Shown: positions 1-64,000 of the stretch, piece after piece
How positions within the stretch are numbered: position 1 is the first letter of the stretch
Layout: every line of letters begins with the position of its first letter
Assembly: GCA_944387535.1 (NCBI GenBank)
Contig: CALXFI010000001.1
Location: 2,682-66,681, forward strand
Reading direction: 5' to 3'
Source of the DNA: an uncultured Clostridia bacterium
Lineage (GTDB): Bacteria; Bacillota; Clostridia; TANB77; CAG-508
DNA length: 64,000 nt
The notes under the pieces: generated by a model
The model's input: only the letters and a program-made list of their open reading frames with translations
What the model was told of the DNA's origin: nothing
Database searches by the model: none
Program-made: the position numbers and the translations under genes

Positions 1-1308
1 AATAAATATCAAAATAAAATAAAAATGTATAGCACCTTAACTGGAAATTTATTACCTGAATATAATGCTACTAATGAAATTACTAGATATGTTGTAATTA
101 ACAATGGTTTAATTAAAGAAGATATGGATGAAGATATTGCAAATGATATAGCTTATGAACAATTAAGGCCTTCTTTAATTGCTATTATTGAGAATTATAA
201 AGCAAAAGTAACTGAAGCAGAACTTAATAATAAATTTATAAACTTTAAAGAAAAAGCACAAGTTATCGATGCATATATGAGGTTAAGAGAAGCTGACCAA
301 GCCCCTTATACAAGTTTAATTACAGCAATACAAAAAGGTGGTTCTCCTATAGTTACAGCAAAAGCTGAAAGTTTAGAATATAAACTTGGAGAAGTAGTTG
401 ATTTATATAGTTTAATTACTGCTACAGACAATGAAGATGGTCCAATTACAATAAGTAAAGCTAATACTGTTATTAATACAAAATTAGATTTTGATATAGC
501 AGGAAATTATAAGGTAACATACAAAGTTTCTGATTCTGATAATAATGTTACAACTAAAACAATTTATATAGAAATAATTGATGATAGTATTCCAGAAACA
601 CCAGATGAAGAAGACAAACCTGAACCTGAAGAACCAAAACCAGAGGAACCTGAGCCAGAAGAGCCAGAAGGCGGAGATAAAGAAGAACCTGTAGTTCCAG
701 AACTTCCAGATAATGAGGAAGAAAAACCAGAGTTACCTGAAGAAGATGATGAACAAGTACCTGATGAAAATCCAGACTCCCCTGATGACGATATTGAAAC
801 TCCTGATGAAGAACCTGACTTGCCTGTAGAAGATGATACTGAAACTCCTGAAGAAAAACCTGATTTACCTGTTGAAGAAGATAATAAAGAACCTGAAATT
901 CCTAACTTACCTGAAAATGATAATATCCCAAAACCTGAAATAAAACCTGTTTTACCTAATGAAAACAACAATCAAAAAACTGAAGACAATCTAAACTTAC
1001 CAAAAGAATATAATAATCAATCTTTTGAAGTATTGGAAACTTATAATAGTGAAAATATAGAAACAGTTTCAGATTCATCTAATGATACTGAATTAAACAT
1101 TGTTCCAGAAATTGATGAACATCAAAAAAATGTTGATGAAGATTTTAATAAAGATGTATTAACAGATGAAATAGACCATGTAACTGGTTATGAAGAATTG
1201 TCATCTACAGGTATAAAAATTTCCACAATAATAAAAATTGTTATAATTATGGCATTAATTACATTAGTATCTTTCTTAATCGTTAAGAAGAAACTTACAC
1301 AAAAATAA
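1..1308 (+). CDS. Cell-surface protein, C-terminal part. It has an Ig-like (DUF5011-type) domain, a long Pro/Glu-rich PEPEEP linker and a C-terminal TM anchor with a KKK tail. The N-terminus lies upstream of the window.
   Basis: The ORF is open to the window start. The PE-rich low-complexity repeat spans aa 190-330. A hydrophobic C-terminal helix is followed by a basic tail. There is no N-terminal signal peptide, so the gene is truncated by the window edge. Confidence 0.6.
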   Translation, partial: NKYQNKIKMYSTLTGNLLPEYNATNEITRYVVINNGLIKEDMDEDIANDIAYEQLRPSLIAIIENYKAKVTEAELNNKFINFKEKAQVIDAYMRLREADQAPYTSLITAIQKGGSPIVTAKAESLEYKLGEVVDLYSLITATDNEDGPITISKANTVINTKLDFDIAGNYKVTYKVSDSDNNVTTKTIYIEIIDDSIPETPDEEDKPEPEEPKPEEPEPEEPEGGDKEEPVVPELPDNEEEKPELPEEDDEQVPDENPDSPDDDIETPDEEPDLPVEDDTETPEEKPDLPVEEDNKEPEIPNLPENDNIPKPEIKPVLPNENNNQKTEDNLNLPKEYNNQSFEVLETYNSENIETVSDSSNDTELNIVPEIDEHQKNVDEDFNKDVLTDEIDHVTGYEELSSTGIKISTIIKIVIIMALITLVSFLIVKKKLTQK

Positions 1309-1317
1309 ATATAAAAT

Positions 1318-1345
1318 AGGTGTTCTAATATAAAGAACACCTATT
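1318..1345. terminator. Bidirectional intrinsic terminator hairpin (aggtgttct..agaacacct) flanked by A/T runs
   Basis: A perfect 9-bp inverted repeat sits between convergent genes. Confidence 0.5.
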
Positions 1346-1348
1346 TAT

Positions 1349-1804
1349 TTATAGTTCCCCATCATCTATATAATCAATTTTAGCTCTTACATTCTTTCTC
1401 TTTTTATTTATTAGCACAAGTATATTTATTACAATAATATCTATAAGAATATATTTCAAAGATTTACCATATCCGTTATCTTCTATATATTCCTTCAAAT
1501 CATTTAAATCGTTATCCAATATTCTTTCTTCTTCTCCATCATCGTAAAACAGTGTAAATTCATAATCGTTAAATGCTATAAAGAACTGTATTTTATCTAA
1601 ATCTTTTATATTTTCAATCTCTTCATACTGTTCACTTGTCTTTAGCATATTTTCTATTTCTTCTCTATTTTTATCATTTACAAATACTATTGTTTTTCCT
1701 AATCCTAAAAACATAAGATAAAAACTAAAAATAATATAAACTATTCCTATGAACATGAAAAATTTTAGCCATGATTCTAAATCAACTAACTTCTCTCTTT
1801 CCAT
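1349..1804 (-). CDS. Hypothetical membrane protein
   Basis: The ORF has hydrophobic helices at both termini and an AAGGAA ribosome-binding site upstream. Confidence 0.45.
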   Translation of the reverse strand: MEREKLVDLESWLKFFMFIGIVYIIFSFYLMFLGLGKTIVFVNDKNREEIENMLKTSEQYEEIENIKDLDKIQFFIAFNDYEFTLFYDDGEEERILDNDLNDLKEYIEDNGYGKSLKYILIDIIVINILVLINKKRKNVRAKIDYIDDGEL

Positions 1805-1843
1805 TTTCTCTATTTCCTTTTTTATATTTTACTAATTATTTTT

Positions 1844-2284
1844 CTATAATTTACCTTCTTTTAAATCTTTTACAAACTTTTCTTTTATCTCTGGTGGTAA
1901 CAATAGTAGATTTTCAATATCTTCTTTCTTTATGATTTCAGGTAGATAATCGCCACTATCAGCATATTTAGGATTGTGGCTAAACTCTGGTCCGTCCCCT
2001 GTTCCAAACTCACCTTCTACATATTCACAAAGAAAGAAATATTCCTTTTGATTAAATTTTTCAGACTCCATTTCATATAATTTTTTTATAACTTTAACAG
2101 TAATTCCAAACTCTTCTTTAATTTCTCTAATTACTCCCTCTTCTAAAGTCTCTCCTTCCTCTAGTCCTCCTCCTGGGAAAGTGTAATACTCCTGTATATC
2201 CTTTCTTTTTTTCACATTTTTTCTATGCATAAATGCATATCCATTATTAATTTTTATAATCCCTGCAACTCTTACTCTTTCCAT
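1844..2284 (-). CDS. NUDIX hydrolase
   Basis: Nudix box GGGLEEGETLEEGVIREIKEEFG. A strong AGGAGG ribosome-binding site lies upstream. Confidence 0.8.
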   Translation of the reverse strand: MERVRVAGIIKINNGYAFMHRKNVKKRKDIQEYYTFPGGGLEEGETLEEGVIREIKEEFGITVKVIKKLYEMESEKFNQKEYFFLCEYVEGEFGTGDGPEFSHNPKYADSGDYLPEIIKKEDIENLLLLPPEIKEKFVKDLKEGKL

Positions 2285-2408
2285 ATTTTCCTCCTTACTT
2301 TTTTATTATTCTATCACTTTTTTTAATTTTTTTATATATTTTTGTAGTAATTTTTTTCAATAGTGGTATAATTTTAAAGTAGAATTTTTTTACAAAGGAG
2401 ATGGTATT

Positions 2409-5018
2409 TTGGCAAACGCTAAAGAAGAAGTTAATGTAAGTAAGATGTATGGCGAAGAATGTACTTTGCCAAAAGATGAATTTATTAAAAAATACAGAGT
2501 TAATGAAGGTGGACTTTCTTCAAAAAGAGCAAGTGAATTAATTAAAAATTTAGGATTAAATGAAATAAAACAAGCAAAACCAAAAAAATGGTATCACTAC
2601 TTTTTTGAAAGTCTATTTACACCATTTAATTTAATTTTATTAGGAATTACTTTACTTTTGTGTTATACAGATGTTATCTTACCAGAAACACCTAGTTACG
2701 CCAATATTATTGTTATTGGTATCTTAGTTGCTGCAAGTACTTTGCTAGACTTTTTTGAAGAGTATCGTTCTAATAAGGCCGCAAATGAATTAAAAGAATT
2801 GGTAGCCACAACTTGTCATGTAATAAGAGATGGTAAAGATGTGCAAATTCCAATAAAGGAAGTAACTCTTGGTGATATAGTTATTCTTTCTGCTGGTAGT
2901 ATGATTCCAGCTGATTTAAGAGTTATTGAAGCAACAGACCTTTATGTTGGGCAATCTTCTCTAACTGGAGAATCAGATGCAGTTAAAAAGACTGTTGAAA
3001 CAGAAATAAATAAAGATGAATTGGATAGCATTGCAGATATAGATACTATTTGCTTTATGGGAACAAATGTAATTTCTGGAAGTGCAAAAGGTGTAGTTAT
3101 TAAAACAGCGGATTCCACCTATTTTGGAAAAATTGCCCACACATTAACTACAGGTAAACCAAAAACAGCTTTCCAAAAAGGAATTGAGAGTATTAGTAAA
3201 TTATTAATTAGATTTATGCTAATTATTATACCAATTGTCTTTATACTTAACTTTTCAAAACATAGTATTGTAACAGCATTTACATTTGCAGTAGCAATTT
3301 CTATTGCTATCACACCTCTACTTCTTCCTGTTATTTTATCTTCATGTTTATCAAAAGGTGCTGTAAAAATGTCTAAGAAAAAGACTATTGTAAAAAAACT
3401 AGATGCTATACAAAACTTTGGTGCTATGAATATTCTATGTACAGATAAAACAGGAACATTAACAGAAGATAAAATCGTTCTAGAAAAGTATTTAGACATA
3501 AAAGGTGATGAAGACCTTGGTGTTCTAAAATATGCATATTTAAATGCTAGTCTTCAAACAGGATTAAGAAGTAATATTGATGAAGCTGTAATTAAACGTG
3601 GCGCTGAATACAATATGCCTGAATTAACTAAAAAATATATAAAATTAGATGAAATACCTTTTGATTTTGCTCGTAGACGTTTATCTATTGCTGTAAAAAA
3701 TGAAGAAGGTAAAGATGAATTAATAACAAAAGGTGCCGTAGAAGAAATTCTAAATATATCTACTTCTGTAGAATATAAAGGAGAAGTTTCTCCGTTAACT
3801 AGAGAAATTAAAGAAAATATACAAAGAATAAGTAAAAACTTAAATAAAGAAGGTTTAAGAGTTATCGCAGTATGTAAAAAATACAGTAATGAACCAGGTT
3901 ATGATTTTGAAGTAAAAGATGAAAAAAATATGATATTAATTGGATTCATTGGTTTCTTAGACCCACCTAAAGAAAGTGCTAAACAAGCCGTTGAAAGAAT
4001 GAATAAAGCTGGAATTCGTGTAATTGTTTTAACAGGTGATAATGCAGAAGTAACAAAATGTATATGTGACAAGGTAAATATTAAATCTAAACACATAATC
4101 TTGGGAAGTGAATTAGATAAGTTATCAGATGTAGCTGTCCTTAGATTAGTTAGAAAAAATAATATTTTTGCAAAATTATCTCCTATCCAGAAAGCTAGAA
4201 TTGTAAGACTTTTAAAAGAAGATGGAAATGTTGTAGGCTATATGGGAGATGGAATTAATGATAGTCCATCACTTACAAACTCTGATGTTGGTATCTCAGT
4301 TGATACTGCTGTAGATATTGCCAAGGAATCTGCAGATATTATTCTTTTAGAGAAAGACTTAAATGTATTATTAGATGGTGTAACTGAAGGAAGAAAGACA
4401 TTTGCTAATTTAATGAAATATATTAAGATGGCAACAAGCTTTAACTTTGGTGAAGTATTATCTGTTATCGTCGCAAGTATTGCTTTACCATTTTTACCAG
4501 AAACACCTATTCAATTATTAGTAGAAGGTTTACTATATGACTTTGGACAAATGACACTTCCATTTGACGATGTAGACCCAGAAATTGTACGAAAACCTAA
4601 AAAATTAGATATTAAGAGTTTAAAACACTTTATGCTATTTATGGGACCAGTTAGCTCTATATTTGACTTAATTGTATTTGCATCTTTATGGTTTATCTTT
4701 GGCGTCAGAGAAGCAGCCCTTTTCCAAACAATTTGGTTCTCATATAGTATCGTTTCAAACTTAGTTGGAATGCATATTATTAGAACTGCAAAAATACCAT
4801 TTATACAAAGTAATGCAAATAAAATGGTATATTTCTCTTCTATCTTATTAATTTTAGTAGGACTTATCGTACCATTTACACCTTTAGGAAGTTTCATTGG
4901 ATTAGTTCCAATGGCAGCAGAAGATATTGTGTTAATCTTTGTTGTAACTTTCCTATATTGTATTTTAGCTATGTTTGCTAAAAAGATTTATATTAAAAAA
5001 TATGGAGAATGGATTTAA
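2409..5018 (+). CDS. mgtA: Magnesium-translocating P-type ATPase
   Basis: P-type ATPase motifs DKTGTLT, TGDN and GDGINDSPSL are present. The protein is 869 aa with about 10 TM segments. The start codon is TTG, preceded by an AGGAG ribosome-binding site. Confidence 0.9.
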   Translation: MANAKEEVNVSKMYGEECTLPKDEFIKKYRVNEGGLSSKRASELIKNLGLNEIKQAKPKKWYHYFFESLFTPFNLILLGITLLLCYTDVILPETPSYANIIVIGILVAASTLLDFFEEYRSNKAANELKELVATTCHVIRDGKDVQIPIKEVTLGDIVILSAGSMIPADLRVIEATDLYVGQSSLTGESDAVKKTVETEINKDELDSIADIDTICFMGTNVISGSAKGVVIKTADSTYFGKIAHTLTTGKPKTAFQKGIESISKLLIRFMLIIIPIVFILNFSKHSIVTAFTFAVAISIAITPLLLPVILSSCLSKGAVKMSKKKTIVKKLDAIQNFGAMNILCTDKTGTLTEDKIVLEKYLDIKGDEDLGVLKYAYLNASLQTGLRSNIDEAVIKRGAEYNMPELTKKYIKLDEIPFDFARRRLSIAVKNEEGKDELITKGAVEEILNISTSVEYKGEVSPLTREIKENIQRISKNLNKEGLRVIAVCKKYSNEPGYDFEVKDEKNMILIGFIGFLDPPKESAKQAVERMNKAGIRVIVLTGDNAEVTKCICDKVNIKSKHIILGSELDKLSDVAVLRLVRKNNIFAKLSPIQKARIVRLLKEDGNVVGYMGDGINDSPSLTNSDVGISVDTAVDIAKESADIILLEKDLNVLLDGVTEGRKTFANLMKYIKMATSFNFGEVLSVIVASIALPFLPETPIQLLVEGLLYDFGQMTLPFDDVDPEIVRKPKKLDIKSLKHFMLFMGPVSSIFDLIVFASLWFIFGVREAALFQTIWFSYSIVSNLVGMHIIRTAKIPFIQSNANKMVYFSSILLILVGLIVPFTPLGSFIGLVPMAAEDIVLIFVVTFLYCILAMFAKKIYIKKYGEWI

Positions 5019-5021
5019 AAA

Positions 5022-5043
5022 AGAGGGGTTTCAAATCCCCTCT
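5022..5043. terminator. Bidirectional terminator hairpin agaggggtttcaaatcccctct between convergent mgtA and dnaE
   Basis: An 8-bp GC-rich stem is flanked by A-run and T-run sequences. Confidence 0.6.
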
Positions 5044-5044
5044 T

Positions 5045-8000
5045 TTATTCAATTACATTTTCTGTTCCTATTAATTGTCCAAAGAATTTTAGTATTTCAT
5101 CTGTTACATACATTTGTCCACAAGGCTTATACTCTTCTCCTACCTTTATTTGGACATTTATATTATTTCTATCTCCATGGAAATAACATATTGCTCCTCT
5201 TAATTTGTCTTTATGTTCTTCATCTAAATTAGTTATATCTAATGTCAAAATTCTTTGTTTTTGTTCTCCAAAATCTTTAATTTCATTTGCAATAATAGTT
5301 GTAGTATCATCTTCTCTTATGCTTAATCTACCATCTACCATTACAATGTTTTCTTCTACTAAACTCTTCCCTGCTTTTAGATATGCATTTTCAAAAACAA
5401 TTACTTCTGCTGTACCATATAAATCTTCAATTGTTACAAATGCCATTATCTTGTTATTTTTAGTATATTTCTTTTTAATAGAAGTTATTATTCCTGCATA
5501 TTTTACATTTTGTCCATCTTGATATTTGGGTTTTTCATTTTGAATTTGGATATTTTCTTCACTTAAAGTCGTTGACATTTGCTCATCTAATTTCTTAAGT
5601 TCTAATGTATTTATATTAGTTTGTCTTTCTATTTGCTCCCTTAATTTTTCTAATGGGTGTCCTGATATATAAATTCCTAGCATTTCTTTTTCTAGTGATA
5701 ATAATTCTTTTTCTGGAAGTTCTTCGTGTTCTTCAAATTTATATTTCATTTCATTTAATTCTTCTTTTTGTTCACTACTTCCTAAGTCAAACATTGATAC
5801 TTGCCCTGCTAATCCCTTTTTCTTCTCACTCTGAATTGAATCCATTATCCCTTCAAATGATGCTAAAAGTGTACTTCTTGTTTGTTCAAATTCATCAAAT
5901 GCTCCTGCTTTTATTAAACTTTCCACGCATTTTTTATTTACCGCTTCATCCGCTATTCTTTCGTAAAAGTCTGTAAAACTTTTGTAATCACCATTTTCTG
6001 TTCTTTCTTTTACTATATTATTTACAGGTACAGTTCCAACATTTTTAATACTTCCAAGTCCAAAACGTATTTTTCCATCTTCAACTGTGAATTTAGTATT
6101 ACTTTTATTTATTTCTGGTTTTAATATTTCAATTCCTAAAGCTTTACACTCATCAATATATTGTGGTATTTTATCTAAATTACCTAAGAAACTATTTAAT
6201 GTTGCTGCCATAAATTCTGCTGGATAATATGCTTTTAAATAAGCTGTTCTATATGCTACTACTGCATAACAAGCTGCATGACTCTTATTAAATGCATATT
6301 TTGCAAACTCTGCCATCTCATCAAATATTTTATTGGCTGATTCTTCGTCTATTCCATTTCTTACACAACCTGGAACTACTACATTTCCATCTTCATCTAC
6401 TTGCCCATGAATAAATACTTCTCTTTCTTTAGCCATAACATCTAGCTTTTTCTTTCCCATTGCACGTCTTACTAAATCTGCTCTACCTAGAGAATATCCT
6501 GCTAAATCACGAACTATTTGCATAACCTGTTCTTGGTATACCATACAACCATAAGTTACATTTAAGATTGGCTCTAATCTTGGATGTGTATATTCATTAT
6601 GACCTGGATGTTTTTTACCTTTTATGTATCTTGGTATTTGGTCCATAGGTCCTGGTCTATATAAAGAAACCCCTGCTATTAAATCTTCCAAACAGTCTGG
6701 TTGTAACTCTTTCATGAAGTTTGTCATACCTTGAGACTCAAATTGGAATATTCCACAAGTTTTACCCTCTTGCCACAATTTATATACTTTTGGATCTGAC
6801 ATATCTTTATCAAATTCTATGTCTATTCCCTTGTCTTCTTTTACCATCTCTATTGTATCTTGTATTACAGTAAGAGTTCTAAGACCTAAAAAGTCCATTT
6901 TTAATAGTCCTAATTCTTCTAGTGTCGTCATTATATATTGTGTTGATATTTGTCCATCACGAACATATAAAGGAACATAAGTATCTACAGGATCTTTTGT
7001 AATAACTATACCACAAGCATGAGTTGAAGCCTGTCTTGGCATACCTTCTAATCCCATTGCTATATCTAAAACTTTTTTTACTGTTTCATCGCTCTGATAT
7101 CTATCACGTAATTCCTTATTTTGTTCTAATGCCTTCTTTATTGTTATATGTAATTCATTTGGTATCATCTTAGCTAGGCTATCTGCTTCTGAATATGGTA
7201 CATCTAAAACTCTTGCAACATCTCTTATTACCATTTTAGCTGCCATTGTCCCAAAGGTTATAATCTGTGACACATGGTCATGCCCATATTTTTCAGACAC
7301 ATAATCAATTACTTCTTGTCTACGTGTATCACTAAAGTCTACGTCAAAGTCAGGCATACTAATTCTTTCAGGATTTAAGAATCTTTCAAAAAGCAAATCA
7401 TATTTCATAGGGTCAATATCTGTTATTTCAATTGCATAAGCAATTATAGAACCTGCTCCAGATCCACGTCCTGGTCCTACTGATATTCCATGTGTCTTTG
7501 CATAATGAATAAAATCCCAAACAATTAAGAAATAATCAACATATCCCATTTTCTTGATTATACTAATTTCATATTCTGCTCTATCTAATATTTCCTTACT
7601 TGGATTTTCTCCATATCTTTTCTTTATTCCATCATCACATAACTTTTTAAAGAAATCAAAATGTGTTGGAAATTCAGGTGGTACATCATAATTAGGAAGT
7701 ATTGTATGTCCAAATTCAAATTCAACATTACATTTATCAGCAATTTTAACAGTGTTTTCTATTGCATCTGGAAAAGCTTTAAAATATTCACTCATTTCTT
7801 CTGGAGATTTTACATATAACTCATCTGTATCAAACCTCATTCTATCTACATCACTCATTCTTTTACCTGTTTGAATACAAAGTAAAACCTCGTGATTATA
7901 AGCATCTTCTTTTTTTAGGTAATGTGCATCATTTGTTGCAACTAATGGTATGTCTAGCTTTCTTGCAAGCTGTACTAACTTTTGATTTGCTAAGACTTGT

Positions 8001-8542
8001 TCTTTTATTCCGTTATTTTGTATTTCAATATAATAATCATCGCCAAAAACTCTTTTATGCCAAAGAGCAATTTCTTCAGCTTTATCATTATTTCCATTAA
8101 GTAATGCTTGGTTTACAGCTCCTGCTAGACATGCACTTAAACAAATTAATCCTTCATGATATTTTTCTAATATTTCTAAATCTATACGAGGTTTATAATA
8201 ATATCCTTCAGTAAAACCAAGTGAAACTAATTTACTTAAATTTTTATACCCTTGATTATCTTTAGCAAGTAAGATTAAGTGATTATATTTGTTATCAATA
8301 TTAGGCTCTTTATCAAAACGACTTCTTGGTGCTACATATACTTCACAACCTATAATTGGTTTTATGCCCTCTTTTTTACAAGCTTTATAAAAATCAATTG
8401 CACCATACATAACACCATGGTCAGTAATGGCCATAGCATCCATTCCAAGTTCTTTTGCTCTTACTGGTAAATCTTTTATTCTATTTGCACCATCTAATAA
8501 ACTAAATTCACTATGTATATGTAAATGTACAAATTTTGACAT
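5045..8542 (-). CDS. dnaE: DNA polymerase III alpha subunit
   Basis: N-terminal PHP domain (HLHIHSEFSLLDGA). The 1165-aa protein is collinear with DnaE-type polymerases. Confidence 0.9.
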   Translation of the reverse strand: MSKFVHLHIHSEFSLLDGANRIKDLPVRAKELGMDAMAITDHGVMYGAIDFYKACKKEGIKPIIGCEVYVAPRSRFDKEPNIDNKYNHLILLAKDNQGYKNLSKLVSLGFTEGYYYKPRIDLEILEKYHEGLICLSACLAGAVNQALLNGNNDKAEEIALWHKRVFGDDYYIEIQNNGIKEQVLANQKLVQLARKLDIPLVATNDAHYLKKEDAYNHEVLLCIQTGKRMSDVDRMRFDTDELYVKSPEEMSEYFKAFPDAIENTVKIADKCNVEFEFGHTILPNYDVPPEFPTHFDFFKKLCDDGIKKRYGENPSKEILDRAEYEISIIKKMGYVDYFLIVWDFIHYAKTHGISVGPGRGSGAGSIIAYAIEITDIDPMKYDLLFERFLNPERISMPDFDVDFSDTRRQEVIDYVSEKYGHDHVSQIITFGTMAAKMVIRDVARVLDVPYSEADSLAKMIPNELHITIKKALEQNKELRDRYQSDETVKKVLDIAMGLEGMPRQASTHACGIVITKDPVDTYVPLYVRDGQISTQYIMTTLEELGLLKMDFLGLRTLTVIQDTIEMVKEDKGIDIEFDKDMSDPKVYKLWQEGKTCGIFQFESQGMTNFMKELQPDCLEDLIAGVSLYRPGPMDQIPRYIKGKKHPGHNEYTHPRLEPILNVTYGCMVYQEQVMQIVRDLAGYSLGRADLVRRAMGKKKLDVMAKEREVFIHGQVDEDGNVVVPGCVRNGIDEESANKIFDEMAEFAKYAFNKSHAACYAVVAYRTAYLKAYYPAEFMAATLNSFLGNLDKIPQYIDECKALGIEILKPEINKSNTKFTVEDGKIRFGLGSIKNVGTVPVNNIVKERTENGDYKSFTDFYERIADEAVNKKCVESLIKAGAFDEFEQTRSTLLASFEGIMDSIQSEKKKGLAGQVSMFDLGSSEQKEELNEMKYKFEEHEELPEKELLSLEKEMLGIYISGHPLEKLREQIERQTNINTLELKKLDEQMSTTLSEENIQIQNEKPKYQDGQNVKYAGIITSIKKKYTKNNKIMAFVTIEDLYGTAEVIVFENAYLKAGKSLVEENIVMVDGRLSIREDDTTTIIANEIKDFGEQKQRILTLDITNLDEEHKDKLRGAICYFHGDRNNINVQIKVGEEYKPCGQMYVTDEILKFFGQLIGTENVIE

Positions 8543-8561
8543 ATTTTTCTCCTTTCATTTT

Positions 8562-8658
8562 GGGACGTTTCCCTTTGTCGAAAAAACAACAACTGGAGAC
8601 ATATCTTTTATAAGAACTGTCCCAAAGTGTCGAAAAAGCGACAAAAGGAAACGTCCCC
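8562..8658. repeat. GC-rich palindromic intergenic repeat element, family 1. Terminal arms gggacgtttccctttgtcg and cgacaaaaggaaacgtcccc are inverted; the related copy is at 56433-56509.
   Basis: Terminal arms of about 19 bp are inverted. Internal direct repeats of tcgaaaaa are present. The motifs GGGACGTTTCC and GTCCCAAA are shared with the second copy. Confidence 0.5.
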
Positions 8659-8659
8659 A

Positions 8660-10114
8660 TTATCCTTCTACCCAAACCGATGTTGATTTTCCTTTTACTT
8701 TAAAGTTTCCATATCCTTGCTCATCTATTAATATCTCATCAGGACAGTTTGCTAAACTGTCTATAAACTTTTCTCCTACAAATTTTTCCCCTATATACAT
8801 TCTTTTTTCTCCATCGCCAGCATTTGAAATCACAACTGCTAGTCCTGATTGCAAATGCTCTTCATCTCCCTCTCTTGTCCATCCTATGAAGTTTTTGTTA
8901 TCAAAATAGTCATGTTCTTCTCCATATGCTTTTTCTTTTCTTAATTCTATTAAAGTTTTCAAATCTTTCATAGGTTCTATATTATCATGTGGTATTCCAT
9001 AAAAATCGCCATAAAATACACATGGATATCCTTCACTTTTTAGCAAGATTATACTATATGCTGCAGGCTTAAACCAAGCTTCTACAAAACTTTGTAAACT
9101 TTGTCCTGGCTGTGTATCATGATTATCTACAAATGTTACTGCTTTACTTGAGTTTTCTTTTAGTAATGTATGCTCTAAAATTCCACTTAAATCATAATTA
9201 GGATTAGTTGATGCATTATAAAAATTATAATGTAGTGGCACATCAAACAAAGATATTTCTCCTTCTGTTTCTGTTATATATCTATGTAATTTTGATACAT
9301 CTCCACTCCAATATTCTCCTACTGTGAATAATTCTTGTTTTGATTCTTCTCTTAATTTTTTTATCCAATCTCTATAAAAGTTAGCATTTATATGTTTTAC
9401 TGCATCTAATCTAAATCCATCTACTCCTGTAAAGTCTAAATACCATTTTCCCCATTTATTACATTCTTCTACTACTTCTGGGTTTCCAAAGTCTAAATCT
9501 GCTCCCATTAAATAATCATAGTTTCCAAATTCTTCATCTACTGCCACACTCCAATCCTTATCTTTAAACTTAAAGATTGCATGTTCTTTTGATTTTTCAT
9601 CATAGTCTATTCCATCAAAATCTGTCCAGTTCCACTCAAAGTCTGAGTATTTATGTTTTCTTCCTGGAAATGTAAATTTAGTAGCTACTCTTACTGTTTC
9701 TTGCTTTGCTTCTTCTATATTATGATTTCCCCATTCTACTTTATTTGCTGGTATTGTTTGCAACATATCTGCTCCCATTTTATGATTTAATACAATATCT
9801 GCATATGCTTCTATTCCTGCTTGATTTAATACTTGTATACAATTTAAATATTCATCTTTAGAACCATATTTTGTTTTTACAGTTCCTTTTTGGTCAAATT
9901 CTCCTAAATCATATACATCATAAACACCATAACCAACTTCATCTTTTCCACCTATTCCTTTATATGCAGGTGGAAGCCACAAAGCTGTTATTCCCATTTC
10001 AGCTAATTTAGAAGCATTTTCTGCTATATCATTCCACAAGTTTTGATTACAATTCATATACCATTCAAAGTATTGCATTATTATTCCATTTATCTTTTTC
10101 ATTTTATTCTCCAT
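8660..10114 (-). CDS. Cytoplasmic alpha-amylase (glycoside hydrolase family 13)
   Basis: GH13 region II motif GFRLDAVKH. No signal peptide. 484 aa. Confidence 0.85.
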   Translation of the reverse strand: MENKMKKINGIIMQYFEWYMNCNQNLWNDIAENASKLAEMGITALWLPPAYKGIGGKDEVGYGVYDVYDLGEFDQKGTVKTKYGSKDEYLNCIQVLNQAGIEAYADIVLNHKMGADMLQTIPANKVEWGNHNIEEAKQETVRVATKFTFPGRKHKYSDFEWNWTDFDGIDYDEKSKEHAIFKFKDKDWSVAVDEEFGNYDYLMGADLDFGNPEVVEECNKWGKWYLDFTGVDGFRLDAVKHINANFYRDWIKKLREESKQELFTVGEYWSGDVSKLHRYITETEGEISLFDVPLHYNFYNASTNPNYDLSGILEHTLLKENSSKAVTFVDNHDTQPGQSLQSFVEAWFKPAAYSIILLKSEGYPCVFYGDFYGIPHDNIEPMKDLKTLIELRKEKAYGEEHDYFDNKNFIGWTREGDEEHLQSGLAVVISNAGDGEKRMYIGEKFVGEKFIDSLANCPDEILIDEQGYGNFKVKGKSTSVWVEG

Positions 10115-10209
10115 CTTACTTAATTTTTTCGATTATATCACATTTAGTTATAATTTTCTATTTTATGAAGAACTTTTTTATTTTTTAAAATTTTATATTA
10201 ATATATAAA

Positions 10210-10243
10210 GAATAGAAACTCCCAAAATCGAGAGTTCCTATTC
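10210..10243. terminator. Terminator hairpin downstream of the radical-SAM gene (gaatagaaactc..gagttcctattc)
   Basis: An imperfect 12-bp inverted repeat is followed by a T-rich stretch on the minus strand. Confidence 0.4.
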
Positions 10244-10255
10244 TTTATAATTGAT

Positions 10256-11281
10256 TTATACGTTGGCATCAATATAATCTTTCGGATCAATATAAAACCA
10301 ACGTGTAAAACAGCCACCTCCACATATATGCCAGAGATCACACCTGATACATCTGCTACTAGGAAATCGCTTTACAGTATTTTTAAATTTTTTCACTATT
10401 TCACTATCCATTAGTTCTTCAATTGCATTTTCATTTTGTAAATTCAATGGTGCATCCTCAAATGGATAACCTAAAAAGTGATTACATGGTATAACTTTTC
10501 CATTAACATCAAACACAATCCCCGTACCTTTTTGTACGTAGCAACATGTGGAAACTCTTCCTTTTTTGAGCATTTCTTGCAAAACATCTTTTTCAATAAA
10601 ACACAAGGGAAATGAAAGTTCAATGGTATAATTAAAGTTATTTTTTTCTAATGTAGAAAAAATATAACTTGTGAAAGCTCCCATCTCTCTTATATCCATT
10701 GTCTTACTTGTTCCATCAATCTTCAAAGAAGGCTTTTCAAATTGAATAACTAAATTATCCAATTTTGATTTTAACAACATTACAACAAATTTATCAAACC
10801 TATCAGAATTATTCGATGTAACCACATAAGATATAGATGGCTCAATTCCTAAACTTTTTAAATTATGATACCCAGTAATAGCATCTTCTAAACCTACTTG
10901 ATGAGTATTTAAAAGATACTCTTGTTCTGAAAATCCTTTAATAGAAATATTTATACCATCTACTTTGGCCTCAAAAATTTGTTGTGCAAAAGCCATATCT
11001 TTGAATCTTTTACCATTGGTAGCAATTCTTATCTTCAACCCTTGTTCTTTAATATACTTAATTAGCTTCAAAATGTTTGGATAAATAGTAGGTTCTCCAC
11101 CAATTAATGTAATTGTATTGATTCCTTTTGTTTTCAAATATTTAACTATTTGTCTAGCCAAATCAAAATTCATATTTTGATTTTTTCCTAGAATTTTCCG
11201 TGCATAGCACCAATCACACATGCAATTACATGTATAATTTGTAGTTAACCAAGCAGCTGAAATATTTTGCATCTTGCTCAC
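10256..11281 (-). CDS. Radical SAM enzyme with a C-terminal SPASM domain; putative peptide-modifying maturase
   Basis: N-terminal CxxxCxxC cluster (CNCMCDWCY). C-terminal SPASM motif CIRCDLWHICGGGC plus additional upstream Cys residues. 341 aa. It lies directly downstream of a small Cys-containing peptide gene. Confidence 0.85.
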   Translation of the reverse strand: MSKMQNISAAWLTTNYTCNCMCDWCYARKILGKNQNMNFDLARQIVKYLKTKGINTITLIGGEPTIYPNILKLIKYIKEQGLKIRIATNGKRFKDMAFAQQIFEAKVDGINISIKGFSEQEYLLNTHQVGLEDAITGYHNLKSLGIEPSISYVVTSNNSDRFDKFVVMLLKSKLDNLVIQFEKPSLKIDGTSKTMDIREMGAFTSYIFSTLEKNNFNYTIELSFPLCFIEKDVLQEMLKKGRVSTCCYVQKGTGIVFDVNGKVIPCNHFLGYPFEDAPLNLQNENAIEELMDSEIVKKFKNTVKRFPSSRCIRCDLWHICGGGCFTRWFYIDPKDYIDANV

Positions 11282-11309
11282 TTTCCTTTGTCATTAGATT
11301 TTAAAAATT

Positions 11310-11339
11310 GGAGAGCCAGCTATCTCTAACTGACTCTCC
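11310..11339 (-). terminator. Strong hairpin GGAGAGUCAG..CUGGCUCUCC followed by a U-run, between the peptide gene and the radical-SAM gene. Probable partial terminator or attenuator.
   Basis: A 10-bp stem (one G.U pair) with a 9-10 nt loop is followed by AAUUUUUAAAAU on the minus strand. A second 6-bp hairpin (GGAGCU..AGCUCC) overlaps the stop codon at 11341-11360. Confidence 0.5.
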
Positions 11340-11350
11340 AGGAGCTTCAG

Positions 11351-11473
11351 TTACAGCTCCTTAGGGCACATAGGATCGCAATCGTAGTTCACGACCTTAC
11401 CCTCGACTCCCTCGACTGCATTATCAGATACAGTCTCAGTAGTCTTGGTCAACTCAAGCAGTTCCTTCAACAT
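11351..11473 (-). CDS. Putative 40-aa RiPP precursor peptide MLKELLELTKTTETVSDNAVEGVEGKVVNYDCDPMCPKEL
   Basis: The ATG is preceded by a strong GAGGAGGG ribosome-binding site at 7-nt spacing. An internal promoter lies directly upstream. The peptide is 40 aa with two Cys near the C-terminus. The gene sits immediately upstream of the radical-SAM/SPASM gene. The longer 67-aa ORF in the track (start 11554) lacks a ribosome-binding site. Confidence 0.6.
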   Translation of the reverse strand: MLKELLELTKTTETVSDNAVEGVEGKVVNYDCDPMCPKEL

Positions 11474-11518
11474 GCGAATCCCTCCTCTCTGTAAATAACA
11501 GATTGTTATAGCCTTACT

Positions 11519-11538
11519 GTAATTGCTAACGCAATTAC
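11519..11538. promoter_or_regulatory. Perfect 8-bp-arm palindrome GTAATTGCtaacGCAATTAC in the 5' UTR of the peptide gene; candidate operator or RNA hairpin
   Basis: Exact inverted repeat lying between the predicted promoter and the ribosome-binding site. Confidence 0.35.
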
Positions 11539-11544
11539 GATTAT

Positions 11545-11573
11545 ATACTACCACTTATTTTATGATAAGTCAA
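11545..11573 (-). promoter_or_regulatory. Putative sigma-A promoter for the peptide gene (-35 TTGACT, 17-bp spacer, -10 TAGTAT with a TATATAAT run)
   Basis: The motifs read on the minus strand and abut the GNAT stop codon. Confidence 0.4.
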
Positions 11574-12077
11574 CTAATTATGTAATTTTTGTTCAAATCT
11601 TATGTTTTTCACTTTCATATTTAAACTTTCATAAAATTTAATAGCTTCCCTATTAAATCTCCAAACTAATAATTCTATGCTATCTATGTCCTGTTTTTTA
11701 ACTAATTTAGTCATTTCATTATATAACTTCTTTCCAATTCCTTGTCGTTGCTCACCTTTTTTCACACTAATTTCTTTAATATTTAATATTCTTCTTTTTT
11801 TCATAATTTTACTATCTTTTATATTTTTTATTTCTGCAAAACAAATTCCTACAATTTTACCTTCTTTTTCTGCTACTAAGTATAGATTATTAATATTAGC
11901 TAGTTCATCTTTAAATGTCTCTATATCTAATGGTTCCGTATCTTTATATATATCTCCTCTTTCTTTTACATGTAAATTATGAACAGCTATCACCAATTCA
12001 TGAACTTGTTTAAAATCATTGCTTTTTGCTTTTCTTATAATAATTTCATCATTATTCATATTTCGTATTATCTCCAT
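11574..12077 (-). CDS. GNAT family N-acetyltransferase
   Basis: GNAT acetyl-CoA-binding motif QRQGIGKKL. 167 aa. A TTGACT-17-TATTAT promoter lies upstream at about 12090-12130. Confidence 0.8.
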   Translation of the reverse strand: MEIIRNMNNDEIIIRKAKSNDFKQVHELVIAVHNLHVKERGDIYKDTEPLDIETFKDELANINNLYLVAEKEGKIVGICFAEIKNIKDSKIMKKRRILNIKEISVKKGEQRQGIGKKLYNEMTKLVKKQDIDSIELLVWRFNREAIKFYESLNMKVKNIRFEQKLHN

Positions 12078-12241
12078 TTCTAAAAAATTTTTATTTAATT
12101 AATAATATATTTTTTTATTTTAATAGTCAAGTTCATTAACATTTAAAATATGCTTAATAATTTATAAATTTTATTATAATACCATTTATTGACATATTTT
12201 TACTATTTTTATATAATTACCACTTGAAAGGAATGATTTTT

Positions 12242-12664
12242 ATGGATTACGTATTTGAAAGAAGAATTAATTATTATGAAACTGATAGAATGGGAATTGT
12301 TCATCATTCTAATTATATTCGTTTTATGGAAGAAGCAAGATGCTATCTTCTTGATAAACTTGGTATGCCTTATTCTGCCTTTGAAGATAACAATGTTATG
12401 ATACCAGTTCTTGGTGTTAATTGCACTTTTAAACATCATGTTACTTTTAATGATGTTATATTAATAAAACTATATGTAAAAGAATTTAATGGTGTAAGAC
12501 TTACTATGGGTTATACTGCTACTGAAAAAAATACAGGAGAAGTTGTCTTTACAGGTGAAACTAAACATTGTTTTACAGATAAAAATTTAAGACCTATTCG
12601 TCTTCAAAAATCTATCCCTGATTTTTACAAAAAATTTAATGATTTAAAAGAAAAAGGTCTTTAA
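12242..12664 (+). CDS. Acyl-CoA thioesterase, YbgC/4HBT hot-dog fold family
   Basis: N-terminal YETDRMGIVHHSNY motif typical of 4HBT thioesterases. The start was chosen at the ATG preceded by AAAGGA. Confidence 0.7.
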   Translation: MDYVFERRINYYETDRMGIVHHSNYIRFMEEARCYLLDKLGMPYSAFEDNNVMIPVLGVNCTFKHHVTFNDVILIKLYVKEFNGVRLTMGYTATEKNTGEVVFTGETKHCFTDKNLRPIRLQKSIPDFYKKFNDLKEKGL

Positions 12665-12739
12665 TTTTCCTTTGATTTATGTTACAATGTAGTAGATTTT
12701 AGAAGAAAATGTCAAAAGATAAAACAAGGAGGATTTAAA

Positions 12740-13027
12740 ATGGAATTTAATAGATGTAGTAGATGTGGAAGTTTTTATGTTTCAGAGGGTAATGTTTGCC
12801 CTAAATGTAGTAAAAAAGATGGAGCTGAATTTATGCAATTTACATCTTATTTGGACGAAAACGGTTTTAATAATTCTTTAGATACTATTTCTAACCAAAC
12901 AGGTATATCTGTTAGAAACTTAAATCGTTTCATTGGATATCCTGAATTTAAAAATTATAAAAAAGATTTCAAAAATGGTATTATCCAAAACCAAGAAACT
13001 GGTTTTAACGGAATAACACTTAACTAA
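12740..13027 (+). CDS. Zinc-ribbon protein (CxxC..CxxC at the N-terminus), YvyF/TIGR03826-like
   Basis: Motif RCSRCGSFY..VCPKC. A GGAGG ribosome-binding site is present. A TGnTACAAT extended -10 element lies upstream at about 12686-12695. Confidence 0.5.
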   Translation: MEFNRCSRCGSFYVSEGNVCPKCSKKDGAEFMQFTSYLDENGFNNSLDTISNQTGISVRNLNRFIGYPEFKNYKKDFKNGIIQNQETGFNGITLN

Positions 13028-13043
13028 GAAAGGATTTTGATTT

Positions 13044-14255
13044 ATGGAAAATGTTATTGATTTGCTTAACGAAAGAGGTTATATCGAACAAATTACTCAC
13101 CCAGAAGAGTTAAAAGAACTTTTAGGAAAAGAAAAAATTTCTTTTTATATTGGTATAGACCCTACTGCTGATAGTTTACATGTTGGTCATTTTGTTTCAC
13201 TAATGGTTGCATCTCATATGCAAAAATGTGGACATAGACCAATTATATTAGTTGGTGGCGGTACTGCAACAATTGGTGACCCATCTGGAAAAACTGATAT
13301 GAGAAAAATGCTTTCTCGCGAAGAAATTAACCATAACGTTGCTTGTATTAAAAAGCAAGTTGAAAAATTTGTTAGTTTTGAAGGTGAAAACGCAGCAATA
13401 ATAGTAAATAATGCCGACTGGCTTTTAGATTTAAAATTTGTTGACTTTGTACGTGAAATTGGAAGCCTATTCTCTGTTAATAAAATGCTTGCAGCAGAAT
13501 GTTATAAACAAAGACTAGAAACTGGTCTTACCTTCTTTGAAATGAGCTATATGCTTATGCAATCTTATGATTTCTTACATTTATATAATGAGTATGGTTG
13601 TAAGTTAGAAATGGGTGGAAATGACCAATGGTCTAATATTATAGGTGGAGTTGATTTAATTAGAAAAATTGGTAAAGACGATTCTTTTGGTTTAACATTT
13701 AAACTTCTTACAACTAAAGAAGGTAAGAAAATGGGTAAAACTGAAAAAGGTGCCCTATGGCTTGCCCCTAACAAAACTTCTCCTTATGAATTTTACCAAT
13801 ATTGGAGAAATGTTGAAGATGATAGTGTAGAAAACGTTTTAAAAATGCTTACATTCTTACCTATTGAAAAAATAAAAGAACTTGCAAGCCTTAAAGATGA
13901 AAAAATAAATGATGCTAAGAAAATTCTAGCATATGAAATAACAAAATTGGTTCATGGAGAAGAAGAAGCTAAAAAAGCTGAAGAAGCTTCAAATGCATTA
14001 TTTAGTGGACAAGGTAACTTAGATAACATGCCTACTACTAAATTAGAAGATAGAAATATTTCAATCTTAGATGCAATTATTAAATGTAATATGGCTCCTT
14101 CTAAAGGACAAGCAAGAACGCTTATCAACCAAGGTGGTATATCTCTAAATGATGAAAAAGTTACAGATACAAACTACAAACTTTCAGACAATGACTTCAA
14201 AGATGGATATGCTATTCTTAAAAAAGGTAAAAAAGTATTTAATAAGCTAATATAA
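13044..14255 (+). CDS. tyrS: Tyrosine--tRNA ligase
   Basis: HIGH motif (LHVGHF), KMSKS motif (KMGKT) and a C-terminal S4-like domain. Confidence 0.95.
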
Positions 14256-14270
14256 TAAAGTAAAAAAAAA

Positions 14271-14295
14271 GGCTCTTGAAAAGAGTCTTTTTTTT
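14271..14295. terminator. Intrinsic terminator (ggctcttgaaaagagtc followed by a T8 run)
   Basis: A hairpin plus poly-T follows the tyrS stop. An A-run upstream makes it bidirectional. Confidence 0.7.
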
Positions 14296-14350
14296 ACTTT
14301 ATTATATTTTACTCATTTCATATTATTTGTTTATAAACAACATTTTTTTA

Positions 14351-14995
14351 CTAATTGCTTGGTGGTGGTGGTGCTACTGTATTAAGAAAACTAATTTCAG
14401 GTACAAGGCTTCCCGGATCTTTATTATTTTTAGCCCATATTTCTACATTTAACTTATTTCCTTCAGCTATTACTTTAAAAGTTACTTCATATTCTGAATC
14501 ATCATAAGTTGTATAAGGCTCTCCTAAACCAATCTGCTTTATATAATAAGTATAATCACCTGGTTTAGTGAATGTAAATTCACCAAAATCAATGTTACCA
14601 TCTTCATCACTAGTAGCTTTACTAATTAAACTCTTATTTTCATCTCTTAATTCGAATTGTAAAACTCCTGCATATTTACTTATATCGCCACCATTTACAT
14701 TGACAGTAACTGGTAACGTAGTTTTTAGTATTTCATAAATTTCTGATTCTGATTCACCTCCAGTTGATGTTTCTCCCTTTGTCCAATTACTCATAATCTG
14801 ATTGTATTCATTAAGTATTGCCGCTTCATTTGCTGCTGCATTCTCTGTTTCACCTTTAGCTCTTTGTGCTTGAGTAAGTATTCCATTATCTCCTGTTAGC
14901 ATCGCAATTGAAACACCAGCTAGTATTAATAAAACTATGATTGTGATAACTAGTGCAATAAGTGTAATTCCTTTATCTTTCTTTTGTTCTTCCAT
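14351..14995 (-). CDS. Prepilin-like protein with a pilin isopeptide-linkage (Spy0128-like) domain
   Basis: The N-terminus KGITLIALVITIIVLLILAG resembles a class III prepilin signal but carries Ala instead of Glu at +5. The C-terminal part (FTFTKPGDYTYYIKQ..YEVTFKV) resembles isopeptide-bond pilin domains. Confidence 0.5.
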   Translation of the reverse strand: MEEQKKDKGITLIALVITIIVLLILAGVSIAMLTGDNGILTQAQRAKGETENAAANEAAILNEYNQIMSNWTKGETSTGGESESEIYEILKTTLPVTVNVNGGDISKYAGVLQFELRDENKSLISKATSDEDGNIDFGEFTFTKPGDYTYYIKQIGLGEPYTTYDDSEYEVTFKVIAEGNKLNVEIWAKNNKDPGSLVPEISFLNTVAPPPPSN

Positions 14996-15105
14996 ATTTA
15001 GTTCATCCTTTCTTTTTTATTTGTCTTATAACAAATTGTTTTAAAAGTCAATATAACATTTTGTTTTATTTTATAATTTTCTTAAAATTAGGAAAGGATA
15101 AATAT

Positions 15106-15333
15106 ATGAAAACTCGTATTAGAAATTTAAGAGAAGATAATGATTTAACACAAAGTGAATTAAGTAAATATTTAAATATCTCACAAGTTGCTTATTCTTA
15201 CTATGAATTAGGAAGAAGAACAATTCCTTTAGAATTGCTAAGCAAACTTGCAGATTACTACAATACAAGTATAGATTATTTATTATATAGAACAGATATT
15301 ATAAAACCATATCCAAAAAGTAAACAAAAATGA
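15106..15333 (+). CDS. XRE-family helix-turn-helix transcriptional regulator (75 aa)
   Basis: HTH_3 motif LTQSELSKYLNISQVAYSYYE. An AGGAAAGGA ribosome-binding site is present. It is paralogous to the ORF at 61737. Confidence 0.7.
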   Translation: MKTRIRNLREDNDLTQSELSKYLNISQVAYSYYELGRRTIPLELLSKLADYYNTSIDYLLYRTDIIKPYPKSKQK

Positions 15334-15350
15334 GGCAATGCCCCATTTTT
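15326..15350. terminator. Bidirectional terminator hairpin aaaaatg..aggcaatgcccc..cattttt between convergent xre and nnr
   Basis: A 7-bp A/T stem with a GC-rich loop overlaps both stop codons. Confidence 0.4.
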
Positions 15351-16240
15351 TATTTTCCTATTTCATTAATTGCTTCTGGTATTTTAGATATTGTATCAGA
15401 TGCTTTCATAGAAATATCATTTAATTCTTTCTCTGCTAGCTCTCCTGCTAAACCTGCTAAATATGCTCCTGCAGATATTGTTAAAACATTTGGCTCATTG
15501 TATCCTAAAATTCCTACTAATATACCTGATAAAACATCTCCACTTCCTGCAGTTGCCATACCTGCGCATCCTCTTTTTACTAAATAAGTTGTTTTTCCAT
15601 CTGTAACAGTAGTAGTATGTCCTTTAAGTAATAAAATAACATTATATTGTTTTGCAAACTTAACTGCAAGTTCTTGTGGATTACTTTTAATTTCTTCAAA
15701 ATTATAACCACTTATTCTTTCAAATTCCTTTGGATGTGGTGTTAATATTACTTTACACTTAGTTTTATTTAATATACTCTTATCCATTTTAGCAAGTGTA
15801 TTTAAACCATCTGCATCTATTACAACTGGTATTTCTTTTGTTTCTAATATGTAACTAAGTATTTTTTCATTATCTTTACTTTCTCCCCATCCCATACCAA
15901 TTGCTAACGCTTTTAATTTTTCTAAAGATTTATCTATTTCGTCTTCATTAAATATCATATGTCCATCTTTACTTTCTATTGTAAATAATGTTTGTTCTAA
16001 AAGATATGGCATAACACCATTTGCTATTTCTTTTGGTACTATAAGTCTTACAACTCCGCAACCAGATGTTAAAGCAGAGCTACTTAAATTTGCAAGCTTA
16101 ACAGCACCCGAATATTCTATGCATCCTCCCATTATTCCTACATAACCAAAATTTCCTTTATTTGAATTCTCATCTCTTTTATGAAATATACTTCTTATAT
16201 CTTCTTTTTTTAATTCTTCCATATTCATACCTCTTATCAT
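15350..16240 (-). CDS. NAD(P)H-hydrate dehydratase (YjeF C-terminal/Nnr family carbohydrate kinase)
   Basis: Motif GGCIEYSGAVKLA..GCGVVRLIVP and a C-terminal GSGDVLSGI motif. Confidence 0.8.
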   Translation of the reverse strand: MIRGMNMEELKKEDIRSIFHKRDENSNKGNFGYVGIMGGCIEYSGAVKLANLSSSALTSGCGVVRLIVPKEIANGVMPYLLEQTLFTIESKDGHMIFNEDEIDKSLEKLKALAIGMGWGESKDNEKILSYILETKEIPVVIDADGLNTLAKMDKSILNKTKCKVILTPHPKEFERISGYNFEEIKSNPQELAVKFAKQYNVILLLKGHTTTVTDGKTTYLVKRGCAGMATAGSGDVLSGILVGILGYNEPNVLTISAGAYLAGLAGELAEKELNDISMKASDTISKIPEAINEIGK

Positions 16241-16258
16241 ACAAAAAATATCTATTTT

Positions 16259-16443
16259 TACCTACATTTTTATACTTTTAACCTACATTTTTATAATTTA
16301 AACCTACATTTTTTATTTATACCTAAATTTTCTCATTTTAAACCTGAATTTTTTCATTTTATACCTGAATTTCTGCCATTTAATGTTGCATTTTTATCAT
16401 TCAACGTTGCACTTTTCTAATTTAATGTTGCGTTTTTATTTTT
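16259..16443. repeat. Array of nine contiguous degenerate direct repeats of 19-21 bp. The core ACCTACAtttttata grades into AATGTTGCAtttttat.
   Basis: Units begin at 16259, 16280, 16301, 16320, 16341, 16362, 16382, 16402 and 16423. There are no spacers, so this is not a CRISPR array. It lies in the 490-bp region upstream of nnr. Confidence 0.7.
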
Positions 16444-16690
16444 CAGCTATATTTATTTAACACTTTATATTTAAAAATTTACAGTGCCATTTCAGTGCCA
16501 ATTACAACGTTATTTTACATTCTAAAATTTAATGTTTATTCTTATTAATTTAAAATTAGAAATACTTAATTTGTTGAATACATTATAACAATTTTCAACT
16601 TTTTTTATATAAGTCTTTATTACTATTTATGTTGTTTCTAGTATATCAAAAAGATTATCCTTTTACAACTTTAAAATTGTTTTTATATTA

Positions 16691-16723
16691 TCTTGCAAAA
16701 TGAAACAAAAAAGGCCCGTCCCC
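16691..16723 (-). terminator. Intrinsic terminator tgaaacaaaa..(ggggacgggcc loop)..ttttgtttca
   Basis: A 10-bp stem is followed by a U-run on the minus strand, downstream of the ORF at 16731-17069. Confidence 0.6.
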
Positions 16724-16730
16724 TTTTGTT

Positions 16731-17069
16731 TCATCTGCTTCTTTGAACTATCTCTACAATATCTGATATATATTCTCCAATTACTGGTATATTTAATGTT
16801 ACTATTTTTTGAAGTATCATTACAAGTATTGCAGTAATTATTGTTACTCCTATTCCTATGCCAATTCCTCTTGATATTCCTGCAAAAAAGTTTCTTATAA
16901 ACATTTCTTTTTTATTTCCTAATAAATAAGTAAGTTCTACAAAATTTCCTTCTTGTAGTACTTTATTTAAATGACTTACTGACTTATTTAAGATATTTAA
17001 ATTTTCTTCTCTTTCTTTTTCCCTTTTCTTTTTTTCCTCACTTCTTCTTTTTATTTTATTAACAAACAT
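16731..17069 (-). CDS. Small membrane protein with a Gly-zipper (GISRGIGIGIGV), hypothetical
   Basis: Lys/Glu-rich N-terminus and a single TM segment at the C-terminus. Confidence 0.45.
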   Translation of the reverse strand: MFVNKIKRRSEEKKKREKEREENLNILNKSVSHLNKVLQEGNFVELTYLLGNKKEMFIRNFFAGISRGIGIGIGVTIITAILVMILQKIVTLNIPVIGEYISDIVEIVQRSR

Positions 17070-17159
17070 AAAAATCCACCTAATTATATAGTGGATTTTT
17101 TATGTCTGTTTTATTCTTTTTTGTTTCTATTTTTCATTTCATTTTGCTACTTTTTAATT

Positions 17160-20054
17160 TTATTCATTTGCATTATTAACTGTTACATTATTTTGCTCAT
17201 CTATTGTATTTTCACTTACAACATTTGTATCAGTAGAATTTGTTGTATTTCCATCTACTTGATTTTCATCTGCTTTTTGTTCCTCTCTTGCTTGTTCTAA
17301 TTGATTAATTAATTCTTGAAGTTTTGAAATGTCACTTCCCATTAACTCCCAATCATTATTTTCATTTGATTCAGTTAAGTTTTGGTTTGCTCTTATAATA
17401 GCATCAATAATTCCTTCTATATCTCCTGTATCTTCAACTTCAATATCAGTCGCATACCTTGAAAGTAAATTTTGTAATGCTTCTGTTAAAGTATCTCCTA
17501 TTGCAACCTTATTTCCAGATGCTACTATTACCTTCTTTAAAAGTGGAACATCTGATTCATTAAGCATTGTTTGATAGATAGGTTCTACATATAATAATGT
17601 ATTATTTATCGGAACTACTATCATTTGTTTTGTAAGTTTCGTTCCTGTTACATTTAAAGAATCTAACTGACTACTAATAGTTGTATCTTCTTCTATTTGT
17701 TTATCAAGTTGCATTGGACCTACTATATTACTATCAGCTGAGAATTTGTATAATCTTAACACATTTTCACCATTTTCATTGCTTCCTACTAAGTATGAAA
17801 TTATATTTTGCCTTTGATCTGGTGTATATATCTGTACTAATCCTAATTGCTCACCATTATTAGTTTTGACCATTGTATAATATGGTTCCATATATGTTCC
17901 TGTTGTATTTGTATTTCTTGTTGTACTAGATTTCGCAATATCCCACAAATCGTCTCCTCTATATATTACATCTGGTCTAGTATTATGGTATACTTTTAAA
18001 ACTTCTGCTTGAACATTATATAAGTATTCTGGATATACAAAGTGACTAGATATATCCTCTGGTATTTCTTCATCTAAATCTTTAAATAATCCATCATATA
18101 TATTTCTATAAGCCATAGCAATTGGATCTGTTCTATCAGTTATATAAAAGTCCATTGTTCCATCATAGCTATCAATTATTACTTTTACTGAATTTCTTAT
18201 ATAATTTATATCTTGTGTGTATCCATCATGTTCAATTGTAGTATATTGTGAAAATGGATAACTAGATGATACTGTATAAGCATCCAACACCCATACAATT
18301 CTTCCATCATTTGTAACAACTGTATATGGATTTTCATCATAAATTAAATATGGCATTGCTTTTTTAGCTCTTGTTATGATATCTCTATTTATTAATATCT
18401 TACTATCACTTGTCATTTCACTAGAGAAAGCTAAATTTAAATCCCCTTTTGAAATTCCAAGTACTAATCTATCTAAAAATCCTAAATTTAATCCAGCTTC
18501 GCCTGAATAAGTTGATACTTGATCTGTTCCGTTTTCATCTGTATAGTCATACTCTTGTTTATTTTTTGTATTTGTTGCTATTGTCTCATCTGTTTCTAGT
18601 CCGAAATATATTCTTGGCTCTGAAATATTAATTACTTCATCTGAACCTGATACATCACTTTGTACATATTTAATATTTCCACTATCTGTACTCTCTGTTG
18701 CAGATGTTATAATTTCTCCCATTCCATGAGTATATTCATATGTTTTATTACTATAAGTTCTTCCTGAATTAGTAATTTCTCTAGGCGCCAAATATACTAA
18801 TTTATCTTCACCATTTATATTATATTTTGCAAGTGTTGCATTTGGATAGACATAGTAGCCTGCATTTGATTGGTTATTTTGAATAGTCTCCAACACTGCA
18901 TCTTTACTAATTATTGGTATATTATTTATTACATTTTTTGCCTCATCTACTTCTTCTTGAGTTATTGTTCCTGAACTTTCAAGATTAGTTTCTTCAATTT
19001 CTATGTTATATGCTCTTTTTGTATTTTCTATATTTGCTGAAATATAGTCTCTTTCTTTATCTAATTCATTTGAATTTACATATATTAAGTCAAATCCTAG
19101 CATTGCAACAAATAATACAACTAGATATCCAGGTATTACTGCTAAGTTTTTTAATACTTTATTTGTACTTCCAGCTTTAAATGCTTTTAATGCTCTATAT
19201 GCAAATATTACAATTATAAATGCAAATATTACATATCCCCAAACTTGAATTGTTGCTTCTGTCATTCCAGCTCCATTTATCTCTATGTTGTCACCAACTG
19301 TAAGTATTTTTCCAAACATAACATTTTGAGTACCTAAAACAGTTAAAATCGCTATACCTATTACTATTAACATTACATTTCTAAGTAATTTCTTCATAAA
19401 TAAGCTTTCTTTTAACATTTTGCCATCTATTCCGTCGAAATATCGATTAAATACTATAATATAATATAGTGCCATATATATTGATAAACATACAAATAAT
19501 ATTACAAAATATAAGACGGCTGTTTCTATCAATGGTTTTAAAAACATATAATATGAAATATCTAATCCAAATATAGGATCTTGTATTCCAAATGATGCTT
19601 TACTTGTTGCTAGCATTATTTTTTGCATAAGAGCTGATGATGTAAAAAAGCTTACAATTGCTGATATTACTAATGCTAAAGATTTATTTGGAAGCTTTGG
19701 CATTTTTTTATTTTCATTATCAAAAAATACTTTTAATCCTTTTTTTATACCTCTATTTGTTAAATAGATAACTATATATAGAATAAGGAAAATAACAGCC
19801 ATAGTTGTATAACGATAAGTTATATTTGTTTTAAAAATATTAGTATATTCTTGTCCTAATTCTAAATATTCTAAATAACTTCCTCTTAATTGAACATAAC
19901 TAATTACTGCAAATATTAATAAAAATGCAATAACAAGCAACATTCTTGTTCTACTATTTTTCTTTCTTTTGACTTCCTTTTCCTTTGTTTCTACTGTTTT
20001 TGCTTCATTTACTTTTGTTTGGATATTTTCTTGTTTTTGGGTATCTTTATCCAC
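17160..20054 (-). CDS. Large polytopic membrane protein, probably UPF0182 family
   Basis: 964 aa with about 7 N-terminal TM helices, a large extracytoplasmic domain and an acidic C-terminal tail. Size and topology match the UPF0182 proteins of Clostridia. Confidence 0.5.
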   Translation of the reverse strand: MDKDTQKQENIQTKVNEAKTVETKEKEVKRKKNSRTRMLLVIAFLLIFAVISYVQLRGSYLEYLELGQEYTNIFKTNITYRYTTMAVIFLILYIVIYLTNRGIKKGLKVFFDNENKKMPKLPNKSLALVISAIVSFFTSSALMQKIMLATSKASFGIQDPIFGLDISYYMFLKPLIETAVLYFVILFVCLSIYMALYYIIVFNRYFDGIDGKMLKESLFMKKLLRNVMLIVIGIAILTVLGTQNVMFGKILTVGDNIEINGAGMTEATIQVWGYVIFAFIIVIFAYRALKAFKAGSTNKVLKNLAVIPGYLVVLFVAMLGFDLIYVNSNELDKERDYISANIENTKRAYNIEIEETNLESSGTITQEEVDEAKNVINNIPIISKDAVLETIQNNQSNAGYYVYPNATLAKYNINGEDKLVYLAPREITNSGRTYSNKTYEYTHGMGEIITSATESTDSGNIKYVQSDVSGSDEVINISEPRIYFGLETDETIATNTKNKQEYDYTDENGTDQVSTYSGEAGLNLGFLDRLVLGISKGDLNLAFSSEMTSDSKILINRDIITRAKKAMPYLIYDENPYTVVTNDGRIVWVLDAYTVSSSYPFSQYTTIEHDGYTQDINYIRNSVKVIIDSYDGTMDFYITDRTDPIAMAYRNIYDGLFKDLDEEIPEDISSHFVYPEYLYNVQAEVLKVYHNTRPDVIYRGDDLWDIAKSSTTRNTNTTGTYMEPYYTMVKTNNGEQLGLVQIYTPDQRQNIISYLVGSNENGENVLRLYKFSADSNIVGPMQLDKQIEEDTTISSQLDSLNVTGTKLTKQMIVVPINNTLLYVEPIYQTMLNESDVPLLKKVIVASGNKVAIGDTLTEALQNLLSRYATDIEVEDTGDIEGIIDAIIRANQNLTESNENNDWELMGSDISKLQELINQLEQAREEQKADENQVDGNTTNSTDTNVVSENTIDEQNNVTVNNANE

Positions 20055-20244
20055 TTTTTTACCTGCTACTCAAAATATGAACAAATATACTCATATCGAG
20101 ATCTTGAAAGTTTTCACAAACATTTCTTACTGCTTCATTGTGTATGCTTTTGTGGTTAAAACTAACTCACTACTCACAAGTTCTTGTACACTCCACAGTC
20201 GTAAATTCCCGACTAGCCATCGGTACATACTTACAATCGCTTGT

Positions 20245-21420
20245 TTATGCTATTTTGTAAGTTCTTGCATCTCTTAAATTAAGACTTGCATTAAAATCTC
20301 TATCTTCTATATATCCACAGTCACACTTATAAATTCTATCTGATAATTTTAAGTCATTTTTAATAAAACCACAATGATGACATATTTTACTAGATGGATA
20401 CCATCTATCTACAATTCTTAATTCAATTTCATATTCTTTGCATTTTGCTTCTAATTTTCTTTTAAATTCATAGAACTTTTGTGAAGCAATTGCTTTTGAA
20501 AGATGCCTATTCCTCATCATTCCTTTTACATTTAAATCTTCTATTGTTATATAAGATGGCTTGGTTTTCACTATCTCATTTATACTTTTGTTAATGTAAT
20601 CGCATCTAACGTTTTCTATTCTTTGATGAAGTCTTTGTACCTTTATGACTTGTTTTTGTATATTTTGTCTAGTAGCTTCTCCTTTCTTTTTATTTTCTTT
20701 GCTACGTTTTTTTAAGTCTTCGTATTTCCTCGATAGACAACGCTGCTCTTTCTTTAATTTTTTTTCAAGTTTTCTTATTCTTGCTGACTTGTTAATATTC
20801 TTTTTTACAGTCCCATCACTCATAATTGCAAAATCTTTTAGTCCTAAATCAATACCTAAGCCAAAATCATTTAATTTAGTCTTTTCTGATTTAGGAACAT
20901 CAATTAGAACAGATACATAATATCTTCCTGCTTTACAAGAAACTGTACCTCTTTTAATTACATACCCTTGTTTTGTCGTTGGAATATACCCTTTTTCTTT
21001 TAACTTCACCCAACCAAGTGTAGGAATCTTAATTCTATGTCTTTCACAAAAACAGTCTTTTTGATTGTTTTTTACAAAATACATTTTTACATCTGATTTA
21101 TTCTTTTTCTTAAAATTTGGAAAACCACTTTGTTTTTTAAAAAACTTTACAAAGGCAGTATATGCATTTTCCATAGCTTTCTTAACAGACTTTGAACTCG
21201 CCTTCTTTATCCAAAGATATTCTGGGTTATTTGGTATAAATTCATTGTTAAGCCAAACACTAAAAGTTCTAGCTGTCATAAATTTTTCGCCTTTATCATA
21301 AATTTCTTTGTTATGTGCAAGGTAAAAATTGTAAATAAATCTACAAGTCCCAATTGTTTGCTTAATTTTTACTATCTGTTCTGGTGTTGGTTTGATTTCC
21401 GTTTTGTAACTCTTTAGCAA
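20245..21420 (-). CDS. tnpB: TnpB (IS605 OrfB family RuvC-like RNA-guided endonuclease)
   Basis: RuvC-III region plus the C-terminal zinc finger CHHCGF..CDCGY. Ends ..DFNASLNLR. 391 aa. Confidence 0.85.
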   Translation of the reverse strand: MLKSYKTEIKPTPEQIVKIKQTIGTCRFIYNFYLAHNKEIYDKGEKFMTARTFSVWLNNEFIPNNPEYLWIKKASSKSVKKAMENAYTAFVKFFKKQSGFPNFKKKNKSDVKMYFVKNNQKDCFCERHRIKIPTLGWVKLKEKGYIPTTKQGYVIKRGTVSCKAGRYYVSVLIDVPKSEKTKLNDFGLGIDLGLKDFAIMSDGTVKKNINKSARIRKLEKKLKKEQRCLSRKYEDLKKRSKENKKKGEATRQNIQKQVIKVQRLHQRIENVRCDYINKSINEIVKTKPSYITIEDLNVKGMMRNRHLSKAIASQKFYEFKRKLEAKCKEYEIELRIVDRWYPSSKICHHCGFIKNDLKLSDRIYKCDCGYIEDRDFNASLNLRDARTYKIA

Positions 21421-21509
21421 TTTCTTTGTCCTCCTTTATCTTTTTTTGTACTTCCTTAATCCATATAATTTACAACTAAAAACATGCAAAATCGATATAA
21501 TATCTTGAA

Positions 21510-21953
21510 CTAATTCTTCATTTCATATCCAAATCTAATAAATTTATCTTTATTAGAAATTACAATCGTTTTTATCTTATTTTCCATAACCTCCTCAAGT
21601 AACTTATTCCATCTCTTGCGATTGTAATTTAGTCCACTTTCAAATTTCTCTATACATTGATTAACAATAATTCCTCTTGCATTGCAGAATTGTTTCAAAA
21701 ATTTTTTTATTTTCTAAGTTTTCTTTTTGTTTTTGTGTTGATACTCTTTCATAAAAGACTACATTTCTTATATCATCTTCTGTTTGTATACCTTTAAATT
21801 GTAAATATTGATTATAAATATAATATCTTCAGTAGGAGTACAATTTGCTTTTAATATATCATCTCTATCCCAACGTTGTAATGTTTTAACAGAAACTCCC
21901 AATAATTCAGCAAAATCTTTTGGTTTATAATTTGTGATATTTGTAGTATTCAT
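21510..21953 (-). pseudogene. tnpA: Fragmented IS607-type serine recombinase tnpA (two ORF pieces of 61 aa and 62 aa)
   Basis: The N-terminal piece has a MerR-like HTH (ELLGVSVKTLQRWDRDDIL). The C-terminal piece resembles a resolvase C-terminus. The catalytic region between them is missing or out of frame. Confidence 0.5.
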
Positions 21954-22055
21954 AAATAATCTTCCTTATTTATGAGCACATTATATCATGTATAAAAATA
22001 TTTGTCTATATTTTCATTAACTTGTAGTTTCTCCTTTTGTTAATAAGTTCCACCT

Positions 22056-22961
22056 TTATATTATAGCTTTTACAAAATCTTCTGAATTAAATACTTCCAT
22101 GTCATCTATCCCTTCACCAACGCCGATAAATTTTATAGGTATTTTATTTTCAGAAACTATTCCTATTGCAACTCCACCTTTTGCTGTTCCATCTAATTTT
22201 GTAATTACTAATCCTGTTATATCTGCTTCTTCTTTAAAGGCTTTTACTTGTGAAATAGCATTTTGACCTGTCGCTCCATCTATTACTAATAGTACTTCTT
22301 TATCTGAGTCAGGCATTTCTTTATTTATAACTTTTTGAATTTTATTTAATTCATCCATTAAGTATTTTTTATTGTGTAATCTTCCTGCTGTATCTACTAT
22401 TAATACATCTGCATTTTTTTCTCTTGTTATTCTTATTGCATCATATACAACAGATGCTGGATCTACTCCTTCTTCTCTTTTTACTATATCTGCTCCTGCT
22501 CTATTAGCCCATATTTCTAATTGTTCTACTGCTGCTGCTCTAAATGTATCTGCTGCTGCAACTACTACTTTCTTTCCATCTTTCGCAAGTCTATTTGCAA
22601 TTTTTCCAATTGAAGTAGTTTTACCTACTCCATTTACTCCTACAACTAAAATTACAGATGGTTTAGTATTTAAATGTAAACTTATATCTGTTATATCTAA
22701 AATCTTTTGCATTTCCTCTCTTAATGCTTTTTTTACGTCTTTTTCATCCTGAATTTTTTCTTTTTTTATTCTATCTCTTAGATTATTTATTATTTTTACT
22801 GAAGTATCAACTCCAATATCTGACATAATTAGAATTTCTTCTAATTCCTCTAAAAAATCTTCATCTACTTTTCTAAAGCTTTTAAATACATTACTTATTT
22901 TTTCATCAAATGAACTTTTCGTTTTGTTCATTCCCTGTTTTAATTTTTCAAAAAATCCCAC
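22056..22961 (-). CDS. ftsY: Signal recognition particle receptor FtsY
   Basis: SRP GTPase motifs GVNGVGKTT, DTAGR and TKLDG. GTG start with a GGAAGGAG ribosome-binding site. Confidence 0.9.
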   Translation of the reverse strand: MGFFEKLKQGMNKTKSSFDEKISNVFKSFRKVDEDFLEELEEILIMSDIGVDTSVKIINNLRDRIKKEKIQDEKDVKKALREEMQKILDITDISLHLNTKPSVILVVGVNGVGKTTSIGKIANRLAKDGKKVVVAAADTFRAAAVEQLEIWANRAGADIVKREEGVDPASVVYDAIRITREKNADVLIVDTAGRLHNKKYLMDELNKIQKVINKEMPDSDKEVLLVIDGATGQNAISQVKAFKEEADITGLVITKLDGTAKGGVAIGIVSENKIPIKFIGVGEGIDDMEVFNSEDFVKAII

Positions 22962-22983
22962 GCTTAAGTTCTCCTTCCTAAAG

Positions 22984-24153
22984 TTAGTTTTTTAAAATTT
23001 CATCTGCTAAATTTTCCATTTGTTTTTTGTTTTCTTCACTCATCCTTGATTTAATAGTAACCATTGGTTCTACTATATTTACATCTTTCATTTTTCCTAG
23101 GATTGTTTTCATTCCTCTTCCTGCTGATGGTGCCCAAGAACCATTTTCTATTATTCCTACTGTTCTCTTTTGATAATTTCTATCTTTTAAATGTCTTAGA
23201 AAATGTTCCATTGGTGGGAATATTCCCATATTATAACTAGATGATGCAACTATTAGTTTAGAATATCTAAATGCATCTTCTACGCATTCTGCCCAATCTT
23301 CTCTTGCTAAATCTGATACAACTACTTTTTTTGCACCTTTTTCTTCTAAAATTTTAGCCATTTCTTTTGCTGCTTTTAATGTATTTCCATAAATACTTGC
23401 TGCTGCAATAAATACTCCTTCATCTTCTGGCTCATATTTACTCCATACATCGTATTTATTTATATAATATTCTAGATTTTCCTTTAATATTGGTCCATGT
23501 AAAGGACATATCATTTTTATATCTAATGCAGCTGCTTTTTTTAATAATGCTTGTACTTGAACGCCATATTTTCCAACTATTCCAAAATAATATCTTCTTG
23601 CTTCACAGTCCCATTCTTCATTATAATCTAATGAACCAAATTTTCCAAAGCCATCTGCGGAAAATAAGACTTTTTCTGTTTGTTCATAAGTTACCATTAC
23701 TTCTGGCCAATGAACCATTGGTGCCATAAAGAATTGTAATTTATGTTTTCCTATGTCTAATACGTCTCCTTCTGTTACAATTACTTTTCTACTACTTAAA
23801 TCTATATCGCTAAAAAAGTTTGCAAGCATATTAAATGTCATTTGATTTCCTACTAATTTCATTTTTGGATATTCTTTAGCAAGCATACCTATATTATAAG
23901 CATGGTCTGGTTCCATATGTGAAATTACCAAATAATCTGGTTTTTCTCCTCCTAATGCCTTTGATAAATTATCTTTCCAAACATTAGTTACGTGTTCATC
24001 TATAGTATCTAAAATCACATTTTTCTCATCTTTTATTAAATATGAATTATAGCTCATTCCGTGTTCTAATACATATTGGCTTTCAAATAATTTTAAATCA
24101 TTATCACTTGCGCCAATCCAAGTTATATCATCTGATATTTTCATATCTGCCAT
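22984..24153 (-). CDS. Flavodiiron protein (FprA-type: metallo-beta-lactamase fold plus flavodoxin domain)
   Basis: HxEPDH di-iron motif (HMEPDHAYNIG) and a C-terminal flavodoxin-like domain. The start was set at MADMKI, which follows an AGGAGGAG ribosome-binding site. Confidence 0.8.
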   Translation of the reverse strand: MADMKISDDITWIGASDNDLKLFESQYVLEHGMSYNSYLIKDEKNVILDTIDEHVTNVWKDNLSKALGGEKPDYLVISHMEPDHAYNIGMLAKEYPKMKLVGNQMTFNMLANFFSDIDLSSRKVIVTEGDVLDIGKHKLQFFMAPMVHWPEVMVTYEQTEKVLFSADGFGKFGSLDYNEEWDCEARRYYFGIVGKYGVQVQALLKKAAALDIKMICPLHGPILKENLEYYINKYDVWSKYEPEDEGVFIAAASIYGNTLKAAKEMAKILEEKGAKKVVVSDLAREDWAECVEDAFRYSKLIVASSSYNMGIFPPMEHFLRHLKDRNYQKRTVGIIENGSWAPSAGRGMKTILGKMKDVNIVEPMVTIKSRMSEENKKQMENLADEILKN

Positions 24154-24292
24154 AACATATCTCCTCCTTTTTACATTTTCTCCCTCATTGTATAATAGTA
24201 TACCATACTTTTCCAAATCTGTGTACCCATTTTCCCTTATTTTATTGAAAAAACAAAAGACCAGCTCAAAGTTTGAACTGATCTTTTGCTTT

Positions 24293-24703
24293 TTAGGAAA
24301 TGACTCTGAAGGTTAGACTCCTTCCTCTGATATCTACCCTAAGTGCTGGGAACTTGTAATATTCGCCTTCCCTGCAATATGGTAAAGCTTTGATAACCTC
24401 TAAAAGATTATCATTGTAATAAGCAACACCTCTAGCAGTATATTTACTTACACACTTGTTATGCTTTTCGCAAAAGATAATTGTTGCATTCCTTTCAGAA
24501 ACCTCACCAATTCTTTTTTCAACATATTGCTCATACAGCTTTTCAAAAAGCCTTCTTACTTTTCCACTTACTTGTCTTTCTCCCATATTGGTTACAACAG
24601 TAAGCCTTTTTGAGATGTCTGCATAACTAAAAGGCTTGTCATCTACCTTTTCCATAAGTTCATTTAGCCAATCTTTTGTCATTTCCTCGACATAGTCGTA
24701 CAT
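24293..24703 (-). CDS. Hypothetical protein (137 aa) with locally elevated GC
   Basis: A GGAGG ribosome-binding site precedes MYDYVEE. I recognise no family. GC is about 40-45 % over parts of the gene versus a 28 % background. Confidence 0.4.
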   Translation of the reverse strand: MYDYVEEMTKDWLNELMEKVDDKPFSYADISKRLTVVTNMGERQVSGKVRRLFEKLYEQYVEKRIGEVSERNATIIFCEKHNKCVSKYTARGVAYYNDNLLEVIKALPYCREGEYYKFPALRVDIRGRSLTFRVIS

Positions 24704-24829
24704 TTTGCCTCCAAAAAAAATATTTTTACCAGTTGCCAATACAAGTTGCAAAATGGAGTAAAAACATCTTGCATATTACTATTATAGCACATTTTATCGT
24801 TTTTGTAAATTTTAACTTTTTTCTCTAAG

Positions 24830-25444
24830 CTATATAACATCAAAATATAGTATTGATTCAATATCTTCTTTATTAAAATTCCTATAATCGCCAATCATTA
24901 CCCAATACAAATAATTATTATTAATTGGTGTTGTAAACATTATTCCAGATGGATTTAAATTGTAAAAATAATTTCTTCCATTGTAAACAAAATAGTTCAA
25001 AGTATCATATTCTCTACTTATTATTGGTTCTTTTGTACTTGTTATTGTATTCATACTACTTACAATACTACTACTTGCCTCATCCATTGACTCAACGGTT
25101 ATAGAAACAGCTCCTTTTTTATTGCTTGTAGCACTTCCAACATACAAAAATATCGCATGTTTATTATTTTGATTCTGTATAAGATCTGGTTCGTATAAAT
25201 TCTTTGATGGATAAACATTAACTCTACATCTTCCATTATAAGCCACACTACTTTTTCTTTTCTCTAAACTATATGATGTTCCGTTAATTTTACCTAAAAT
25301 ACCTACAACTTTAAAACTAGGTCCAAAAATAGACCATAGCCAAATTGCTAATATTATAACAATTGTGAATATTACTATTCCTATTATTTTTGCTACTCTT
25401 TTAGTTTTAAAAAAATTGGATAACTTCTCCATAATAATCACCAT
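24830..25444 (-). CDS. Hypothetical membrane-anchored protein
   Basis: N-terminal TM helix (IIGIVIFTIVIILAIWLW) followed by a Ser/Thr/Asn-rich extracytoplasmic domain. Confidence 0.4.
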   Translation of the reverse strand: MVIIMEKLSNFFKTKRVAKIIGIVIFTIVIILAIWLWSIFGPSFKVVGILGKINGTSYSLEKRKSSVAYNGRCRVNVYPSKNLYEPDLIQNQNNKHAIFLYVGSATSNKKGAVSITVESMDEASSSIVSSMNTITSTKEPIISREYDTLNYFVYNGRNYFYNLNPSGIMFTTPINNNYLYWVMIGDYRNFNKEDIESILYFDVI

Positions 25445-25544
25445 TTTATTTATACAATATATCTTTATTATATCATATATTACTTTTTTAACAACAACTA
25501 AAAAAACTTATGAACACTTTTACAGTTCATAAGCTGTTAAATAA

Positions 25545-25620
25545 TGGTGCCAAAAAGCAGAATCGAACTGCTGACCTCCGGGTTACGAATCCGTTGCTCT
25601 ACCAACTGAGCTATTTTGGC
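25545..25620 (-). tRNA. tRNA-Thr (anticodon CGU), 76 nt
   Basis: Acceptor stem GCCAAAA/UUUUGGC. D arm GCUCAGUUGGUAGAGC. T arm GCAG-UUCGAUU-CUGC. Anticodon loop UUCGUAA. The anticodon stem has only three clean pairs, so the isotype call is less certain. Confidence 0.65.
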
Positions 25621-25789
25621 ATAAGAATACAAAACTTATTATACATTAATCATTAGAAAAAATCAATAATAGAAAAACATTTATTTTATAGAAAATTTTA
25701 TTATATTTTTTATTTCTATTTAATAGACAAAATCTTATAAAAAATATATACTAAAAATAAATCTTTTTAAATAGAAATAGGTGATAAAA

Positions 25790-26659
25790 ATGGTAGATTT
25801 ACATACACACACAATATTCTCAGACGGCACATGGACAGTCGAAGAACTGCTATCTAATGCTGAAAAAAATAATGTTACTACACTTTCAATTACAGACCAT
25901 GATACAGCTCTTCCACATATAAAATTAAAAGATATTGATATAAAAAAATACTTTTCAGGAAGAATTATAAGTGGTTCAGAACTAAATTGTGTTTTTGATG
26001 GTGTTAAAATTGAACTTTTGGGATATAATTTTGACCCATTAAAATTACAAAAGTGGATAGATAAAACATATAAAAAAGAAGATGAAATTCAAGGCTATAA
26101 AAAAGAATTTTACGAATTTTTAGACATATGTAAAAAAAATAATATAAAAACAACTCCTAATTTACAATATGATAAAGTAAAAAAATTCCCTGTAAAAATT
26201 ATTTATGATGATATTACTAAGTATCAAGAAAACAAAAAATTCTTTACTGATGAAGAGTGGAATAATAGTGGTATTATTTTTAGGGAATCTACTTGTAATC
26301 CTAATTTTATATTATATAGAAATTTTTCTAAACAATATCCATCTGCAAAAGAGGTTTCGGAAAATATAAGAAAATGTGGTGGAAAAGTTTTTATAGCGCA
26401 TTTATATTTATATTCATTAGATGATCACATTAAATTTCTAGATAATTTAAGAAATAACAATATAATTGATGGTGTAGAAGTTTATTACTCTGGTTTTAGT
26501 TCTATCCAAATAAAAATTTTAGAAAATTACTGCAAACAAAATAATATGTTTGTGTCTGCTGGTACTGACTGTCACGGAAATAAAAAGCCTGATAGGAAAA
26601 TTGGGATTGGTTATAATAATATGAATGTTTCTGAAGATATAATAAGACCTTGGTTATAA
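25790..26659 (+). CDS. PHP-domain metal-dependent phosphoesterase
   Basis: N-terminal DLHTHTIFSDGT and downstream His/Asp PHP motifs. An AGGTGA ribosome-binding site is present. Confidence 0.7.
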   Translation: MVDLHTHTIFSDGTWTVEELLSNAEKNNVTTLSITDHDTALPHIKLKDIDIKKYFSGRIISGSELNCVFDGVKIELLGYNFDPLKLQKWIDKTYKKEDEIQGYKKEFYEFLDICKKNNIKTTPNLQYDKVKKFPVKIIYDDITKYQENKKFFTDEEWNNSGIIFRESTCNPNFILYRNFSKQYPSAKEVSENIRKCGGKVFIAHLYLYSLDDHIKFLDNLRNNNIIDGVEVYYSGFSSIQIKILENYCKQNNMFVSAGTDCHGNKKPDRKIGIGYNNMNVSEDIIRPWL

Positions 26660-26796
26660 AAAGCCGACAGTTTTTGTATTTATAAGGTTTGAATTTATGT
26701 AAATAATCTGATATAATATTAATATGTTATCTTTTATTGCCTATGAAAGTAATAATCTTTCAGGCACAAACCTTCAAACAATTAAAGGAGGATTTT

Positions 26797-27150
26797 ATGA
26801 AACGGTTTATTTGGGTTATAACTATTGTCATGTGCATTTTTATTACTGGTTGTCAGTCAATTGACAAAAAGGAAGAAATTGAAGTAACTGCAACTGTTAC
26901 AGCAGTGCAGTATAAGCATTCGTATATAACATATATACCTATGTATACTGGTAAGTTTTTCACTAATATAACTCAATTCCATCCTGAACAATATCTAGTA
27001 ACAGTCGCCTATGATGATTTATCCAAAACTTTTGACGATGAAACCCTATATAAGAAAGTCAAAAAAGGCGATAAAGTTGAACTAATCTTATATAATGGAT
27101 ATGACAAAGAGGGTAACCTAGTCGAACAATACTTATGCTTACCTGAATAA
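26797..27150 (+). CDS. Lipoprotein, hypothetical
   Basis: Signal peptide with lipobox ITGCQS. Strong AAAGGAGG ribosome-binding site. Confidence 0.6.
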   Translation: MKRFIWVITIVMCIFITGCQSIDKKEEIEVTATVTAVQYKHSYITYIPMYTGKFFTNITQFHPEQYLVTVAYDDLSKTFDDETLYKKVKKGDKVELILYNGYDKEGNLVEQYLCLPE

Positions 27151-27159
27151 CCGTCTTTC

Positions 27160-27212
27160 ATTGGCTTAAGCCAAAAAGTGGAGAATGTAATTTGCTACAT
27201 TCTCTACTTTTT
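27160..27212. terminator. Bidirectional terminator region with two hairpins between the lipoprotein gene and groEL
   Basis: Palindrome ttggcttaagccaa and hairpin agtggagaatgta..tacattctctact, flanked by T-runs. Confidence 0.5.
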
Positions 27213-27235
27213 ATTTTTATGATTTAATTTCTTTA

Positions 27236-29213
<1,978 letters not shown>

Positions 29214-29240
29214 TTAGCACTCTTTATCTCTGACTGCTAA
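29214..29240. promoter_or_regulatory. CIRCE operator (HrcA site) TTAGCACTC-N9-GACTGCTAA
   Basis: Matches TTAGCACTC-N9-GAGTGCTAA with one mismatch. It sits between the groESL promoter and groES. Confidence 0.8.
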
Positions 29241-29243
29241 TAC

Positions 29244-29270
29244 TGTATACCCTATTTTGCTAATTGTCAA
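29244..29270 (-). promoter_or_regulatory. Putative sigma-A promoter of groESL (-35 TTGACA, -10 TATACA or TACAGT)
   Basis: Motifs read on the minus strand immediately upstream of CIRCE. Confidence 0.4.
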
Positions 29271-29424
29271 TACCTATTTTTAATTTTTCACAAAATGTTC
29301 ACATTTTATTTTATTCTCCCTAAATTTCAATTATTACACGCTTCAAATAAAAAGAACCCTCTATTTCTAGAGGGAAAGATAAATTCTTTTTTAAGAGGTT
29401 ATTTAACACTCTCGTAAATCATTC

Positions 29425-30192
29425 TTAGAGATAGTTATTTAGCTCATCATTATACATCTTCATACAAATATTAAAATAACTTTCATAAATTTCATCTCCA
29501 TAGAGGCAGAACCTACAAATAAATCGTATTGATTCTAAGTCTTCTTCAATATTGAAACTGATTGAATCAAACCTTCTATAGGTCTCATTAACAGCATCAG
29601 AAATATTGTAGCCTTCTTCTTCCACGAAATTCTGAACCAGTGCAACAAAATCTTGTCCATATCCCAAAAAGTCTTCATCTACCCCTTCAGCTTCTTCTAT
29701 ATATTTATCTTCTGCTTGGGAACATTTAAAAGCTACATCTAGACTATCGAGAAAATTATCCAAATCTTCCCTTTCTTTATTATACTCATCTGTTCTCTTG
29801 TTAATTTTTTCAGCTTCTGCTTCAATATATATGCCAAGGAAATTTTCTATGATTTCTTTAATGCTGTAAAAAGCTGAATTTTCCTTAGTTACTGTGCATG
29901 ACATATCTCCTGTCCTTAACTTAAATCCAAGAAATTCAGCGTTTGAATCACATTCATATGTTTCAAACAGCATCTCTATGAAATTAGACTTTTTATCAAA
30001 ACAACCAGATAAAAAGCTAATAAGATTATTTCCGTCTACTATAGAAACTGCGATTTTATCCTCATATCTAGTAACAGCAATTGGCATTTTAATCATTACA
30101 AATCCATCTTCAAATCCGTCTACTAGAACCTCATATCCTTTCTCATCTTTGAAATAAAAAGCTTTTTTCACGTTTTTTATGATGGTTCTCAT
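29425..30192 (-). CDS. Acidic hypothetical protein (255 aa); member of a tandem paralog family
   Basis: Shares the motif ISGC[FL][DN][KE]KSNF and overall architecture with the ORF at 30393-31148. A conserved terminator module follows at about 29340-29375. Confidence 0.5.
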   Translation of the reverse strand: MRTIIKNVKKAFYFKDEKGYEVLVDGFEDGFVMIKMPIAVTRYEDKIAVSIVDGNNLISFLSGCFDKKSNFIEMLFETYECDSNAEFLGFKLRTGDMSCTVTKENSAFYSIKEIIENFLGIYIEAEAEKINKRTDEYNKEREDLDNFLDSLDVAFKCSQAEDKYIEEAEGVDEDFLGYGQDFVALVQNFVEEEGYNISDAVNETYRRFDSISFNIEEDLESIRFICRFCLYGDEIYESYFNICMKMYNDELNNYL

Positions 30193-30392
30193 GATATCCC
30201 TTTCTCTAAGTAAAATGATTTTACAATTACATATTGTTATTATATATTTTATTTACATAAAAGTCAATTAATAACTAATTCTAGGTAAAAAATATAAAAT
30301 CAAAAAAAGAAACCTCTATTTAAATAGAGGAAAAGAAAATTTTTTCTTTTTAGCATAATGGTTATTTAACCATTTGTTATTAGTTAGCCAAG

Positions 30393-31148
30393 TTAGAGTT
30401 CATCTATAATACTTTGCATTTGAAAATCAATTGCTTGTCTATTCCATTTTATAAGTTCATCTCCGTATTTCCAAGTATCAACAAGCAAATAGATTGCTTC
30501 TAGCATAATTTCACCTTTTGCCATCGTCAATGAATCAATGTCTTCAATTGCTTCATCTATTACTGCAGGAAACTTTTTATCCATATTCTCAACAAGATAC
30601 TGAATATATTTAGCTAAGTTGTCTGCACAGTCTACTATAAAGAATCCTATTTCTGTTTCTCTTAACTTATCAGTCTTCTTTCTCCACTTTCTTTCAGCCT
30701 CTTCGCTCACAAATTGAATTTCAGTGCTATAGACAATATCAGTTATATAGTCACAATATTGACAATGGAACGAACTATTGATAACTTCTCTTAAATCTCT
30801 TTCAAAATGTTTTATCATACTTGCGTCAATAGTAGATTGAATTTCATCTTTGTTCTTCTTTTCAGGCGAAATAAAGACATTGATACCTAATATGATAATA
30901 TTAATTCCCTTAAGTTTAGAATTTTCATCATAGCCATATGCTTTCATAAGCTCTTTTTTAAAATTAGATTTTTCATTAAGACAACCTGAAATAACTTTAA
31001 TAAACTCATCTAAATTTTTGTAATCCCATGTGGGTTTAATTGTTGCAACTCCATTTTCAAATTCTTTTACAAGCACAACATGATTATCTTGTGTCCGAAA
31101 CTTGTACATCTTCACAAATTCTTCGTCAGCATGTACAAATGTAAGCAT
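30393..31148 (-). CDS. Acidic hypothetical protein (251 aa); paralog of the ORF at 29425-30192
   Basis: Same family motif. The same AAAGAAACC-hairpin-AAAGAAAATT terminator module follows at about 30303-30350. Confidence 0.5.
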   Translation of the reverse strand: MLTFVHADEEFVKMYKFRTQDNHVVLVKEFENGVATIKPTWDYKNLDEFIKVISGCLNEKSNFKKELMKAYGYDENSKLKGINIIILGINVFISPEKKNKDEIQSTIDASMIKHFERDLREVINSSFHCQYCDYITDIVYSTEIQFVSEEAERKWRKKTDKLRETEIGFFIVDCADNLAKYIQYLVENMDKKFPAVIDEAIEDIDSLTMAKGEIMLEAIYLLVDTWKYGDELIKWNRQAIDFQMQSIIDEL

Positions 31149-31196
31149 AATACTCTCCCTTTCTTTTTACTAACTATAAACTTTAATTCTCATATA

Positions 31197-31394
31197 TTAT
31201 AACACAATTATATAATAATTAAAATAGTTATGTAAAATAAAAAGAAACCTCCTTTTTAAAGGAGGTAAAGAAAATTGTTTCATAGCTTCATCTAATTTTT
31301 CATACATTGCTGAAATTTTTAGATATGAACTAGTTACAGCAGTTTCGAAAGAACATCCATCTTTCATTGCACTTTGTACATACCTAGCTAGCAA
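31197..31394 (-). pseudogene. C-terminal remnant of a third paralog of the same family; the stop codon is lost and the ORF reads through the terminator hairpin
   Basis: ..KISAMYEKLDEAMK resembles the C-terminus ..NICMKMYNDELNNYL of the 255-aa paralog. The same terminator module lies inside the ORF at 31245-31290. No N-terminal part lies upstream. Confidence 0.35.
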
Positions 31395-31671
31395 ATCTCC
31401 AAAACTAACAATTTCTTTTTGTTCTTCGCTTTTAGCACTTTTAAACCATTTATCCCATGATTTTTCCCTTCTCTTATGGCTAAGCCTATGTATAATACTT
31501 CTTTACTATACCAGAAATTTACATAACTTTCAACCAAAAGTAGATTCTACTTCTAGTATAATTTTTTTAACCAATTCTCTTTGGTTTTTTAACATTGATT
31601 AACTATATTTTTTTATTAATAAATTTTAAAAAATAAGAAAAGACACAAAAATGTTAATTTCGTGTCCTAAT

Positions 31672-32029
31672 TGGTGGAGATGAGGAGAGTCGAACTCCTG
31701 TCCACAACACCTTCCACATAGATATCTACAAGTTTAGTTTGTTTATTTTATTCATTTTAATAACACCAACAAACAGGTTTTATTAAAATATAGCTTTTTA
31801 AAATACCCACTACTCCAAAAGCAAAAGTAGCTTCGTTTCCCACTAATATAACACTTTATCTAAAAAGGTGGGACTTTTTAGTAAAGCGGAGCTGCTCTTA
31901 GGCAGCTGCTAATGCTAATTCTTCGTTATCAGCGTTTATATTTATTTTCGCTTTTTTTAAGTGGCCAAAGCGACCATCCACTACTTGCAATCTATACTTC
32001 TAGTATTATGTCGAAACCATTGCATCCCC
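31672..32029 (-). ncRNA. ssrA: tmRNA (transfer-messenger RNA)
   Basis: 5' GGGGAUG and 3' ..GGAGUUCGACUCUCC(U)CAUCUCCACCA form a tRNA-like acceptor and T arm. The internal tag reading frame ends ..ADNEELALAAA then stop. A terminator hairpin (gacac..gtgtc) lies at 31643-31669. Confidence 0.85.
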
Positions 32030-32156
32030 ATGTCTTATCTATTATACTATATTTTTAAGATTTTATCAACAACAACAGAAATTATTTTTTATAATCAGAT
32101 GACCTATAATTGTAATAATTTAATATTTTTGTAATATTTTTTATTGGTGATGTTTT

Positions 32157-32744
32157 TTGAAAATTTATCTTTTTAAAAAAAGAAATATTTTTATATTTCT
32201 AATATTTTTGTTATTATTTATATCTTCTATTTTTTACTTTTCAAACAATATAATTTTAGCAACAACTATTGATACTAAAGAAGTTTCAAGCGAATTTATA
32301 AATAATATTAATAATATATTTAATTCTAATGAAAAGATTGCTTACTTAACTTTTGATGATGGTCCAAGCCCTTCTGTTACTCCAAAAATTTTAGATATTC
32401 TAAAAGAAGAAAATATTAAAGCCACCTTTTTTGTAATAGGAAAAAAAGTTGAAGAATATCCTGAAATAGTAAATAGAGCTTATAAAGAAGGTCACTATAT
32501 TGCAAATCATGGATATAGTCACAATAATTCTATTTTATACAAAAATGTCAAGTCTTTTATCCAAGAAATTCAAAAAACAGATTTAGCAATTGGAAACGCT
32601 ATTGGTGTTAATGCTTATTCTTCGCATGTATTTAGATTTCCTAATGGATTTATGTCAAATGTATATAAAGATAAAAAGAATGAGTATGTAAAACTTTTAC
32701 CTAATATAGATTACACTTATATTGATTGGAATGCTTTAAGTGAA
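32157..32744 (+). pseudogene. Polysaccharide deacetylase (NodB domain), N-terminal part; the gene is split by an IS200/IS605-type insertion
   Basis: NodB motifs TFDDGP, HGYSH, RFPNG and DW(NA) are present. The ORF runs into the element end and terminates. Confidence 0.7.
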
Positions 32745-34220
32745 CTACCAACCACCTAAAGGTAGTTGGCTTCGAGGATGAAATTCTTTCATCCGTTTAA
32801 GAAGTTTGGTATTTAAGTTTCCACCTTTTTTAGGCAACCCTTATTCTTACAGGCGTGTCCACTTCGCCTCTACTGTATAGCCTCTCAAGAGACACAACGC
32901 TACTTTTTCTTAATATATTTAATGCTCCATTTACATCACTATTTATTAATCTTCCTTTAGAACTTTTATACATTCCTCTATATATTCTTTTTCCACTAAA
33001 CTTATATGCTATTTTATTATCTTCATCATATATTGGCATTTCATCTTTATCCCAGAAACTTGCTTTTGATGTATAGCTTTCTTCTTGTTTTACAAAAAGT
33101 ATATTATTTAACTTAGTTAGATATTCTAGTTTAGAATACAACTTGCCAAATGGTATATTTACAAATGTTTGATTGTTTTTCTTTCCTATTTTACTTTCTC
33201 TTTGAAATTTCTCATTATATCCTACAACAAGTGTTCCTATATCATTTGTAATACAATAATCTATTAATTTTCTTGCTGCTTTACTTATATAATCATTTAT
33301 TCTATTATTTCTTTTTCGTGTTATTATTTTCTGTTTTTTTGTTGTTTTCTTATTACTTATTCCTTGTTTATCTTTTATTTTTTGTAATCTTCCATTTTCT
33401 TTGTTATACCATTGATTTATTGACTTTACTTTCTTTCCATCTATTATGAAACTTTTTCCTTTATTTGTTACTGCTGTTACTAGATTATTTACTCCTAAAT
33501 CTATTGCTAGTACATTTTGGGTATTTAATTTTCTTTGAATTATTTCTACTTCATATATATATTGTATTTCAAAGAACCTAGCTTTTCCTTTTGGTATTAT
33601 TCGTATTTCTTTTATTTTCTTATCTAGTAATATTGGGGGAATTTTTATTTCTATTTGTTTATGATTTTTCTTATAACTATTTGAAAATGGTATTATTAAT
33701 TTATTTCCATTTAGTCTTACAAAACCTATTATTAAACTTGTATATCCGTCTTTTGAAAGATAATGTGGTAACCTACAATCTTTTATATTATATTTTCCTT
33801 CTTTTGATAATTTTAGTAATGAAAAAAATGATTTAAAACTTCCATCTACTTCTTTTATTATTTGCTGTGCCATATTTGAATTAAGTAATTTATAATTTTC
33901 TGACGTTTTAAGTAATTCATAATTTTTTGAATAGTTTAAATATTTTCCTTCAGCAAAATAGTATTGTCTTATATTGTATATTGCTTGATTAGTTAGATTT
34001 TTTGCTATATGACAAAGTTCTTTTATTATTTTATATTCTGCTTTAGACAGATGTTTTACTTGTTGTTTTACAGTTAAATACATATTTTTCACCTCCTCTA
34101 AATTTCTAGAATTTCTTTAGAAGTTTATTATATCAAAATCTAATATTTTTATCAAGCAATTTAATTTTACGAATCTCAAAAATTAGTTGCTTATATCCCA
34201 CCACCTAAAGGTAGTGGGTT
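32745..34220 (-). mobile_element. IS200/IS605-family tnpB-only element inserted in the polysaccharide deacetylase gene
   Basis: Similar subterminal imperfect hairpins occur at both ends: ccaaccacctaaaggtagttgg (32748-32769) and cccaccacctaaaggtagtggg (34197-34218). The host gene is split between NodB motifs 4 and 5. Boundaries are approximate. Confidence 0.6.
32830..34092 (-). CDS. tnpB: TnpB-like protein (IS605 OrfB family), 420 aa, without a C-terminal zinc finger
   Basis: RuvC-like motifs including ..INSDVNGALNI. N-terminal OrfB_IS605 region. Confidence 0.8.
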   Translation of the reverse strand: MKNMYLTVKQQVKHLSKAEYKIIKELCHIAKNLTNQAIYNIRQYYFAEGKYLNYSKNYELLKTSENYKLLNSNMAQQIIKEVDGSFKSFFSLLKLSKEGKYNIKDCRLPHYLSKDGYTSLIIGFVRLNGNKLIIPFSNSYKKNHKQIEIKIPPILLDKKIKEIRIIPKGKARFFEIQYIYEVEIIQRKLNTQNVLAIDLGVNNLVTAVTNKGKSFIIDGKKVKSINQWYNKENGRLQKIKDKQGISNKKTTKKQKIITRKRNNRINDYISKAARKLIDYCITNDIGTLVVGYNEKFQRESKIGKKNNQTFVNIPFGKLYSKLEYLTKLNNILFVKQEESYTSKASFWDKDEMPIYDEDNKIAYKFSGKRIYRGMYKSSKGRLINSDVNGALNILRKSSVVSLERLYSRGEVDTPVRIRVA

Positions 34221-34432
34221 TTACGCTCCCTTCTTATAAAGATTCAGAAAAAAAATACACTAAAAAACAATTATTAGATAATTTAATATTATCTTCAAAA
34301 AATAAAAATACTTTAGTTATTTTAATGCATGATACAAAAGATGTTAATGATAGCTCCCTTGTATTAAAAGATTCAATCAATTATTTAAAGTCTCAAGGTT
34401 ATGAATTTAAAAATTTTTACGATATTGAATAA
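34219..34432 (+). pseudogene. Polysaccharide deacetylase, C-terminal part (NodB motif 5, LMHD)
   Basis: Sequence ..TLVILMHDTKD continues the NodB domain interrupted at 32744. Confidence 0.65.
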
Positions 34433-34511
34433 ATATTTTTTATAAACCCTTATTATTTATTTTACTTTTTCTTATAGTTATGATATACTTATTATTGTAT
34501 TCTTATATTTC

Positions 34512-34585
34512 GCGGGTATAATTTAGTGGTAGAATGCAATGCTTCCGACCTTGTCGCGAGGGTTCGATTCCCTCTACCCGCTCCA
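34512..34585 (+). tRNA. tRNA-Gly (anticodon UCC), 74 nt
   Basis: Acceptor GCGGGUA/UACCCGC. Discriminator U. T arm GAGGG-UUCGAUU-CCCUC. Anticodon loop CUUCCGA. There is one U.C mismatch in the anticodon stem. Confidence 0.65.
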
Positions 34586-34596
34586 CTTTAAAACAA

Positions 34597-34632
34597 CTTA
34601 CGGACTGCAAAATGTTCCGTAAGCTATTATTT
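34597..34632 (+). terminator. Intrinsic terminator cttacgga..(loop)..tccgtaag followed by a T-run
   Basis: An 8-bp stem followed by ctattatttt. Confidence 0.6.
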
Positions 34633-34921
34633 TATATATGAAACTTAAAAATTCTCTTTCTGACTATTCTTAATTACACTATCTAAAAGTAAATAGTAAA
34701 ACACTTTTGAAGAACTCAAAATAAACATAGCTTCCTTAGAAGTGTATTAAATCCTCTACCCCTTGCTATTTTAAATAGAAAGGGGATTTTATTATAAATT
34801 ATTTTTTAATACAAATTCTTTTCCATTTAGATATTCTAAAATTCCACTATTTTGTTTAAAGTTAAATTTTAAAATATAACTTTTTAAGCACTGATATTTT
34901 TTACCAAACTTTTTATTTATT

Positions 34922-35656
34922 TCATTCTTTCCATATTTTCCGGTCTCCTATTATTGGATATCCTAAATATGCTAAATGAGCTCTTATTTGATGCGTTCTT
35001 CCTGTTTCTATTTCTACATCTAAAAGAGAAGTATTATCTTCTCTTTTTTCTAATACTCTATATGTTGTAATAATCTTTCTATATCCTTTTTTAGGAATAT
35101 CACTTATATATACTTTAGATTTTTTATTATCTTTAAATAAATATGCTTCTGCTCTTTTAAAATCATTTTTTGGTATTCCATAAACTAAAGCTAAATAATG
35201 TTTTTCTATTTCATGATTTTTAAATTTATTTAAAAGTATATCTAGAGCTTCTTTATTTTTTGCAAACAAAACTAAACCTTGTGTATTTCTATCTATTCTG
35301 TGACAAGGCATTGGCAAAAAACTACTTTTCTTATATTTTTCATGGATTATACTAGTTAAACTGTTTTCCCCTGTTACTTCTAAATTATAAGGCTTATTTA
35401 CAATTAAGATATTTTCATCTTCGTAAATAATATCTAATGAAACTTTGGAATTTAGCAATGCATCTGATATATATACTAATACTTCATCACCTTCACTTAA
35501 CGTTACATTAGAATTAACACGTTCTCCATTTATCTTTATATCTTTTTTTCTAAGAGTTTTATAAAACAATCCTTCTGACAATCCAGACATATTAGAAAAC
35601 AAAAATTTATTCAATTTTTTTCCATCATATTTTTTACTAACCACTAACTTTTTCAT
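34922..35656 (-). CDS. RluA-family pseudouridine synthase (S4 domain plus catalytic domain)
   Basis: Catalytic motif HRIDRNTQGLVLFAKN. Confidence 0.8.
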   Translation of the reverse strand: MKKLVVSKKYDGKKLNKFLFSNMSGLSEGLFYKTLRKKDIKINGERVNSNVTLSEGDEVLVYISDALLNSKVSLDIIYEDENILIVNKPYNLEVTGENSLTSIIHEKYKKSSFLPMPCHRIDRNTQGLVLFAKNKEALDILLNKFKNHEIEKHYLALVYGIPKNDFKRAEAYLFKDNKKSKVYISDIPKKGYRKIITTYRVLEKREDNTSLLDVEIETGRTHQIRAHLAYLGYPIIGDRKIWKE

Positions 35657-35739
35657 ATAAATATTATAACTTGATAAAATAAAAATTACAAGTCATCACT
35701 TTTTAATTTTTCTTACATATTATATTTTAAGGTGATTTT

Positions 35740-36657
35740 ATGGCTATTGTTCAAACAAATATTAATTATACACATGAAACTATGATGTCTAATCTTTATG
35801 AATTAAATAATACTTACCCTTTTATTCAAATTCAAAATGCAGGATATAGCGTTCTTGGTAAATCTATTCCTGTAATCAAGCTCGGTCGTGGAAGGAAACA
35901 AGTATTTTACTCTGCCTCAATCCATGCACAAGAATGGATTACTTCTGTTCTTCTTATGAAATTTATAGAAGATTACTGTTTAGCTTACATTAATAATGCT
36001 TCTCTTTATGGAGTTAGAATTAGAGAATTATTTAGACAAACTTCTATTTACATTATGCCTATGGTAAATCCAGATGGTGTTGACTTAGTTACTGACTTCT
36101 ACCCTATAAACAGTCCTATTTACCGTTCTTTCCAATCTATTGCACAAAATTTTCCGAGCATTCCTTTCCCTGATGGTTGGAAAGCAAACTTTAATGGAGT
36201 AGACTTAAACTTACAATTTCCGGCAGGTTGGAATAATGCAAAAGAAATAAAATATGCACAAGGCTTTAATAAGCCAAGTCCTCGTGATTTTGTGGGCTAC
36301 GGTCCTTTAACAGAACCTGAAGCTCTTGCTATTTATAACTTTACTCTTTCTTATAATTTTAAGCTTGTTATTGCATTCCATACACAAGGTCAAGAAATTT
36401 ACTGGCAATTTCAAAATTTTAACCCTCCAAGAAGTGAATATATTGGAAATAGATTTGCCGAAGCTAGTGGTTATCTTTTAGCAGAAACTCCATACAATTC
36501 TAGTTTTGCAGGATATAAAGATTGGTTTATTCAAGAATATAATAGGCCTGGCTATACAATTGAAGCAGGTATTGGTGAAAATCCTCTTCCTATTTCTCAA
36601 TTTGATGAAATTTACAATGATAATATTGGCATTTTAATTTTAGGAGCTATTTTATAA
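35740..36657 (+). CDS. M14-family zinc carboxypeptidase (gamma-D-glutamyl-diamino-acid peptidase-like)
   Basis: Zn-binding HxxE (SIHAQEW) and downstream M14 motifs. Confidence 0.7.
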   Translation: MAIVQTNINYTHETMMSNLYELNNTYPFIQIQNAGYSVLGKSIPVIKLGRGRKQVFYSASIHAQEWITSVLLMKFIEDYCLAYINNASLYGVRIRELFRQTSIYIMPMVNPDGVDLVTDFYPINSPIYRSFQSIAQNFPSIPFPDGWKANFNGVDLNLQFPAGWNNAKEIKYAQGFNKPSPRDFVGYGPLTEPEALAIYNFTLSYNFKLVIAFHTQGQEIYWQFQNFNPPRSEYIGNRFAEASGYLLAETPYNSSFAGYKDWFIQEYNRPGYTIEAGIGENPLPISQFDEIYNDNIGILILGAIL

Positions 36658-36666
36658 AATAAATGA

Positions 36667-36694
36667 AGCCAATTTCATATAGTTGGCTTCTTCT
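36667..36694. terminator. Bidirectional terminator gaagccaa..ttggcttc
   Basis: An 8-bp stem between the convergent peptidase gene and purB. Confidence 0.5.
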
Positions 36695-36709
36695 AACTAT
36701 TATATCATT

Positions 36710-38086
36710 TTATTTTTTTGCTAATTTTTCAGCATAACCTATGTAATTTTCAGGTGTTAATTTCAAAAGATTTTCTTTATCTTCATTTGTAATTACATCA
36801 AGTGAATTTATAAAATCTTTAATATCTTCTTTAGATATTCTTTTTCCTCTTGTAAGCTCTTTTAATCTATCATAAGCATCAGGAATACCATATTTACGAA
36901 GTACTGTTTGAATTGGCTCTGCTAATACCTCCCAATTACTTTCTAAAGCTTTAGATATTTCTTCTTCATTTACTTCTACTCTTTTTAATCCACTAATTGC
37001 TTGTTTTATTGCTTGAAGTGAATATCCGATTCCCATACCAATATTTCTTTGACTTGATGAATCAGATAAGTCTCTTTGCATACGAGAAACTGGAAGTTTG
37101 TTAGATAATCCTACTAATATATTATTTGAAATATCTATATTTGCTTCACTATTTTCAAACTTAATGGGATTTACTTTATGTGGCATCGTACTACTTCCTA
37201 CTTCATTTTTTATTACTATTTGTTTAAAATAGTTTTTACTAATATATAACCACATATCACGTACTAAATCAAGCATAACATTATTAAAATGTCTTATTCC
37301 ATCAAATATATGACACATATTATCATGACCTTCTATTTGTGTTGTTAGTGGGTTAAATGTAAGTTGTAATTTTTCTTCTATAAATTTTTTTGATAATTCT
37401 TCCCAATTTTCATTTGGAAATGCTACAGATATTGCTGAATAATTTCCAGTCGCTCCATTAAATTTAGCTGTTTCTTTTATTTCTATAACATCATTTAAAG
37501 AATTTTTAAGTCTATGAACATATATTTTAAATTCTTTTCCAACAGTTGTTGGTGTTGCAGGTTGACCATGAGTATGTGCAAGCATTGGAATACCTGCAAA
37601 TTTTTTTGCAAAATCAGTTAAAATATTTATTAAATTGTTAGCTTCCGGTATCCAAACTTTTGCAAGTCCATTTTTTATCATATTTGCATATGCAGTATTA
37701 TTAATATCTTCAGAAGTACAACCAATATGTACATAACTTACAAGCTCTCCCATTTCTTTTTCTTTAAGCTTTTCTCCTACAAAAATCTCTACTGCTTTTA
37801 CATCGTGATTAGTTACTTTCTCAATTTCTTTTACTCTCATAAAATCTTTTTCTGAAAAACTTTCAGAAATATCTAATATTTCCGTTAGTCTCTTTTTTGG
37901 AAATTTATTTAATATCTCACTTTCTTTTAAATTTTCTAATAGAAATACAAGCCAATTTACTTCAACCCAAACTCTGTTTTTTACTAAAGCATATTCTGAA
38001 AAATATGGTGCTAACGCTTCTCCAATCTCAGAATATCTTCCATCTAATGGACATATTGCTAAATACTTACTAGAAATATTATTCAC
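36710..38086 (-). CDS. purB: Adenylosuccinate lyase
   Basis: Fumarate-lyase signature GSSTMPHKVNP. 458 aa. Confidence 0.9.
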   Translation of the reverse strand: MNNISSKYLAICPLDGRYSEIGEALAPYFSEYALVKNRVWVEVNWLVFLLENLKESEILNKFPKKRLTEILDISESFSEKDFMRVKEIEKVTNHDVKAVEIFVGEKLKEKEMGELVSYVHIGCTSEDINNTAYANMIKNGLAKVWIPEANNLINILTDFAKKFAGIPMLAHTHGQPATPTTVGKEFKIYVHRLKNSLNDVIEIKETAKFNGATGNYSAISVAFPNENWEELSKKFIEEKLQLTFNPLTTQIEGHDNMCHIFDGIRHFNNVMLDLVRDMWLYISKNYFKQIVIKNEVGSSTMPHKVNPIKFENSEANIDISNNILVGLSNKLPVSRMQRDLSDSSSQRNIGMGIGYSLQAIKQAISGLKRVEVNEEEISKALESNWEVLAEPIQTVLRKYGIPDAYDRLKELTRGKRISKEDIKDFINSLDVITNEDKENLLKLTPENYIGYAEKLAKK

Positions 38087-38201
38087 TTCATTTTCCTCCT
38101 ATTTTATTTTTAATTTTTTTATTTTTACATCTTCTTTGTTTTTACATCTTAAATACTAGCATATAACAATTTTCTTTTCAAGTTACATTTAATTTTTATA
38201 A

Positions 38202-38327
38202 TGCTGTTTTTCAGGACGGGGTCAAAAAACAGCATTATAATACAAAAATATAAAAAATACACCTCTTTTATTTGAGATGTATTCTTTTTCTTTTGCTGTT
38301 TTTTGACCCCGTCCTGAAAAACAGCAT
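38202..38327. repeat. Nested palindromic element, family 2. Two mutually reverse-complementary hairpin units (atgctgtttttcaggacggggtcaaaaaacagcat) flank a central hairpin.
   Basis: Unit 1 spans 38202-38235 and unit 2 spans 38295-38327. Each unit is self-complementary with a GC-rich loop (caggacggggtc). A central hairpin aaaaaatacacctc..gagatgtattcttttt lies between them. The element sits between the glgP 3' end and the purB 5' end. Confidence 0.5.
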
Positions 38328-38339
38328 TTTTAAGTACTT

Positions 38340-40910
38340 TTATTTTGTTACCCATTTTATTAAGTCTAAGTTTGCTGGCTCTAATATCATTTCGTGCTTT
38401 GGCATTACTCTAAATGTATAACCATAATTTCCACCAGTTGTTAATTCTATTTTTGCTGTATAATAATATTTTCTCGCTTCTTCGTCTTCTTCTGTTAGTT
38501 GCATTGGTGTTATACTTACATTTTCTACTATTCCATTTTCTAATATTTTGCCATAGTAAACTTCTACACTTACATTGTTTACATCTATATTTGGAAGTTC
38601 CACTTCACAGCCTACTTCTATTTTATTTCCAGCATCTATTGTTATATTATCAACATCGTTTTCTGTTTGTGAAATTTTTACATCTTTCCAGTTTGTATAT
38701 AAGTCTTTTTTCCATGTGTTAAATGCTGCTACATTGTCTATGTCTTGATAATATTTTTTTGTTAATTTACATAGTGGCATATAATAGTCTTTTGTATAGT
38801 CTACTAGCATTCTTGATGTGCTATATTTTCCTCCTGTTGTTATTATAGAGTTTTTCATAAGTTCAATCCATTTTGTAGGCATTCCATTTTTGTCTCTATC
38901 ATAGAATGTTGGTATTATTTTTTCTTCTAATGTTCTATATAGACTTTGACTATCTGCTTGGTCTTGTGCTTCATATGATTCATATTCTTGATTTGTTCCT
39001 ATTGTCCATCCATTATTTTGTGTATATCCTTCTGCCCACCAACCATCTAGTACGCTAAAGTTTATTACTCCATTTACTGATGCTTTTTGTCCTGATGTTC
39101 CTGATGCTTCCATTGGTCTTCTTGGGTTATTTAACCATACATCTACACCACTTACTAAATATCTTGACATTGCTATATTATAGTTTTCAAGTAAGAATAT
39201 TTTTCCTTTAAATTGTGGCATCATTGATATTTGATGAATATATCTTATTAAGTCTTGTCCTTCTTTATCTGCTGGATGTGCTTTTCCTGCAAATATTAAT
39301 TGCACCGGTCTTTCACTATTGTTTATTATTTGTGTTATTCTTTCTAAGTCCTTAAATATTAATGTTGCTCTTTTATATGTTGCAAATCTTCTCGCAAATC
39401 CTATTGTTAGTGCATTTGGATTTAGTTTTGATATTATTTCATTTATATCTTCATAGCTATATCCTGAACGTCTTAATCTTTCATATGTGTTATCTTTTAC
39501 TAATCTTAATAATTTTACTTTTCTATCATTATGTATTTGCCATATTTTTTCATCTGGTACATTTCTTATTTTTTCCCACACTTGGTCTTTATGCATATTA
39601 TCTTGCCAATATGGTATTAAGTATTTATTAAATAGTTCTTTCATCCTTGGTGCAAGCCATGAACATGTATGGATTCCGTTTGTTACATATCCTATTGGTG
39701 CTTCATTAGCTGCAATATTTGGCCATACATCTCCAAATAGCTCTCTTGACACTGCTCCATGTAGTTTACTTACTCCATTTTTCTTTCCTGCAATTTTAAG
39801 TGCTAATATTCCCATATTAAATCCATTGTCTAAATCTTTTCCTGGTTTCATTCCTAATCTTAAGAATTCTTCTCTTGTTAATCCTAATCTTGGCCAGAAG
39901 TCTTTAAAGTATTTTTCTACTAAATCTAGTGGGAATATGTCATTTCCTGCTGGTACTGGTGTATGTGTTGTAAATACTGTTTTTGAGCTTGTTATATCTT
40001 TTGCTACTTCAAATGATACTTCTTTTTCTTTTATTATGTTCTTCATAAGCTCTAATGTTAAAAATGCTGAATGTCCTTCGTTCATATGATATACTGTTGG
40101 ATTTAGTTTTAAATATTTTGTAAGTAATTCTACTCCTGCTTGTCCCAAAACTATTTCCTGGCGTATTCTCATTTCTTGGTCTCCACCATAAAGCCTTAAC
40201 GTTACATCTCTATCTTCTGGATTATTTTTTTCAATATCTGAGTCTAATAAATATAGTTTTACTCTTCCTACATTTATGCTCCATACTTTTAAATATAATC
40301 TTCTTTTTGGGAATTTTACAAATATTATTAAATCTTCCCCTGTTTCATCTTTTACAGGGTTTATTGGTAAATCATATAAATCTATATCATTATATTCTGT
40401 TTGTTGATTTCCATTTCCATCTATTTTTTGGTTAAAGTATCCATTTTTATATAATAACCCTACTGCAACTAGTGGTATTCCTAAATCACTTGCTGATTTT
40501 AAATGGTCTCCTGATAATATTCCTAGTCCTCCTGAATATATAGGAATTGTTTGGTCTAGTCCATATTCAGCTGAGAAGTATGCTATTAAATCTCCTTTTT
40601 CTTCTGGATACATTTTATTAAACCATGTATTTTTACTATTTATATAACCTTCAAATTCTTCTACTACTTTATCATATTCTTTTAAAAATGTAACATCTTT
40701 TGCTACATCTTCTAATCTTTCTTGTGACACATGTTTTAAAAACTTAATTGGGTTTTTATTTGATACTTCCCATAAGTCTCCATCTATTCTTTGAAATAGT
40801 CTTAAAAATTCTGTATTCCAAGACCACCATAAATTATTTGCTATTACAGATAATTTTTCTATTCTTTTTGGTAATTGTGGGTTTACCGTTATTCTATTAA
40901 ATAAATACAT
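38340..40910 (-). CDS. glgP: Alpha-glucan (glycogen/maltodextrin) phosphorylase, GT35 family
   Basis: PLP-binding region EASGTSGQKA. 856 aa. The N-terminal region is typical of alpha-glucan-family phosphorylases. Confidence 0.85.
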   Translation of the reverse strand: MYLFNRITVNPQLPKRIEKLSVIANNLWWSWNTEFLRLFQRIDGDLWEVSNKNPIKFLKHVSQERLEDVAKDVTFLKEYDKVVEEFEGYINSKNTWFNKMYPEEKGDLIAYFSAEYGLDQTIPIYSGGLGILSGDHLKSASDLGIPLVAVGLLYKNGYFNQKIDGNGNQQTEYNDIDLYDLPINPVKDETGEDLIIFVKFPKRRLYLKVWSINVGRVKLYLLDSDIEKNNPEDRDVTLRLYGGDQEMRIRQEIVLGQAGVELLTKYLKLNPTVYHMNEGHSAFLTLELMKNIIKEKEVSFEVAKDITSSKTVFTTHTPVPAGNDIFPLDLVEKYFKDFWPRLGLTREEFLRLGMKPGKDLDNGFNMGILALKIAGKKNGVSKLHGAVSRELFGDVWPNIAANEAPIGYVTNGIHTCSWLAPRMKELFNKYLIPYWQDNMHKDQVWEKIRNVPDEKIWQIHNDRKVKLLRLVKDNTYERLRRSGYSYEDINEIISKLNPNALTIGFARRFATYKRATLIFKDLERITQIINNSERPVQLIFAGKAHPADKEGQDLIRYIHQISMMPQFKGKIFLLENYNIAMSRYLVSGVDVWLNNPRRPMEASGTSGQKASVNGVINFSVLDGWWAEGYTQNNGWTIGTNQEYESYEAQDQADSQSLYRTLEEKIIPTFYDRDKNGMPTKWIELMKNSIITTGGKYSTSRMLVDYTKDYYMPLCKLTKKYYQDIDNVAAFNTWKKDLYTNWKDVKISQTENDVDNITIDAGNKIEVGCEVELPNIDVNNVSVEVYYGKILENGIVENVSITPMQLTEEDEEARKYYYTAKIELTTGGNYGYTFRVMPKHEMILEPANLDLIKWVTK

Positions 40911-41261
40911 TTTTTGTTCCTCCTTTGTATTTTAGCCTTTTATTTTCTCTCGTACTTTCACATATCTATTATCTATTAAATACTTTCTTTTGTCAAATGT
41001 TTTTTAGTAAATATTTAAGTTTTTTTCAAAAGAATAAGAGGATTTCTCCTCTTACTTTTTATACCATTTGTGATTTTAGTTTTTCTAGTTCTTTTTCACT
41101 AATGTGAGTATATTTTATTATTTCCTCATCTAAAATTTTAACAAAAATACTTAAACCAAAACATTTTAAAGACTATTATTTTTACATTAATATTAAGACA
41201 TGAATAAGCCAGCAAGCATTAAAAACACTTGCTGGCCTATTCTAAAAGGGCTTAATTTTAG

Positions 41262-41672
41262 TTACCACTCAGACATATAGTGAGCATTTTTAACCTCTGG
41301 AATAAGAGGAATTGGCTCTGCCCTTGTAATATTCAACTCGTCAAAACTTGTAAAAACATGCGCTGAAATGTATGCATAAACTGGCAAGCCCTCTTTTACT
41401 GAATCTGTAAAAAGAAATTCAGACACCTTTACCTTAGTGTGATTTTCATCACAAACATATGCAACCTTGTTGTTGCTATTCCTAAGGTCCACCTCAAGAG
41501 TGAGTTTCTCACCATGATGAGACGTCTCTTGAATACTTCCATTTCTATTGTTAGCCTTAACCCTAACACAAATAGGAATTCTTGTTCCCATCTCCTTTGC
41601 TCCTGAAAGTATTATTACAATTCCTCTATTTTCCCGATTTGCCCTTTTAATAATTTCCATTGCCGTGGACAT
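41262..41672 (-). CDS. Hypothetical protein (136 aa); paralog of the ORF at 41836-42294
   Basis: Shares the pattern IP..V.V..ET.HH..E.......PVYA[FY] with the neighbouring ORF. A terminator hairpin (gccagcaag..cttgctggc) follows. Confidence 0.45.
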   Translation of the reverse strand: MSTAMEIIKRANRENRGIVIILSGAKEMGTRIPICVRVKANNRNGSIQETSHHGEKLTLEVDLRNSNNKVAYVCDENHTKVKVSEFLFTDSVKEGLPVYAYISAHVFTSFDELNITRAEPIPLIPEVKNAHYMSEW

Positions 41673-41835
41673 TTGTCCTCCTTCCTGTAGCTACTAGCTA
41701 CAACCGACATATTGACAATGATAAATTAATTATACCACAATTTTACATAATTTTCAAATATAAAAAAATAAGCCAGCCAAACAATTTACTGCTTGGCTGG
41801 TTCGCTCCCAAAAGTTTAGTTATCAGAAAAAAGTA

Positions 41836-42294
41836 CTATCGTATTTTATATATAACAGAATAGAAGAAATCATCATCTTCTGCTATTTCTTCTGCTAATG
41901 CTTCTTCATTAGCTATATTTTTCAGATAGTCTACAAGCTCTTCTCTTATCTTTCCCATCTCATATGCTGGTTCAGTTTCAATATCAAGAAATGCATAAAC
42001 AGGGCTATCTTCTCTGTCGATTCCTTCATAATAAAAATGAACCCTCATTACTTCAGTGTTTGGGTTATCAACACTCCATGCAATATAAGGTTTATCCTCA
42101 TTATCCACATTAATTTCAACTTCATCAAAATTCTTGTGGTGGGTCGTTTCCTTGAGCTCTGTTTTAAGTTCAGGATTCCAAAATACTACATGTACCGGAA
42201 TGTAACCTTCCCAATCTGTTTGGTTAGTAAGAAAAATCTTTATTGCTTGCTTTTTCCGAATCGCTTCCTGGAAGACTTTTTGAATGTTTGACAT
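41836..42294 (-). CDS. Hypothetical protein (152 aa); paralog of the ORF at 41262-41672
   Basis: Same conserved pattern. Its own terminator hairpin (ccagccaa..ttggctgg) lies downstream. Confidence 0.45.
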   Translation of the reverse strand: MSNIQKVFQEAIRKKQAIKIFLTNQTDWEGYIPVHVVFWNPELKTELKETTHHKNFDEVEINVDNEDKPYIAWSVDNPNTEVMRVHFYYEGIDREDSPVYAFLDIETEPAYEMGKIREELVDYLKNIANEEALAEEIAEDDDFFYSVIYKIR

Positions 42295-42410
42295 AATGTC
42301 TACACTCCTTACTAAAATAGTAATTTATACTAAGTAAAATGTATTATAACACACTTTTGTAATATATTCAATTTTTTAAAAGAAAAAACTACCAAATTGG
42401 TAGTTTTAAA

Positions 42411-43298
42411 TTATGCTCTTGGATGAGCTTTTTTATAAATATCTTTCAAACCTCCATCTTGGAACTGCATATATACTTGTGTTGAAGAAATATCAGAATG
42501 TCCAAGCATAGTTTGTATTGCTTTTAAATCTGCTCCATTTTGTAATAAGTGTGTAGCAAAAGAATGTCTTAAAACATGTGGTGTAATATCTTTTGTTATA
42601 TGAGCTTGTTCTTTATAATATTTAATAATTTTCCAAAAACCTTGTCTTGTTAATCTTCCACCATTAACATTAACAAATAAAGCTTTTTGGTTTTCATCTT
42701 TAATCATTATATCTCTTGCTTCTTCAATATACTCTTTTAAAGCTTTTAACGCCATATTTCCTAAAGGTATAGTTCTTGTTTTTTCCTTATTTGTATTTCT
42801 ACAAGTTACATAACCTTCTTCTAAGTTTACATCATCAATGTCTAATGAAATAATTTCTGTAACTCTCATACCTGTAGCATAAGCAAATTCTAACATTGCT
42901 TTATCACGAGTACCTTTTAAATCTATATCTTTTGGTTGGTCTAATAATAGTTCAACTTCTTTAGCTGTCAATACACTAGGTACTCTTTTTTCTATTTTAG
43001 GTGATTTAACATTAGCTGTTGGATCTCTTTTTACTTTTTTCTTCTTTAATGCATATTGGTAAAATGATCTAATTGACGCAATAGCTCTAGAAATACTAGA
43101 AGCTTTTTTACCATCATCTTGTAATTCTTTTATATATAAATTTATATCATCTTCACTTACTTTATTATAATGAAGGCTATATGACTCTAAAAATCTTTTG
43201 AACTGTTTTAAATCTCTCTTATATGATTGTAATGTATTATCTGATAATTTCTTTTCATTTTCTAAAAAATCGAAAAATTGTTTTAATTGTCTCTCCAT
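42411..43298 (-). CDS. xerD: Tyrosine recombinase XerD
   Basis: Catalytic region HVLRHSFATHLL..LGHSDISSTQVY. It is adjacent to spoIIM, the arrangement usual for Firmicutes xerD. Confidence 0.8.
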   Translation of the reverse strand: MERQLKQFFDFLENEKKLSDNTLQSYKRDLKQFKRFLESYSLHYNKVSEDDINLYIKELQDDGKKASSISRAIASIRSFYQYALKKKKVKRDPTANVKSPKIEKRVPSVLTAKEVELLLDQPKDIDLKGTRDKAMLEFAYATGMRVTEIISLDIDDVNLEEGYVTCRNTNKEKTRTIPLGNMALKALKEYIEEARDIMIKDENQKALFVNVNGGRLTRQGFWKIIKYYKEQAHITKDITPHVLRHSFATHLLQNGADLKAIQTMLGHSDISSTQVYMQFQDGGLKDIYKKAHPRA

Positions 43299-43404
43299 AA
43301 CTCTACCTACCTCTAATCTTTAATAATCTATTTACATAAACTACATATGTTATATCAAACATTTTAAAAAAAGTAAATACATTTTTTAAATTTTTTTGAC
43401 ATTT

Positions 43405-44040
43405 TTAGAAATACTTAATAACAGCTTTCAAAATATTAGTAGAAATAAAAATTTCTACTAAAGAAGCAACTAACATAACCACAAGCATCACCAATGAAAA
43501 AGCTGTATGCCTTACTATTTCTAACTTTATATTTTCTTTTCTATTATCCTTTACAATTGATTTATATAATTTAAAACCACTCACAGCTATTCCTAAAATC
43601 GCAGGTATTAGTAATAGACTCGGAAGCAATAAATTAATAAGTACGAATATTAATCCTTTTGCTATTCCCATAATTGTAACACAAACAGAAATTGTATAGC
43701 CAAAGCAAAAACCTCTATAAATTACAAGTCCAAATACAACAGGAATTCCAATAACAGTAGTACCAAAAAACCATATCAAACTCGCAAAAATTATATTTTG
43801 TGTAATGCTTGTTTTTAATAAACTCATACTATCTAAATTTTCTGTCTGTTTCATTTGTTCAACAAAATTATTTAAATATTCTTGTACTTCTGCTTTTTGT
43901 GTTTCTCCTAAATTATTTACGAAAAAAACACCTAAAAATATTCCAATTATAAATAATAAAGTTACAATTATATATTCTTTTTTATTATTTAATATATGCC
44001 CTTTTATAGTCTCTTTAATCTTTAATCCTTTTTCCTTCAT
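43405..44040 (-). CDS. spoIIM: Stage II sporulation protein M
   Basis: 211-aa polytopic membrane protein of the SpoIIM family. It shows the conserved synteny with xerD. Confidence 0.7.
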   Translation of the reverse strand: MKEKGLKIKETIKGHILNNKKEYIIVTLLFIIGIFLGVFFVNNLGETQKAEVQEYLNNFVEQMKQTENLDSMSLLKTSITQNIIFASLIWFFGTTVIGIPVVFGLVIYRGFCFGYTISVCVTIMGIAKGLIFVLINLLLPSLLLIPAILGIAVSGFKLYKSIVKDNRKENIKLEIVRHTAFSLVMLVVMLVASLVEIFISTNILKAVIKYF

Positions 44041-44101
44041 AAAAAATCTCCTTATCGTTTATACATAATGTGTATTCGATAAAGAGATTTTTAGAACTTT
44101 T

Positions 44102-45301
44102 TTATTTATTTTTCACAGAAACTTTACCGTAGTTTCCTCCTCCACCTGAATGCACTTCACAGTTTCCTTTTCTTGCATTATCTATATTTGTTGCTATCTT
44201 TTCTCCTACTACTGCTTCTATGTCATCTTTAGTTAATTTGTGTAATATATTCATCTCTGTTTCAAAATTATCCAATAATTTTTGAACAGTTTTTCCACCT
44301 ACTCCTGGAATAAATCCTAGTGGTATTTGATAAATATATGGTGGTCTATTTTCTGGACTTCTTGTTTCTTTTTTATCTTTTATTAATTCTATTCTGTCAA
44401 AAACTCCAAAAGTAACATTTTTTCCACCACAATATGGGCATTTATCTACTGGTTCTTTTGTTTCTATTGATTTATTACAATCATCACAATAAGTTCTATG
44501 ATACTTTCCAAGTTTTGGGTCTAAACCATAATTTGCTAAGATTTTTCTACCATCTTCATTTTTTAAAGCTTTTACAATCTCTTTAAAAGAAATATCTTCT
44601 ACTAACATCTTATTATATTCTCTTGCAATCTTTGGAAGAGAATGTGCATCTGAATTAGTTAAAAATGTACGTGTCTCTAATTCTGATATTTCATCTGCTA
44701 AAAAAGTATCTGAACTTAATCCTAATTCTACTGCAAATATTTTATCAAATTTTTCTTTAAATACATATTCTAATCTATCTGTACAATTTCCATAATAACT
44801 CTTATATGGCGTAAAAATATGAGCAGGAACTATTATTCCATTATACTTTTCTACCATATCTATTAAATCATATCCTGATAAATCTGTTCTTTGTGTGCTT
44901 AATGTTATATTTTTTAAATGATGGCTTAATTCTTTTGAGAACTTCTTTATATCACTTAAATGTGGAAAATAACATAAATTATGTGCACTACCAGATTTGC
45001 CATTTCTTCCTTTTTCTGAAGTTTCTACTTCACTTCCTAAAATTATACACACCTTATCTTTATATATAATTCCGCCATCTTCTAGCTCATATGCCTCACC
45101 TGTTCTTAAAAAGTTTTCTATATCTTCAATTACATATGGTGATGCACAATCAATAATTCCTACAACATTTATTCCTTTTTTTTCTTCACATTCTTTTGCT
45201 ATGTTTGCAAAATTAAGTGACTTTGCTGCTGTTATTTTAATTGGTTTTCCATTTTCACTTCTTCCTATGTGTACATGTAAATCTGCAAATATTTCGTACA
45301 T
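44102..45301 (-). CDS. PHP-domain protein with a C-terminal zinc finger (TIGR00375 / endonuclease Q-like)
   Basis: N-terminal ADLHVHIG PHP motif. Central CDDC..CPYCGG zinc ribbon. 399 aa. Confidence 0.5.
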   Translation of the reverse strand: MYEIFADLHVHIGRSENGKPIKITAAKSLNFANIAKECEEKKGINVVGIIDCASPYVIEDIENFLRTGEAYELEDGGIIYKDKVCIILGSEVETSEKGRNGKSGSAHNLCYFPHLSDIKKFSKELSHHLKNITLSTQRTDLSGYDLIDMVEKYNGIIVPAHIFTPYKSYYGNCTDRLEYVFKEKFDKIFAVELGLSSDTFLADEISELETRTFLTNSDAHSLPKIAREYNKMLVEDISFKEIVKALKNEDGRKILANYGLDPKLGKYHRTYCDDCNKSIETKEPVDKCPYCGGKNVTFGVFDRIELIKDKKETRSPENRPPYIYQIPLGFIPGVGGKTVQKLLDNFETEMNILHKLTKDDIEAVVGEKIATNIDNARKGNCEVHSGGGGNYGKVSVKNK

Positions 45302-45305
45302 TATA

Positions 45306-46103
45306 TTACTCCTCTATATTTTCTCCTATATCATCACCTAAATGGTTCATTATTTTTTCTACAGTTGCCTTACTAAATAATGGTCTATTAGGATCACTTA
45401 CGCTATCAAACATTTCTTTAGATAATTTTTCCTTTTGTTTTTCTATTAATTTATCTACCTTTGGTTCATAATTATATACAACTTCTTTTATAAATTTAAT
45501 TATTCCATCTGTTTCATTATAAATTTTTATTAATCTTTTTAAAGCTGTCATATTTATTATTTCACTAACTTTTATTTCTTCCATAAATTTTACAAACTCT
45601 ATAAATGTTTCCATATAACGATTATATTCATTTTTTAAGTTTCTATGTTCTAAAAGTACTAGTGCATCTTCTGGATTATAGCCTAACCTTTCTGGTCTGT
45701 CTAAAAGCATTCCACCAAATTTATCTACTAATTCTAAAATATCACTCTCTTTTTCTCGCGGATTACTATTACTATAACGATTTACTTCCTCACAAATTTT
45801 ACAAAATCTTTTATTAAATCCAATGCCACCTAAATACTCTGCTCCTTTTTTTGCATATGCATGGACACTTTCAATATCTTGAGCATTATCTACCTTTTTT
45901 ACATTACAAAGTAATGCTGCTGTTAATACTAAGTTTTTATCAACTTCAATTTTTGAGTAGTCCAAAAACATTCTTGCTATCTCTGTTTTAAATACAACAG
46001 ATTTATTAAAAAATATTCTATTCTTTTTAGATAAATAATATACTATCTCCATTTTAGAAGCTAAATCTTTTTCTCCTAAAATATAGTCTGCAAAAGTATC
46101 CAT
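45306..46103 (-). CDS. Hypothetical protein
   Basis: The start was set at MDTFADY, which follows a GAGGGGG ribosome-binding site. I recognise no family. Confidence 0.4.
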   Translation of the reverse strand: MDTFADYILGEKDLASKMEIVYYLSKKNRIFFNKSVVFKTEIARMFLDYSKIEVDKNLVLTAALLCNVKKVDNAQDIESVHAYAKKGAEYLGGIGFNKRFCKICEEVNRYSNSNPREKESDILELVDKFGGMLLDRPERLGYNPEDALVLLEHRNLKNEYNRYMETFIEFVKFMEEIKVSEIINMTALKRLIKIYNETDGIIKFIKEVVYNYEPKVDKLIEKQKEKLSKEMFDSVSDPNRPLFSKATVEKIMNHLGDDIGENIEE

Positions 46104-46291
46104 GAAAATCCCCCTCTGCCAAATTTTCTTTTGTTCAATATCATACACTTTTATTATACTGAAATGCAGAAAATATTTCAATATTTTTTCCAAATGTAAC
46201 AAAAATGTAATATAAAATAAACAAAGACCACACAAATTTATAAACTGTGTAGTCTTTGTTATTCCCTACTTATAGCCATCATATCAATTAT

Positions 46292-46642
46292 TCAATGAAT
46301 AATCTTTTTCAAATATTTGTCAAAGTTTTTACCCGCATATTCAATATATCTACTATATGGCTCATAATCATTAAACTCCAAATACCAACATCCATCTTTT
46401 GTAAAAAGCTCATATTGCCCTTCTGAATAATAATCAGAAAGAGGCCTTGTACCAGCCAAGGTATATCTTTTTGGATCTATAACTCCTCCTTGATTAATTT
46501 TCACAAAAGTATGCCTAACTCGCATAACAGGGCATATCGTAATTGCTGGTATTTTTCCTCTTGGTACCTTTTCCATTATCATTGTAAGATACACATTAGA
46601 AATTGGTGCTTTCTGACAATCTTGTGAAGTAGGTTTCTCCAT
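46292..46642 (-). CDS. Hypothetical protein (116 aa)
   Basis: The ORF has a GGAGG ribosome-binding site. The family was not recognised. Confidence 0.4.
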   Translation of the reverse strand: MEKPTSQDCQKAPISNVYLTMIMEKVPRGKIPAITICPVMRVRHTFVKINQGGVIDPKRYTLAGTRPLSDYYSEGQYELFTKDGCWYLEFNDYEPYSRYIEYAGKNFDKYLKKIIH

Positions 46643-46780
46643 TTTTCCTCCCCAAAATACTTATTTTCCATGTTGCTATATTAACCTGTGAAAACAGGAG
46701 AATAAAATTATGTGCTAATTTTTAGCATGCATATATTATAGCACTTTTTTTAAAGTTGTCAATAATTATGTAAAATCATA

Positions 46781-47218
46781 TTATTGTAGTTCTTTTATTG
46801 CATTTCTAGCTAGTTCATCACACCTATTATTTAATTCATTATCACTATGTCCTTTTACCTTTATAAAATTAACTTTATGTATTTTTGTTAAATTGTACAA
46901 TTCTTCCCAAATTTCTTTATTTTTTACAGGTTCTTTTGAAGCTGTTTTCCAATCATTTTTTACCCAATTATAAATCCAGCCTTGTTTAAACGAATTTACC
47001 ACATATGCGCTATCACTGTATAAATCAACTTCACAAGGATATTTTAATAATTTTAAAGCTTCTATTACTGCAGTTAATTCCATTATATTATTAGTTGTAT
47101 CTTTTCTTCCTCCAGATATTTCTTTTTTATTCTCATTATAAATTAATACTGCACCCCAACCTCCTGGTCCCGGATTTCCAGAGCAAGCACCATCTGTATA
47201 AATTGTTACTTTTTCCAT
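46781..47218 (-). CDS. rnhA: Ribonuclease HI
   Basis: Motifs [20 protein letters not shown] and GH..N..D of the RNase H catalytic DEDD set. Confidence 0.8.
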
Positions 47219-47304
47219 ATTTATCAACCTTTCCATTGTTTTTTTCTCCATTTTATGGTAATATTATAACAGTAATTATAAAAATATACAAGGAAGGATT
47301 TATC

Positions 47305-48537
47305 ATGGGAAAAGTTTTAGGTGTTATATGTGAATATAATCCATTTCATAATGGTCATTTATATCATTTAGAACAATCTAAAAAAATGACTGGTTCTAAT
47401 TATACTGTTGCTATTATGAGTGGTAATTTTACTCAGCGTGGTAGTACTGCTATTATTGATAAATGGTCTAGAGCAGAAGCTGCCTTAAAAAGTGGTGTAG
47501 ATTTAGTTATAGAACTACCCGTTCTTTATGCTACATCCAGTGCTGAGAATTTTGCTGATGGAGCAATACATATTCTAGATTCGCTTAAAGTTGTTGATTA
47601 CCTTTCTTTTGGAGCTGAAACATCTGAAATTGAAATTCTAGATAAAATTGCAGATATATTATACCGTGAACCTAAAGCCTATAAAAATATATTATCTCAT
47701 GAATTAAAAAAAGGATTATCTTTCCCTAAAGCTCGTGAAAATGCTTTAAGAATGTATTTAAGTGATATTAAAAAATACGCAAATATTCTTTCTTCTCCTA
47801 ATAATATTTTAGGAATTGAATATATAAAAGCTTTAAAAAAATATAAAAGTAACATTATCCCTATTTCTATTGCAAGATTTGAAGCTGGATATAATGATAT
47901 TAATTATTCTGGAAACATTGCAAGTGCAACTGCTATTAGAAATATAATTAAAAACGGTGGTTTTGAAATTTTAAGAAAACTACTTCCATCTTCTAGTTTT
48001 GGTATTTTAATGGATAATGTTAAACAAGGTCATGTTATTCCTGATTTATCTGTTTTTGAAAGACAAATAATTTATAACTTAAGGAAAATGTCAACAGATG
48101 AAATAGCTGAACTTCCAGATGTTACAGAAGGATTAGAATTTTCTATAAAAAAAGCTGCTAATGCTTGTAATACTATTCAAGAATTTCTAAATATTATAAA
48201 ATCTAAAAGATATACAGCTACAAGAATTCAAAGAATTTTATTATATTCTTTACTTGGAATTACTAAAAAAGATATGGCTTTATCTAAGAAGGTTAATCCT
48301 TATGTTAGAGTATTAGGTTTAAATAATAGAGGTAAATTCTTAATTTCAGAAATTGCTAAAGCTAACCCTAAGCTTGAAATTATTACTTCTGTTAAACGTT
48401 TTGCTAATCAATCAACTAATAAAAATTTAAAACTTCTTCTTGATAAAGATATTTTTGCAACTAATGTTTATAGTATTGGCTATACATTTGATTCTTGTAA
48501 CAATTTAGATTTTACTAAAAAGATTGTTACTATTTAA
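47305..48537 (+). CDS. tmcAL: tRNA(Met) cytidine acetate ligase-type nucleotidyltransferase (YlbM/UPF0348)
   Basis: N-terminus MGKVLGVICEYNPFHNGHLYH, the HIGH-like motif of the YlbM family. AGGAAGGA ribosome-binding site. The upstream 70 codons of the track ORF are non-coding. Confidence 0.7.
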   Translation: MGKVLGVICEYNPFHNGHLYHLEQSKKMTGSNYTVAIMSGNFTQRGSTAIIDKWSRAEAALKSGVDLVIELPVLYATSSAENFADGAIHILDSLKVVDYLSFGAETSEIEILDKIADILYREPKAYKNILSHELKKGLSFPKARENALRMYLSDIKKYANILSSPNNILGIEYIKALKKYKSNIIPISIARFEAGYNDINYSGNIASATAIRNIIKNGGFEILRKLLPSSSFGILMDNVKQGHVIPDLSVFERQIIYNLRKMSTDEIAELPDVTEGLEFSIKKAANACNTIQEFLNIIKSKRYTATRIQRILLYSLLGITKKDMALSKKVNPYVRVLGLNNRGKFLISEIAKANPKLEIITSVKRFANQSTNKNLKLLLDKDIFATNVYSIGYTFDSCNNLDFTKKIVTI

Positions 48538-48575
48538 AAAAGGTTACTAAAAATATAATTTAGTAACCTTTCTTT

Positions 48576-49010
48576 TTATCCGTTATAAAATTTATTTTCT
48601 TTATATTTTTCTAATATTCTTTTTGTAGGAATACAAGTATTTTCTGGTAAATTATTTATATCGAACCAATCATATTTTACTAATTCTTCCGTTTTAGGTA
48701 ATTCTATTTTTCCAGAATATTCCTCTGAAATAATTCCAAATGTTGCATATTGAGCATACTGGTTTACATCGTTTTGGACACATATAACTTTTATTTTACT
48801 TACTTCTAAATTTGTTTCTTCTTTTACTTTTCTAATTCCAGCTTCTTCTATTGTTTCTCCAAATTTTACTTTTCCACTTGGAAGTGTCCAAGTTCCTTCT
48901 AATCTCATATCTGAATCTGCTTTTTTAGCATCACTATTTCTTAATAACATTAATATTTTATTTTCCTCATTTTTTACTATTATTCCTACACCTATACCTA
49001 TTTTTTCCAT
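48576..49010 (-). CDS. NUDIX hydrolase
   Basis: Nudix box GKVKFGETIEEAGIRKVKEETNLEV. Confidence 0.75.
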   Translation of the reverse strand: MEKIGIGVGIIVKNEENKILMLLRNSDAKKADSDMRLEGTWTLPSGKVKFGETIEEAGIRKVKEETNLEVSKIKVICVQNDVNQYAQYATFGIISEEYSGKIELPKTEELVKYDWFDINNLPENTCIPTKRILEKYKENKFYNG

Positions 49011-49106
49011 AATTTCTTCCTTTCGTTTTTATTTATCTTGATTTTTTACTTCATTAAAAATTATAACATAGAAAAACAAAAAAAGATACAATTTTATGTA
49101 TCTTTT

Positions 49107-49420
49107 TGGTGGGCAGGGAAGGATTCGAACCTTCGTACTCAAATGAGAACAGATTTCTTACTACTATAGTTTTCACTACCAATTTCTTGTTTGTAGTCTG
49201 GACTTTCTCTTTATCTTAATATTAAGATACTAGGTATAAAGTCTCTACACTCAGGAATTTTATTTCCTTAGCTCGGGATTACCATCAGCGTTATCTGTTA
49301 AGGCTTCCCCGAATTAGCCTAGTTATCATCATACAATCACTTGTATGAGCTGCAAATTTAGGTTTTTGGAATTAACCAAAGACTACAGTCTGCCGCCTTT
49401 AGCCACTCGGCCACCTACCC
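49107..49420 (-). tRNA. tRNA-Tyr (anticodon GUA) interrupted by a group I intron. Exon 1 is 49385-49420 and exon 2 is 49107-49156. The spliced tRNA is 86 nt including the encoded CCA.
   Basis: Exon 1 is GGGUAGGUGGCCGAGUGGCUAAAGGCGGCAGACUGU. Exon 2 is AAAUCUGU + UCUCAUUUGAGUAC (long variable arm) + GAAGG-UUCGAAU-CCUUC + CCUGCCC-A-CCA. The joined acceptor, D, anticodon (GCAGA/UCUGU, loop CUGUAAA) and T arms all pair. Long variable arm, G1:C72 and A73 fit tRNA-Tyr. Confidence 0.7.
49157..49384 (-). ncRNA. Group I self-splicing intron (about 228 nt) in the tRNA-Tyr anticodon loop, between nucleotides 35 and 36
   Basis: The 5' exon ends in U and the intron ends in G. Core-like elements match Azoarcus/cyanobacterial tRNA group I introns: AAUUCGGGGAAGCCUUAAC (compare AAUUCGGCGAAACCUAAG), GUGUAGAGACU, and AAGAUA..AGUCC. 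Confidence 0.6.
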
Positions 49421-49432
49421 TTATATAAAAAA

Positions 49433-49509
49433 TGGTGCTCCCTCAAGGATTCGAACCTTGGACCCACTGGTTATGAGCCAGTTGCTCTGACCAACTGAGC
49501 TAAGGGAGC
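49433..49509 (-). tRNA. tRNA-Met (anticodon CAU; an Ile2/lysidine type cannot be excluded), 77 nt
   Basis: Acceptor GCUCCCU/AGGGAGC. Anticodon arm ACUGG-CUCAUAA-CCAGU. T arm CAAGG-UUCGAAU-CCUUG. Confidence 0.8.
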
Positions 49510-49631
49510 ATGTGCTTAATTACTTAGCACAGATTAAAGTATAAACCATTTTCATGTAATTGTCAATAGTTTTTTTGAATTTTTTGTAGTAAATATGCCT
49601 AAATTTTTATAGGCATATTTACTTGTTTATT

Positions 49632-51005
49632 TTATACATTTAATTTCTTCTTTGCTATTTCTATTTGTTTCATTACTTGTTCTGCTGCAGGTCCTCCTAA
49701 AACGTTTCTTTTATTAACACAATTAATTAAATCAATAGCATCATAAATATCTTCATCAAACACATTACTAAACTTTTTATAAACACTTATGTCTAATTTC
49801 TCTAATGTTGTCTTATTTTCAATGCAATATTTTACTAAATTACCTACTATCTTATATGCATCACGGAATGGTATTCCTTTTACTGTTAAATAATCAGCAC
49901 AATCAGTTGCATTTATAAATCCTTCTGCTGCTGCTTTTTTCATATTTTCTTTTATTACTGTCATTGTTTCTACTAATGGATCTAATGTTGTTATACATAA
50001 ATTAACTGTATCTAAAGCATCAAATATTGCTTCTTTGTCTTCTTGCATATCCTTATTATAAGCAAGAGGAGTTCCTTTCATAACTGTTAGCATTGTATAC
50101 AAATCTCCATATACTCTTCCAGTTTTTCCTCTAATTAACTCAGTTATATCAGGATTTTTCTTTTGAGGCATAATAGATGACCCAGTAGAGAAACTATCAT
50201 CTAATTCTATAAACTTAAATTCCCATGAAGCCCATAAGATAATTTCTTCACTTATTCTTGATAAATGCATCATGATAATTGATATATCTGATAATAATTC
50301 TATTATAAAATCTCTATCTGATACTCCGTCTAAGCTATTATTTGTGACTTTAGAAAATCCCAATTCTTTGGCTTCGAACTCTCTATCTAATGGATATGTT
50401 GTTCCTGCTAAAGCACAACTACCTATAGGAGATACATCAATTCTTTTATATGTTTCACTTAATCTTTCTAAATCACGTAGAAACATTTCTACATAAGCCA
50501 TTAAATGATGTGCAAAAGTTACTGGTTGTGCCCTTTGCATATGTGTATATCCCGGCATAATTGTATGTGTATTTTCTTCTGCTTTTTTTATAAATGTACC
50601 TGCTAATTTCTTTAAATTTTCAATTAAAGTAGTTACTTCATCTTTTAAATACATTCTAATATCTAAAGCAACTTGGTCATTTCTACTTCTTGCAGTATGA
50701 AGCTTTTTACCATTATCTCCTATCCTCTTAGTTAACTCAGCTTCAACAAACATATGAATATCTTCAGCATTTGGGTCAAATTCTAATTTTCCACTTTCTA
50801 AATCTTCTAATATTCCATTTAATCCATCTATTATTGATTTTGATTCTTCTTCTTTTATAATTCCTTGTTTTGCAAGCATCTTGCTATGGGCAATACTTCC
50901 TTTTATATCTTGTTTATACATTCTATGATCGAATTTTATTGAAGAATTAAAATCATTAGTCCTTTCATCTAATTTCTTTGAAAATCTTCCTTCCCACATT
51001 GGCAT
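49632..51005 (-). CDS. argH: Argininosuccinate lyase
   Basis: Fumarate-lyase signature GSSIMPQKKNPD. N-terminus MWEGRFS. Confidence 0.9.
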   Translation of the reverse strand: MPMWEGRFSKKLDERTNDFNSSIKFDHRMYKQDIKGSIAHSKMLAKQGIIKEEESKSIIDGLNGILEDLESGKLEFDPNAEDIHMFVEAELTKRIGDNGKKLHTARSRNDQVALDIRMYLKDEVTTLIENLKKLAGTFIKKAEENTHTIMPGYTHMQRAQPVTFAHHLMAYVEMFLRDLERLSETYKRIDVSPIGSCALAGTTYPLDREFEAKELGFSKVTNNSLDGVSDRDFIIELLSDISIIMMHLSRISEEIILWASWEFKFIELDDSFSTGSSIMPQKKNPDITELIRGKTGRVYGDLYTMLTVMKGTPLAYNKDMQEDKEAIFDALDTVNLCITTLDPLVETMTVIKENMKKAAAEGFINATDCADYLTVKGIPFRDAYKIVGNLVKYCIENKTTLEKLDISVYKKFSNVFDEDIYDAIDLINCVNKRNVLGGPAAEQVMKQIEIAKKKLNV

Positions 51006-51025
51006 ATCTAAAACACCTCTTTCTA

Positions 51026-52234
51026 TTATTTTCCTTCCATTTTAGCTTTTATTTTTACAGGTAAACCATATAAATTTATGAAACCTTGTGCATCTTTTTG
51101 ATCATATTCATCATCTTCATCAAAAGATGCTGTTTTTACTGAATATAAAGAATATTTACTTTCTAATCCGTTTGGAATTATATTTCCTTTATATAATTTT
51201 AATCCTACTTTTCCTGTTACTGTTTCTTGAGTTTTATCAACAAATGCACATATAGCTTCTTTTAATGGCATATTCCATTGTGCATTATAAAGAATTTCTC
51301 CTAATTTATTTGCTACTATTTGTTTAAAATGCATTGTTTCTTTATCTAAACAAATTGTTTCTAATAAGTGATGAGCTTTATAGATTATAGTTCCTCCAGG
51401 TGTTTCATAAACTCCTCTTGATTTCATCCCTACTAATCTATTTTCTACCATATCTAATATTCCTATACCATTTTCTCCACCTATTTTATTTAGTTTTTCT
51501 ATTAGTTCTACTAAGCTTAATTTTTCTCCATTTAAAGCAACAGGTAATCCCTTTTCAAATTCTAATTCTATAATAGTTTCTTCATCTTTTGCTTTTTGTG
51601 GAGTTACTCCCATTTCTAATATTTCATCATATTTAGGAACATTTGCTATATCTTCTAAATCTAATCCTTCATGTGATAAATGCCATAAATTTTTATCTTT
51701 AGAGTAATTTGTCTCTCTACTTATCTTTAAAGGTATTTTATGTTTTTCTGCATAATCAATTGCATCTTCCCTACTTTTAATATCCCAAATTCTCCATGGT
51801 GCAATAACTGGCATATCTGGTGCTAATGCTTTTATTGCAAGTTCAAATCTTACTTGGTCATTTCCTTTACCTGTACATCCATGGCAAATTGCATCTGCTC
51901 CCTCTTTTTTAGCAATCTCTACAAGTTTTTTTGCAAGTAATGGTCTTGTAAATGGTGTTCCAAGTAGGTAAACTCCTTCATATGTTGCTCCTGCTTTTAT
52001 TGCCGGTGCAATATAATCATTTGCCATTTCTTCTCTTAAATCTAAAACATATAATTTAGATGCTCCTGAATTTTTAGCTTTTTCTTCTAATCCTTCTAAT
52101 TCATAATCCCCTTGCCCAACATTTCCTGTAACTGCTATTACTTCACAGTTATTATAATTTTCTTTTAACCAAGTGATAATAATTGAAGTATCTAATCCTC
52201 CTGAATACGATAATACTATTTTTTTATAACTCAT
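51026..52234 (-). CDS. argG: Argininosuccinate synthase
   Basis: N-terminal P-loop-like AYSGGLDTS motif. The start was set at MSYKK with a GGAGGA ribosome-binding site at 6-nt spacing. Confidence 0.9.
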
Positions 52235-52261
52235 TTTGAATCCTCCTTTTAATAAAAATCT

Positions 52262-52558
52262 AATGATTATTTTTAACAATTTATATAAAAAATAGCGCCT
52301 CCTTTACAAGAGACGCTAAAAATACGTGGTACCACTCTAATTATTTATATATTTTTAATTTCTATATAAATCACTCATTCTCTATAACGCCGAGTCCGCG
52401 AACTATGATACTAAATATTTAAATTTTTCCCATAGCCACTCATAAGCTCTTTTCATCTTATAATCCACATGTTAGCTCTCACTCTACCTAACTCGCTGTT
52501 GCTTCAATATAAAACTACTCTCTTAATCATCGATTTTATTATTAATTTTTAAACTATA
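52262..52558 (-). promoter_or_regulatory. T-box riboswitch leader upstream of argG-argH
   Basis: Conserved T-box sequence AAUUAGAGUGGUACCACG (plus-strand 52324-52341 reverse-complemented). An intrinsic terminator AGCGUCUC..GAGGCGCU plus U-run (52292-52315) lies immediately downstream. A sigma-A promoter TTGACA-17-TATACT is at 52565-52593. The stem I region carries AGAGA and a GUAGAGUGAGAG distal-loop motif. Confidence 0.7.
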
Positions 52559-52612
52559 CTTTTTTAGTATAGCATTATTTTTTATTACTGTCAATACTTT
52601 TATGTAAATTTA

Positions 52613-53899
52613 TTAATTATCTGCATATTTAACATCTTCTTTAGTATATTCTTCTGGTTTTAAACCAACTCTTGTTTTCATATAAATATATATTATAAAT
52701 GCTAAAACTAAAAATACAATTCCCATTACTATCATACCATATTTTATATCAACTATTGTCAAAACAAAAGAACCTATAAATGTTATAACTATTCTTGAAA
52801 AGTTCCAATATAAATTAGTCATTGAATATATAGTTGGTAAAATCTTCACATTTGAAAAATTATTAACATACTTTTTGTATATTACCATGTAAATTCCTCT
52901 TAAGATACTAATAACTGTAAATGACATTATTACAACTACTAGTTGCATCGCAAATGGAATATTTAAGTTGCTTCCTATACCTGCTATAATAAATGCTACA
53001 GCTACTACCATTGATATATTTGTTAAAGTTCTATTTTTATATGTTTCGTTATACTGATTAGCCCATCTACCACCATATCCTCTAGCTAGTTCTAAAAACA
53101 TTGCTATTATTCCTATATACTGAGCTGTTACATTCATGTTTTTTAATAATGTAGTTTGGAATATTATAAACAAAGAGAAAACTCCCCATAAAAATCCTAC
53201 TGATAAAAGCAACGCTCTAATTCTTTTAGATTTTATAGTATATATAAAACCTTCTTTTAAATCTTTTATAGCTTTTATCATATTAGCATCTCTGTTTTTA
53301 CGAGTTTTATTTATTTCTACAAATTTAACTGCAATTACTAATGAAATTATTGTAAATAACAAACATAAAAACATTGGAATATATGGATTTACATTATATA
53401 AATAACCTGCCACAACCGTAGATATTGCTGAAATTATACAATATTTAAAATATGCTTTTTCATCTATATATGTAAATAATCTATCTTTTTTATCTGTTTT
53501 TGGTATAGATTCTTCAAGCATTGGTCCACTTGATATATTTTTCATGGCAAAAGCCACCGCATTTAAAACCTCTGCGATTGCCATCTGTGAAAAATCTGTT
53601 CCTATTATTAATATAAATACTGATATAACATTAAATGTATCTCCGACAATTAATGTCTTTCTATTACTTGTTCTATTGTTTACTACCGTTGCAATCACAA
53701 CACTAACAATTGATGCTAATGCGTATATTGTTGATAGAAATACAATGTTTGCATCTGATATATTTTTTACTTGTGATAAATATAATACTTTTATCCCATA
53801 ATAAAACAACAAATCAAAACCTACGGTTGTATAAATAGCATATAATCTCATATTATATTTTCTTAATTTTGCTTCTTTAAGTTTTTCCATTTTTACCAT
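52613..53899 (-). CDS. MFS-type transporter
   Basis: 428 aa with about 12 TM helices. I could not assign a substrate family. Confidence 0.6.
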   Translation of the reverse strand: MVKMEKLKEAKLRKYNMRLYAIYTTVGFDLLFYYGIKVLYLSQVKNISDANIVFLSTIYALASIVSVVIATVVNNRTSNRKTLIVGDTFNVISVFILIIGTDFSQMAIAEVLNAVAFAMKNISSGPMLEESIPKTDKKDRLFTYIDEKAYFKYCIISAISTVVAGYLYNVNPYIPMFLCLLFTIISLVIAVKFVEINKTRKNRDANMIKAIKDLKEGFIYTIKSKRIRALLLSVGFLWGVFSLFIIFQTTLLKNMNVTAQYIGIIAMFLELARGYGGRWANQYNETYKNRTLTNISMVVAVAFIIAGIGSNLNIPFAMQLVVVIMSFTVISILRGIYMVIYKKYVNNFSNVKILPTIYSMTNLYWNFSRIVITFIGSFVLTIVDIKYGMIVMGIVFLVLAFIIYIYMKTRVGLKPEEYTKEDVKYADN

Positions 53900-53954
53900 C
53901 CTTCTCTTTGGTTTCTATATTAAAAATATAACATCTATTTTTCTTTATTTCAAC

Positions 53955-54878
53955 CTAAATTTCTATTTCTTTATAATTTGTAACTAATTTTGCCCCTTGT
54001 TTTATTAATTCATTTGTTCCTACAGAATTTATTGAATTTATATTTCCTGGTACTACATATACCTCTCTTCCTTGCTCTAATGCAAAATCTACTGTTATTA
54101 ATGTTCCACTCTTTTCTTTTGCCTCTATTACAAGCACACCACTTGCCATCCCACTAATAATTCTATTCCTTGCAGGGAAATGCATCTTTTGTGGTTTAGT
54201 TCCAATTGGATATTCTGAAATTATACATCCACCTAAATCTATTATCTTTTGTTCTAGCTCTTTATTTTTTGCCGGATACACCATATCTAATCCATTTCCC
54301 ACAACTGCTATAGGTTTTCCACAGTAAATTTTGTTATCCACATGTGGATAACTATTATTTTGTGGATAGTTTTTTCCCAGTAAAGCTTGGCAACTTCCAA
54401 TATGTGAATAACTATCAATACCTTTAGCTAACCCACTTATTATATTTATACCCCTTTTAGCTAAATTATAACCAAAATATTTAGCAGCTTTTTTACCATA
54501 TTCGCTTGCCTCTCTACAGCCTATTATAGCTATTCCTTTATTATTTAATATTTCTTTATTTCCTTTAATATATAAACTAATTGGTGGATCATATATTTGT
54601 TTTAAATTTTGTGGATAACTTTTATCCACAATTGAAATAATATCTATATTATTTTTCCACATATATAAAATATGTTTATCTACCGCTTCTTTTGTACTTT
54701 CATCTAAAATGTTATCCACAGTTTGTTTTCCTATTCCAGATATTTTTAATAAATCATTTTTATTTAGATAATATATTCGTTCAGGGCTTTTATATATTTC
54801 TAATAATTTTTGTTTTCTTCTGATTCCTAAATTTTTTATTATACTAAACCATACCCAATATTTTTTATCTTCTAACAT
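53955..54878 (-). CDS. dprA: DNA processing protein DprA (Smf)
   Basis: Rossmann-like DprA core with the ..LAKGIDSYSH.. motif. 307 aa. Confidence 0.8.
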   Translation of the reverse strand: MLEDKKYWVWFSIIKNLGIRRKQKLLEIYKSPERIYYLNKNDLLKISGIGKQTVDNILDESTKEAVDKHILYMWKNNIDIISIVDKSYPQNLKQIYDPPISLYIKGNKEILNNKGIAIIGCREASEYGKKAAKYFGYNLAKRGINIISGLAKGIDSYSHIGSCQALLGKNYPQNNSYPHVDNKIYCGKPIAVVGNGLDMVYPAKNKELEQKIIDLGGCIISEYPIGTKPQKMHFPARNRIISGMASGVLVIEAKEKSGTLITVDFALEQGREVYVVPGNINSINSVGTNELIKQGAKLVTNYKEIEI

Positions 54879-54944
54879 AAAATTCCTCCTTCAAAATATA
54901 AAAAGAGCATTATTAATAAATAATGCCCCATTTTTTATTTAATT

Positions 54945-55808
54945 TTATAAATTTGATTTTTCTTTATACTGTTCTTTAGTCGCTTTTATTGCATTATGCA
55001 TAAGCATTGCTATTGTCATTGGTCCAACTCCTCCTGGAACTGGTGTTATATAGCTTGCTTTCTTTTCTACATTATTAAAATCAACATCTCCTACCAATTT
55101 TCCATTTTCATCTCTATTTATTCCCACATCTATTATAACTACACCATCTTTTACCATATCAGCTGTTATAAACTTTGGCTTACCTATTGCTGAAATAATT
55201 ACATCTGCTCTTTTGGTATGTTCTTCTAAACTTTTTGTTTTTGAATGACATACTGTTACAGTTGCATTTTTCTGCAAACAGCATTGTATAAGTGGTCTTC
55301 CTACAATATTACTTCTTCCTAATATTACCACATCTTTACCGTTTAAGTCAATATTGTATTCTTCAAACATCTTTATTACTCCTAAAGGAGTACATGATAC
55401 AAAAGTATCTTCCCCTAAGCAAAGTTTTCCTACACTAGCTGGAGTAAAACCATCTACATCTTTTAAATATGTTATTGTTTTAAATGCTTCATTTATATCC
55501 AAATGTTCTGGTATTGGACTTTGTAATAATATTCCATTTACTGTTTCATCATTATTTAATTTTTTTATTAAGTCTAATAAATCTTCTTGAGTTATATTTT
55601 CATCTAAAAGATATTCTTGATACTTTATTCCAACTTCATCACATGCTCTACTTTTATTTCTTATATATACCTTTGATGCTGGATTGTCTCCCACCATTAT
55701 AACTGCAAGCTTTGGTACTATTCCTTTTTTTATTAATTCATCACATTCTACCTTTAAATTACTTCTTATCTTTTTTGCCAATAGCTTTCCATCTATTATT
55801 ACTGCCAT
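54945..55808 (-). CDS. folD: Bifunctional methylenetetrahydrofolate dehydrogenase/cyclohydrolase
   Basis: Motifs VGDNPASKVY and GRSNIVGRP. Confidence 0.9.
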   Translation of the reverse strand: MAVIIDGKLLAKKIRSNLKVECDELIKKGIVPKLAVIMVGDNPASKVYIRNKSRACDEVGIKYQEYLLDENITQEDLLDLIKKLNNDETVNGILLQSPIPEHLDINEAFKTITYLKDVDGFTPASVGKLCLGEDTFVSCTPLGVIKMFEEYNIDLNGKDVVILGRSNIVGRPLIQCCLQKNATVTVCHSKTKSLEEHTKRADVIISAIGKPKFITADMVKDGVVIIDVGINRDENGKLVGDVDFNNVEKKASYITPVPGGVGPMTIAMLMHNAIKATKEQYKEKSNL

Positions 55809-55822
55809 TTTTCTTTCTCCTT

Positions 55823-56155
55823 TTAAATAACATAATTTTTATTACATTTATGACATTGATAGTGAAAATCTCTTAATATTTTATATTTTTCATTTTTATA
55901 CTGTTCTAGAATTTCACTTAAATCTTCTATACATTTATCACAATAAATATAATAACATTTTTCTTTTACATTATATACTACTCTTCCTCTTGGAAAATAA
56001 TCAAAATCTACATGATATTTACTATAATATTTTTCATCCCATACTTCCATATGGCTTTTTGGATAATTTAAAAAATCTCCATATTTTTCTGATTTTTGGT
56101 TTTCACATTCACTTACTAAAAATTTTCCATTTACGTAAAAAAATATATTTACCAT
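55823..56155 (-). CDS. Hypothetical protein with a C-terminal CxxC..CxxC zinc-ribbon
   Basis: CDKC..CHKC pair near the C-terminus. 110 aa. Confidence 0.4.
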   Translation of the reverse strand: MVNIFFYVNGKFLVSECENQKSEKYGDFLNYPKSHMEVWDEKYYSKYHVDFDYFPRGRVVYNVKEKCYYIYCDKCIEDLSEILEQYKNEKYKILRDFHYQCHKCNKNYVI

Positions 56156-56167
56156 TTATTTCACCTT

Positions 56168-56407
56168 TTAGAAATCATCTCTTTTATATTCTATATCCTC
56201 CATATGAGGAAACATTTCTTTTACTCTTTTTAGTGTTAGCATAAGCATACGTGGTTGTGGATTTTTTTTGTGCTCTGATATTAGTTTTTGCGTATAACAA
56301 TTATCAGCTGTTTTAAACAAAACATATCTATTTCCTACATACGTATAATATATTTGATATCCATCCCTTAAATCTACCCACATCTTTTCAAATGTATAAT
56401 CTTCCAT
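56168..56407 (-). CDS. Hypothetical protein (79 aa)
   Basis: The ORF has a GGAGGA ribosome-binding site. Confidence 0.4.
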   Translation of the reverse strand: MEDYTFEKMWVDLRDGYQIYYTYVGNRYVLFKTADNCYTQKLISEHKKNPQPRMLMLTLKRVKEMFPHMEDIEYKRDDF

Positions 56408-56432
56408 ATATCCTCCTTGTATTTTTTATGAT

Positions 56433-56509
56433 GTGTCCCAAATGCGAAAAAAAGGTGTAAATAGGGACGTTTCCTTTGGACACATTTTTTTCGCTAAGGA
56501 AGCGTCCCC
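56433..56509. repeat. GC-rich palindromic intergenic repeat element, family 1 (second copy)
   Basis: Contains gtgtcccaaatgcgaaaaaaagg, gggacgtttcctttg and ggaagcgtcccc, the same motifs as the element at 8562-8658. It lies immediately 3' of ligA. Confidence 0.5.
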
Positions 56510-56518
56510 AACGCGAAG

Positions 56519-58567
<2,049 letters not shown>

Positions 58568-58620
58568 TTAACAAAAAAAATAAAGGAATTTTTATAAATT
58601 CCTTTACTTATTTTTTATTA

Positions 58621-59295
58621 TTAATCTTCAACTCTAGCTAAAATTATTAATCTAGCACTACTATCATCTGTACATGTTGATAATGTTACTTCCGGTCTTC
58701 CTTGAGTATCTCTTTGATAGAATGATGTGTCTTCTGGTGTTGTTTCAAATTTATTATAAATTGTATATGTTAATTCTGTTCCACTATTATCTGTTATGTA
58801 TATTTTATCTCCTATATTTAACTTTTTGTTATTTGAGAAGAATAATCCATTTCTATAGTTATGTCCTATTATTACACTATTTCCTACTTGGTTTATTCCT
58901 GCTCCCCATTGAAATACTACTGCTGTTTCTAGAGATTTTGGACTTACTTTTGTAATTATTGGATAACTAAAGTTTGTTGCTGGAATTTCCATTGTTCCAA
59001 CCATTTCAAAACCTTTATACATTCTTTTTTCAGATGTATTTCCTGAATTACCTGTATTTTCACTTTGAATTTGGTCAAATGGGTTTGTTCCATCATCTGT
59101 AGTATTTCCATCTGCTACTGTATTATCTTCTGCATTTACTTCTCCTTTAAAATCTTCTACAAATTTAGATGCGTCGTTTGATATTATATAATTTTGTATA
59201 AAATCAAACGCTAAGAAACCTAGCAATCCTACAATTGCTACTATTACTATTACTAATATTACCGTTAATACTTTACTATATTTACTCTCAAACAT
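58621..59295 (-). CDS. Sortase-family transpeptidase
   Basis: N-terminal TM anchor. Catalytic His (IIGHN) and TLSTC active-site Cys motif. Confidence 0.75.
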   Translation of the reverse strand: MFESKYSKVLTVILVIVIVAIVGLLGFLAFDFIQNYIISNDASKFVEDFKGEVNAEDNTVADGNTTDDGTNPFDQIQSENTGNSGNTSEKRMYKGFEMVGTMEIPATNFSYPIITKVSPKSLETAVVFQWGAGINQVGNSVIIGHNYRNGLFFSNNKKLNIGDKIYITDNSGTELTYTIYNKFETTPEDTSFYQRDTQGRPEVTLSTCTDDSSARLIILARVED

Positions 59296-59401
59296 AACCT
59301 TTACCTCCGTACATTATTCTACTTCTTATATTATAACACATTTTAATAAAAAAATAAAGATAGATACAACATTTTCTTCTATCTTTATTATTTTGTGTAT
59401 T

Positions 59402-59746
59402 TTATACTAACTTTTCACCCATTTGCGTTCCAGCAAGTATATGGAAATGTAAATGCATTACTGTTTGTCCTGCATCTTTTCCACAATTGTTTATAACTCT
59501 ATAACCTTTCTCATCCACTCCTAATTGTTTAGCAATTTTTACAATTGCCATATGAATTTTTCCAATTAATAATTCATCATCTTCTGATATTTCATTTAAA
59601 CATGAAATATGTTTTTTAGGAACTACTAAAACATGTACTGGTGCTGCTGGTTCTATATCTTTAAATGCATATACATAGTCATCTTCATATACTTTAGTTG
59701 ATGGCACTTCTCCTTTTATTATTTTACAAAATAAACAATCTTCCAT
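59402..59746 (-). CDS. HIT-family (histidine triad) protein
   Basis: Histidine-triad motif HLHFHIL. Confidence 0.8.
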   Translation of the reverse strand: MEDCLFCKIIKGEVPSTKVYEDDYVYAFKDIEPAAPVHVLVVPKKHISCLNEISEDDELLIGKIHMAIVKIAKQLGVDEKGYRVINNCGKDAGQTVMHLHFHILAGTQMGEKLV

Positions 59747-59766
59747 ACTAAAACCTCCTATAAAAT

Positions 59767-61518
59767 CTATTCATCTATTAACACTGCTTTTATTCTTCTT
59801 ACTCCTGATGAACTAGATTCTTCTTTTTTAATTTTAAATTTTCCAAGTTCACTTGTGTTCTTTACATGAGGTCCACCACAAAGTTCTTTTGATACATCTC
59901 CTATTGTATATACTGTTACTATATCTGGATATTTTTCAATAAACATACATTCTGCACCTGATTTTATTGCATCTTCTTTTTTCATTTCTTGTTTTGTTAC
60001 AGGCAAGCCCTCTTTTATCCATTTATTTACTAAATCTTCTATTTCTTGTTTTTCCTCTGATGTTAGTTTATGATCACAGTTAAAATCAAATCTCATCCTA
60101 TCTACTGTTATATTTGACCCTCTTTGATGAGCATCTTTTCCTATTACTCTCTTTATTGCTGCATTTAATAAATGTGTTGCTGTGTGATATTTTATTGTTT
60201 CTTCTGTCGTTTCAGCAAGACCACCTTTAAATTTTTGTTCTGAACCTGCTCTTGATTTTTCTTGATGTTTCTTAAATAATTCATTAAATTCATCCATATC
60301 TATTTTATATCCATTTTCTTCTGCAAGTTCTTTTGTTACCTCTGGTGGGAAACCATAAGTATCATATAATTTAAATACCACATTTCCTGGAATTATTTTT
60401 GTTTCTTCTAGTCTTCCTATTGCTTTTTCAAATTCTCTTTCACCTTTAGCAAGTGTTTTTACGAATTTATCTTTTTCTTCTATTATTACTTGTTCTATTG
60501 TTTCTCTATTTTTAATTAATTCTGGATACATTTCTCCCAAGTTTTCTACATAGATATCTATTAATGTTTTTAATTCACTTAAATCTATTTGTATTTTATT
60601 CATATGTCTAATCATTCTTCTTATTAATCTTCTTAATACATATCCTCTATCTAGATTACTTGGTCTTCCTCCGTCTGCTATTATCATCATACTTGAACGT
60701 AAGTGTTCTGCAATTATTCTTCTACTTTCTATAATATCTACTTTTTGTAACTCTTTTAGTTTCTCCATAACTGGACTAAATAATTCAGTATCAAATGGAG
60801 TTTCTTTTCCTTGTAATAACATTGTCATTCTTTCTAATCCAAGTCCAGTATCAACATTTCTTTGTTCTAATTTTCTATATCCATTTTTATCTTTGAAATA
60901 TTCCATAAACACATTATTCCAAATTTCTACATATTTACCACAATCGCAACTTGGTTGACAATCAGGTGAACATGCTGGCTTTCCTGTATCGTAGAACATC
61001 TCTGTATCTGGTCCACAAGGTCCTTCTTCTCCTGCTATCCACCAGTTATCATCTTTTCCATAATAATATATATGATCTTCTGGTATCCCTGCTTTTTTCC
61101 AAGCATTAGCTGCAACTTCATCTCTTGGACAATCTTCATCTCCTGCAAAACATGTTACAGATAATTTTTCTACTGGTATTCCTAATTCTTTTGTTAAGAA
61201 TTCGAAACTCATTGCGATTGATTCATCTTTAAAATAATCACCTAAAGACCAGTTTCCAAGCATTTCAAAAAATGTTAAATGACGGTTATCTCCTACCTCA
61301 TCAATATCATTTGTTCTTACACATTTTTGATAATCTGTAAGTCTTTTTCCTTCTGGATGTTTTTCTCCTAATAAATATGGTACTAATGGTTGCATTCCTG
61401 CTGTTGTAAATAATACAGAAGGGTCATTTTCTGGTATTAATGGTGCAGAAGGAATAACTGCATGTCCATGTCTCTTAAAATAGTCTAAATATTTTCTTCT
61501 TATTTCTATCGCTTTCAT
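59767..61518 (-). CDS. Alanine--tRNA ligase-like protein, compact 583-aa form. It has the catalytic, tRNA-recognition and editing domains but lacks the C-terminal C-Ala domain.
   Basis: AlaRS motifs FTTAGMQ, GPCGPDTEMFYD and GLGLERM in the catalytic domain. Editing-site HTATH and CGGPH. The protein ends about 25 aa after the editing domain. Confidence 0.7.
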   Translation of the reverse strand: MKAIEIRRKYLDYFKRHGHAVIPSAPLIPENDPSVLFTTAGMQPLVPYLLGEKHPEGKRLTDYQKCVRTNDIDEVGDNRHLTFFEMLGNWSLGDYFKDESIAMSFEFLTKELGIPVEKLSVTCFAGDEDCPRDEVAANAWKKAGIPEDHIYYYGKDDNWWIAGEEGPCGPDTEMFYDTGKPACSPDCQPSCDCGKYVEIWNNVFMEYFKDKNGYRKLEQRNVDTGLGLERMTMLLQGKETPFDTELFSPVMEKLKELQKVDIIESRRIIAEHLRSSMMIIADGGRPSNLDRGYVLRRLIRRMIRHMNKIQIDLSELKTLIDIYVENLGEMYPELIKNRETIEQVIIEEKDKFVKTLAKGEREFEKAIGRLEETKIIPGNVVFKLYDTYGFPPEVTKELAEENGYKIDMDEFNELFKKHQEKSRAGSEQKFKGGLAETTEETIKYHTATHLLNAAIKRVIGKDAHQRGSNITVDRMRFDFNCDHKLTSEEKQEIEDLVNKWIKEGLPVTKQEMKKEDAIKSGAECMFIEKYPDIVTVYTIGDVSKELCGGPHVKNTSELGKFKIKKEESSSSGVRRIKAVLIDE

Positions 61519-61736
61519 AACTCTCTCCTCTATTTTTCACTTTAACATTAAAATTATACTCTAAAACAAGCAAAAAATCAAGGAAAAAATGATATTTATT
61601 CTTTTTATAATATTAGCATATTTATATTCATATAATATGATTAATAAGTTTTACACAATTTGTTATGTAAAAGGCTCTTTTTGTCCATTTTTTTGTTAAA
61701 ATTATACTAAATTACAACGTTTACAAGGTGATTACA

Positions 61737-61964
61737 GTGAAATTTAAAAGATTGAAAGATTTAAGAGAAGATAATGATTTATTTCAAAAGCAAGTAGCAC
61801 AAGTACTTGGCATATCTCAACAATATTACTCAGAATACGAAAAAGGTAATAGAACTATACCTATATCACATTTAATTACATTAGCAAAATATTATGGAAC
61901 TTCAATAGATTATATTGTAGGTTTGTCAGATAATAAAAATATTAATAAGAAAAAAACAAGCTAA
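61737..61964 (+). CDS. XRE-family HTH transcriptional regulator (paralog of the ORF at 15106-15333)
   Basis: MKFKRLKDLREDNDLFQKQVAQVLGISQQYYSEYEKGNR.. GTG start with an AAGGTG ribosome-binding site. The track ORF begins 9 nt upstream at another GTG. Confidence 0.6.
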   Translation: MKFKRLKDLREDNDLFQKQVAQVLGISQQYYSEYEKGNRTIPISHLITLAKYYGTSIDYIVGLSDNKNINKKKTS

Positions 61965-62005
61965 TAATTTTATCTTTTTATAAAATTATGAACTTGTTTA
62001 TTTTT

Positions 62006-62560
62006 CTATATATCCATTTGTGTTCCTAAGAATGTAGCTGCTGACTGTGCTACTTTTTGCTCAACTTCATTCATCTTTTTATTTGCTTCTTTAGACATTA
62101 GAATGACCGTTCCAATTGTATCTCCATTAGATATTATAGGGTAGACAACTTGTGCATTATTTTTTCTCTCAGGATTTTCATTTTTAGTAATAGGCATTGC
62201 AATGTCACTATTATCTTTACTCATATACACTTCTTTATCTTCCATTAATTGCTCTAATTCTGGACTTACATCCTGTTCTAAAAATTCTTTTTTAGAACCT
62301 CCAGATACCGCTATAACTGTATCTTTATCAGTAATACAAGCAATATGTCCCGTAGTTTTTGATAAGGTTTCAGCATAACCTGCTGCGAATTCTGATAACT
62401 CACCTATTGGAGAATATTTTTTAAGTATTATTTGCCCTTCTCTATCTGTAAAAATTTCTAATGGTTCACCTTCTTTAATTCTCAAAGTTTTTCTTATTTC
62501 TTTTGGAATAACAACTCTTCCCAAATCATCTATTCTTCTTACAACTCCAGTTGCTTTCAT
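62006..62560 (-). CDS. spoVT: Stage V sporulation protein T (AbrB-type DNA-binding domain plus GAF domain)
   Basis: N-terminus MKATGVVRRIDDLGRVVIPKEIRKTLRIKEGEPLEIF. GAGGAGG ribosome-binding site. The upstream 24 codons of the track ORF lack a ribosome-binding site. Confidence 0.85.
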   Translation of the reverse strand: MKATGVVRRIDDLGRVVIPKEIRKTLRIKEGEPLEIFTDREGQIILKKYSPIGELSEFAAGYAETLSKTTGHIACITDKDTVIAVSGGSKKEFLEQDVSPELEQLMEDKEVYMSKDNSDIAMPITKNENPERKNNAQVVYPIISNGDTIGTVILMSKEANKKMNEVEQKVAQSAATFLGTQMDI

Positions 62561-62780
62561 AATCTTCCTCCTCTTAATTAAAGCTTTTTTGTTTATATTC
62601 TTATTATTACAAAAAAGGAAAAAAATATTCATTATATTTTAAAAATAGAATATTAATCAAAAATTTGTAAAAAATAAAAATACTAATATATGATGTAAAC
62701 TTTTTTTGTAACACCTGGTCAGATTTATTGTAAAAAAATAAATTAAAACATATAATAATCTTATAGAGGGGGATTATATT

Positions 62781-62942
62781 ATGAATAATAATACTAATGA
62801 AGTTCCTTATTTAAATGAAATTACAAAAGAATTTGATAAAAAAGAAAATGATTGGTTATTTGATGATGGAGAAGATTTTCTAGATGACGAGGATTGGCTA
62901 AATGGCGATGAAGATGACTTTTCTAATGATAATGATTTTTAA
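62781..62942 (+). CDS. Small highly acidic protein (53 aa), absent from the ORF track because it is under 60 aa
   Basis: Strong ribosome-binding site GAGGGGGA at 8-nt spacing to the ATG. Sequence MNNNTNEVPYLNEITKEFDKKENDWLFDDGEDFLDDEDWLNGDEDDFSNDNDF, with DW/DF acidic repeats. Confidence 0.35.
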   Translation: MNNNTNEVPYLNEITKEFDKKENDWLFDDGEDFLDDEDWLNGDEDDFSNDNDF

Positions 62943-63094
62943 AAATAATTTATTTAAAACATAAAAGTAACTTTTAGATTAGTTTTTTGCTAAAGCACTA
63001 AAGGATAGTAAAAAAGTAGATAATCAAAGTAACTTACTATATAATTACCTTAAAAAAAAGGCGTTTCTTTTTGTACTTTGAAACGCCTTTACTT

Positions 63095-64000
63095 TTATTT
63101 TACCTGTTTTAACTCTCCAGACTCATAATATTTTAAAAGTTGTTCTAAATCACTTATTTCTTCTTTTAATTTTTTACCAATATCCGTATCGCCCACACGT
63201 TTTCTTTCAATGCCTTTTTTCTTTACAATTATTTCTGATATTATATCTTTTTCTTCCTCAATTGCTTGTTCTACTGATTCAAATGGTTTGTTTTGGCTAA
63301 GGAGTAATCCATAAGAATTATATGTAAGAATATAACCCGCATTACCAGTTTTTGCCTGATAACTTTTTGCAAATCCTCCGGTCAATTATAAGAATTTTAC
63401 CATTACCTCTAATTGGGCTCTCCCCATCCTTTGCTTTAACTGGCATATGACCATTTACAATATGAGATTCTTTTAAATCTAAATTAAATTCTCCTAAAAT
63501 TTTATCGCAAATTTTCTCATCATATGTCAATGTATAATATGGATTCTTTATCTCCTTACTCATTTCTTTATCTTTTACAAAATAACTTTCGAAAGTTGCC
63601 ATTTTACTCTTTCCAAAAAATGGTGAGTCTGGTGATATCCATAAATACCACATTATATCTCTTAAATTTTTATCAACTTTTTCTTTATTGATCCATATCT
63701 TATTTACAGTATCATTTACTTCGTCTAAATACTGTTTTCCTTTCATTCTTTTTCCTAAGAACTCTACTTCTTTAAATTCTCCCGCTTCTGTCATTGGAAT
63801 ACAAGCATGGAACAATAAATTAGAATTAAATATTGTGTATAATTCTCCTTTTTTATATAAGAAATCTATATGTTCGTTTAATTTGGGGCTATTTTTAAAT
63901 GACTCACAAAGTCTCTCCATTATTTCTTTTTCTTCGTCTGTTAATTCATATATATTATCTTTTATTAATGTAGGAAAATTTGTATCATTTATTTCATATT
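63095..64000 (-). pseudogene. fbp: Fructose-1,6-bisphosphatase class 3, C-terminal two-thirds. It is split by a +1 frameshift near 63375 and continues beyond the window end.
   Basis: Two overlapping ORFs (63342-63920 and 63095-63385) together match ..HIVNGHMPVKAKDGESPIRGNGKILIID / GGFAKSYQAKTGNAGYILTYNSYG... The sequence ..attgacCGgaggattt.. carries one extra nucleotide relative to the frame that gives IDGGFAKSYQ. The upstream frame stays open to the window edge. Confidence 0.6.

Follow-up and report, generated by a model that had tools for sequence, protein, structure and literature searches.

Radical-SAM/SPASM enzymes that act on ribosomal peptides are a main source of new peptide chemistry; SuiB, the streptide maturase, cross-links Lys and Trp of a KxxxW peptide through a C-C bond. 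In the SCIFF systems (CteA/CteB, Tte1186) and the ranthipeptides of Clostridia, a two-gene core encodes a short Cys-containing precursor and a SPASM radical-SAM enzyme. These systems are common in anaerobic Firmicutes, lie in a chromosomal housekeeping setting and have no linked protease or exporter. In the freyrasin system (PapA/PapB), PapB forms a bond between Cys and the Asp beta-carbon at CX3D, and spacings from CX0D to CX6D are tolerated (PMC9413430). NxxcB, the maturase of a streptococcal RaS-RiPP (NxxcA/NxxcB), links Cys to Asn at NxxC, and Asp or Ala is tolerated as acceptor (PMC9389541).

The locus described here resembles the SCIFF systems in each of the respects listed for them. It lies in the window, that is, the whole stretch of 64,000 nucleotides from an uncultured Clostridia bacterium that was analysed, of which the minus strand holds three co-directional genes encoding a GNAT acetyltransferase, a 40-aa ORF product and a radical-SAM/SPASM enzyme. 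Chromosomal housekeeping genes (dnaE, tyrS, tmRNA) form the setting of the locus. The initial annotation had proposed a candidate RiPP unit composed of these three genes, and all the sequence features that it listed for them are present. We consider it probable that the locus is a three-gene radical-SAM RiPP-type peptide-maturation cassette, and very probable that the peptide is the substrate of the enzyme. The features on which the analysis bears are the following.

12102..12130, minus strand: promoter-like site of the GNAT gene (TTGACT-17-TATTAT), 10/12 consensus matches
11574..12077, minus strand: GNAT acetyltransferase gene, 167 aa (PF00583, E 7e-13; acetyl-CoA motif QRQGIGKKL)
11545..11573, minus strand: promoter of the peptide gene, with -35 TTGACT (11573-11568), a 17-nt spacer and an extended -10 TGgTAGTAT (11553-11545)
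11519..11538, minus strand: 5'-UTR hairpin GTAATTGC-GTTA-GCAATTAC, near the predicted transcript start
11480..11487, minus strand: Shine-Dalgarno sequence GAGGAGGG, 7 nt before the ATG of the small ORF
11351..11473, minus strand: predicted precursor peptide gene, 40 aa plus stop, codons 1-34 conserved (11473-11372)
11373..11482, minus strand: long-range mRNA helix, from covariation
11341..11360, minus strand: conserved hairpin GGAGCT-GTAACTGA-AGCTCC, 3' of the ancestral stop
11303..11340, minus strand: intrinsic terminator between the peptide and enzyme genes, a 14-bp stem followed by ATTTTT
10256..11272, minus strand: radical-SAM/SPASM enzyme gene, 338 aa, from its Cys motifs and fold
10204..10249 (about), minus strand: hairpin 3' of the enzyme gene, 21 bp, -26 kcal/mol

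The promoter initially placed upstream of the GNAT gene is present at 12130-12102, although such sites occur at chance frequency in the AT-rich local DNA (23 found, 20 ± 4.6 expected), so that taken alone it argues only weakly for a promoter. The internal promoter claimed for the peptide gene begins immediately 3' of the GNAT stop codon, and its hexamers are kept in 7/7 aligned loci. After the radical-SAM gene, where a terminator had been announced, the 21-bp hairpin is probably one. The terminator at 11340-11303 had not been mentioned; it is the sole terminator-like site within 9800-12700. The genes and signals of the three-gene unit stand, but the unit is not a simple operon, since the peptide gene has this 3' terminator of its own. 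No promoter belonging to the enzyme gene was found in the window, and one is present in three of the aligned loci (L001, L002 and L005). The terminator 3' of the peptide gene would leave the precursor mRNA in large excess over the enzyme mRNA, and enzyme expression in the window may depend on terminator read-through.

The small ORF (11351-11473, minus strand) encodes 40 residues, MLKELLELTKTTETVSDNAVEGVEGKVVNYDCDPMCPKEL, and the strong ribosome-binding site ascribed to it does lie 7 nt ahead of its ATG. In all six relatives the ORF ends after NYDCDP/L and has 34 aa. In the window, a 3-nt deletion has removed this ancestral stop codon, and the frame continues over six further codons, MCPKEL (35-40, 11371-11354); the same ORF was found in an independent Logan assembly. 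Over the seven loci the 34 codons are free of indels, which occur in both flanks. Variable columns fall 19/7/33 on codon positions 1/2/3, and dN is 0.08-0.31 against a dS of 0.15 to saturated. This substitution pattern marks the small ORF as a genuine gene, on which purifying selection acts in seven species-level genomes.

The 40-aa peptide of the initial annotation thus holds as a coding ORF, but its conserved form has 34 aa and the MCPKEL tail is strain-specific. Since this tail arises from stop-codon loss, the second Cys is not a conserved feature, and the proposed two-Cys core of twelve residues has to be replaced by a core of six residues with one Cys. In the window clade, the peptide would consist of a 28-residue leader and this six-residue, single-Cys core, compared with cores of 15-50 residues in other family members. 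The motif NYDCD (N29-Y-D-C32-D) is invariant across the seven loci of the clade, and the invariant Cys32 is encoded at 11380-11378. No second family peptide was found within the window.

The region of the peptide gene (11300-11570) has a GC content of 45-49%, against about 27% in the flanks, and the fold of the peptide mRNA has a z-score of -5.9. In the 5'-UTR hairpin (11519-11538; 8 pairs), 100% of the cells are paired and two pairs carry compensatory changes (L003). In helix 2, an arm made up of the 3' part of the Shine-Dalgarno sequence, the AUG and the codons after it (11482-11465) is paired with the YDCDP codons (11387-11373), with 14 pairs, 96.9% of cells paired and 3 compensatory pairs; two inner helices lie between the arms of this long-range helix. 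Helix 5 (11341-11360) has 6 pairs, with 97.6% of its cells paired, and in the window it extends over the final codons and the new stop; helix 6, the terminator at 11303-11340, has 8 compensatory pairs. The whole fold counts 19 double-change pairs against 6.3 ± 1.9 in shuffles, and 0/500 shuffles reached 19. Covariation therefore supports a predicted mRNA fold in which the ribosome-binding site is paired with core codons. Such pairing may limit or regulate translation, or may stabilise the mRNA.

Next, the association of the peptide with the enzyme was followed over the enzyme family. A profile search (E <= 0.01) found an adjacent peptide on the same strand in 50/80 enzyme loci, and no non-adjacent match among 5002 small ORFs. 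With the L006 peptide, added through manual translation, the count rises to at least 51/80, so that the small ORF is indeed conserved beside homologous radical-SAM genes. The pairs span Clostridia, RF39-type Bacilli and CPR bacteria; in the most distant loci, DPANN archaea included, only weaker Cys/Asp-rich matches lie beside the enzyme. According to tblastn and the ORF catalogue, the peptide gene precedes the enzyme gene in the window clade and follows closely after it in distant loci. The homologues of distant phyla are found at the protein level, without DNA similarity to the window. The peptide is the sole neighbour conserved across the enzyme loci, and one family peptide was found on 786 contigs of human-gut-type RF39 bacteria.

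The family peptides consist of a leader, LL..YKGT.I.AP.A.G, and a Cys/Asp-rich core, and the alignment of 37 of them showed a common leader and a single invariant Cys, corresponding to C32 in the window. Across the family the leaders are conserved and the cores hypervariable, as in RiPP precursors with a co-conserved maturase. The cores contain 24% Cys and 23% Asp, with a Cys count from 1 to 13. Their consensus is N-L/Y-D-C-D/N-C-V-D-G-D-C, which holds nested C-x3-D motifs; the core table was anchored on [DNE]C, by which the frequency of Asp at -1 is inflated. These comparisons identify the small ORF, as far as sequence can do so, as encoding the leader-plus-core precursor of a large, previously unannotated peptide family.

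In the searches made, the view that the peptide is undescribed was upheld. Eight family peptides had no NCBIfam or Pfam match, even at E <= 10; the sources label them merely as 'unknown' or 'hypothetical'; no curated family or solved structure covers either the enzyme or the peptide; and a full-text search of papers open without subscription returned no account of either family. The peptide had also rightly been set apart from SCIFF, MftA and anSME substrates, since it matches no NCBIfam model, ends with DCDP(MCPKEL) and has no CxPxR. Clustering of all neighbours in 81 loci revealed no protease or transporter conserved across the family, and neither a protease nor an exporter is linked to the unit, in agreement with what had been noted from the window. 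A 777-aa P-loop membrane protein (cluster c4) occurs in six loci at variable position and strand. Small HExxH proteins, which have no significant Pfam match, occur in CPR and DPANN loci only.

For the enzyme, ATG 11272 was taken as the start rather than GTG 11281, because it gives 338 aa like all homologues. The two Cys motifs reported in the initial annotation (CxxxCxxC and CX2CX5CX3C) are both present and invariant in 28 homologues, as C15-x3-C19-x2-C22 (11230-11207) and C308-x2-C311-x5-C317-x3-C321 (10351-10310). In the same set, C244-x13-G-x4-C263 and C224 are invariant and C243 is conserved in at least 90%. As there is no Cys beyond C321, the usual last auxiliary ligand would be absent or provided by C243. 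The PF04055 score (72.4 bits, cutoff 29.5) places the protein in the radical SAM superfamily. Despite a marginal PF13186 score (21.2 bits, cutoff 21.5), the SPASM domain is supported by the invariant Cys motif and by the fold. The AF2 model has a pLDDT of 86.9, and its best structural matches are two SPASM enzymes that modify peptides, SuiB (E 1.7e-16, TM 0.73) and anSME (TM 0.70-0.72), then SkfB, ChlB and PqqE. The enzyme is 59-74% identical to the clade members and keeps every invariant residue of the family, which comprises about 505 clusters at 50% identity with E <= 1e-30, against 16,357 at 1e-10. No N-terminal RRE domain was found, which was counted against the maturation reading.

In NCBIfam, the enzyme stayed far below every cutoff: NirJ2, 76 bits for 500; anSME (TIGR03942), 65.3 for 349; PapB (NF047865), 62.4 for 340; mycofactocin MftC, 60.9 for 265. 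Among its 25 best matches, all below 80 bits, there was no SCIFF maturase model, and PqqE was matched only at E 1e-5 in a search of PDB sequences. With such scores the enzyme falls outside the non-peptide SPASM families such as anSME.

Several identities were rejected. anSME was dismissed on the score, the lack of a sulfatase gene nearby and a peptide without C/S-x-P/A-x-R. Mycofactocin and PQQ were discarded on scores below cutoff, the DCDP(MCPKEL) end of the peptide and the lack of mft or pqq genes nearby. As for SCIFF/ranthipeptides, the peptides did not match the six-Cys precursor model (TIGR03973), and the maturase model (TIGR03974) was absent from the 25 best matches of the enzyme. A viperin or defence protein was set aside because the PADLOC matches were to pVip alone and cover residues 13-170 only, i.e. 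the radical-SAM core, and because of the SPASM domain.

When the locus is compared with the systems described above, differences appear beside the likenesses. From SCIFF it differs by the missing peptide-model match, the lack of a SCIFF maturase model among the top enzyme matches, a CteB (5wgg) sequence match (E 5e-10) limited to the radical-SAM core, the lack of an N-terminal RRE, another leader motif, the GNAT partner, and one Cys in the window clade against six. With PapA/PapB it shares a Cys/Asp-rich core (family consensus D-C-x-C-x-D-x-D-C with nested C-x3-D), and the enzyme aligns with the PapB model over its full length (residues 7-326 on 2-318 of 330). Furthermore, CX0D, which PapB tolerates (PMC9413430), is the only Cys-to-Asp spacing after Cys32 in the window clade. 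However, the leader is unrelated and the clade has no CX3D; given its score against the PapB cutoff, the enzyme is not a member of the PapB family.

The invariant N-Y-D-C of the window clade is an NxxC motif, a likeness to NxxcA by motif alone. Across the family, position -3 holds N, D, S or A, matching the acceptors tolerated by NxxcB (PMC9389541), and is not conserved family-wide; unlike NxxcA/NxxcB, the window locus has no Rgg/SHP regulator or transporter nearby. With the KxxxW and WgkB maturases of the streptococcal network, the alignment begins only at about model residue 116, so that these maturases have an extra N-terminal domain that is absent in the window enzyme. As for anSME and SuiB, the best full-length structural matches (TM 0.70-0.73), their sequence identity with the enzyme is 18-21%. 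anSME has the same minimal RRE-less architecture and modifies a peptide Cys, but no sulfatase or CxPxR is found at the window locus; the KxxxW motif modified by SuiB is likewise absent from the window peptide.

The third protein belongs to the GNAT superfamily (PF00583, PF13508 and PF13673 all above cutoffs, Q-R-Q-G-I-G motif present). Its best NCBIfam match is RimI (52.9 bits, cutoff 86.4), and no specific equivalog was reached. In 6/6 related loci an orthologue (44-62% identity) immediately precedes the peptide gene, and the GNAT is syntenic in 7/7 clade members. In a sister clade, enzymes of 500-530 aa (L020-L033, L074) carry an N-terminal GNAT domain (PF13302 9e-12, PF00583 3e-9), and P0113 has the same fusion. 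BLASTP gave nothing significant between the window GNAT and the fused domain, and the linkage of a GNAT to the cassette therefore rests on recurrence, not on orthology. Gene content across the loci thus identifies the GNAT as a recurrent third partner, which has a gene of its own in the window clade and, in the sister clade, forms a fusion with the predicted maturase.

No GNAT was found nearby in the Clostridia loci L006-L018. Because of these loci and of the dissimilarity between the GNAT types, acetylation is not universal, and the window GNAT could be a mere syntenic neighbour. HaaN-type GNATs, which are encoded with the maturase and precursor in cyclophane radical-SAM RiPP clusters, provide a precedent for N-acetylation as tailoring. 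However, the window GNAT matches HaaN very weakly (NF041716, 27.6 bits, cutoff 250) and is closer to RimI-like proteins, and the fused GNAT of the sister clade is of the Acetyltransf_3 type. On balance, we lean slightly towards the GNAT acting on the same peptide as the enzyme.

In the proposed scheme, the leader (residues 1 to about 28, LLEL.KTTE.VS...EG.KG.V) would be bound by the enzyme, and SAM-derived 5'-deoxyadenosyl radical chemistry would modify the invariant Cys32 in N-Y-D-C-D. The Cys sulfur would be joined to a carbon of the neighbouring Asp or Asn in ranthipeptide/sactipeptide style (-2 Da), and the GNAT would next acetylate a peptide amine (+42 Da). Leader removal or export, if any, would rely on unlinked functions, as for SCIFF peptides. 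The chemistry is proposed by analogy; we infer that a Cys thioether is the likeliest one, a tentative assignment with somewhat less than an even chance of being right. Moreover, as the core is truncated to six residues without C-x3-D, the family chemistry may not hold in the window clade.

The product might instead be an intracellular peptide-derived cofactor or metal-binding peptide, like mycofactocin, PQQ or the cross-linked QhpC subunit, the enzyme then cross-linking or oxidising a Cys/Asp-rich peptide retained in the cell. The presence of the pair in reduced-genome lineages (RF39-type Bacilli and CPR, with weaker matches in DPANN archaea) would suit such a role, as would the metal-binding-like composition of cores with up to 13 Cys, the housekeeping setting and the lack of any exporter, immunity gene or protease conserved with the pair. 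Yet cofactor precursors are strongly conserved, whereas the length and sequence of these cores vary hugely, as in natural products. In addition, no partner oxidoreductase or further tailoring gene is conserved around the pair, as would be seen in mft or pqq clusters, and the enzyme is far under the mycofactocin and PqqE thresholds; we regard such an intracellular product as unlikely. We would give a similarly small chance to an unrecognised class of Cys/Asp-rich peptides in gut Firmicutes, CPR and possibly DPANN, with a chemistry other than the standard sacti- or ranthipeptide thioether, an intracellular role, for example as a metal- or redox-active peptide cofactor for reduced-genome symbionts, and the GNAT, fused to the enzyme in one clade, as an integral catalytic partner.

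The short clade core, the deleted stop codon and the missing enzyme-gene promoter could mark the window copy as a decaying remnant without functional product. This is quite improbable: the 34-aa form is under purifying selection with NYDCD invariant, the enzyme retains all its invariant residues, the promoter, Shine-Dalgarno sequence, mRNA fold and terminator are intact, and the same allele occurs in an independent sample. Far less credible still is a structured non-coding RNA at 11300-11570 that serves as an sRNA or as a cis-regulatory leader for the enzyme gene, the ORF being incidental. The high GC content, the covarying fold and a promoter and terminator of its own would be expected of such an element, but the region was rejected as a known or pure RNA: it has no Rfam match at E <= 1, the ORF is indel-free with coding-type substitutions, and protein homologues without DNA similarity adjoin the enzyme gene in distant phyla. 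As structure and coding coexist, the RNA fold comes on top of the coding function rather than in place of it. Hardly to be entertained, finally, is action of the enzyme on another substrate, whether it matures an unlinked protein in the manner of anSME or works within a small-molecule or defence (viperin) pathway. The structural closeness of anSME, the PADLOC viperin matches at residues 13-170 and the lack of an RRE, as in non-RiPP SPASM enzymes, could be read in that sense. The anSME, viperin, MoaA and NirJ matches are nevertheless those of a generic radical-SAM core, far below cutoffs; neither a sulfatase nor a C-x-P-x-R lies nearby; and peptide adjacency in at least 51/80 loci, from Clostridia and RF39-type Bacilli to CPR and in both gene orders, is very hard to explain otherwise.

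The peptide-maturation cassette remains our preferred reading. It would belong to a distinct and uncharacterised family of about 500 clusters at 50% identity, in which enzyme and substrate are both unannotated, and which extends to CPR bacteria and probably to DPANN archaea, where very little secondary metabolism is known. Because the substrate of the window clade is minimal, its chemistry should be unusually easy to solve by mass spectrometry and NMR, and the GNAT fusion offers a testable second step. In addition, the precursor mRNA appears to be a clean case of overlapping constraint, in which coding and structural selection coincide at shared bases within a RiPP precursor gene.

Three co-directional genes were found on the minus strand between 10256 and 12130, as placed by the initial annotation:

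12130-12102, minus strand: promoter-like site 5' of the GNAT gene
11574-12077, minus strand: GNAT gene, 167 aa
11351-11473, minus strand: small ORF (precursor peptide), 40 aa, with GAGGAGGG seven bases 5' of its ATG
ATG at 11272, minus strand: radical-SAM/SPASM enzyme gene, 338 aa
about 10204-10249, minus strand: hairpin of 21 bp 3' of the enzyme gene

The ATG at 11272 was taken as the real enzyme start because a length of 338 aa matches nearly all close full-length homologues. The strong ribosome-binding site described for the small ORF and the hairpin, previously read as a terminator, were both recovered. The promoter proposed for the GNAT gene is present in the sequence, but matches of this quality are no more frequent in the region than in shuffled sequence.

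Elsewhere in the window, a 95-aa zinc-ribbon ORF (12740-13044, plus strand) lies directly 5' of tyrS (13044-14255). A T-box leader, which a Firmicute tyrS might be expected to have upstream, was not detected there. The N-terminus of a 214-aa protein (14351-14995, minus strand), KGITLIALVITIIVLLILAGV, resembles that of prepilins; Ala occupies the position at which type IV pilins usually keep Glu5. A RAGATH-18 RNA (20127-20199, minus strand, 73.9 bits) was observed upstream of a 964-aa ORF (17160-20054). The other RNA genes are a tmRNA (31672-32029), a T-box (52306-52539) and three tRNAs.

The small ORF was first tested as a possible non-coding RNA, because its region is GC-rich (45-49%, against about 27% in the surroundings), folds strongly (z = -5.9 against shuffles) and adjoins the sole terminator-like site nearby. 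An Rfam search of the region found nothing at E <= 1. Scanning 185,579 species genomes with an enzyme profile yielded 80 loci whose hosts are uncultured gut or rumen Clostridia, RF39-type "Bacilli/Mollicutes", CPR/Patescibacteria and DPANN archaea. The six loci closest to that of the window (L001-L005 and L073, which together with it form the window clade) contain a homologous ORF at the same site 5' of the enzyme gene. The 34 codons common to all seven sequences are free of indels, which occur in both flanks; variable columns are distributed as 19/7/33 over codon positions 1/2/3, and dN ranges from 0.08 to 0.31 while dS ranges from 0.15 to saturation. These substitution patterns indicate purifying selection on the 34-codon form.

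In distant loci DNA similarity is absent, but a related peptide (for example MLLELLNKFNGTEIIAPIATGINKKSNDNLDCNCIDCGDDADCSTPW) is specified by a small ORF that closely follows the enzyme gene. Alignment of 37 family peptides revealed a common leader, L..LL..YKGT.I.AP.A.G, followed by cores that start around N-(L/Y)-D-C-(D/N)-C, in which Cys makes up 24% and Asp 23% of the residues and the Cys count runs from 1 to 13. The sole invariant column is a Cys matching C32 of the window peptide. When the 80 loci, with 5002 small ORFs in total, were screened with the family profile (E <= 0.01), the same-strand ORF directly adjoining the enzyme gene matched in 50 loci, and no match was found away from the enzyme gene. 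A further adjoining peptide, in L006, was concealed inside a longer ORF call, and many loci beyond these, among them most DPANN and additional CPR ones, have more weakly matching Cys/Asp-rich ORFs at that position. Clustering of all neighbouring proteins identified the peptide as the only partner conserved family-wide. The co-conservation of peptide and enzyme, proposed as a check by the initial annotation, is thus borne out, and the comparisons indicate that the small ORF is a true gene belonging to a large peptide family. That the region is purely a non-coding RNA, as its composition and folding might have suggested, is contradicted by this protein-level co-conservation and is very improbable; the same observation makes it hardly credible that the enzyme acts on a substrate other than the adjoining peptide.

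One locus, L014 (2497-5357), carries two tandem enzyme-peptide pairs with very dissimilar cores, one made of SEYCQ repeats and the other CNCNC-rich, which suggests duplication followed by core diversification.

The peptides of the six relatives are 34 aa long and terminate in NYDCDP, or NYDCDL in the case of L001. In the window, a 3-nt deletion in the 11354-11373 region removed the ancestral stop and added six codons, MCPKEL, which run into a region that is a conserved 3'-UTR hairpin in L001-L005 and L073. This stop loss is a real allele, since an independent Logan assembly (contig L081), differing from the window by one base in 1763, carries the same 40-codon ORF. The 40-aa peptide described earlier therefore stands; its second Cys is lineage-specific, as MCPKEL arose from the deletion, and is absent from the 34-aa relatives. 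The conserved core of the clade is accordingly not a two-Cys segment but six residues with one Cys, a strongly truncated form of the 15-50-residue core usual in the family.

The internal promoter claimed for the peptide gene was confirmed by the seven-locus alignment, which keeps a -35 (TTGACx), placed immediately behind the GNAT stop codon, and an extended -10 (TGnTAnnAT). The following elements, all but the last conserved in the seven loci, were located in the transcript:

11538-11519, minus strand: 5'-UTR hairpin near the 5' end
5' of the peptide ATG, minus strand: Shine-Dalgarno sequence (SD)
11360-11341, minus strand: hairpin 3' of the ancestral stop
11340-11303, minus strand: terminator in the peptide-enzyme gap; the region has no other terminator-like site
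11482-11465 with 11387-11373, minus strand: long-range helix predicted by RNAalifold

One arm of the long-range helix comprises the 3' bases of the SD, the AUG and the codons that follow it; the other consists of the Y-D-C-D-P codons of the core. Over six helices and 57 pairs, 92% of cells are paired, and two-sided changes affect 19 pairs; shuffles gave 6.3 ± 1.9, with 0 of 500 reaching 19, and slid controls 3-7. Given that just seven related sequences were compared, this covariation is supportive of a fold of the precursor mRNA but not conclusive. Such a conserved fold would explain the GC-richness and the fold z-score; it appears to coexist with the coding constraint, the paired bases of the SD, AUG and core codons (within 11373-11482) being probably under both coding and structural selection. 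In L001, L002 and L005 the interval from terminator to enzyme gene (alignment columns ~345-375) contains a further promoter, TTGACATAA...TATGGTATTAT. It is absent in the window, L003 and L004, so that expression of the window enzyme needs terminator read-through. A hairpin after the precursor gene, giving an excess of precursor transcript, is a common design in lanthipeptide operons such as that of nisA.

The enzyme displays the expected N-terminal cluster motif (C15-x3-C19-x2-C22) and, in its C-terminal half, C224, C243/C244-x13-G-x4-C263 and the SPASM motif C308-x2-C311-x5-C317-x3-C321, all invariant or nearly so in 28 homologues at 41-74% identity. In Pfam, Radical_SAM scored well over threshold and SPASM about at threshold (21.2 against 21.5 bits). 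An NCBIfam search reached no curated family, all matches being generic and far under cutoff: ScmF, the best, gave 77 bits against 400; the others include anSME (65/349), PapB (62/340) and MftC (61/265). Homologues in NCBI are named just "radical SAM protein". No closely related solved structure was found, the best sequence matches being Tes, SuiB and SkfB (E 1e-16 to 1e-18). The closest folds to the AlphaFold model (pLDDT 86.9) were SuiB (TM 0.73) and anSME (TM 0.70-0.72), then SkfB, ChlB and PqqE, all peptide-modifying SPASM enzymes. As the protein begins 14 residues before CxxxCxxC, it has no RRE domain, like anSME. Against 1.84 billion representatives, the profile matched 505 proteins at E <= 1e-30 and 16,357 at 1e-10, which points to a distinct, medium-sized family.

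A viperin defence identity was rejected, as the PADLOC viperin models match the radical-SAM core only. Four homologues of 1028-1318 aa (P0204, P0211, P0217, P0260) each contain three or four enzyme-profile stretches and look like multi-copy fusions of this radical-SAM family.

In 6/6 relatives the gene directly 5' of the peptide gene encodes an orthologue of the window GNAT, at 44-62% identity. In the RF39-type clade (L020-L033 and L074; also protein P0113), the enzyme measures 500-530 aa and its N-terminal 175 residues are a GNAT domain of another subfamily, PF13302 (Acetyltransf_3) plus PF00583, with no detectable similarity to the window GNAT in pairwise comparison:

about 3467-5010, L020-L033 and L074: GNAT-fused enzyme with N-terminal Acetyltransf_3 domain

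The fused type also occurs as a separate gene, upstream in L035 and downstream in L019 and L037, and L034 has a further Acetyltransf_3 GNAT downstream. No GNAT was found near the Clostridia loci L006-L018. The link is recurrent, not universal, and we lean slightly towards the GNAT acting on the adjoining peptide as an optional tailoring step.

The peptide-enzyme pairing, the leader-core organisation, the intact radical-SAM/SPASM motifs, the GNAT recurrence and the transcript signals are taken as established. In the proposed mechanism, the enzyme would bind the leader and modify the invariant Cys, and the product would carry a thioether joining Cys32 with an Asp or Asn beside it. By analogy with known enzymes this bond is a tentative proposal, held at somewhat less than even confidence. 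It is favoured because invariance is confined to one Cys, which has Asp or Asn next to it, and because QhpD forms Cys-Asp and Cys-Glu thioethers in QhpC. Furthermore, the family core consensus D-C-x-C-x-D-x-D-C contains nested C-x3-D motifs; PapB cross-links this motif and accepts CX0D as well (PMC9413430). NxxC, invariant in the window clade, is likewise the motif of NxxcB, which forms its link between Cys and the Asn beta-carbon, with Asp or Ala also tolerated (PMC9389541).

Neighbour clustering of the enzyme loci revealed no linked genes for leader removal or export, in agreement with the initial annotation; SCIFF systems likewise have none. Small HExxH proteins were observed just 3' of the peptide gene in distant loci (cluster c1, about 220 aa, 17 loci; cluster c5, about 140 aa, 6 loci). 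Pfam gave nothing significant for them; they may serve as leader peptidases or in tailoring. Examples, besides those of other CPR/DPANN loci, are:

L045, 5223-5693: HExxH small protein
L036, 1707-2084: HExxH small protein
L040, 1609-2043: HExxH small protein
L068, 5028-5690: HExxH small protein

The missing exporter, together with the occurrence in reduced genomes, would suit an intracellular cofactor or metal-binding peptide, with which the hypervariable cores fit poorly; we consider such a product unlikely. It is still less probable that the window copy, for all its lost stop codon, is a decaying remnant, since the purifying selection and the intact signals speak against it. A modified peptide made by this enzyme from the adjoining precursor is the reading retained.

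Radical-SAM/SPASM-modified RiPPs are a well-known kind of system, of which genome mining regularly yields new families. The earlier impression that the peptide matches no known family held, and for the enzyme family, the peptide family and the GNAT partnership alike, no curated model matched and no description was found in the searchable literature. This is a real locus, found widely and amenable to experiment; it would be conceptually unsurprising unless its chemistry or role proves unusual.

Follow-up and report, generated by a model that had tools for sequence, protein, structure and literature searches.

An array of Tad4-domain gene cassettes between ssrA and groES in uncultured gut Clostridia

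Organization of the ssrA-groES region

The array described here lies on the minus strand between the tmRNA gene (ssrA) and groES in a lineage of uncultured gut Clostridia. It was analyzed within a window, i.e. the whole 64-kb stretch of DNA under study, and contains two intact genes for acidic paralogous proteins (the B and C types) and a dead third copy (the A type). A conserved 3' hairpin module is found three times (Table 1). The position of the tmRNA gene places the array downstream of its 3' end, and both this arrangement and the two minus-strand ORFs given in a preliminary description of the sequence were confirmed. That description also reported strongly acidic products and the absence of toxin, integrase and phage genes. 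Both statements hold: the 251- and 255-aa proteins have a pI of 4.89 and 4.29 and a net charge of -13 and -27, respectively, and the only ORFs listed between ssrA and groES are members of the family. On the other side, the array has a fixed right-hand limit at the promoter region of groES, which contains an inverted repeat that we take to be CIRCE-like from the known consensus.

The GC content of the array (28.9%) is native, compared with 28.1% in the window. In addition, the whole-gene dN/dS values of the array genes were 0.28 and 0.31, similar to those of neighbouring non-essential genes. Strong positive selection was considered and rejected, since whole-gene values of about 0.3 equal those of the neighbours. 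The array consists of functional, native genes under purifying selection.

Table 1. Features of the ssrA-groES region, in window coordinates
Feature	Position	Strand	Evidence
groES promoter TTGACA-17-TACAGT with CIRCE-like inverted repeat	29214..29270	-	sequence; promoter scan
CIRCE-like inverted repeat TTAGCAGTC-N9-GAGTGCTAA, within the groES promoter region	29240-29214		
B cassette terminator module, hairpin 29374..29357	29349..29391	-	repeat search; terminator scan
B cassette 3' UTR hairpin 1, core GTTAAATAAC	29393..29413	-	folding; covariation
B-type gene, 255 aa, pI 4.29	29425..30192	-	ORF; BLASTP vs 251-aa protein E = 9e-9; AF2
B-type promoter TTGACT-17-TATAAT, 11/12 consensus positions	30239..30267	-	promoter scan; conserved in all related species
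C cassette terminator module: A-tract, hairpin 30330..30313, T-run	30304..30346	-	scan; folding
C cassette 3' UTR hairpin 1, AATGGTT-AAAT-AACCATT	30357..30374	-	folding; covariation across 21 modules
C-type gene, 251 aa	30393..31148	-	ORF; PF25186 32.3 bits vs cutoff 25; AF2
C-type promoter TTTACA-18-TATAAT, 11/12 consensus positions	31207..31236	-	promoter scan
Dead A-type cassette	31239..31533	-	BLAST to L017; alignment; profile match; promoter/terminator scan
Terminator-like hairpin immediately 3' of ssrA	31640..31668	-	terminator scan
ssrA (tmRNA), tag ADNEELALAAA	31672..32029	-	ARAGORN; Rfam RF00023, 188 bits

The array proteins and their Tad4 domain

The C-terminal ~100 aa of the array proteins belong to the Pfam family PF25186 (Tad4), while the N-terminal ~110 aa form an unannotated domain. 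In the C-type protein, the match to PF25186 (E = 1.3e-7, gathering score of the family 25 bits) aligns residues 152-238 with positions 6-92 of the 113 in the model. This Tad4 domain is preceded by an N-terminal alpha/beta domain (residues ~1-115, with the motif ISGCLNEKSNF) and a helical linker, and the AF2 model of the protein reached a pLDDT of 87.5 and a pTM of 0.79. The same protein is a 100% match to a family sequence (P0001) present on 12 contigs. Two A-type orthologs scored 35.0 and 27.7 bits against PF25186 and the C type of a related lineage (L008) 25.0 bits, and matches were also obtained for 47/60 two-domain relatives and 19/21 stand-alone C-domain relatives. The B-type protein alone gave no match above the Pfam threshold.

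The B-type protein has nevertheless full-length homology and the same two-domain architecture as the C type, with a C-domain that diverged to under that threshold: it matched the N-only alignment (E = 2e-17) and that of stand-alone C-domains (E = 2.9e-12), and its AF2 model has a pLDDT of 88.5. Over their full length the two intact proteins share 22% identity, so that their paralogy is real but old, in agreement with the earlier proposal. The shared motif was also recovered, as SGC[FL]xxKSNF, although the isoleucine said to precede it in both proteins is a leucine in the 255-aa one. In the B type, residues 207-220 combine the highest entropy with the lowest pLDDT of the C-domain and may form a variable surface loop, to judge from the model. 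By comparison of all members, three subfamilies of old divergence (A, B and C) can be distinguished. Their architecture is the same throughout: a novel alpha/beta N-domain, marked by SGC[FL]xxxSNF, is joined by a helical linker to a helical C-domain of the Tad4 family. B is the only subfamily found in every related lineage.

The relationship with stand-alone Tad4-domain proteins was also detected by profile-profile comparison (hhalign 99.6%, E = 1.3e-23), and the motifs AKY[IM]Q and WKYG[DE]EL are common to the array family and to stand-alone phage proteins. Among the latter, gp095 of Bacillus phage BCP8-2 (109 aa) obtained a score of 143.7 bits; its identity with the C-domain of one relative (P0033) is ~50%. 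The top fold match in BFVD was a mycobacteriophage protein (probability 1.0), which covered the C-domain alone, and structure comparison returned no solved structure resembling either domain. When the 251-aa protein was compared by tblastn with 50,697 phage records, no match was obtained. Likewise, an N-only relative (P0075) found no match in cultured phages, and those of P0033 were confined to the C-domain. A phage origin of the N-domain was rejected on the absence of N-domain matches in cultured phages. In IMG/VR no relative of the family was found by scans with short peptide patterns, which may miss distant relatives; in plasmids, the sole match was to the C-domain, in Clostridium baratii. 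The two-domain family comprises 224 representatives at 50% identity, and a search of the protein database with a 60-sequence profile gained almost nothing further.

The C-terminal ~90-100 residues are homologous to Tad4, and the A and C types exceed the Pfam gathering score. However, the array proteins carry an extra ~110-aa N-domain and a linker, whereas Tad4-type phage proteins have ~110 aa and stand alone; the array occupies a fixed core position of a host chromosome and has several paralogs, whereas Tad4 is phage-encoded; and the B type has diverged (CLYGDEI at the place of WKYGDEL). The binding of ThsB by array proteins is putative. Pfam membership is a matter of a shared domain, not of a shared target. 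In the preliminary description, anti-defence gene arrays had been named as a possible parallel. That lead had a sound basis in the sequence, as the 251-aa protein passes the PF25186 cutoff and the profiles align, but it was only partly right.

Signals and decay of the cassettes

Every cassette is predicted to be complete in itself, with a sigma-70 promoter close to the consensus, a strong RBS, an ORF of ~250 aa, a covarying stem-loop and an intrinsic terminator. Each array gene is thus, from these signals, predicted to be separately transcribed, and because every cassette has its own terminator and groES its own CIRCE-type promoter, there is no operon link between them. The repeated module that had been noticed after each copy is indeed present three times (29349-29391, 30304-30346 and 31239-31281; 74-84% identity), and all three copies score as intrinsic terminators. 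Four such sites were found in the region against 0.7 expected, the fourth being the terminator of ssrA, and the module pattern, allowing up to 3 mismatches, had 8 matches in the window against 0.34 expected. We discarded the idea of a genome-wide repeat: the module did not recur elsewhere in the 64 kb, and a third match of GTTAAATAAC, at 39126, lies inside a coding region.

Both 3' hairpins covary across 21 modules. Paired cells amounted to 90.9% against 77.7% after shuffling, and there were 33 double-sided changes against 10.3; the observed value was reached by 0/500 shuffles. RNAalifold and single-sequence folds also supported these hairpins. In most related loci the last module upstream of groES is the CTTTCCCTCTAGAAATAGAGGGTTC version, as in the B cassette, whatever gene precedes it, with small loop or stem variants in L022 and in L019-L021/L013. 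The duplication unit had been proposed to be a gene plus its terminator; both are included, but the complete unit comprises promoter, gene and two hairpins.

The third copy was described as a decayed C-terminal piece that had lost its stop codon. It is decayed, but what remains is a whole cassette with an internal loss of 452 nt. The promoter (TTGAAA-17-TATAGT, 31533..31505), the RBS and the ATG (31458-31456) are retained, and the reading frame is now ATG GGA TAA. The leftover gene body (31466-31274) represents codons ~150-216 of an intact gene, and the terminator hairpin (31266..31247) lies within the third module copy; the last ~35 codons and the first hairpin have also been lost. An intact A gene is found in a sister species (L017, positions 6125-6880). 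By BLAST, window positions 32739-31455 match 4854-6128 of that sequence, and 31466-31274 match 6581-6773 at 89%. The two matches overlap by the 12-nt repeat (GAAAAATCATGG); codons ~2-152 were lost by a deletion between two copies of it. The comparison shows that the A copy of this genome was, as read from these alignments, killed by a repeat-mediated deletion. The fragment is still recognized by the family profile (E = 6.8e-11) and is 44% identical in amino acids to the intact paralog in L007. A 306-aa protein of L007 was discarded as the parent of the fragment, as it is unrelated; the true parent is an A-type gene.

The array in related lineages

The array was found directly upstream of groES in 10/10 related lineages, with 1-3 copies. 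At least one copy was thus present in every lineage, though copy number and order vary, and the variable content suggested earlier as a check on the locus was observed (one, two or three copies, in differing order). The cassettes follow the order A-C-B in L017 and L018 and A-B-C in L007 and L008, with breakpoints inside the modules. On the ssrA-proximal flank there is an insert with an HTH gene and the 306-aa ORF in L007, and a 126-aa acidic ORF in L019. In L023 ssrA is inverted, with its 5' end toward the array, and the array still adjoins groES. These comparisons show that, in a clade of uncultured Clostridia with 28% GC, the array belongs stably to the host chromosome and is inherited vertically. 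Between species it gains and loses cassettes and changes their order, and the breakpoints fall within the conserved inter-cassette modules.

This behavior resembles that of integron arrays, in which conserved imperfect palindromes lie between tandem units of one gene each, and order and number shift between relatives with breakpoints in the inter-cassette elements. However, there is no integron integrase or attI here, the cassettes have their own promoters (11/12) and are all paralogs of one family, and in place of attC the palindrome is a hairpin of 18-21 nt with an intrinsic terminator after it. The changes require no mechanism beyond ordinary homologous recombination or slippage.

The invariant position beside groES in ten lineages, together with purifying selection and native composition, is what would be expected if the likeness to Tad4 were a matter of a shared helical scaffold only. 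The array would then encode a clade-specific cellular protein (structural, regulatory or related to stress) that has nothing to do with NADases or immunity, and the proximity to groESL could be meaningful or accidental. This explanation, which we regard as doubtful though deserving serious attention, is also favored by the Pfam score of the universal B type, by the location of two relatives (L027 and L033) among housekeeping genes, and by the lack of a defence or toxin partner; PADLOC returned no match either, and hence no membership in a defence system. Against it, housekeeping proteins are rarely tandem paralogs of 20-30% identity that occur in 1-3 copies, are reshuffled and have one copy recently killed. 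The terminators of the cassettes and the promoter of groES, which leave no operon link, also speak against it. Furthermore, the family is patchy outside the clade, where some relatives adjoin genes for a Mob_Pre relaxase, Fic, MazF or SUKH-1.

Another alternative is that the array is a resident set of orphan immunity proteins for interbacterial defence, directed to contact-dependent or secreted polymorphic toxins of competitors whose targets need not be TIR or NADase enzymes. Orphan immunity gene arrays, or acquired interbacterial defence clusters, have reportedly been described in gut bacteria (Ross et al. 2019, Nature). The resemblance lies in tandem, small, diverse and acidic paralogs without a cognate toxin, in gut anaerobes, with a copy number that varies between strains. 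In addition, the neighbours of a distant relative (L041) include SUKH-1 (SMI1_KNR4) and Rce1-like/CPBP genes, types that are often linked to immunity, and in another case (L045) two relatives in tandem adjoin a tRNA and a Fic gene. We nevertheless consider it unlikely. The array proteins matched no described immunity family in Pfam or NCBIfam, and in the ten array loci, each flanked by ssrA and groES, neither toxin genes nor C-terminal fragments of toxins were seen, nor any recombinase or gene of a secretion system. A SUKH neighbour was met in a single case, and the family has several other, unrelated contexts. Unlike those clusters, the array has no link to recombinases or mobile elements in the clade, is fixed and vertically inherited, and provides each gene with a promoter and a terminator.

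The ssrA integration site

The 3' end of ssrA had been pointed out as an integration hotspot, and in this lineage it is a live site. In a sister strain (L001), whose array is 99.86% identical, the lysis end of a prophage (holin, endolysin and HicB) abuts the last ~11 nt of ssrA. These nucleotides (31672-31682) are the attachment core used by that prophage: the homology with L001 starts at 31682, where the prophage lysis end abuts in both L001 and L002.

The array could then be leftover moron or anti-defence cargo of an ancient prophage or island inserted at this attB, as had been suggested with the term remnant island. The variable ssrA-proximal flank in L007 and L019, the relation of the C-domain to a phage anti-defence family and the moron-like character of stand-alone promoter-gene-terminator units would fit with such an origin. 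However, the array lies outside the L001 prophage and contains no integrase or phage gene; Pfam, PHROG and NCBIfam assigned no mobility function to its ORFs. The proposed search for a direct repeat of the ssrA 3' end, with patterns of 32 and 24 nt and up to 3 mismatches, found it in the window only in ssrA itself. The GC content equals the genome background, and the array is tied to groES in every related lineage, including the one in which ssrA is inverted; what it shares with ssrA prophages and islands is the proximity to ssrA. Neither the IMG/VR scans nor the search for the N-domain in the phage records produced a relative. The reading as an island remnant fails, given the native GC, the dN/dS near 0.3, the lack of an att repeat and the failure of the searches in phages and viral contigs to find relatives. 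We consider this origin very unlikely, and for any recent event it is largely refuted.

Possible function of the array proteins

Tad4, described as a phage inhibitor of type I Thoeris (Yirmiya et al. 2025, Cell, doi 10.1016/j.cell.2024.12.035), is reported to bind the TIR protein ThsB and to plug its NAD-processing active site by means of a flexible loop. By analogy, we tentatively propose, as the likeliest function but at something short of an even chance, that this vertically inherited cassette array encodes stoichiometric inhibitors of TIR/NADase-type enzymes that serve the host. The acidic proteins, if constitutively expressed and abundant, would inhibit TIR- or NADase-type enzymes stoichiometrically. 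Target specificity would differ from paralog to paralog and be determined by the variable surface loop (~207-220 in the B type) and the N-domain. The benefit might go to the host and not to a phage: NADase effectors from outside would meet a resident antidote or immunity factor, or the enzymes of the host itself would be held back.

Some observations argue against the proposal of TIR/NADase inhibitors. Constitutive inhibition of TIR immunity would seem self-harming, except with a foreign target or a labile inhibitor. The universal B subfamily remains, on its own sequence, under the Pfam threshold. The characterised Tad4, on which the analogy is built, is a stand-alone phage protein of ~110 aa. 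Furthermore, genes for TIR, ThsB or NADase proteins were not seen beside any family member, and no partner gene was consistent across contexts.

In a broader version, Tad4-domain proteins would be core, strongly expressed endogenous brakes or guards on TIR/NADase immune effectors, possibly labile, or antidotes to NADase toxins. The phage Tad4 would be a captured and trimmed host regulator, or the reverse, and specificities would be diversified by cassette shuffling at the hairpin modules. We judge this wider scenario to be distinctly improbable.

Conclusions

To our knowledge, Tad4 had been described only from phages, as a small protein directed against Thoeris. In the present array, the domain is fused to an undescribed N-domain and is kept under purifying selection, in several copies, at a fixed core locus of the host. 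Whatever the function, the analysis defines a new two-domain family and a new stand-alone N-domain family, and presents a clear case of promoter-gene-terminator cassettes that are duplicated, reordered and deleted via conserved flanking modules. If the array proteins do bind TIR/NADase enzymes, a conserved immune chemistry would have inhibitors on the side of the host, and these would indicate where a phage anti-defence protein came from in evolution.

Cassettes between ssrA and groES

The preliminary description placed two acidic full-length paralogs downstream of ssrA, and this was borne out by the open reading frames, by their identity over the full length (22%, E = 9e-9) and by their pI values (4.89 for the 251-aa and 4.29 for the 255-aa protein); judged from their sequences, the two are true, old paralogs. 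The family profile matched exactly three segments of the 64 kb, namely the two genes and a fragment. The repeated module after the copies was also recovered: it is 43 nt long, it occurs three times in the array (copies 74-84% identical), and each copy is scored as an intrinsic terminator. Four intrinsic terminator sites were counted in the region against 0.7 by chance, the fourth being that of ssrA. A reading of the module as a genome-wide repeat was rejected, since within the 64 kb it is confined to the array.

Coordinates of the features of the array and its flanks (window positions unless a locus is named)
Feature	Position	Strand	Remarks
ssrA	31672-32029	minus
Short degenerate segment (third copy remnant)	~31239-31533	minus
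12-nt direct repeat	31455-31466; L017 6117-6128 and 6581-6592		GAAAAATCATGG
Sigma-70 promoter, C-type gene	31236..31207	minus	11/12 consensus
251-aa ORF (C type)	30393-31148	minus
Sigma-70 promoter, B-type gene	30267..30239	minus	11/12 consensus
255-aa ORF (B type)	29425-30192	minus
Hairpin 1 (first stem-loop)	30357-30374 and 29393-29413	minus	core GTTAAATAAC
groES promoter and CIRCE-like inverted repeat	29214-29270	minus	groES, then groEL
Prophage lysis end	L001 and L002 1-5466		abuts last ~11 nt of ssrA (window 31682)
Insert beside ssrA	L007 3950-5549		HTH_26 regulator and 306-aa protein
Insert beside ssrA	L019 6307-6687		126-aa very acidic ORF

Each gene is predicted to be a complete transcription unit, with a promoter, a strong RBS, the ORF, hairpin 1 and a terminator composed of A-tract, hairpin and T-run. 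Because these parts recur from cassette to cassette, and the A and B promoters have the spacer TTATGTAAAT in common, the duplicated unit comprises promoter, gene and both hairpins; the unit proposed earlier, gene plus terminator, was correct as to the terminator but lacked the promoter and hairpin 1. In an alignment of 21 3' modules from ten related loci, 90.9% of the hairpin cells were paired (77.7% when shuffled) and 33 cells had changed on both sides (10.3 in the shuffles), values attained by none of 500 shuffles, and sliding the partners by 1-3 columns brought pairing down to 43-67%. On this comparative evidence, both 3' hairpins are maintained by compensatory changes. Hairpin 1 combines a near-invariant loop and core with a covarying stem across the 21 modules; it may stabilise the mRNA, bind a protein or act as a hotspot of recombination, and the change of gene order in the related locus L008 appears to break at its core.

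Elsewhere in the window, two structured RNAs were found on the minus strand. A RAGATH-18 RNA (20127-20199; 73.9 bits, above the Rfam gathering score) lies directly downstream of a 391-aa ORF (20245-21420) and upstream of a 964-aa ORF (17160-20054), both minus, and a T-box leader (52306-52539; 95.9 bits, just above the gathering score of 93) precedes a 417-aa ORF (51026-52279).

Gene loss and shuffling in the array

The decayed third paralog described before is indeed found by the profile, but it is an A-type cassette that kept its promoter, RBS and ATG and carries two deletions, internal and 3'. The sister species L017 (MAG CALXCH01, ~90% nucleotide identity) carries all three genes intact, arranged A-C-B. 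Window positions 32739-31455 align with L017 as far as the A start codon, and positions 31466-31274 align with about A codons 153-216 (89% identity). The 12-nt repeat is common to both matches, and in L017 it is found at both sites, one copy overlapping the RBS and start codon of A and the other lying at codon ~150; a precise 452-nt deletion between the repeats has therefore left promoter, RBS and ATG GGA TAA. By a further deletion, of ~147 nt, hairpin 1 was lost together with the final ~35 codons, and the body was fused to its own terminator. The same remnant is carried by strains 99.8-100% identical to the window. The pseudogenisation is recent, and the death of the A gene is a clear-cut case of gene loss mediated by repeats.

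It should be mentioned that a ~1.5-kb TnpB-only element of the IS200/IS605 type (32740-34235; TnpB ORF 32830-34092, minus strand) splits a polysaccharide deacetylase gene into 32157-32759 and 34187-34432. This insertion is absent in L017, where the flanks are contiguous (4853/4854).

The array family is very rare, with only 5 and 7 clusters among 5.8 billion proteins, and its carriers are seven GTDB species, all uncultured Clostridia known from MAGs of a single project. Directly upstream of groES, the array closes with a last module that is the same at all loci, small loop or stem variants apart. The gene content varies from B only (L012, L013) to A'-B (L019-L022), B-B (L023), A-C-B (L017, L018) and A-B-C (L007, L008), the window having the deleted A followed by C-B. 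The alignments of L018 and L008 have their breakpoints inside the inter-cassette modules, and the module before groES is unchanged whether B or C precedes it, which points to recombination within conserved modules. Family members share 35-47% identity across these lineages, against 94-98% for GroEL. The closest pair, the window and L017, gave dN/dS values of 0.28 (C) and 0.31 (B), equal to those of the neighbouring genes (PHP 0.31, deacetylase 0.30); it follows that the genes are functional and that, over short distances, ordinary purifying selection acts on them. We show the array to be native, vertically inherited and variable in copy number.

Relation of the array to ssrA

From 31682 rightwards, the sister strains L001 and L002 share 99.86% identity with the window, and to the left of this point they carry a holin, an endolysin (Amidase_2 + CW_7) and HicB, that is, the lysis end of a prophage. 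The junction and the ssrA 3' end have the core CATCTCCACCA in common. A prophage junction at this position makes ssrA a live attB site, with the array on the chromosomal side of attR. Two other lineages, L007 and L019, have different small inserts that separate ssrA from the array (the 306-aa protein of L007 matched no family), and the flank on the ssrA side varies from lineage to lineage. In L023 (7281-7712), ssrA lies 5 nt from a tRNA-Gly and is inverted, with its 5' end toward the array, and the array-groES junction is unchanged despite the inversion. The left flank of L023 holds other genes, including 421-aa and 230-aa ORFs that resemble an aminoacyl-tRNA synthetase and a small alarmone synthetase (putative).

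The array is linked to groES and not to the ssrA 3' end. The variability anticipated at ssrA-groES concerns the content and order of the array and the ssrA-side inserts, but the groES junction is constant. An island remnant at ssrA, as had been suggested, is not sustained in any recent sense: the array lies outside the L001 prophage, a second ssrA 3' repeat that could mark a boundary was sought in the window and none was found, the GC content equals the background, and the array stays with groES in L023. That the genes are cargo of an ancient island at this live attachment site is quite improbable.

A Tad4 domain in the array proteins

Residues 152-238 of the 251-aa protein match PF25186, "Type I Thoeris inhibitor Tad4" (32.3 bits, cutoff 25); A-type genes also exceed this cutoff, and B-type genes do not pass it. 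An exhaustive profile search (E <= 1e-3) gave 224 representatives, among them two-domain proteins (220-290 aa), stand-alone N-domains (~115-130 aa), stand-alone C-domains (~105-125 aa) and a few tandem fusions. P0097 (494 aa) and P0080 (373 aa) are such fusions (N-C-N-C and N-C-C), from which it follows that each domain behaves as a module that can be reused independently. Of 60 two-domain relatives 47 matched PF25186, as did 19 of 21 C-only relatives, and the N-domain had no Pfam family. The array family aligned with the C-only proteins in hhalign at 99.6% (E = 1.3e-23). Cultured phages yielded the C-domain only, in the form of a protein of ~109 aa in Bacillus Herelleviridae (gp095 of BCP8-2 scores 143.7 bits). 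These profile matches show a C-terminal domain of the Tad4 family that is joined to a new N-domain.

The AF2 models are confident (pLDDT 87.5 for the 251-aa and 88.5 for the 255-aa protein) and predict an N-domain of beta-beta-beta-alpha-alpha-beta-beta-alpha topology, a long helical linker and a C-domain of five helices. No similar solved structure was found, and the sole notable viral match was a mycobacteriophage protein, on the C-domain. In B orthologs, the beta-hairpin 38-55, the linker and the C-domain loop 207-220 are the most variable.

Tad4 is reported to bind ThsB and, with a flexible loop, to block its NAD-processing site. The anti-defence lead of the preliminary description was productive in that the C-domain is of the Tad4 family, but function is read here from domain homology only. 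On that basis we tentatively propose that the array proteins could be stoichiometric inhibitors of TIR/NADase-type enzymes, serving the host. The main rival, which is possible though less favoured, accepts the same homology and holds that the scaffold alone is shared with Tad4, the function being unrelated.

Distant two-domain relatives, from human-gut metagenomes, bear on another alternative. In L041 (654-3930), a 292-aa relative stands beside an acidic 313-aa ORF, SUKH-1 (SMI1_KNR4) and an Rce1-like/CPBP membrane protease, a neighbourhood typical of immunity genes. In L027 and L033, single genes lie amid housekeeping genes, beside a MazF toxin; the relative in L024 adjoins a Mob_Pre relaxase and an integrase fragment, and L045 has a tandem pair beside a tRNA and a Fic gene. 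Across these contexts there is no conserved partner gene. We regard it as unlikely that the array encodes orphan toxin-immunity proteins. Inhibition of TIR/NADase-type enzymes is the reading we prefer, and what is new is the architecture, as well as the genomic setting, in which the Tad4 domain is met here.

Follow-up and report, generated by a model that had tools for sequence, protein, structure and literature searches.

A tRNA-Tyr(GUA) gene probably split by a small, IC3-like group I intron between positions 35 and 36 in an uncultured Clostridia bacterium and its gut relatives

The window analysed here is a stretch of 64,000 nucleotides from an uncultured Clostridia bacterium (GCA_944387535.1 CALXFI010000001.1:2682-66681), with positions counted from its first letter. 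A split tRNA-Tyr(GUA) gene is located on its minus strand (49420..49107), comprising a 5' exon (49420-49385), an intron (49384-49157), and a 3' exon (49156-49107). The earlier note had the coordinates, the 36- and 50-nt halves, and their separation by 228 nt right, provided that they are read on the minus strand. The gene and its immediate surroundings are as follows:

49538..49566, minus strand: putative sigma-70-like promoter TTGACA-17-TATACT, approximately 29 nt upstream of the tRNA-Met gene, 11 of 12 consensus matches
49433..49509, minus strand: tRNA(CAU) gene directly upstream on the same strand (74.4 bits)
49385..49420, minus strand: 5' exon, 36 nt (acceptor 5' strand, D arm, anticodon stem 5' strand, and loop bases C32, U33, G34, and U35)
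49157..49384, minus strand: group I intron (RF00028 match, covariation, RNAalifold consensus, MFE z-score -2.67)
49107..49156, minus strand: 3' exon, 50 nt (A36, remainder of the loop, anticodon stem 3' strand, long variable arm, T arm, acceptor 3' strand, A73, and encoded CCA)
49070..49105, minus strand: AT-rich hairpin AAAGAUACA / UGUAUCUUU followed by a U-run, after the CCA, read by eye

The 5' exon (49420..49385, GGGTAGGTGGCCGAGTGGCTAAAGGCGGCAGACTGT) ends in CUGU, its last base being U-1, and the 3' exon (49156..49107, AAATCTGTTCTCATTTGAGTACGAAGGTTCGAATCCTTCCCTGCCCACCA) begins with AAAUCU and ends with CCA. The 228-nt insert (49384..49157) has A as its first base and G as its last. With introns allowed, the gene was reported by ARAGORN as tRNA-Tyr(gta) i(37,228), i.e., with 228 nt of intron following gene position 36, and the joined exons (86-mer) were folded by the same program into a class II cloverleaf with a GUA anticodon and a long variable arm of 3 bp, as had been proposed from the two halves. 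The marks of a class II tRNA-Tyr were present (G1-C72, discriminator A73, and encoded CCA), G1-C82 and A83 being read directly off the sequence. Default ARAGORN, run over the 64-kb window, returned tRNA-Thr, tmRNA, tRNA-Gly, and tRNA-Met only and missed tRNA-Tyr; neither the Rfam tRNA model nor the Rfam gathering mode reported anything at the locus. Detection required that introns be allowed in ARAGORN and that Rfam be run in E-value mode.

Relatives were gathered with sequence patterns. Metagenomes were scanned for AATTCGGNGAARCC...GTGTAGAGACT, two core strings common to Azoarcus-type introns, with at least 120 matches; among those listed, the hosts were mostly tRNA-Leu(UAA) and tRNA(CAU) genes, and one further tRNA-Tyr(GUA) with the identical split site was found on an environmental contig (L018). 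Raw ARAGORN -i calls on the metagenome matches were noisy, a 'Tyr(ata)' call being in fact tRNA-Leu(UAA), and were therefore not used to name new host tRNAs. Genomes (one per species) were scanned for the shared 3' domain joined to the Tyr-specific 3' junction, which gave at least 120 loci, and a scan of viral contigs gave one match. Among the 121 loci listed (120 genomic and one viral), 117 were tRNA-Tyr(gta) genes interrupted by an intron after position 36; three others were cut off by the end of the stored stretch, and the last was the viral contig, which bears a large tRNA array with a divergent split tRNA-Tyr for which no ARAGORN call was made. CTGT before the intron, a terminal intron G, and AAAT after it were found in 117/117 relatives among the matches listed. 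The earlier observation that the insert follows a U and ends with G, i.e., U-1 and omega-G, is thereby extended to all of them.

Nearly all hosts were uncultured gut MAGs from human, goat, sheep, rabbit, chicken, and mouse, labelled as Clostridia, Clostridium sp. (including CAG:567, CAG:575, and CAG:354), Bacilli, Tenericutes, or Erysipelotrichaceae; one Anaerolineae MAG (L182) was among the hosts listed. The nearest intron relatives of the window, among those listed, were 5% divergent, with neighbouring genes in common at 78-96% protein identity. An ArgH identical to that of the window organism was also seen on gut or environmental metagenome contigs. Ranking the metagenome introns by global identity to the window intron was discarded as uninformative, the scores having been inflated by length differences; the tRNA-Leu(UAA) and fMet types came out nearest in that ranking.

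Because an A stands at the 5' junction, the splice point in the window is formally ambiguous. The junction was placed at CUGU|AAAU, position 35/36, since the intron begins with G in 63/117 relatives among the matches listed, and the CUGU|AAA loop of the earlier note is thus fixed. The alternative 36/37 junction (CUGUA|...|AAUC) was rejected: it would need an intron ending in a base other than G, and it would alter the anticodon in 63 relatives. Chance or an assembly artefact was likewise rejected, as the same structure recurs in independent human, goat, sheep, rabbit, chicken, and mouse gut assemblies. With a full-length RF00028 match and recurrence at the same junction in at least 117 other loci, the split arrangement is far beyond chance.

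Searched against the window in E-value mode (local search), RF00028 matched end to end (model positions 1-253 of 253) at 49377..49176 with 48.5 bits and an E-value of 3.5e-11. At the Rfam gathering score (50 bits), no match was reported in the window, the score being 1.5 bits short, and in gathering mode 0/18 related loci were detected. The gathering score is an annotation cut-off and not a biological criterion, and one preprint describes the RF00028 seed as being without bacterial sequences (Williams 2020, bioRxiv 10.1101/2020.01.27.920355). The Infernal check proposed in the earlier note therefore came out positive as a full-length match and, on a technicality, narrowly negative at the curated threshold. 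The MFE z-score of the single-sequence fold (-2.67) is weak when taken alone, as expected for a pseudoknotted ribozyme. The helices were mapped by hand, from P1 to P9, as follows:

49350..49388, minus strand: P1 and extension hairpin, exon CUGU plus intron AG (49388-49383) paired with the guide UUGCAG (49355-49350)
49329..49348, minus strand: P2 hairpin, 8 bp with a GUGA (GNRA-type) tetraloop, compensatory changes at 8/8 pairs, also found by RNAalifold
49318..49322, minus strand: P3 5' strand CUAGG, paired with 49234-49230, 4/5 pairs covarying and 99.8% of cells paired
49273..49312, minus strand: P4-P5-P5a domain (J3/4-P4 UUCGGGG, P5 GCC/GGU, P5a CAG/CUG, and P4 3' strand UCCCGA)
49249..49272, minus strand: P6/P6a hairpin, P6 invariant, 4/4 contiguous P6a pairs compensatory, the fifth and innermost modelled pair 68% paired
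49239..49245, minus strand: P7 5' strand G-A(bulge)-GACUU inside the conserved GUGUAGAGACU, paired with 49205-49200 (AAGUCC), 6/6 pairs invariant in 110 sequences, partly through the search pattern on the P7' side
49230..49234, minus strand: P3 3' strand CCUAG, part of the P3/P7 pseudoknot, supported by covariation and RNAalifold
49213..49228, minus strand: P8 hairpin, 3/5 stem pairs covarying, stem 96% paired
49200..49205, minus strand: P7 3' strand AAGUCC, preceded by J8/7 (AAGAGA), with AGTCCAG preset by the search pattern
49157..49197, minus strand: P9 three-way domain (P9 ACUAC/GUAGU, P9a hairpin CAA-GAAA-UUG, P9b hairpin GUAG-UGAAAA-CUAU, then AAG)

The guide UUGCAG occupies intron positions 30-35, and its pairing was read directly off the sequence. 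The wobble between U35 (49385) and G (49353) marks the 5' splice site; this U.G was kept in 110/110 homologues, with invariant flanking pairs. The P1a extension (49380-49358) contains covarying pairs, e.g., GC replaced by AU or CG in 33 sequences. Read in the same way, the guide AUUUGCAG complements the ligated sequence CUGU|AAAU and forms a G.U pair where the exons meet. A possible P10 would pair the UU(U) just 5' of GCAG with the AAA of the 3' exon; two U are invariant, and P10 is therefore given as 2-3 bp. The helix formed by the G-A(bulge)-GACUU strand is one that we take to be P7 by analogy with the P7 of Tetrahymena and Azoarcus, and by homology it would be the guanosine-binding helix. 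The omega-G is the last intron base (49157), and the intron was G-ending in 117/117 relatives among the matches listed. The motifs quoted in the earlier note (AAUUCGGGGAAGCCUUAAC, GUGUAGAGACU, and AAGAUAAAGAGAAAGUCC) were all present. As the mapped ribozyme helices take up the 228 nt, the window intron appears to be ORF-less, and no ligand-binding or additional domain was evident within it.

Covariation was analysed on an alignment of 110 distinct sequences, each comprising the intron and 10 nt of each exon. The P1-P9 model gave standard pairs in 95.5% of cells over these 110 distinct introns, compared with 34-42% in controls slid by 1-3 columns, so the manual folding called for earlier held across the family. 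Compensatory double changes were found at 36/70 pairs, and 0/500 shuffles reached the observed values. P4 was nearly invariant, covariation being seen at one P5 pair and at 3/3 P5a pairs, and J8/7 was invariant along with P4 and P7, which together form the catalytic core. In the P9 domain, 3/3 P9a pairs and two P9b pairs covaried, and the same helices were obtained with RNAalifold. Run without our model, RNAalifold recovered the anticodon stem between the exons as well as P1, P2, P3, P4, P5, P5a, P6a, P8, P9, P9a, and P9b; the P7 pseudoknot is outside what this program can predict. The invariance of AGTCCAG, GTGAAAAC, TAGT, and GAAATC was not counted as evidence because these strings were preset by the search pattern, and that of P7', P9, and P9b was partly imposed by the pattern with which the relatives were gathered.

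The exons were treated in the same manner. Across 29 distinct mature tRNA sequences, the cloverleaf was 99.7% paired, and exon-exon double changes occurred at 5/7 acceptor pairs and 2/5 anticodon-stem pairs, two helices to which each exon contributes one strand. The exons thus co-vary across the intron and evolve as one RNA, and the halves must therefore be joined. These patterns, covering at least 110 homologues, show that the ribozyme helices and the exon-exon pairing are under purifying selection, as read from aligned sequences. Together with the RF00028 match and the guide pairing in P1 and possibly P10, they uphold the earlier view of a group I intron akin to the tRNA introns of Azoarcus and cyanobacteria.

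The TTGACA-17-TATACT element is likely the start of a tRNA-Met/tRNA-Tyr transcript, its function being suggested by the consensus match. A tRNA-Met(cat) call was obtained in 85 cases among the related loci listed, making it a conserved partner of the split tRNA-Tyr. The AT-rich hairpin after the CCA is a probable intrinsic terminator of this tRNA operon; a terminator consensus scan made no call at 49070..49105, as G-C pairs are too scarce in the stem. Neither the 64-kb window nor the 880 kb of related loci contained an intronless tRNA-Tyr. The gene tyrS, to which the earlier note had drawn attention, is indeed in the window (13041-14252, plus strand), 35 kb from the intron, and encodes an ordinary bacterial TyrRS of 404 aa with no additional Pfam domain. 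No T-box was found upstream of tyrS at E<=1, and a link between tyrS and the intron was dropped for lack of a T-box and because of the ordinary domain set; nothing else connecting the two was found.

Reviews up to 2014 placed bacterial tRNA group I introns in cyanobacteria and in alpha- and beta-proteobacteria only. The list of four hosts in the earlier note (Leu, fMet, Ile, and Arg) is out of date: according to Williams 2020 (bioRxiv 10.1101/2020.01.27.920355), 80,413 genomes were scanned, the four classical types became 21, and a bacterial tRNA-intron model was built. The seed alignment includes 'Mba143.Tyr.4Ug', an intron that sits at loop position 4 of a tRNA-Tyr and has both U-1 and omega-G. 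The window intron shares with it the host tRNA-Tyr(GUA), anticodon-loop position 4 (35/36), U-1, omega-G, and a P1 pairing CUGU|A... with UUGCAG, and it belongs to the 'Tyr.4Ug' class when set against this seed row. The seed core has GAUAACGGUGAAA where the window has CUAAUUCGGGGAAG, and also AAGAUAUAGUCCAUG; its P9 is a single hairpin, unlike the three-way, tRNA-Leu-type P9 of the window intron. On account of this different core flavour and simple P9, Mba143.Tyr.4Ug was assigned to a different lineage. The class is catalogued by software only.

A second precedent is found in Nakagawa et al. 2026 (mSystems, PMC13011429), where 35/36 is described as an unusual site enriched in Patescibacteria. 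The study gives 28 introns at 35/36 in 4,934 complete genomes, of which one is in Bacillota_A; one Tyr(GUA) 35/36 intron is in a Patescibacteria genome, 25/28 belong to subgroup IA, and no Patescibacteria tRNA intron is classed IC. The window intron resembles them in site, in one genome also in host tRNA, and in being missed by standard tools. It differs from these mostly IA introns in having the core and P9 of classical IC3 tRNA introns, and the single Bacillota_A case of that complete-genome survey compares with at least 117 species-level gut genomes here. The kind of element, its host tRNA, and its site are consequently already on record in the two studies, and the earlier note's suggestion that such an intron had not been described is not supported. 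A description of an IC3-like, mostly endonuclease-free lineage so widespread in gut Firmicutes was not found, published counts of Firmicutes Tyr introns aside.

The likeness to the classical IC3 introns of cyanobacterial/plastid tRNA-Leu(UAA) and Azoarcus tRNA-Ile(CAU) begins with the small size (approximately 200-250 nt) and extends to J3/4-P4 AAUUCGGNGAA, GUGUAGAGACU, AGUCCAG, and the P9 domain (..ACCAC AAA hairpin GUAGUGAAAACUAUAGUGGUAAG). The 3' exon starts with AAA(A)UC in the classical hosts and the window alike, and the 3' domains are nearly identical (AGUCCAGACCACAAA..GGUAGUGAAAACUAUAGUGGUAAG|AAAAUC in tRNA-Leu, AGUCCAGACUACAAA..GGUAGUGAAAACUAUAGUAGUAAG|AAAUCU in the window). The insertion sites differ, however, being 34/35 in Leu and 36/37 in Ile compared with 35/36 in the window, and unlike the classical introns, the window intron has a guide that fits CUGU|AAA and a P1 with an additional hairpin. 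The intron is accordingly described as IC3-like, a designation drawn from the shared core strings and the three-way P9 and not from subgroup covariance models.

We read the locus, with a probability of roughly 0.88, as a functional tRNA-Tyr(GUA) gene that carries a small, ORF-less, IC3-like group I intron between U35 and A36 and is co-transcribed with the upstream tRNA(CAU). That a group I intron splits the tRNA-Tyr is very probable and is supported at the level of sequence and evolution, from which we infer catalysis. Transcription would start at the predicted promoter, and the organism would depend on splicing to decode tyrosine. The two exons of the precursor would be kept together by the anticodon stem, while C32-U35 and the first intron bases would pair with the guide UUGCAG to form P1, in which U35.G would set the 5' splice site. 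That site would be attacked by an exogenous guanosine held in P7, after which the terminal G (49157) would fill the P7 guanosine pocket and the 3' exon AAA would pair with the UU(U) beside the guide as P10. The 3'-OH of U35 would then attack the 3' splice site, ligating CUGU to AAAUCU and yielding an 86-nt tRNA that would contain CUGUAAAUCU. Precise in vitro splicing is reported for other 35/36 tRNA introns, namely tRNA-Asn and tRNA-Asp examples, in PMC13011429.

A split gene of this kind might instead be a decaying pseudogene, with a non-splicing intron or remnant in one copy and tyrosine decoded via an intact tRNA-Tyr elsewhere. The RF00028 score under the gathering threshold could be taken in this sense, and the DNA searched was the window and the related loci, so that copies elsewhere in the genome are possible. 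We nevertheless regard a pseudogene as hardly credible: compensatory changes maintain the helices in 110 sequences while P4, P7, and J8/7 are invariant, the exon stems spanning the intron co-vary, U-1, omega-G, and the guide are kept in 117/117 genes among the matches listed, and the 880 kb of related loci hold no intronless tRNA-Tyr. A dead element would not give such a pattern over more than 100 species. Another reading holds that excision of the intron in vivo needs a protein cofactor or serves as a regulatory checkpoint (e.g., for GTP or growth rate), the intron not being a neutral passenger. It could draw, though only indirectly, on the intron's persistence in more than 100 species where it lacks an endonuclease, on tyrS in the same window, and on regulatory roles for retained tRNA introns speculated upon in Nakagawa et al. 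2026 (PMC13011429). Small IC3 tRNA introns (Azoarcus and Anabaena) self-splice protein-free, however (PMC3984707), the TyrRS 35 kb away is the ordinary enzyme, and the 228 nt offer no evident ligand-binding or additional domain; we consider a cofactor or checkpoint quite unlikely.

The intron could also be a recently spreading mobile element, carried by an I-Ssp6803I-type endonuclease or by phage-borne tRNA arrays and transferred horizontally into a conserved target. Five of the 117 relatives listed have introns of 586-629 nt with ORFs, located in the P1 loop in four and in P6 in one, and the three ORFs tested (125-172 aa) all matched Pfam PF11645 of the PD-(D/E)XK endonuclease family (E 2e-13 to 6e-25). 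One of them directly matched PDB 2OST, which we take to be I-Ssp6803I, a homing endonuclease that Synechocystis encodes in its tRNA-fMet intron. PF11645 ORFs are thus a feature that relatives of the window intron share with the Synechocystis intron; unlike the latter, the window intron appears ORF-less, and the ORFs of its relatives lie in the P1 or P6 loop of a tRNA-Tyr intron. Horizontal spread is further suggested by the split tRNA-Tyr of the same family on the viral contig and by the related Tyr introns in the Anaerolineae MAG and on the environmental contig. Against it, 112/117 introns among the matches listed, the window's included, are short (214-250 nt) and counted as ORF-less, with the window's 228 nt occupied by the mapped helices. 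Intron subtypes follow exon subtypes (Spearman 0.45 between intron and exon divergence), and the tRNA-Met/tRNA-Tyr module is kept in many loci that have different protein genes on its flanks. Introns diverge by a median of 15% and have compensatory changes throughout, which points to long residence. Recent mobility is therefore judged unlikely, and the intron appears to have long resided in the tRNA-Tyr gene of a large group of uncultured gut Firmicutes, passed on mainly by vertical descent; the endonucleases are read as occasional gain or retention in relatives.

As for annotation, the gene is missed by ARAGORN at default settings, by the Rfam tRNA model, and by RF00028 in gathering mode, and tRNA-Tyr will consequently look absent from more than 100 gut MAG species; tRNAscan-SE is stated not to be designed for such introns (PMC8450103). 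A seemingly absent tRNA-Tyr affects tRNA-based completeness scores and codon-usage inferences. The practical value of the finding lies in gut MAG annotation, and its evolutionary interest is moderate. The related split tRNA-Tyr in the viral tRNA array, if true, would be a first case of a phage tRNA gene with a group I intron. Complete-genome surveys concluded that insertions at 35/36 are seldom seen beyond Patescibacteria, and the at least 117 species found here represent a second large reservoir of 35/36 introns, in gut Firmicutes and of a different intron lineage.

More tentatively, and at somewhat less than even odds in our estimate, the IC3-like, endonuclease-free 35/36 intron is fixed in the sole tRNA-Tyr of a large gut Firmicutes radiation (at least 117 species-level genomes), where self-splicing would be obligatory for tyrosine decoding. 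If so, the recent statement of 35/36 as essentially a Patescibacteria trait would be overturned, the seemingly 'missing' tRNA-Tyr of these MAGs would be explained, and the intron would constitute a lineage-specific RNA target. With members that are mostly ORF-less, a few that carry PD-(D/E)XK endonucleases in two loops, and one in a viral tRNA array, the tRNA-Tyr intron family offers a natural series for the retargeting and persistence of tRNA introns.

A related split tRNA-Tyr-like gene was also represented among viral sequences. On the 7.9-kb IMG/VR viral contig IMGVR_UViG_3300028832_003851 (locus L246), at least 25 tRNA genes were densely arrayed; among them, between tRNA-Met and tRNA-Asn, was the split tRNA-Tyr-like gene (L246:3215-3545). 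The interruption, an intron of approximately 200 nt belonging to the same family as the window's intron, fell at CUGU|AAAU. The gene was not called by ARAGORN, and its intron gave no match to RF00028 (Intron_gpI, the Rfam covariance model for group I introns) at E ≤ 0.001. According to a 2014 review, phage group I introns were until then known from protein-coding genes only.

ORFs were found inside five related tRNA-Tyr introns of 586–629 nt, located as follows (coordinates within each locus):

L162:241-926
L209:3253-3942
L242:326-995
L182:4902-5616
L228:6384-7086

All three ORFs tested from these five introns (125–172 aa) matched Pfam PF11645, a PD-(D/E)XK endonuclease family related to PDB 2OST. 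The ORF was inserted in the P1 loop in four introns and in the P6 loop in the fifth, and these two positions suggest at least two independent endonuclease invasions.

The IC3-type core pattern was present in at least 120 metagenome contigs (L006-L125), adjoining varied tRNA halves, chiefly Leu(UAA) and CAU among the contigs listed. Apparent Thr, Arg(UCU), Ser, Phe, and Asp halves were also seen beside it; host-tRNA identities in this set were noisy ARAGORN calls, taken uncurated.

The following other features were identified in the window:

12300-14252 (+), region containing tyrS (404 aa; tRNA-synt_1b and TyrRS C-terminal S4-like domains)
20127-20199 (-), RAGATH-18 RNA (73.9 bits)
20248-21435 (-), TnpB-like gene (OrfB_IS605, Cas12f1-like TNB and HTH domains)
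31672-32029 (-), standard one-piece tmRNA gene (188 bits; tag peptide ADNEELALAAA)
32833-34116 (-), second TnpB-like gene (OrfB_IS605, E 1e-28)
52306-52539 (-), T-box leader (95.9 bits, slightly over the 93-bit cut-off)

The presence of tyrS, as stated in the earlier note, was confirmed, and no T-box leader was found for it at E ≤ 1 (12300-14252). Directly downstream of the T-box leader at 52306-52539 were argG-argH, which are arginine biosynthesis genes and not an aminoacyl-tRNA synthetase. The RAGATH-18 RNA comes after the first TnpB-like gene, and 20127-21435 (-) is probably a TnpB together with its guide-RNA region. The second TnpB-like gene was flanked by the tmRNA gene and tRNA-Gly (34512-34585).

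The Rfam gathering score for Intron_gpI was reached by none of the 18 related loci tested (within L126-L189), nor by the window's intron (49157-49384), and the split tRNA-Tyr gene was passed over by default tRNA finders. Consequently, tRNA-Tyr will appear absent from the annotation of these gut MAGs.
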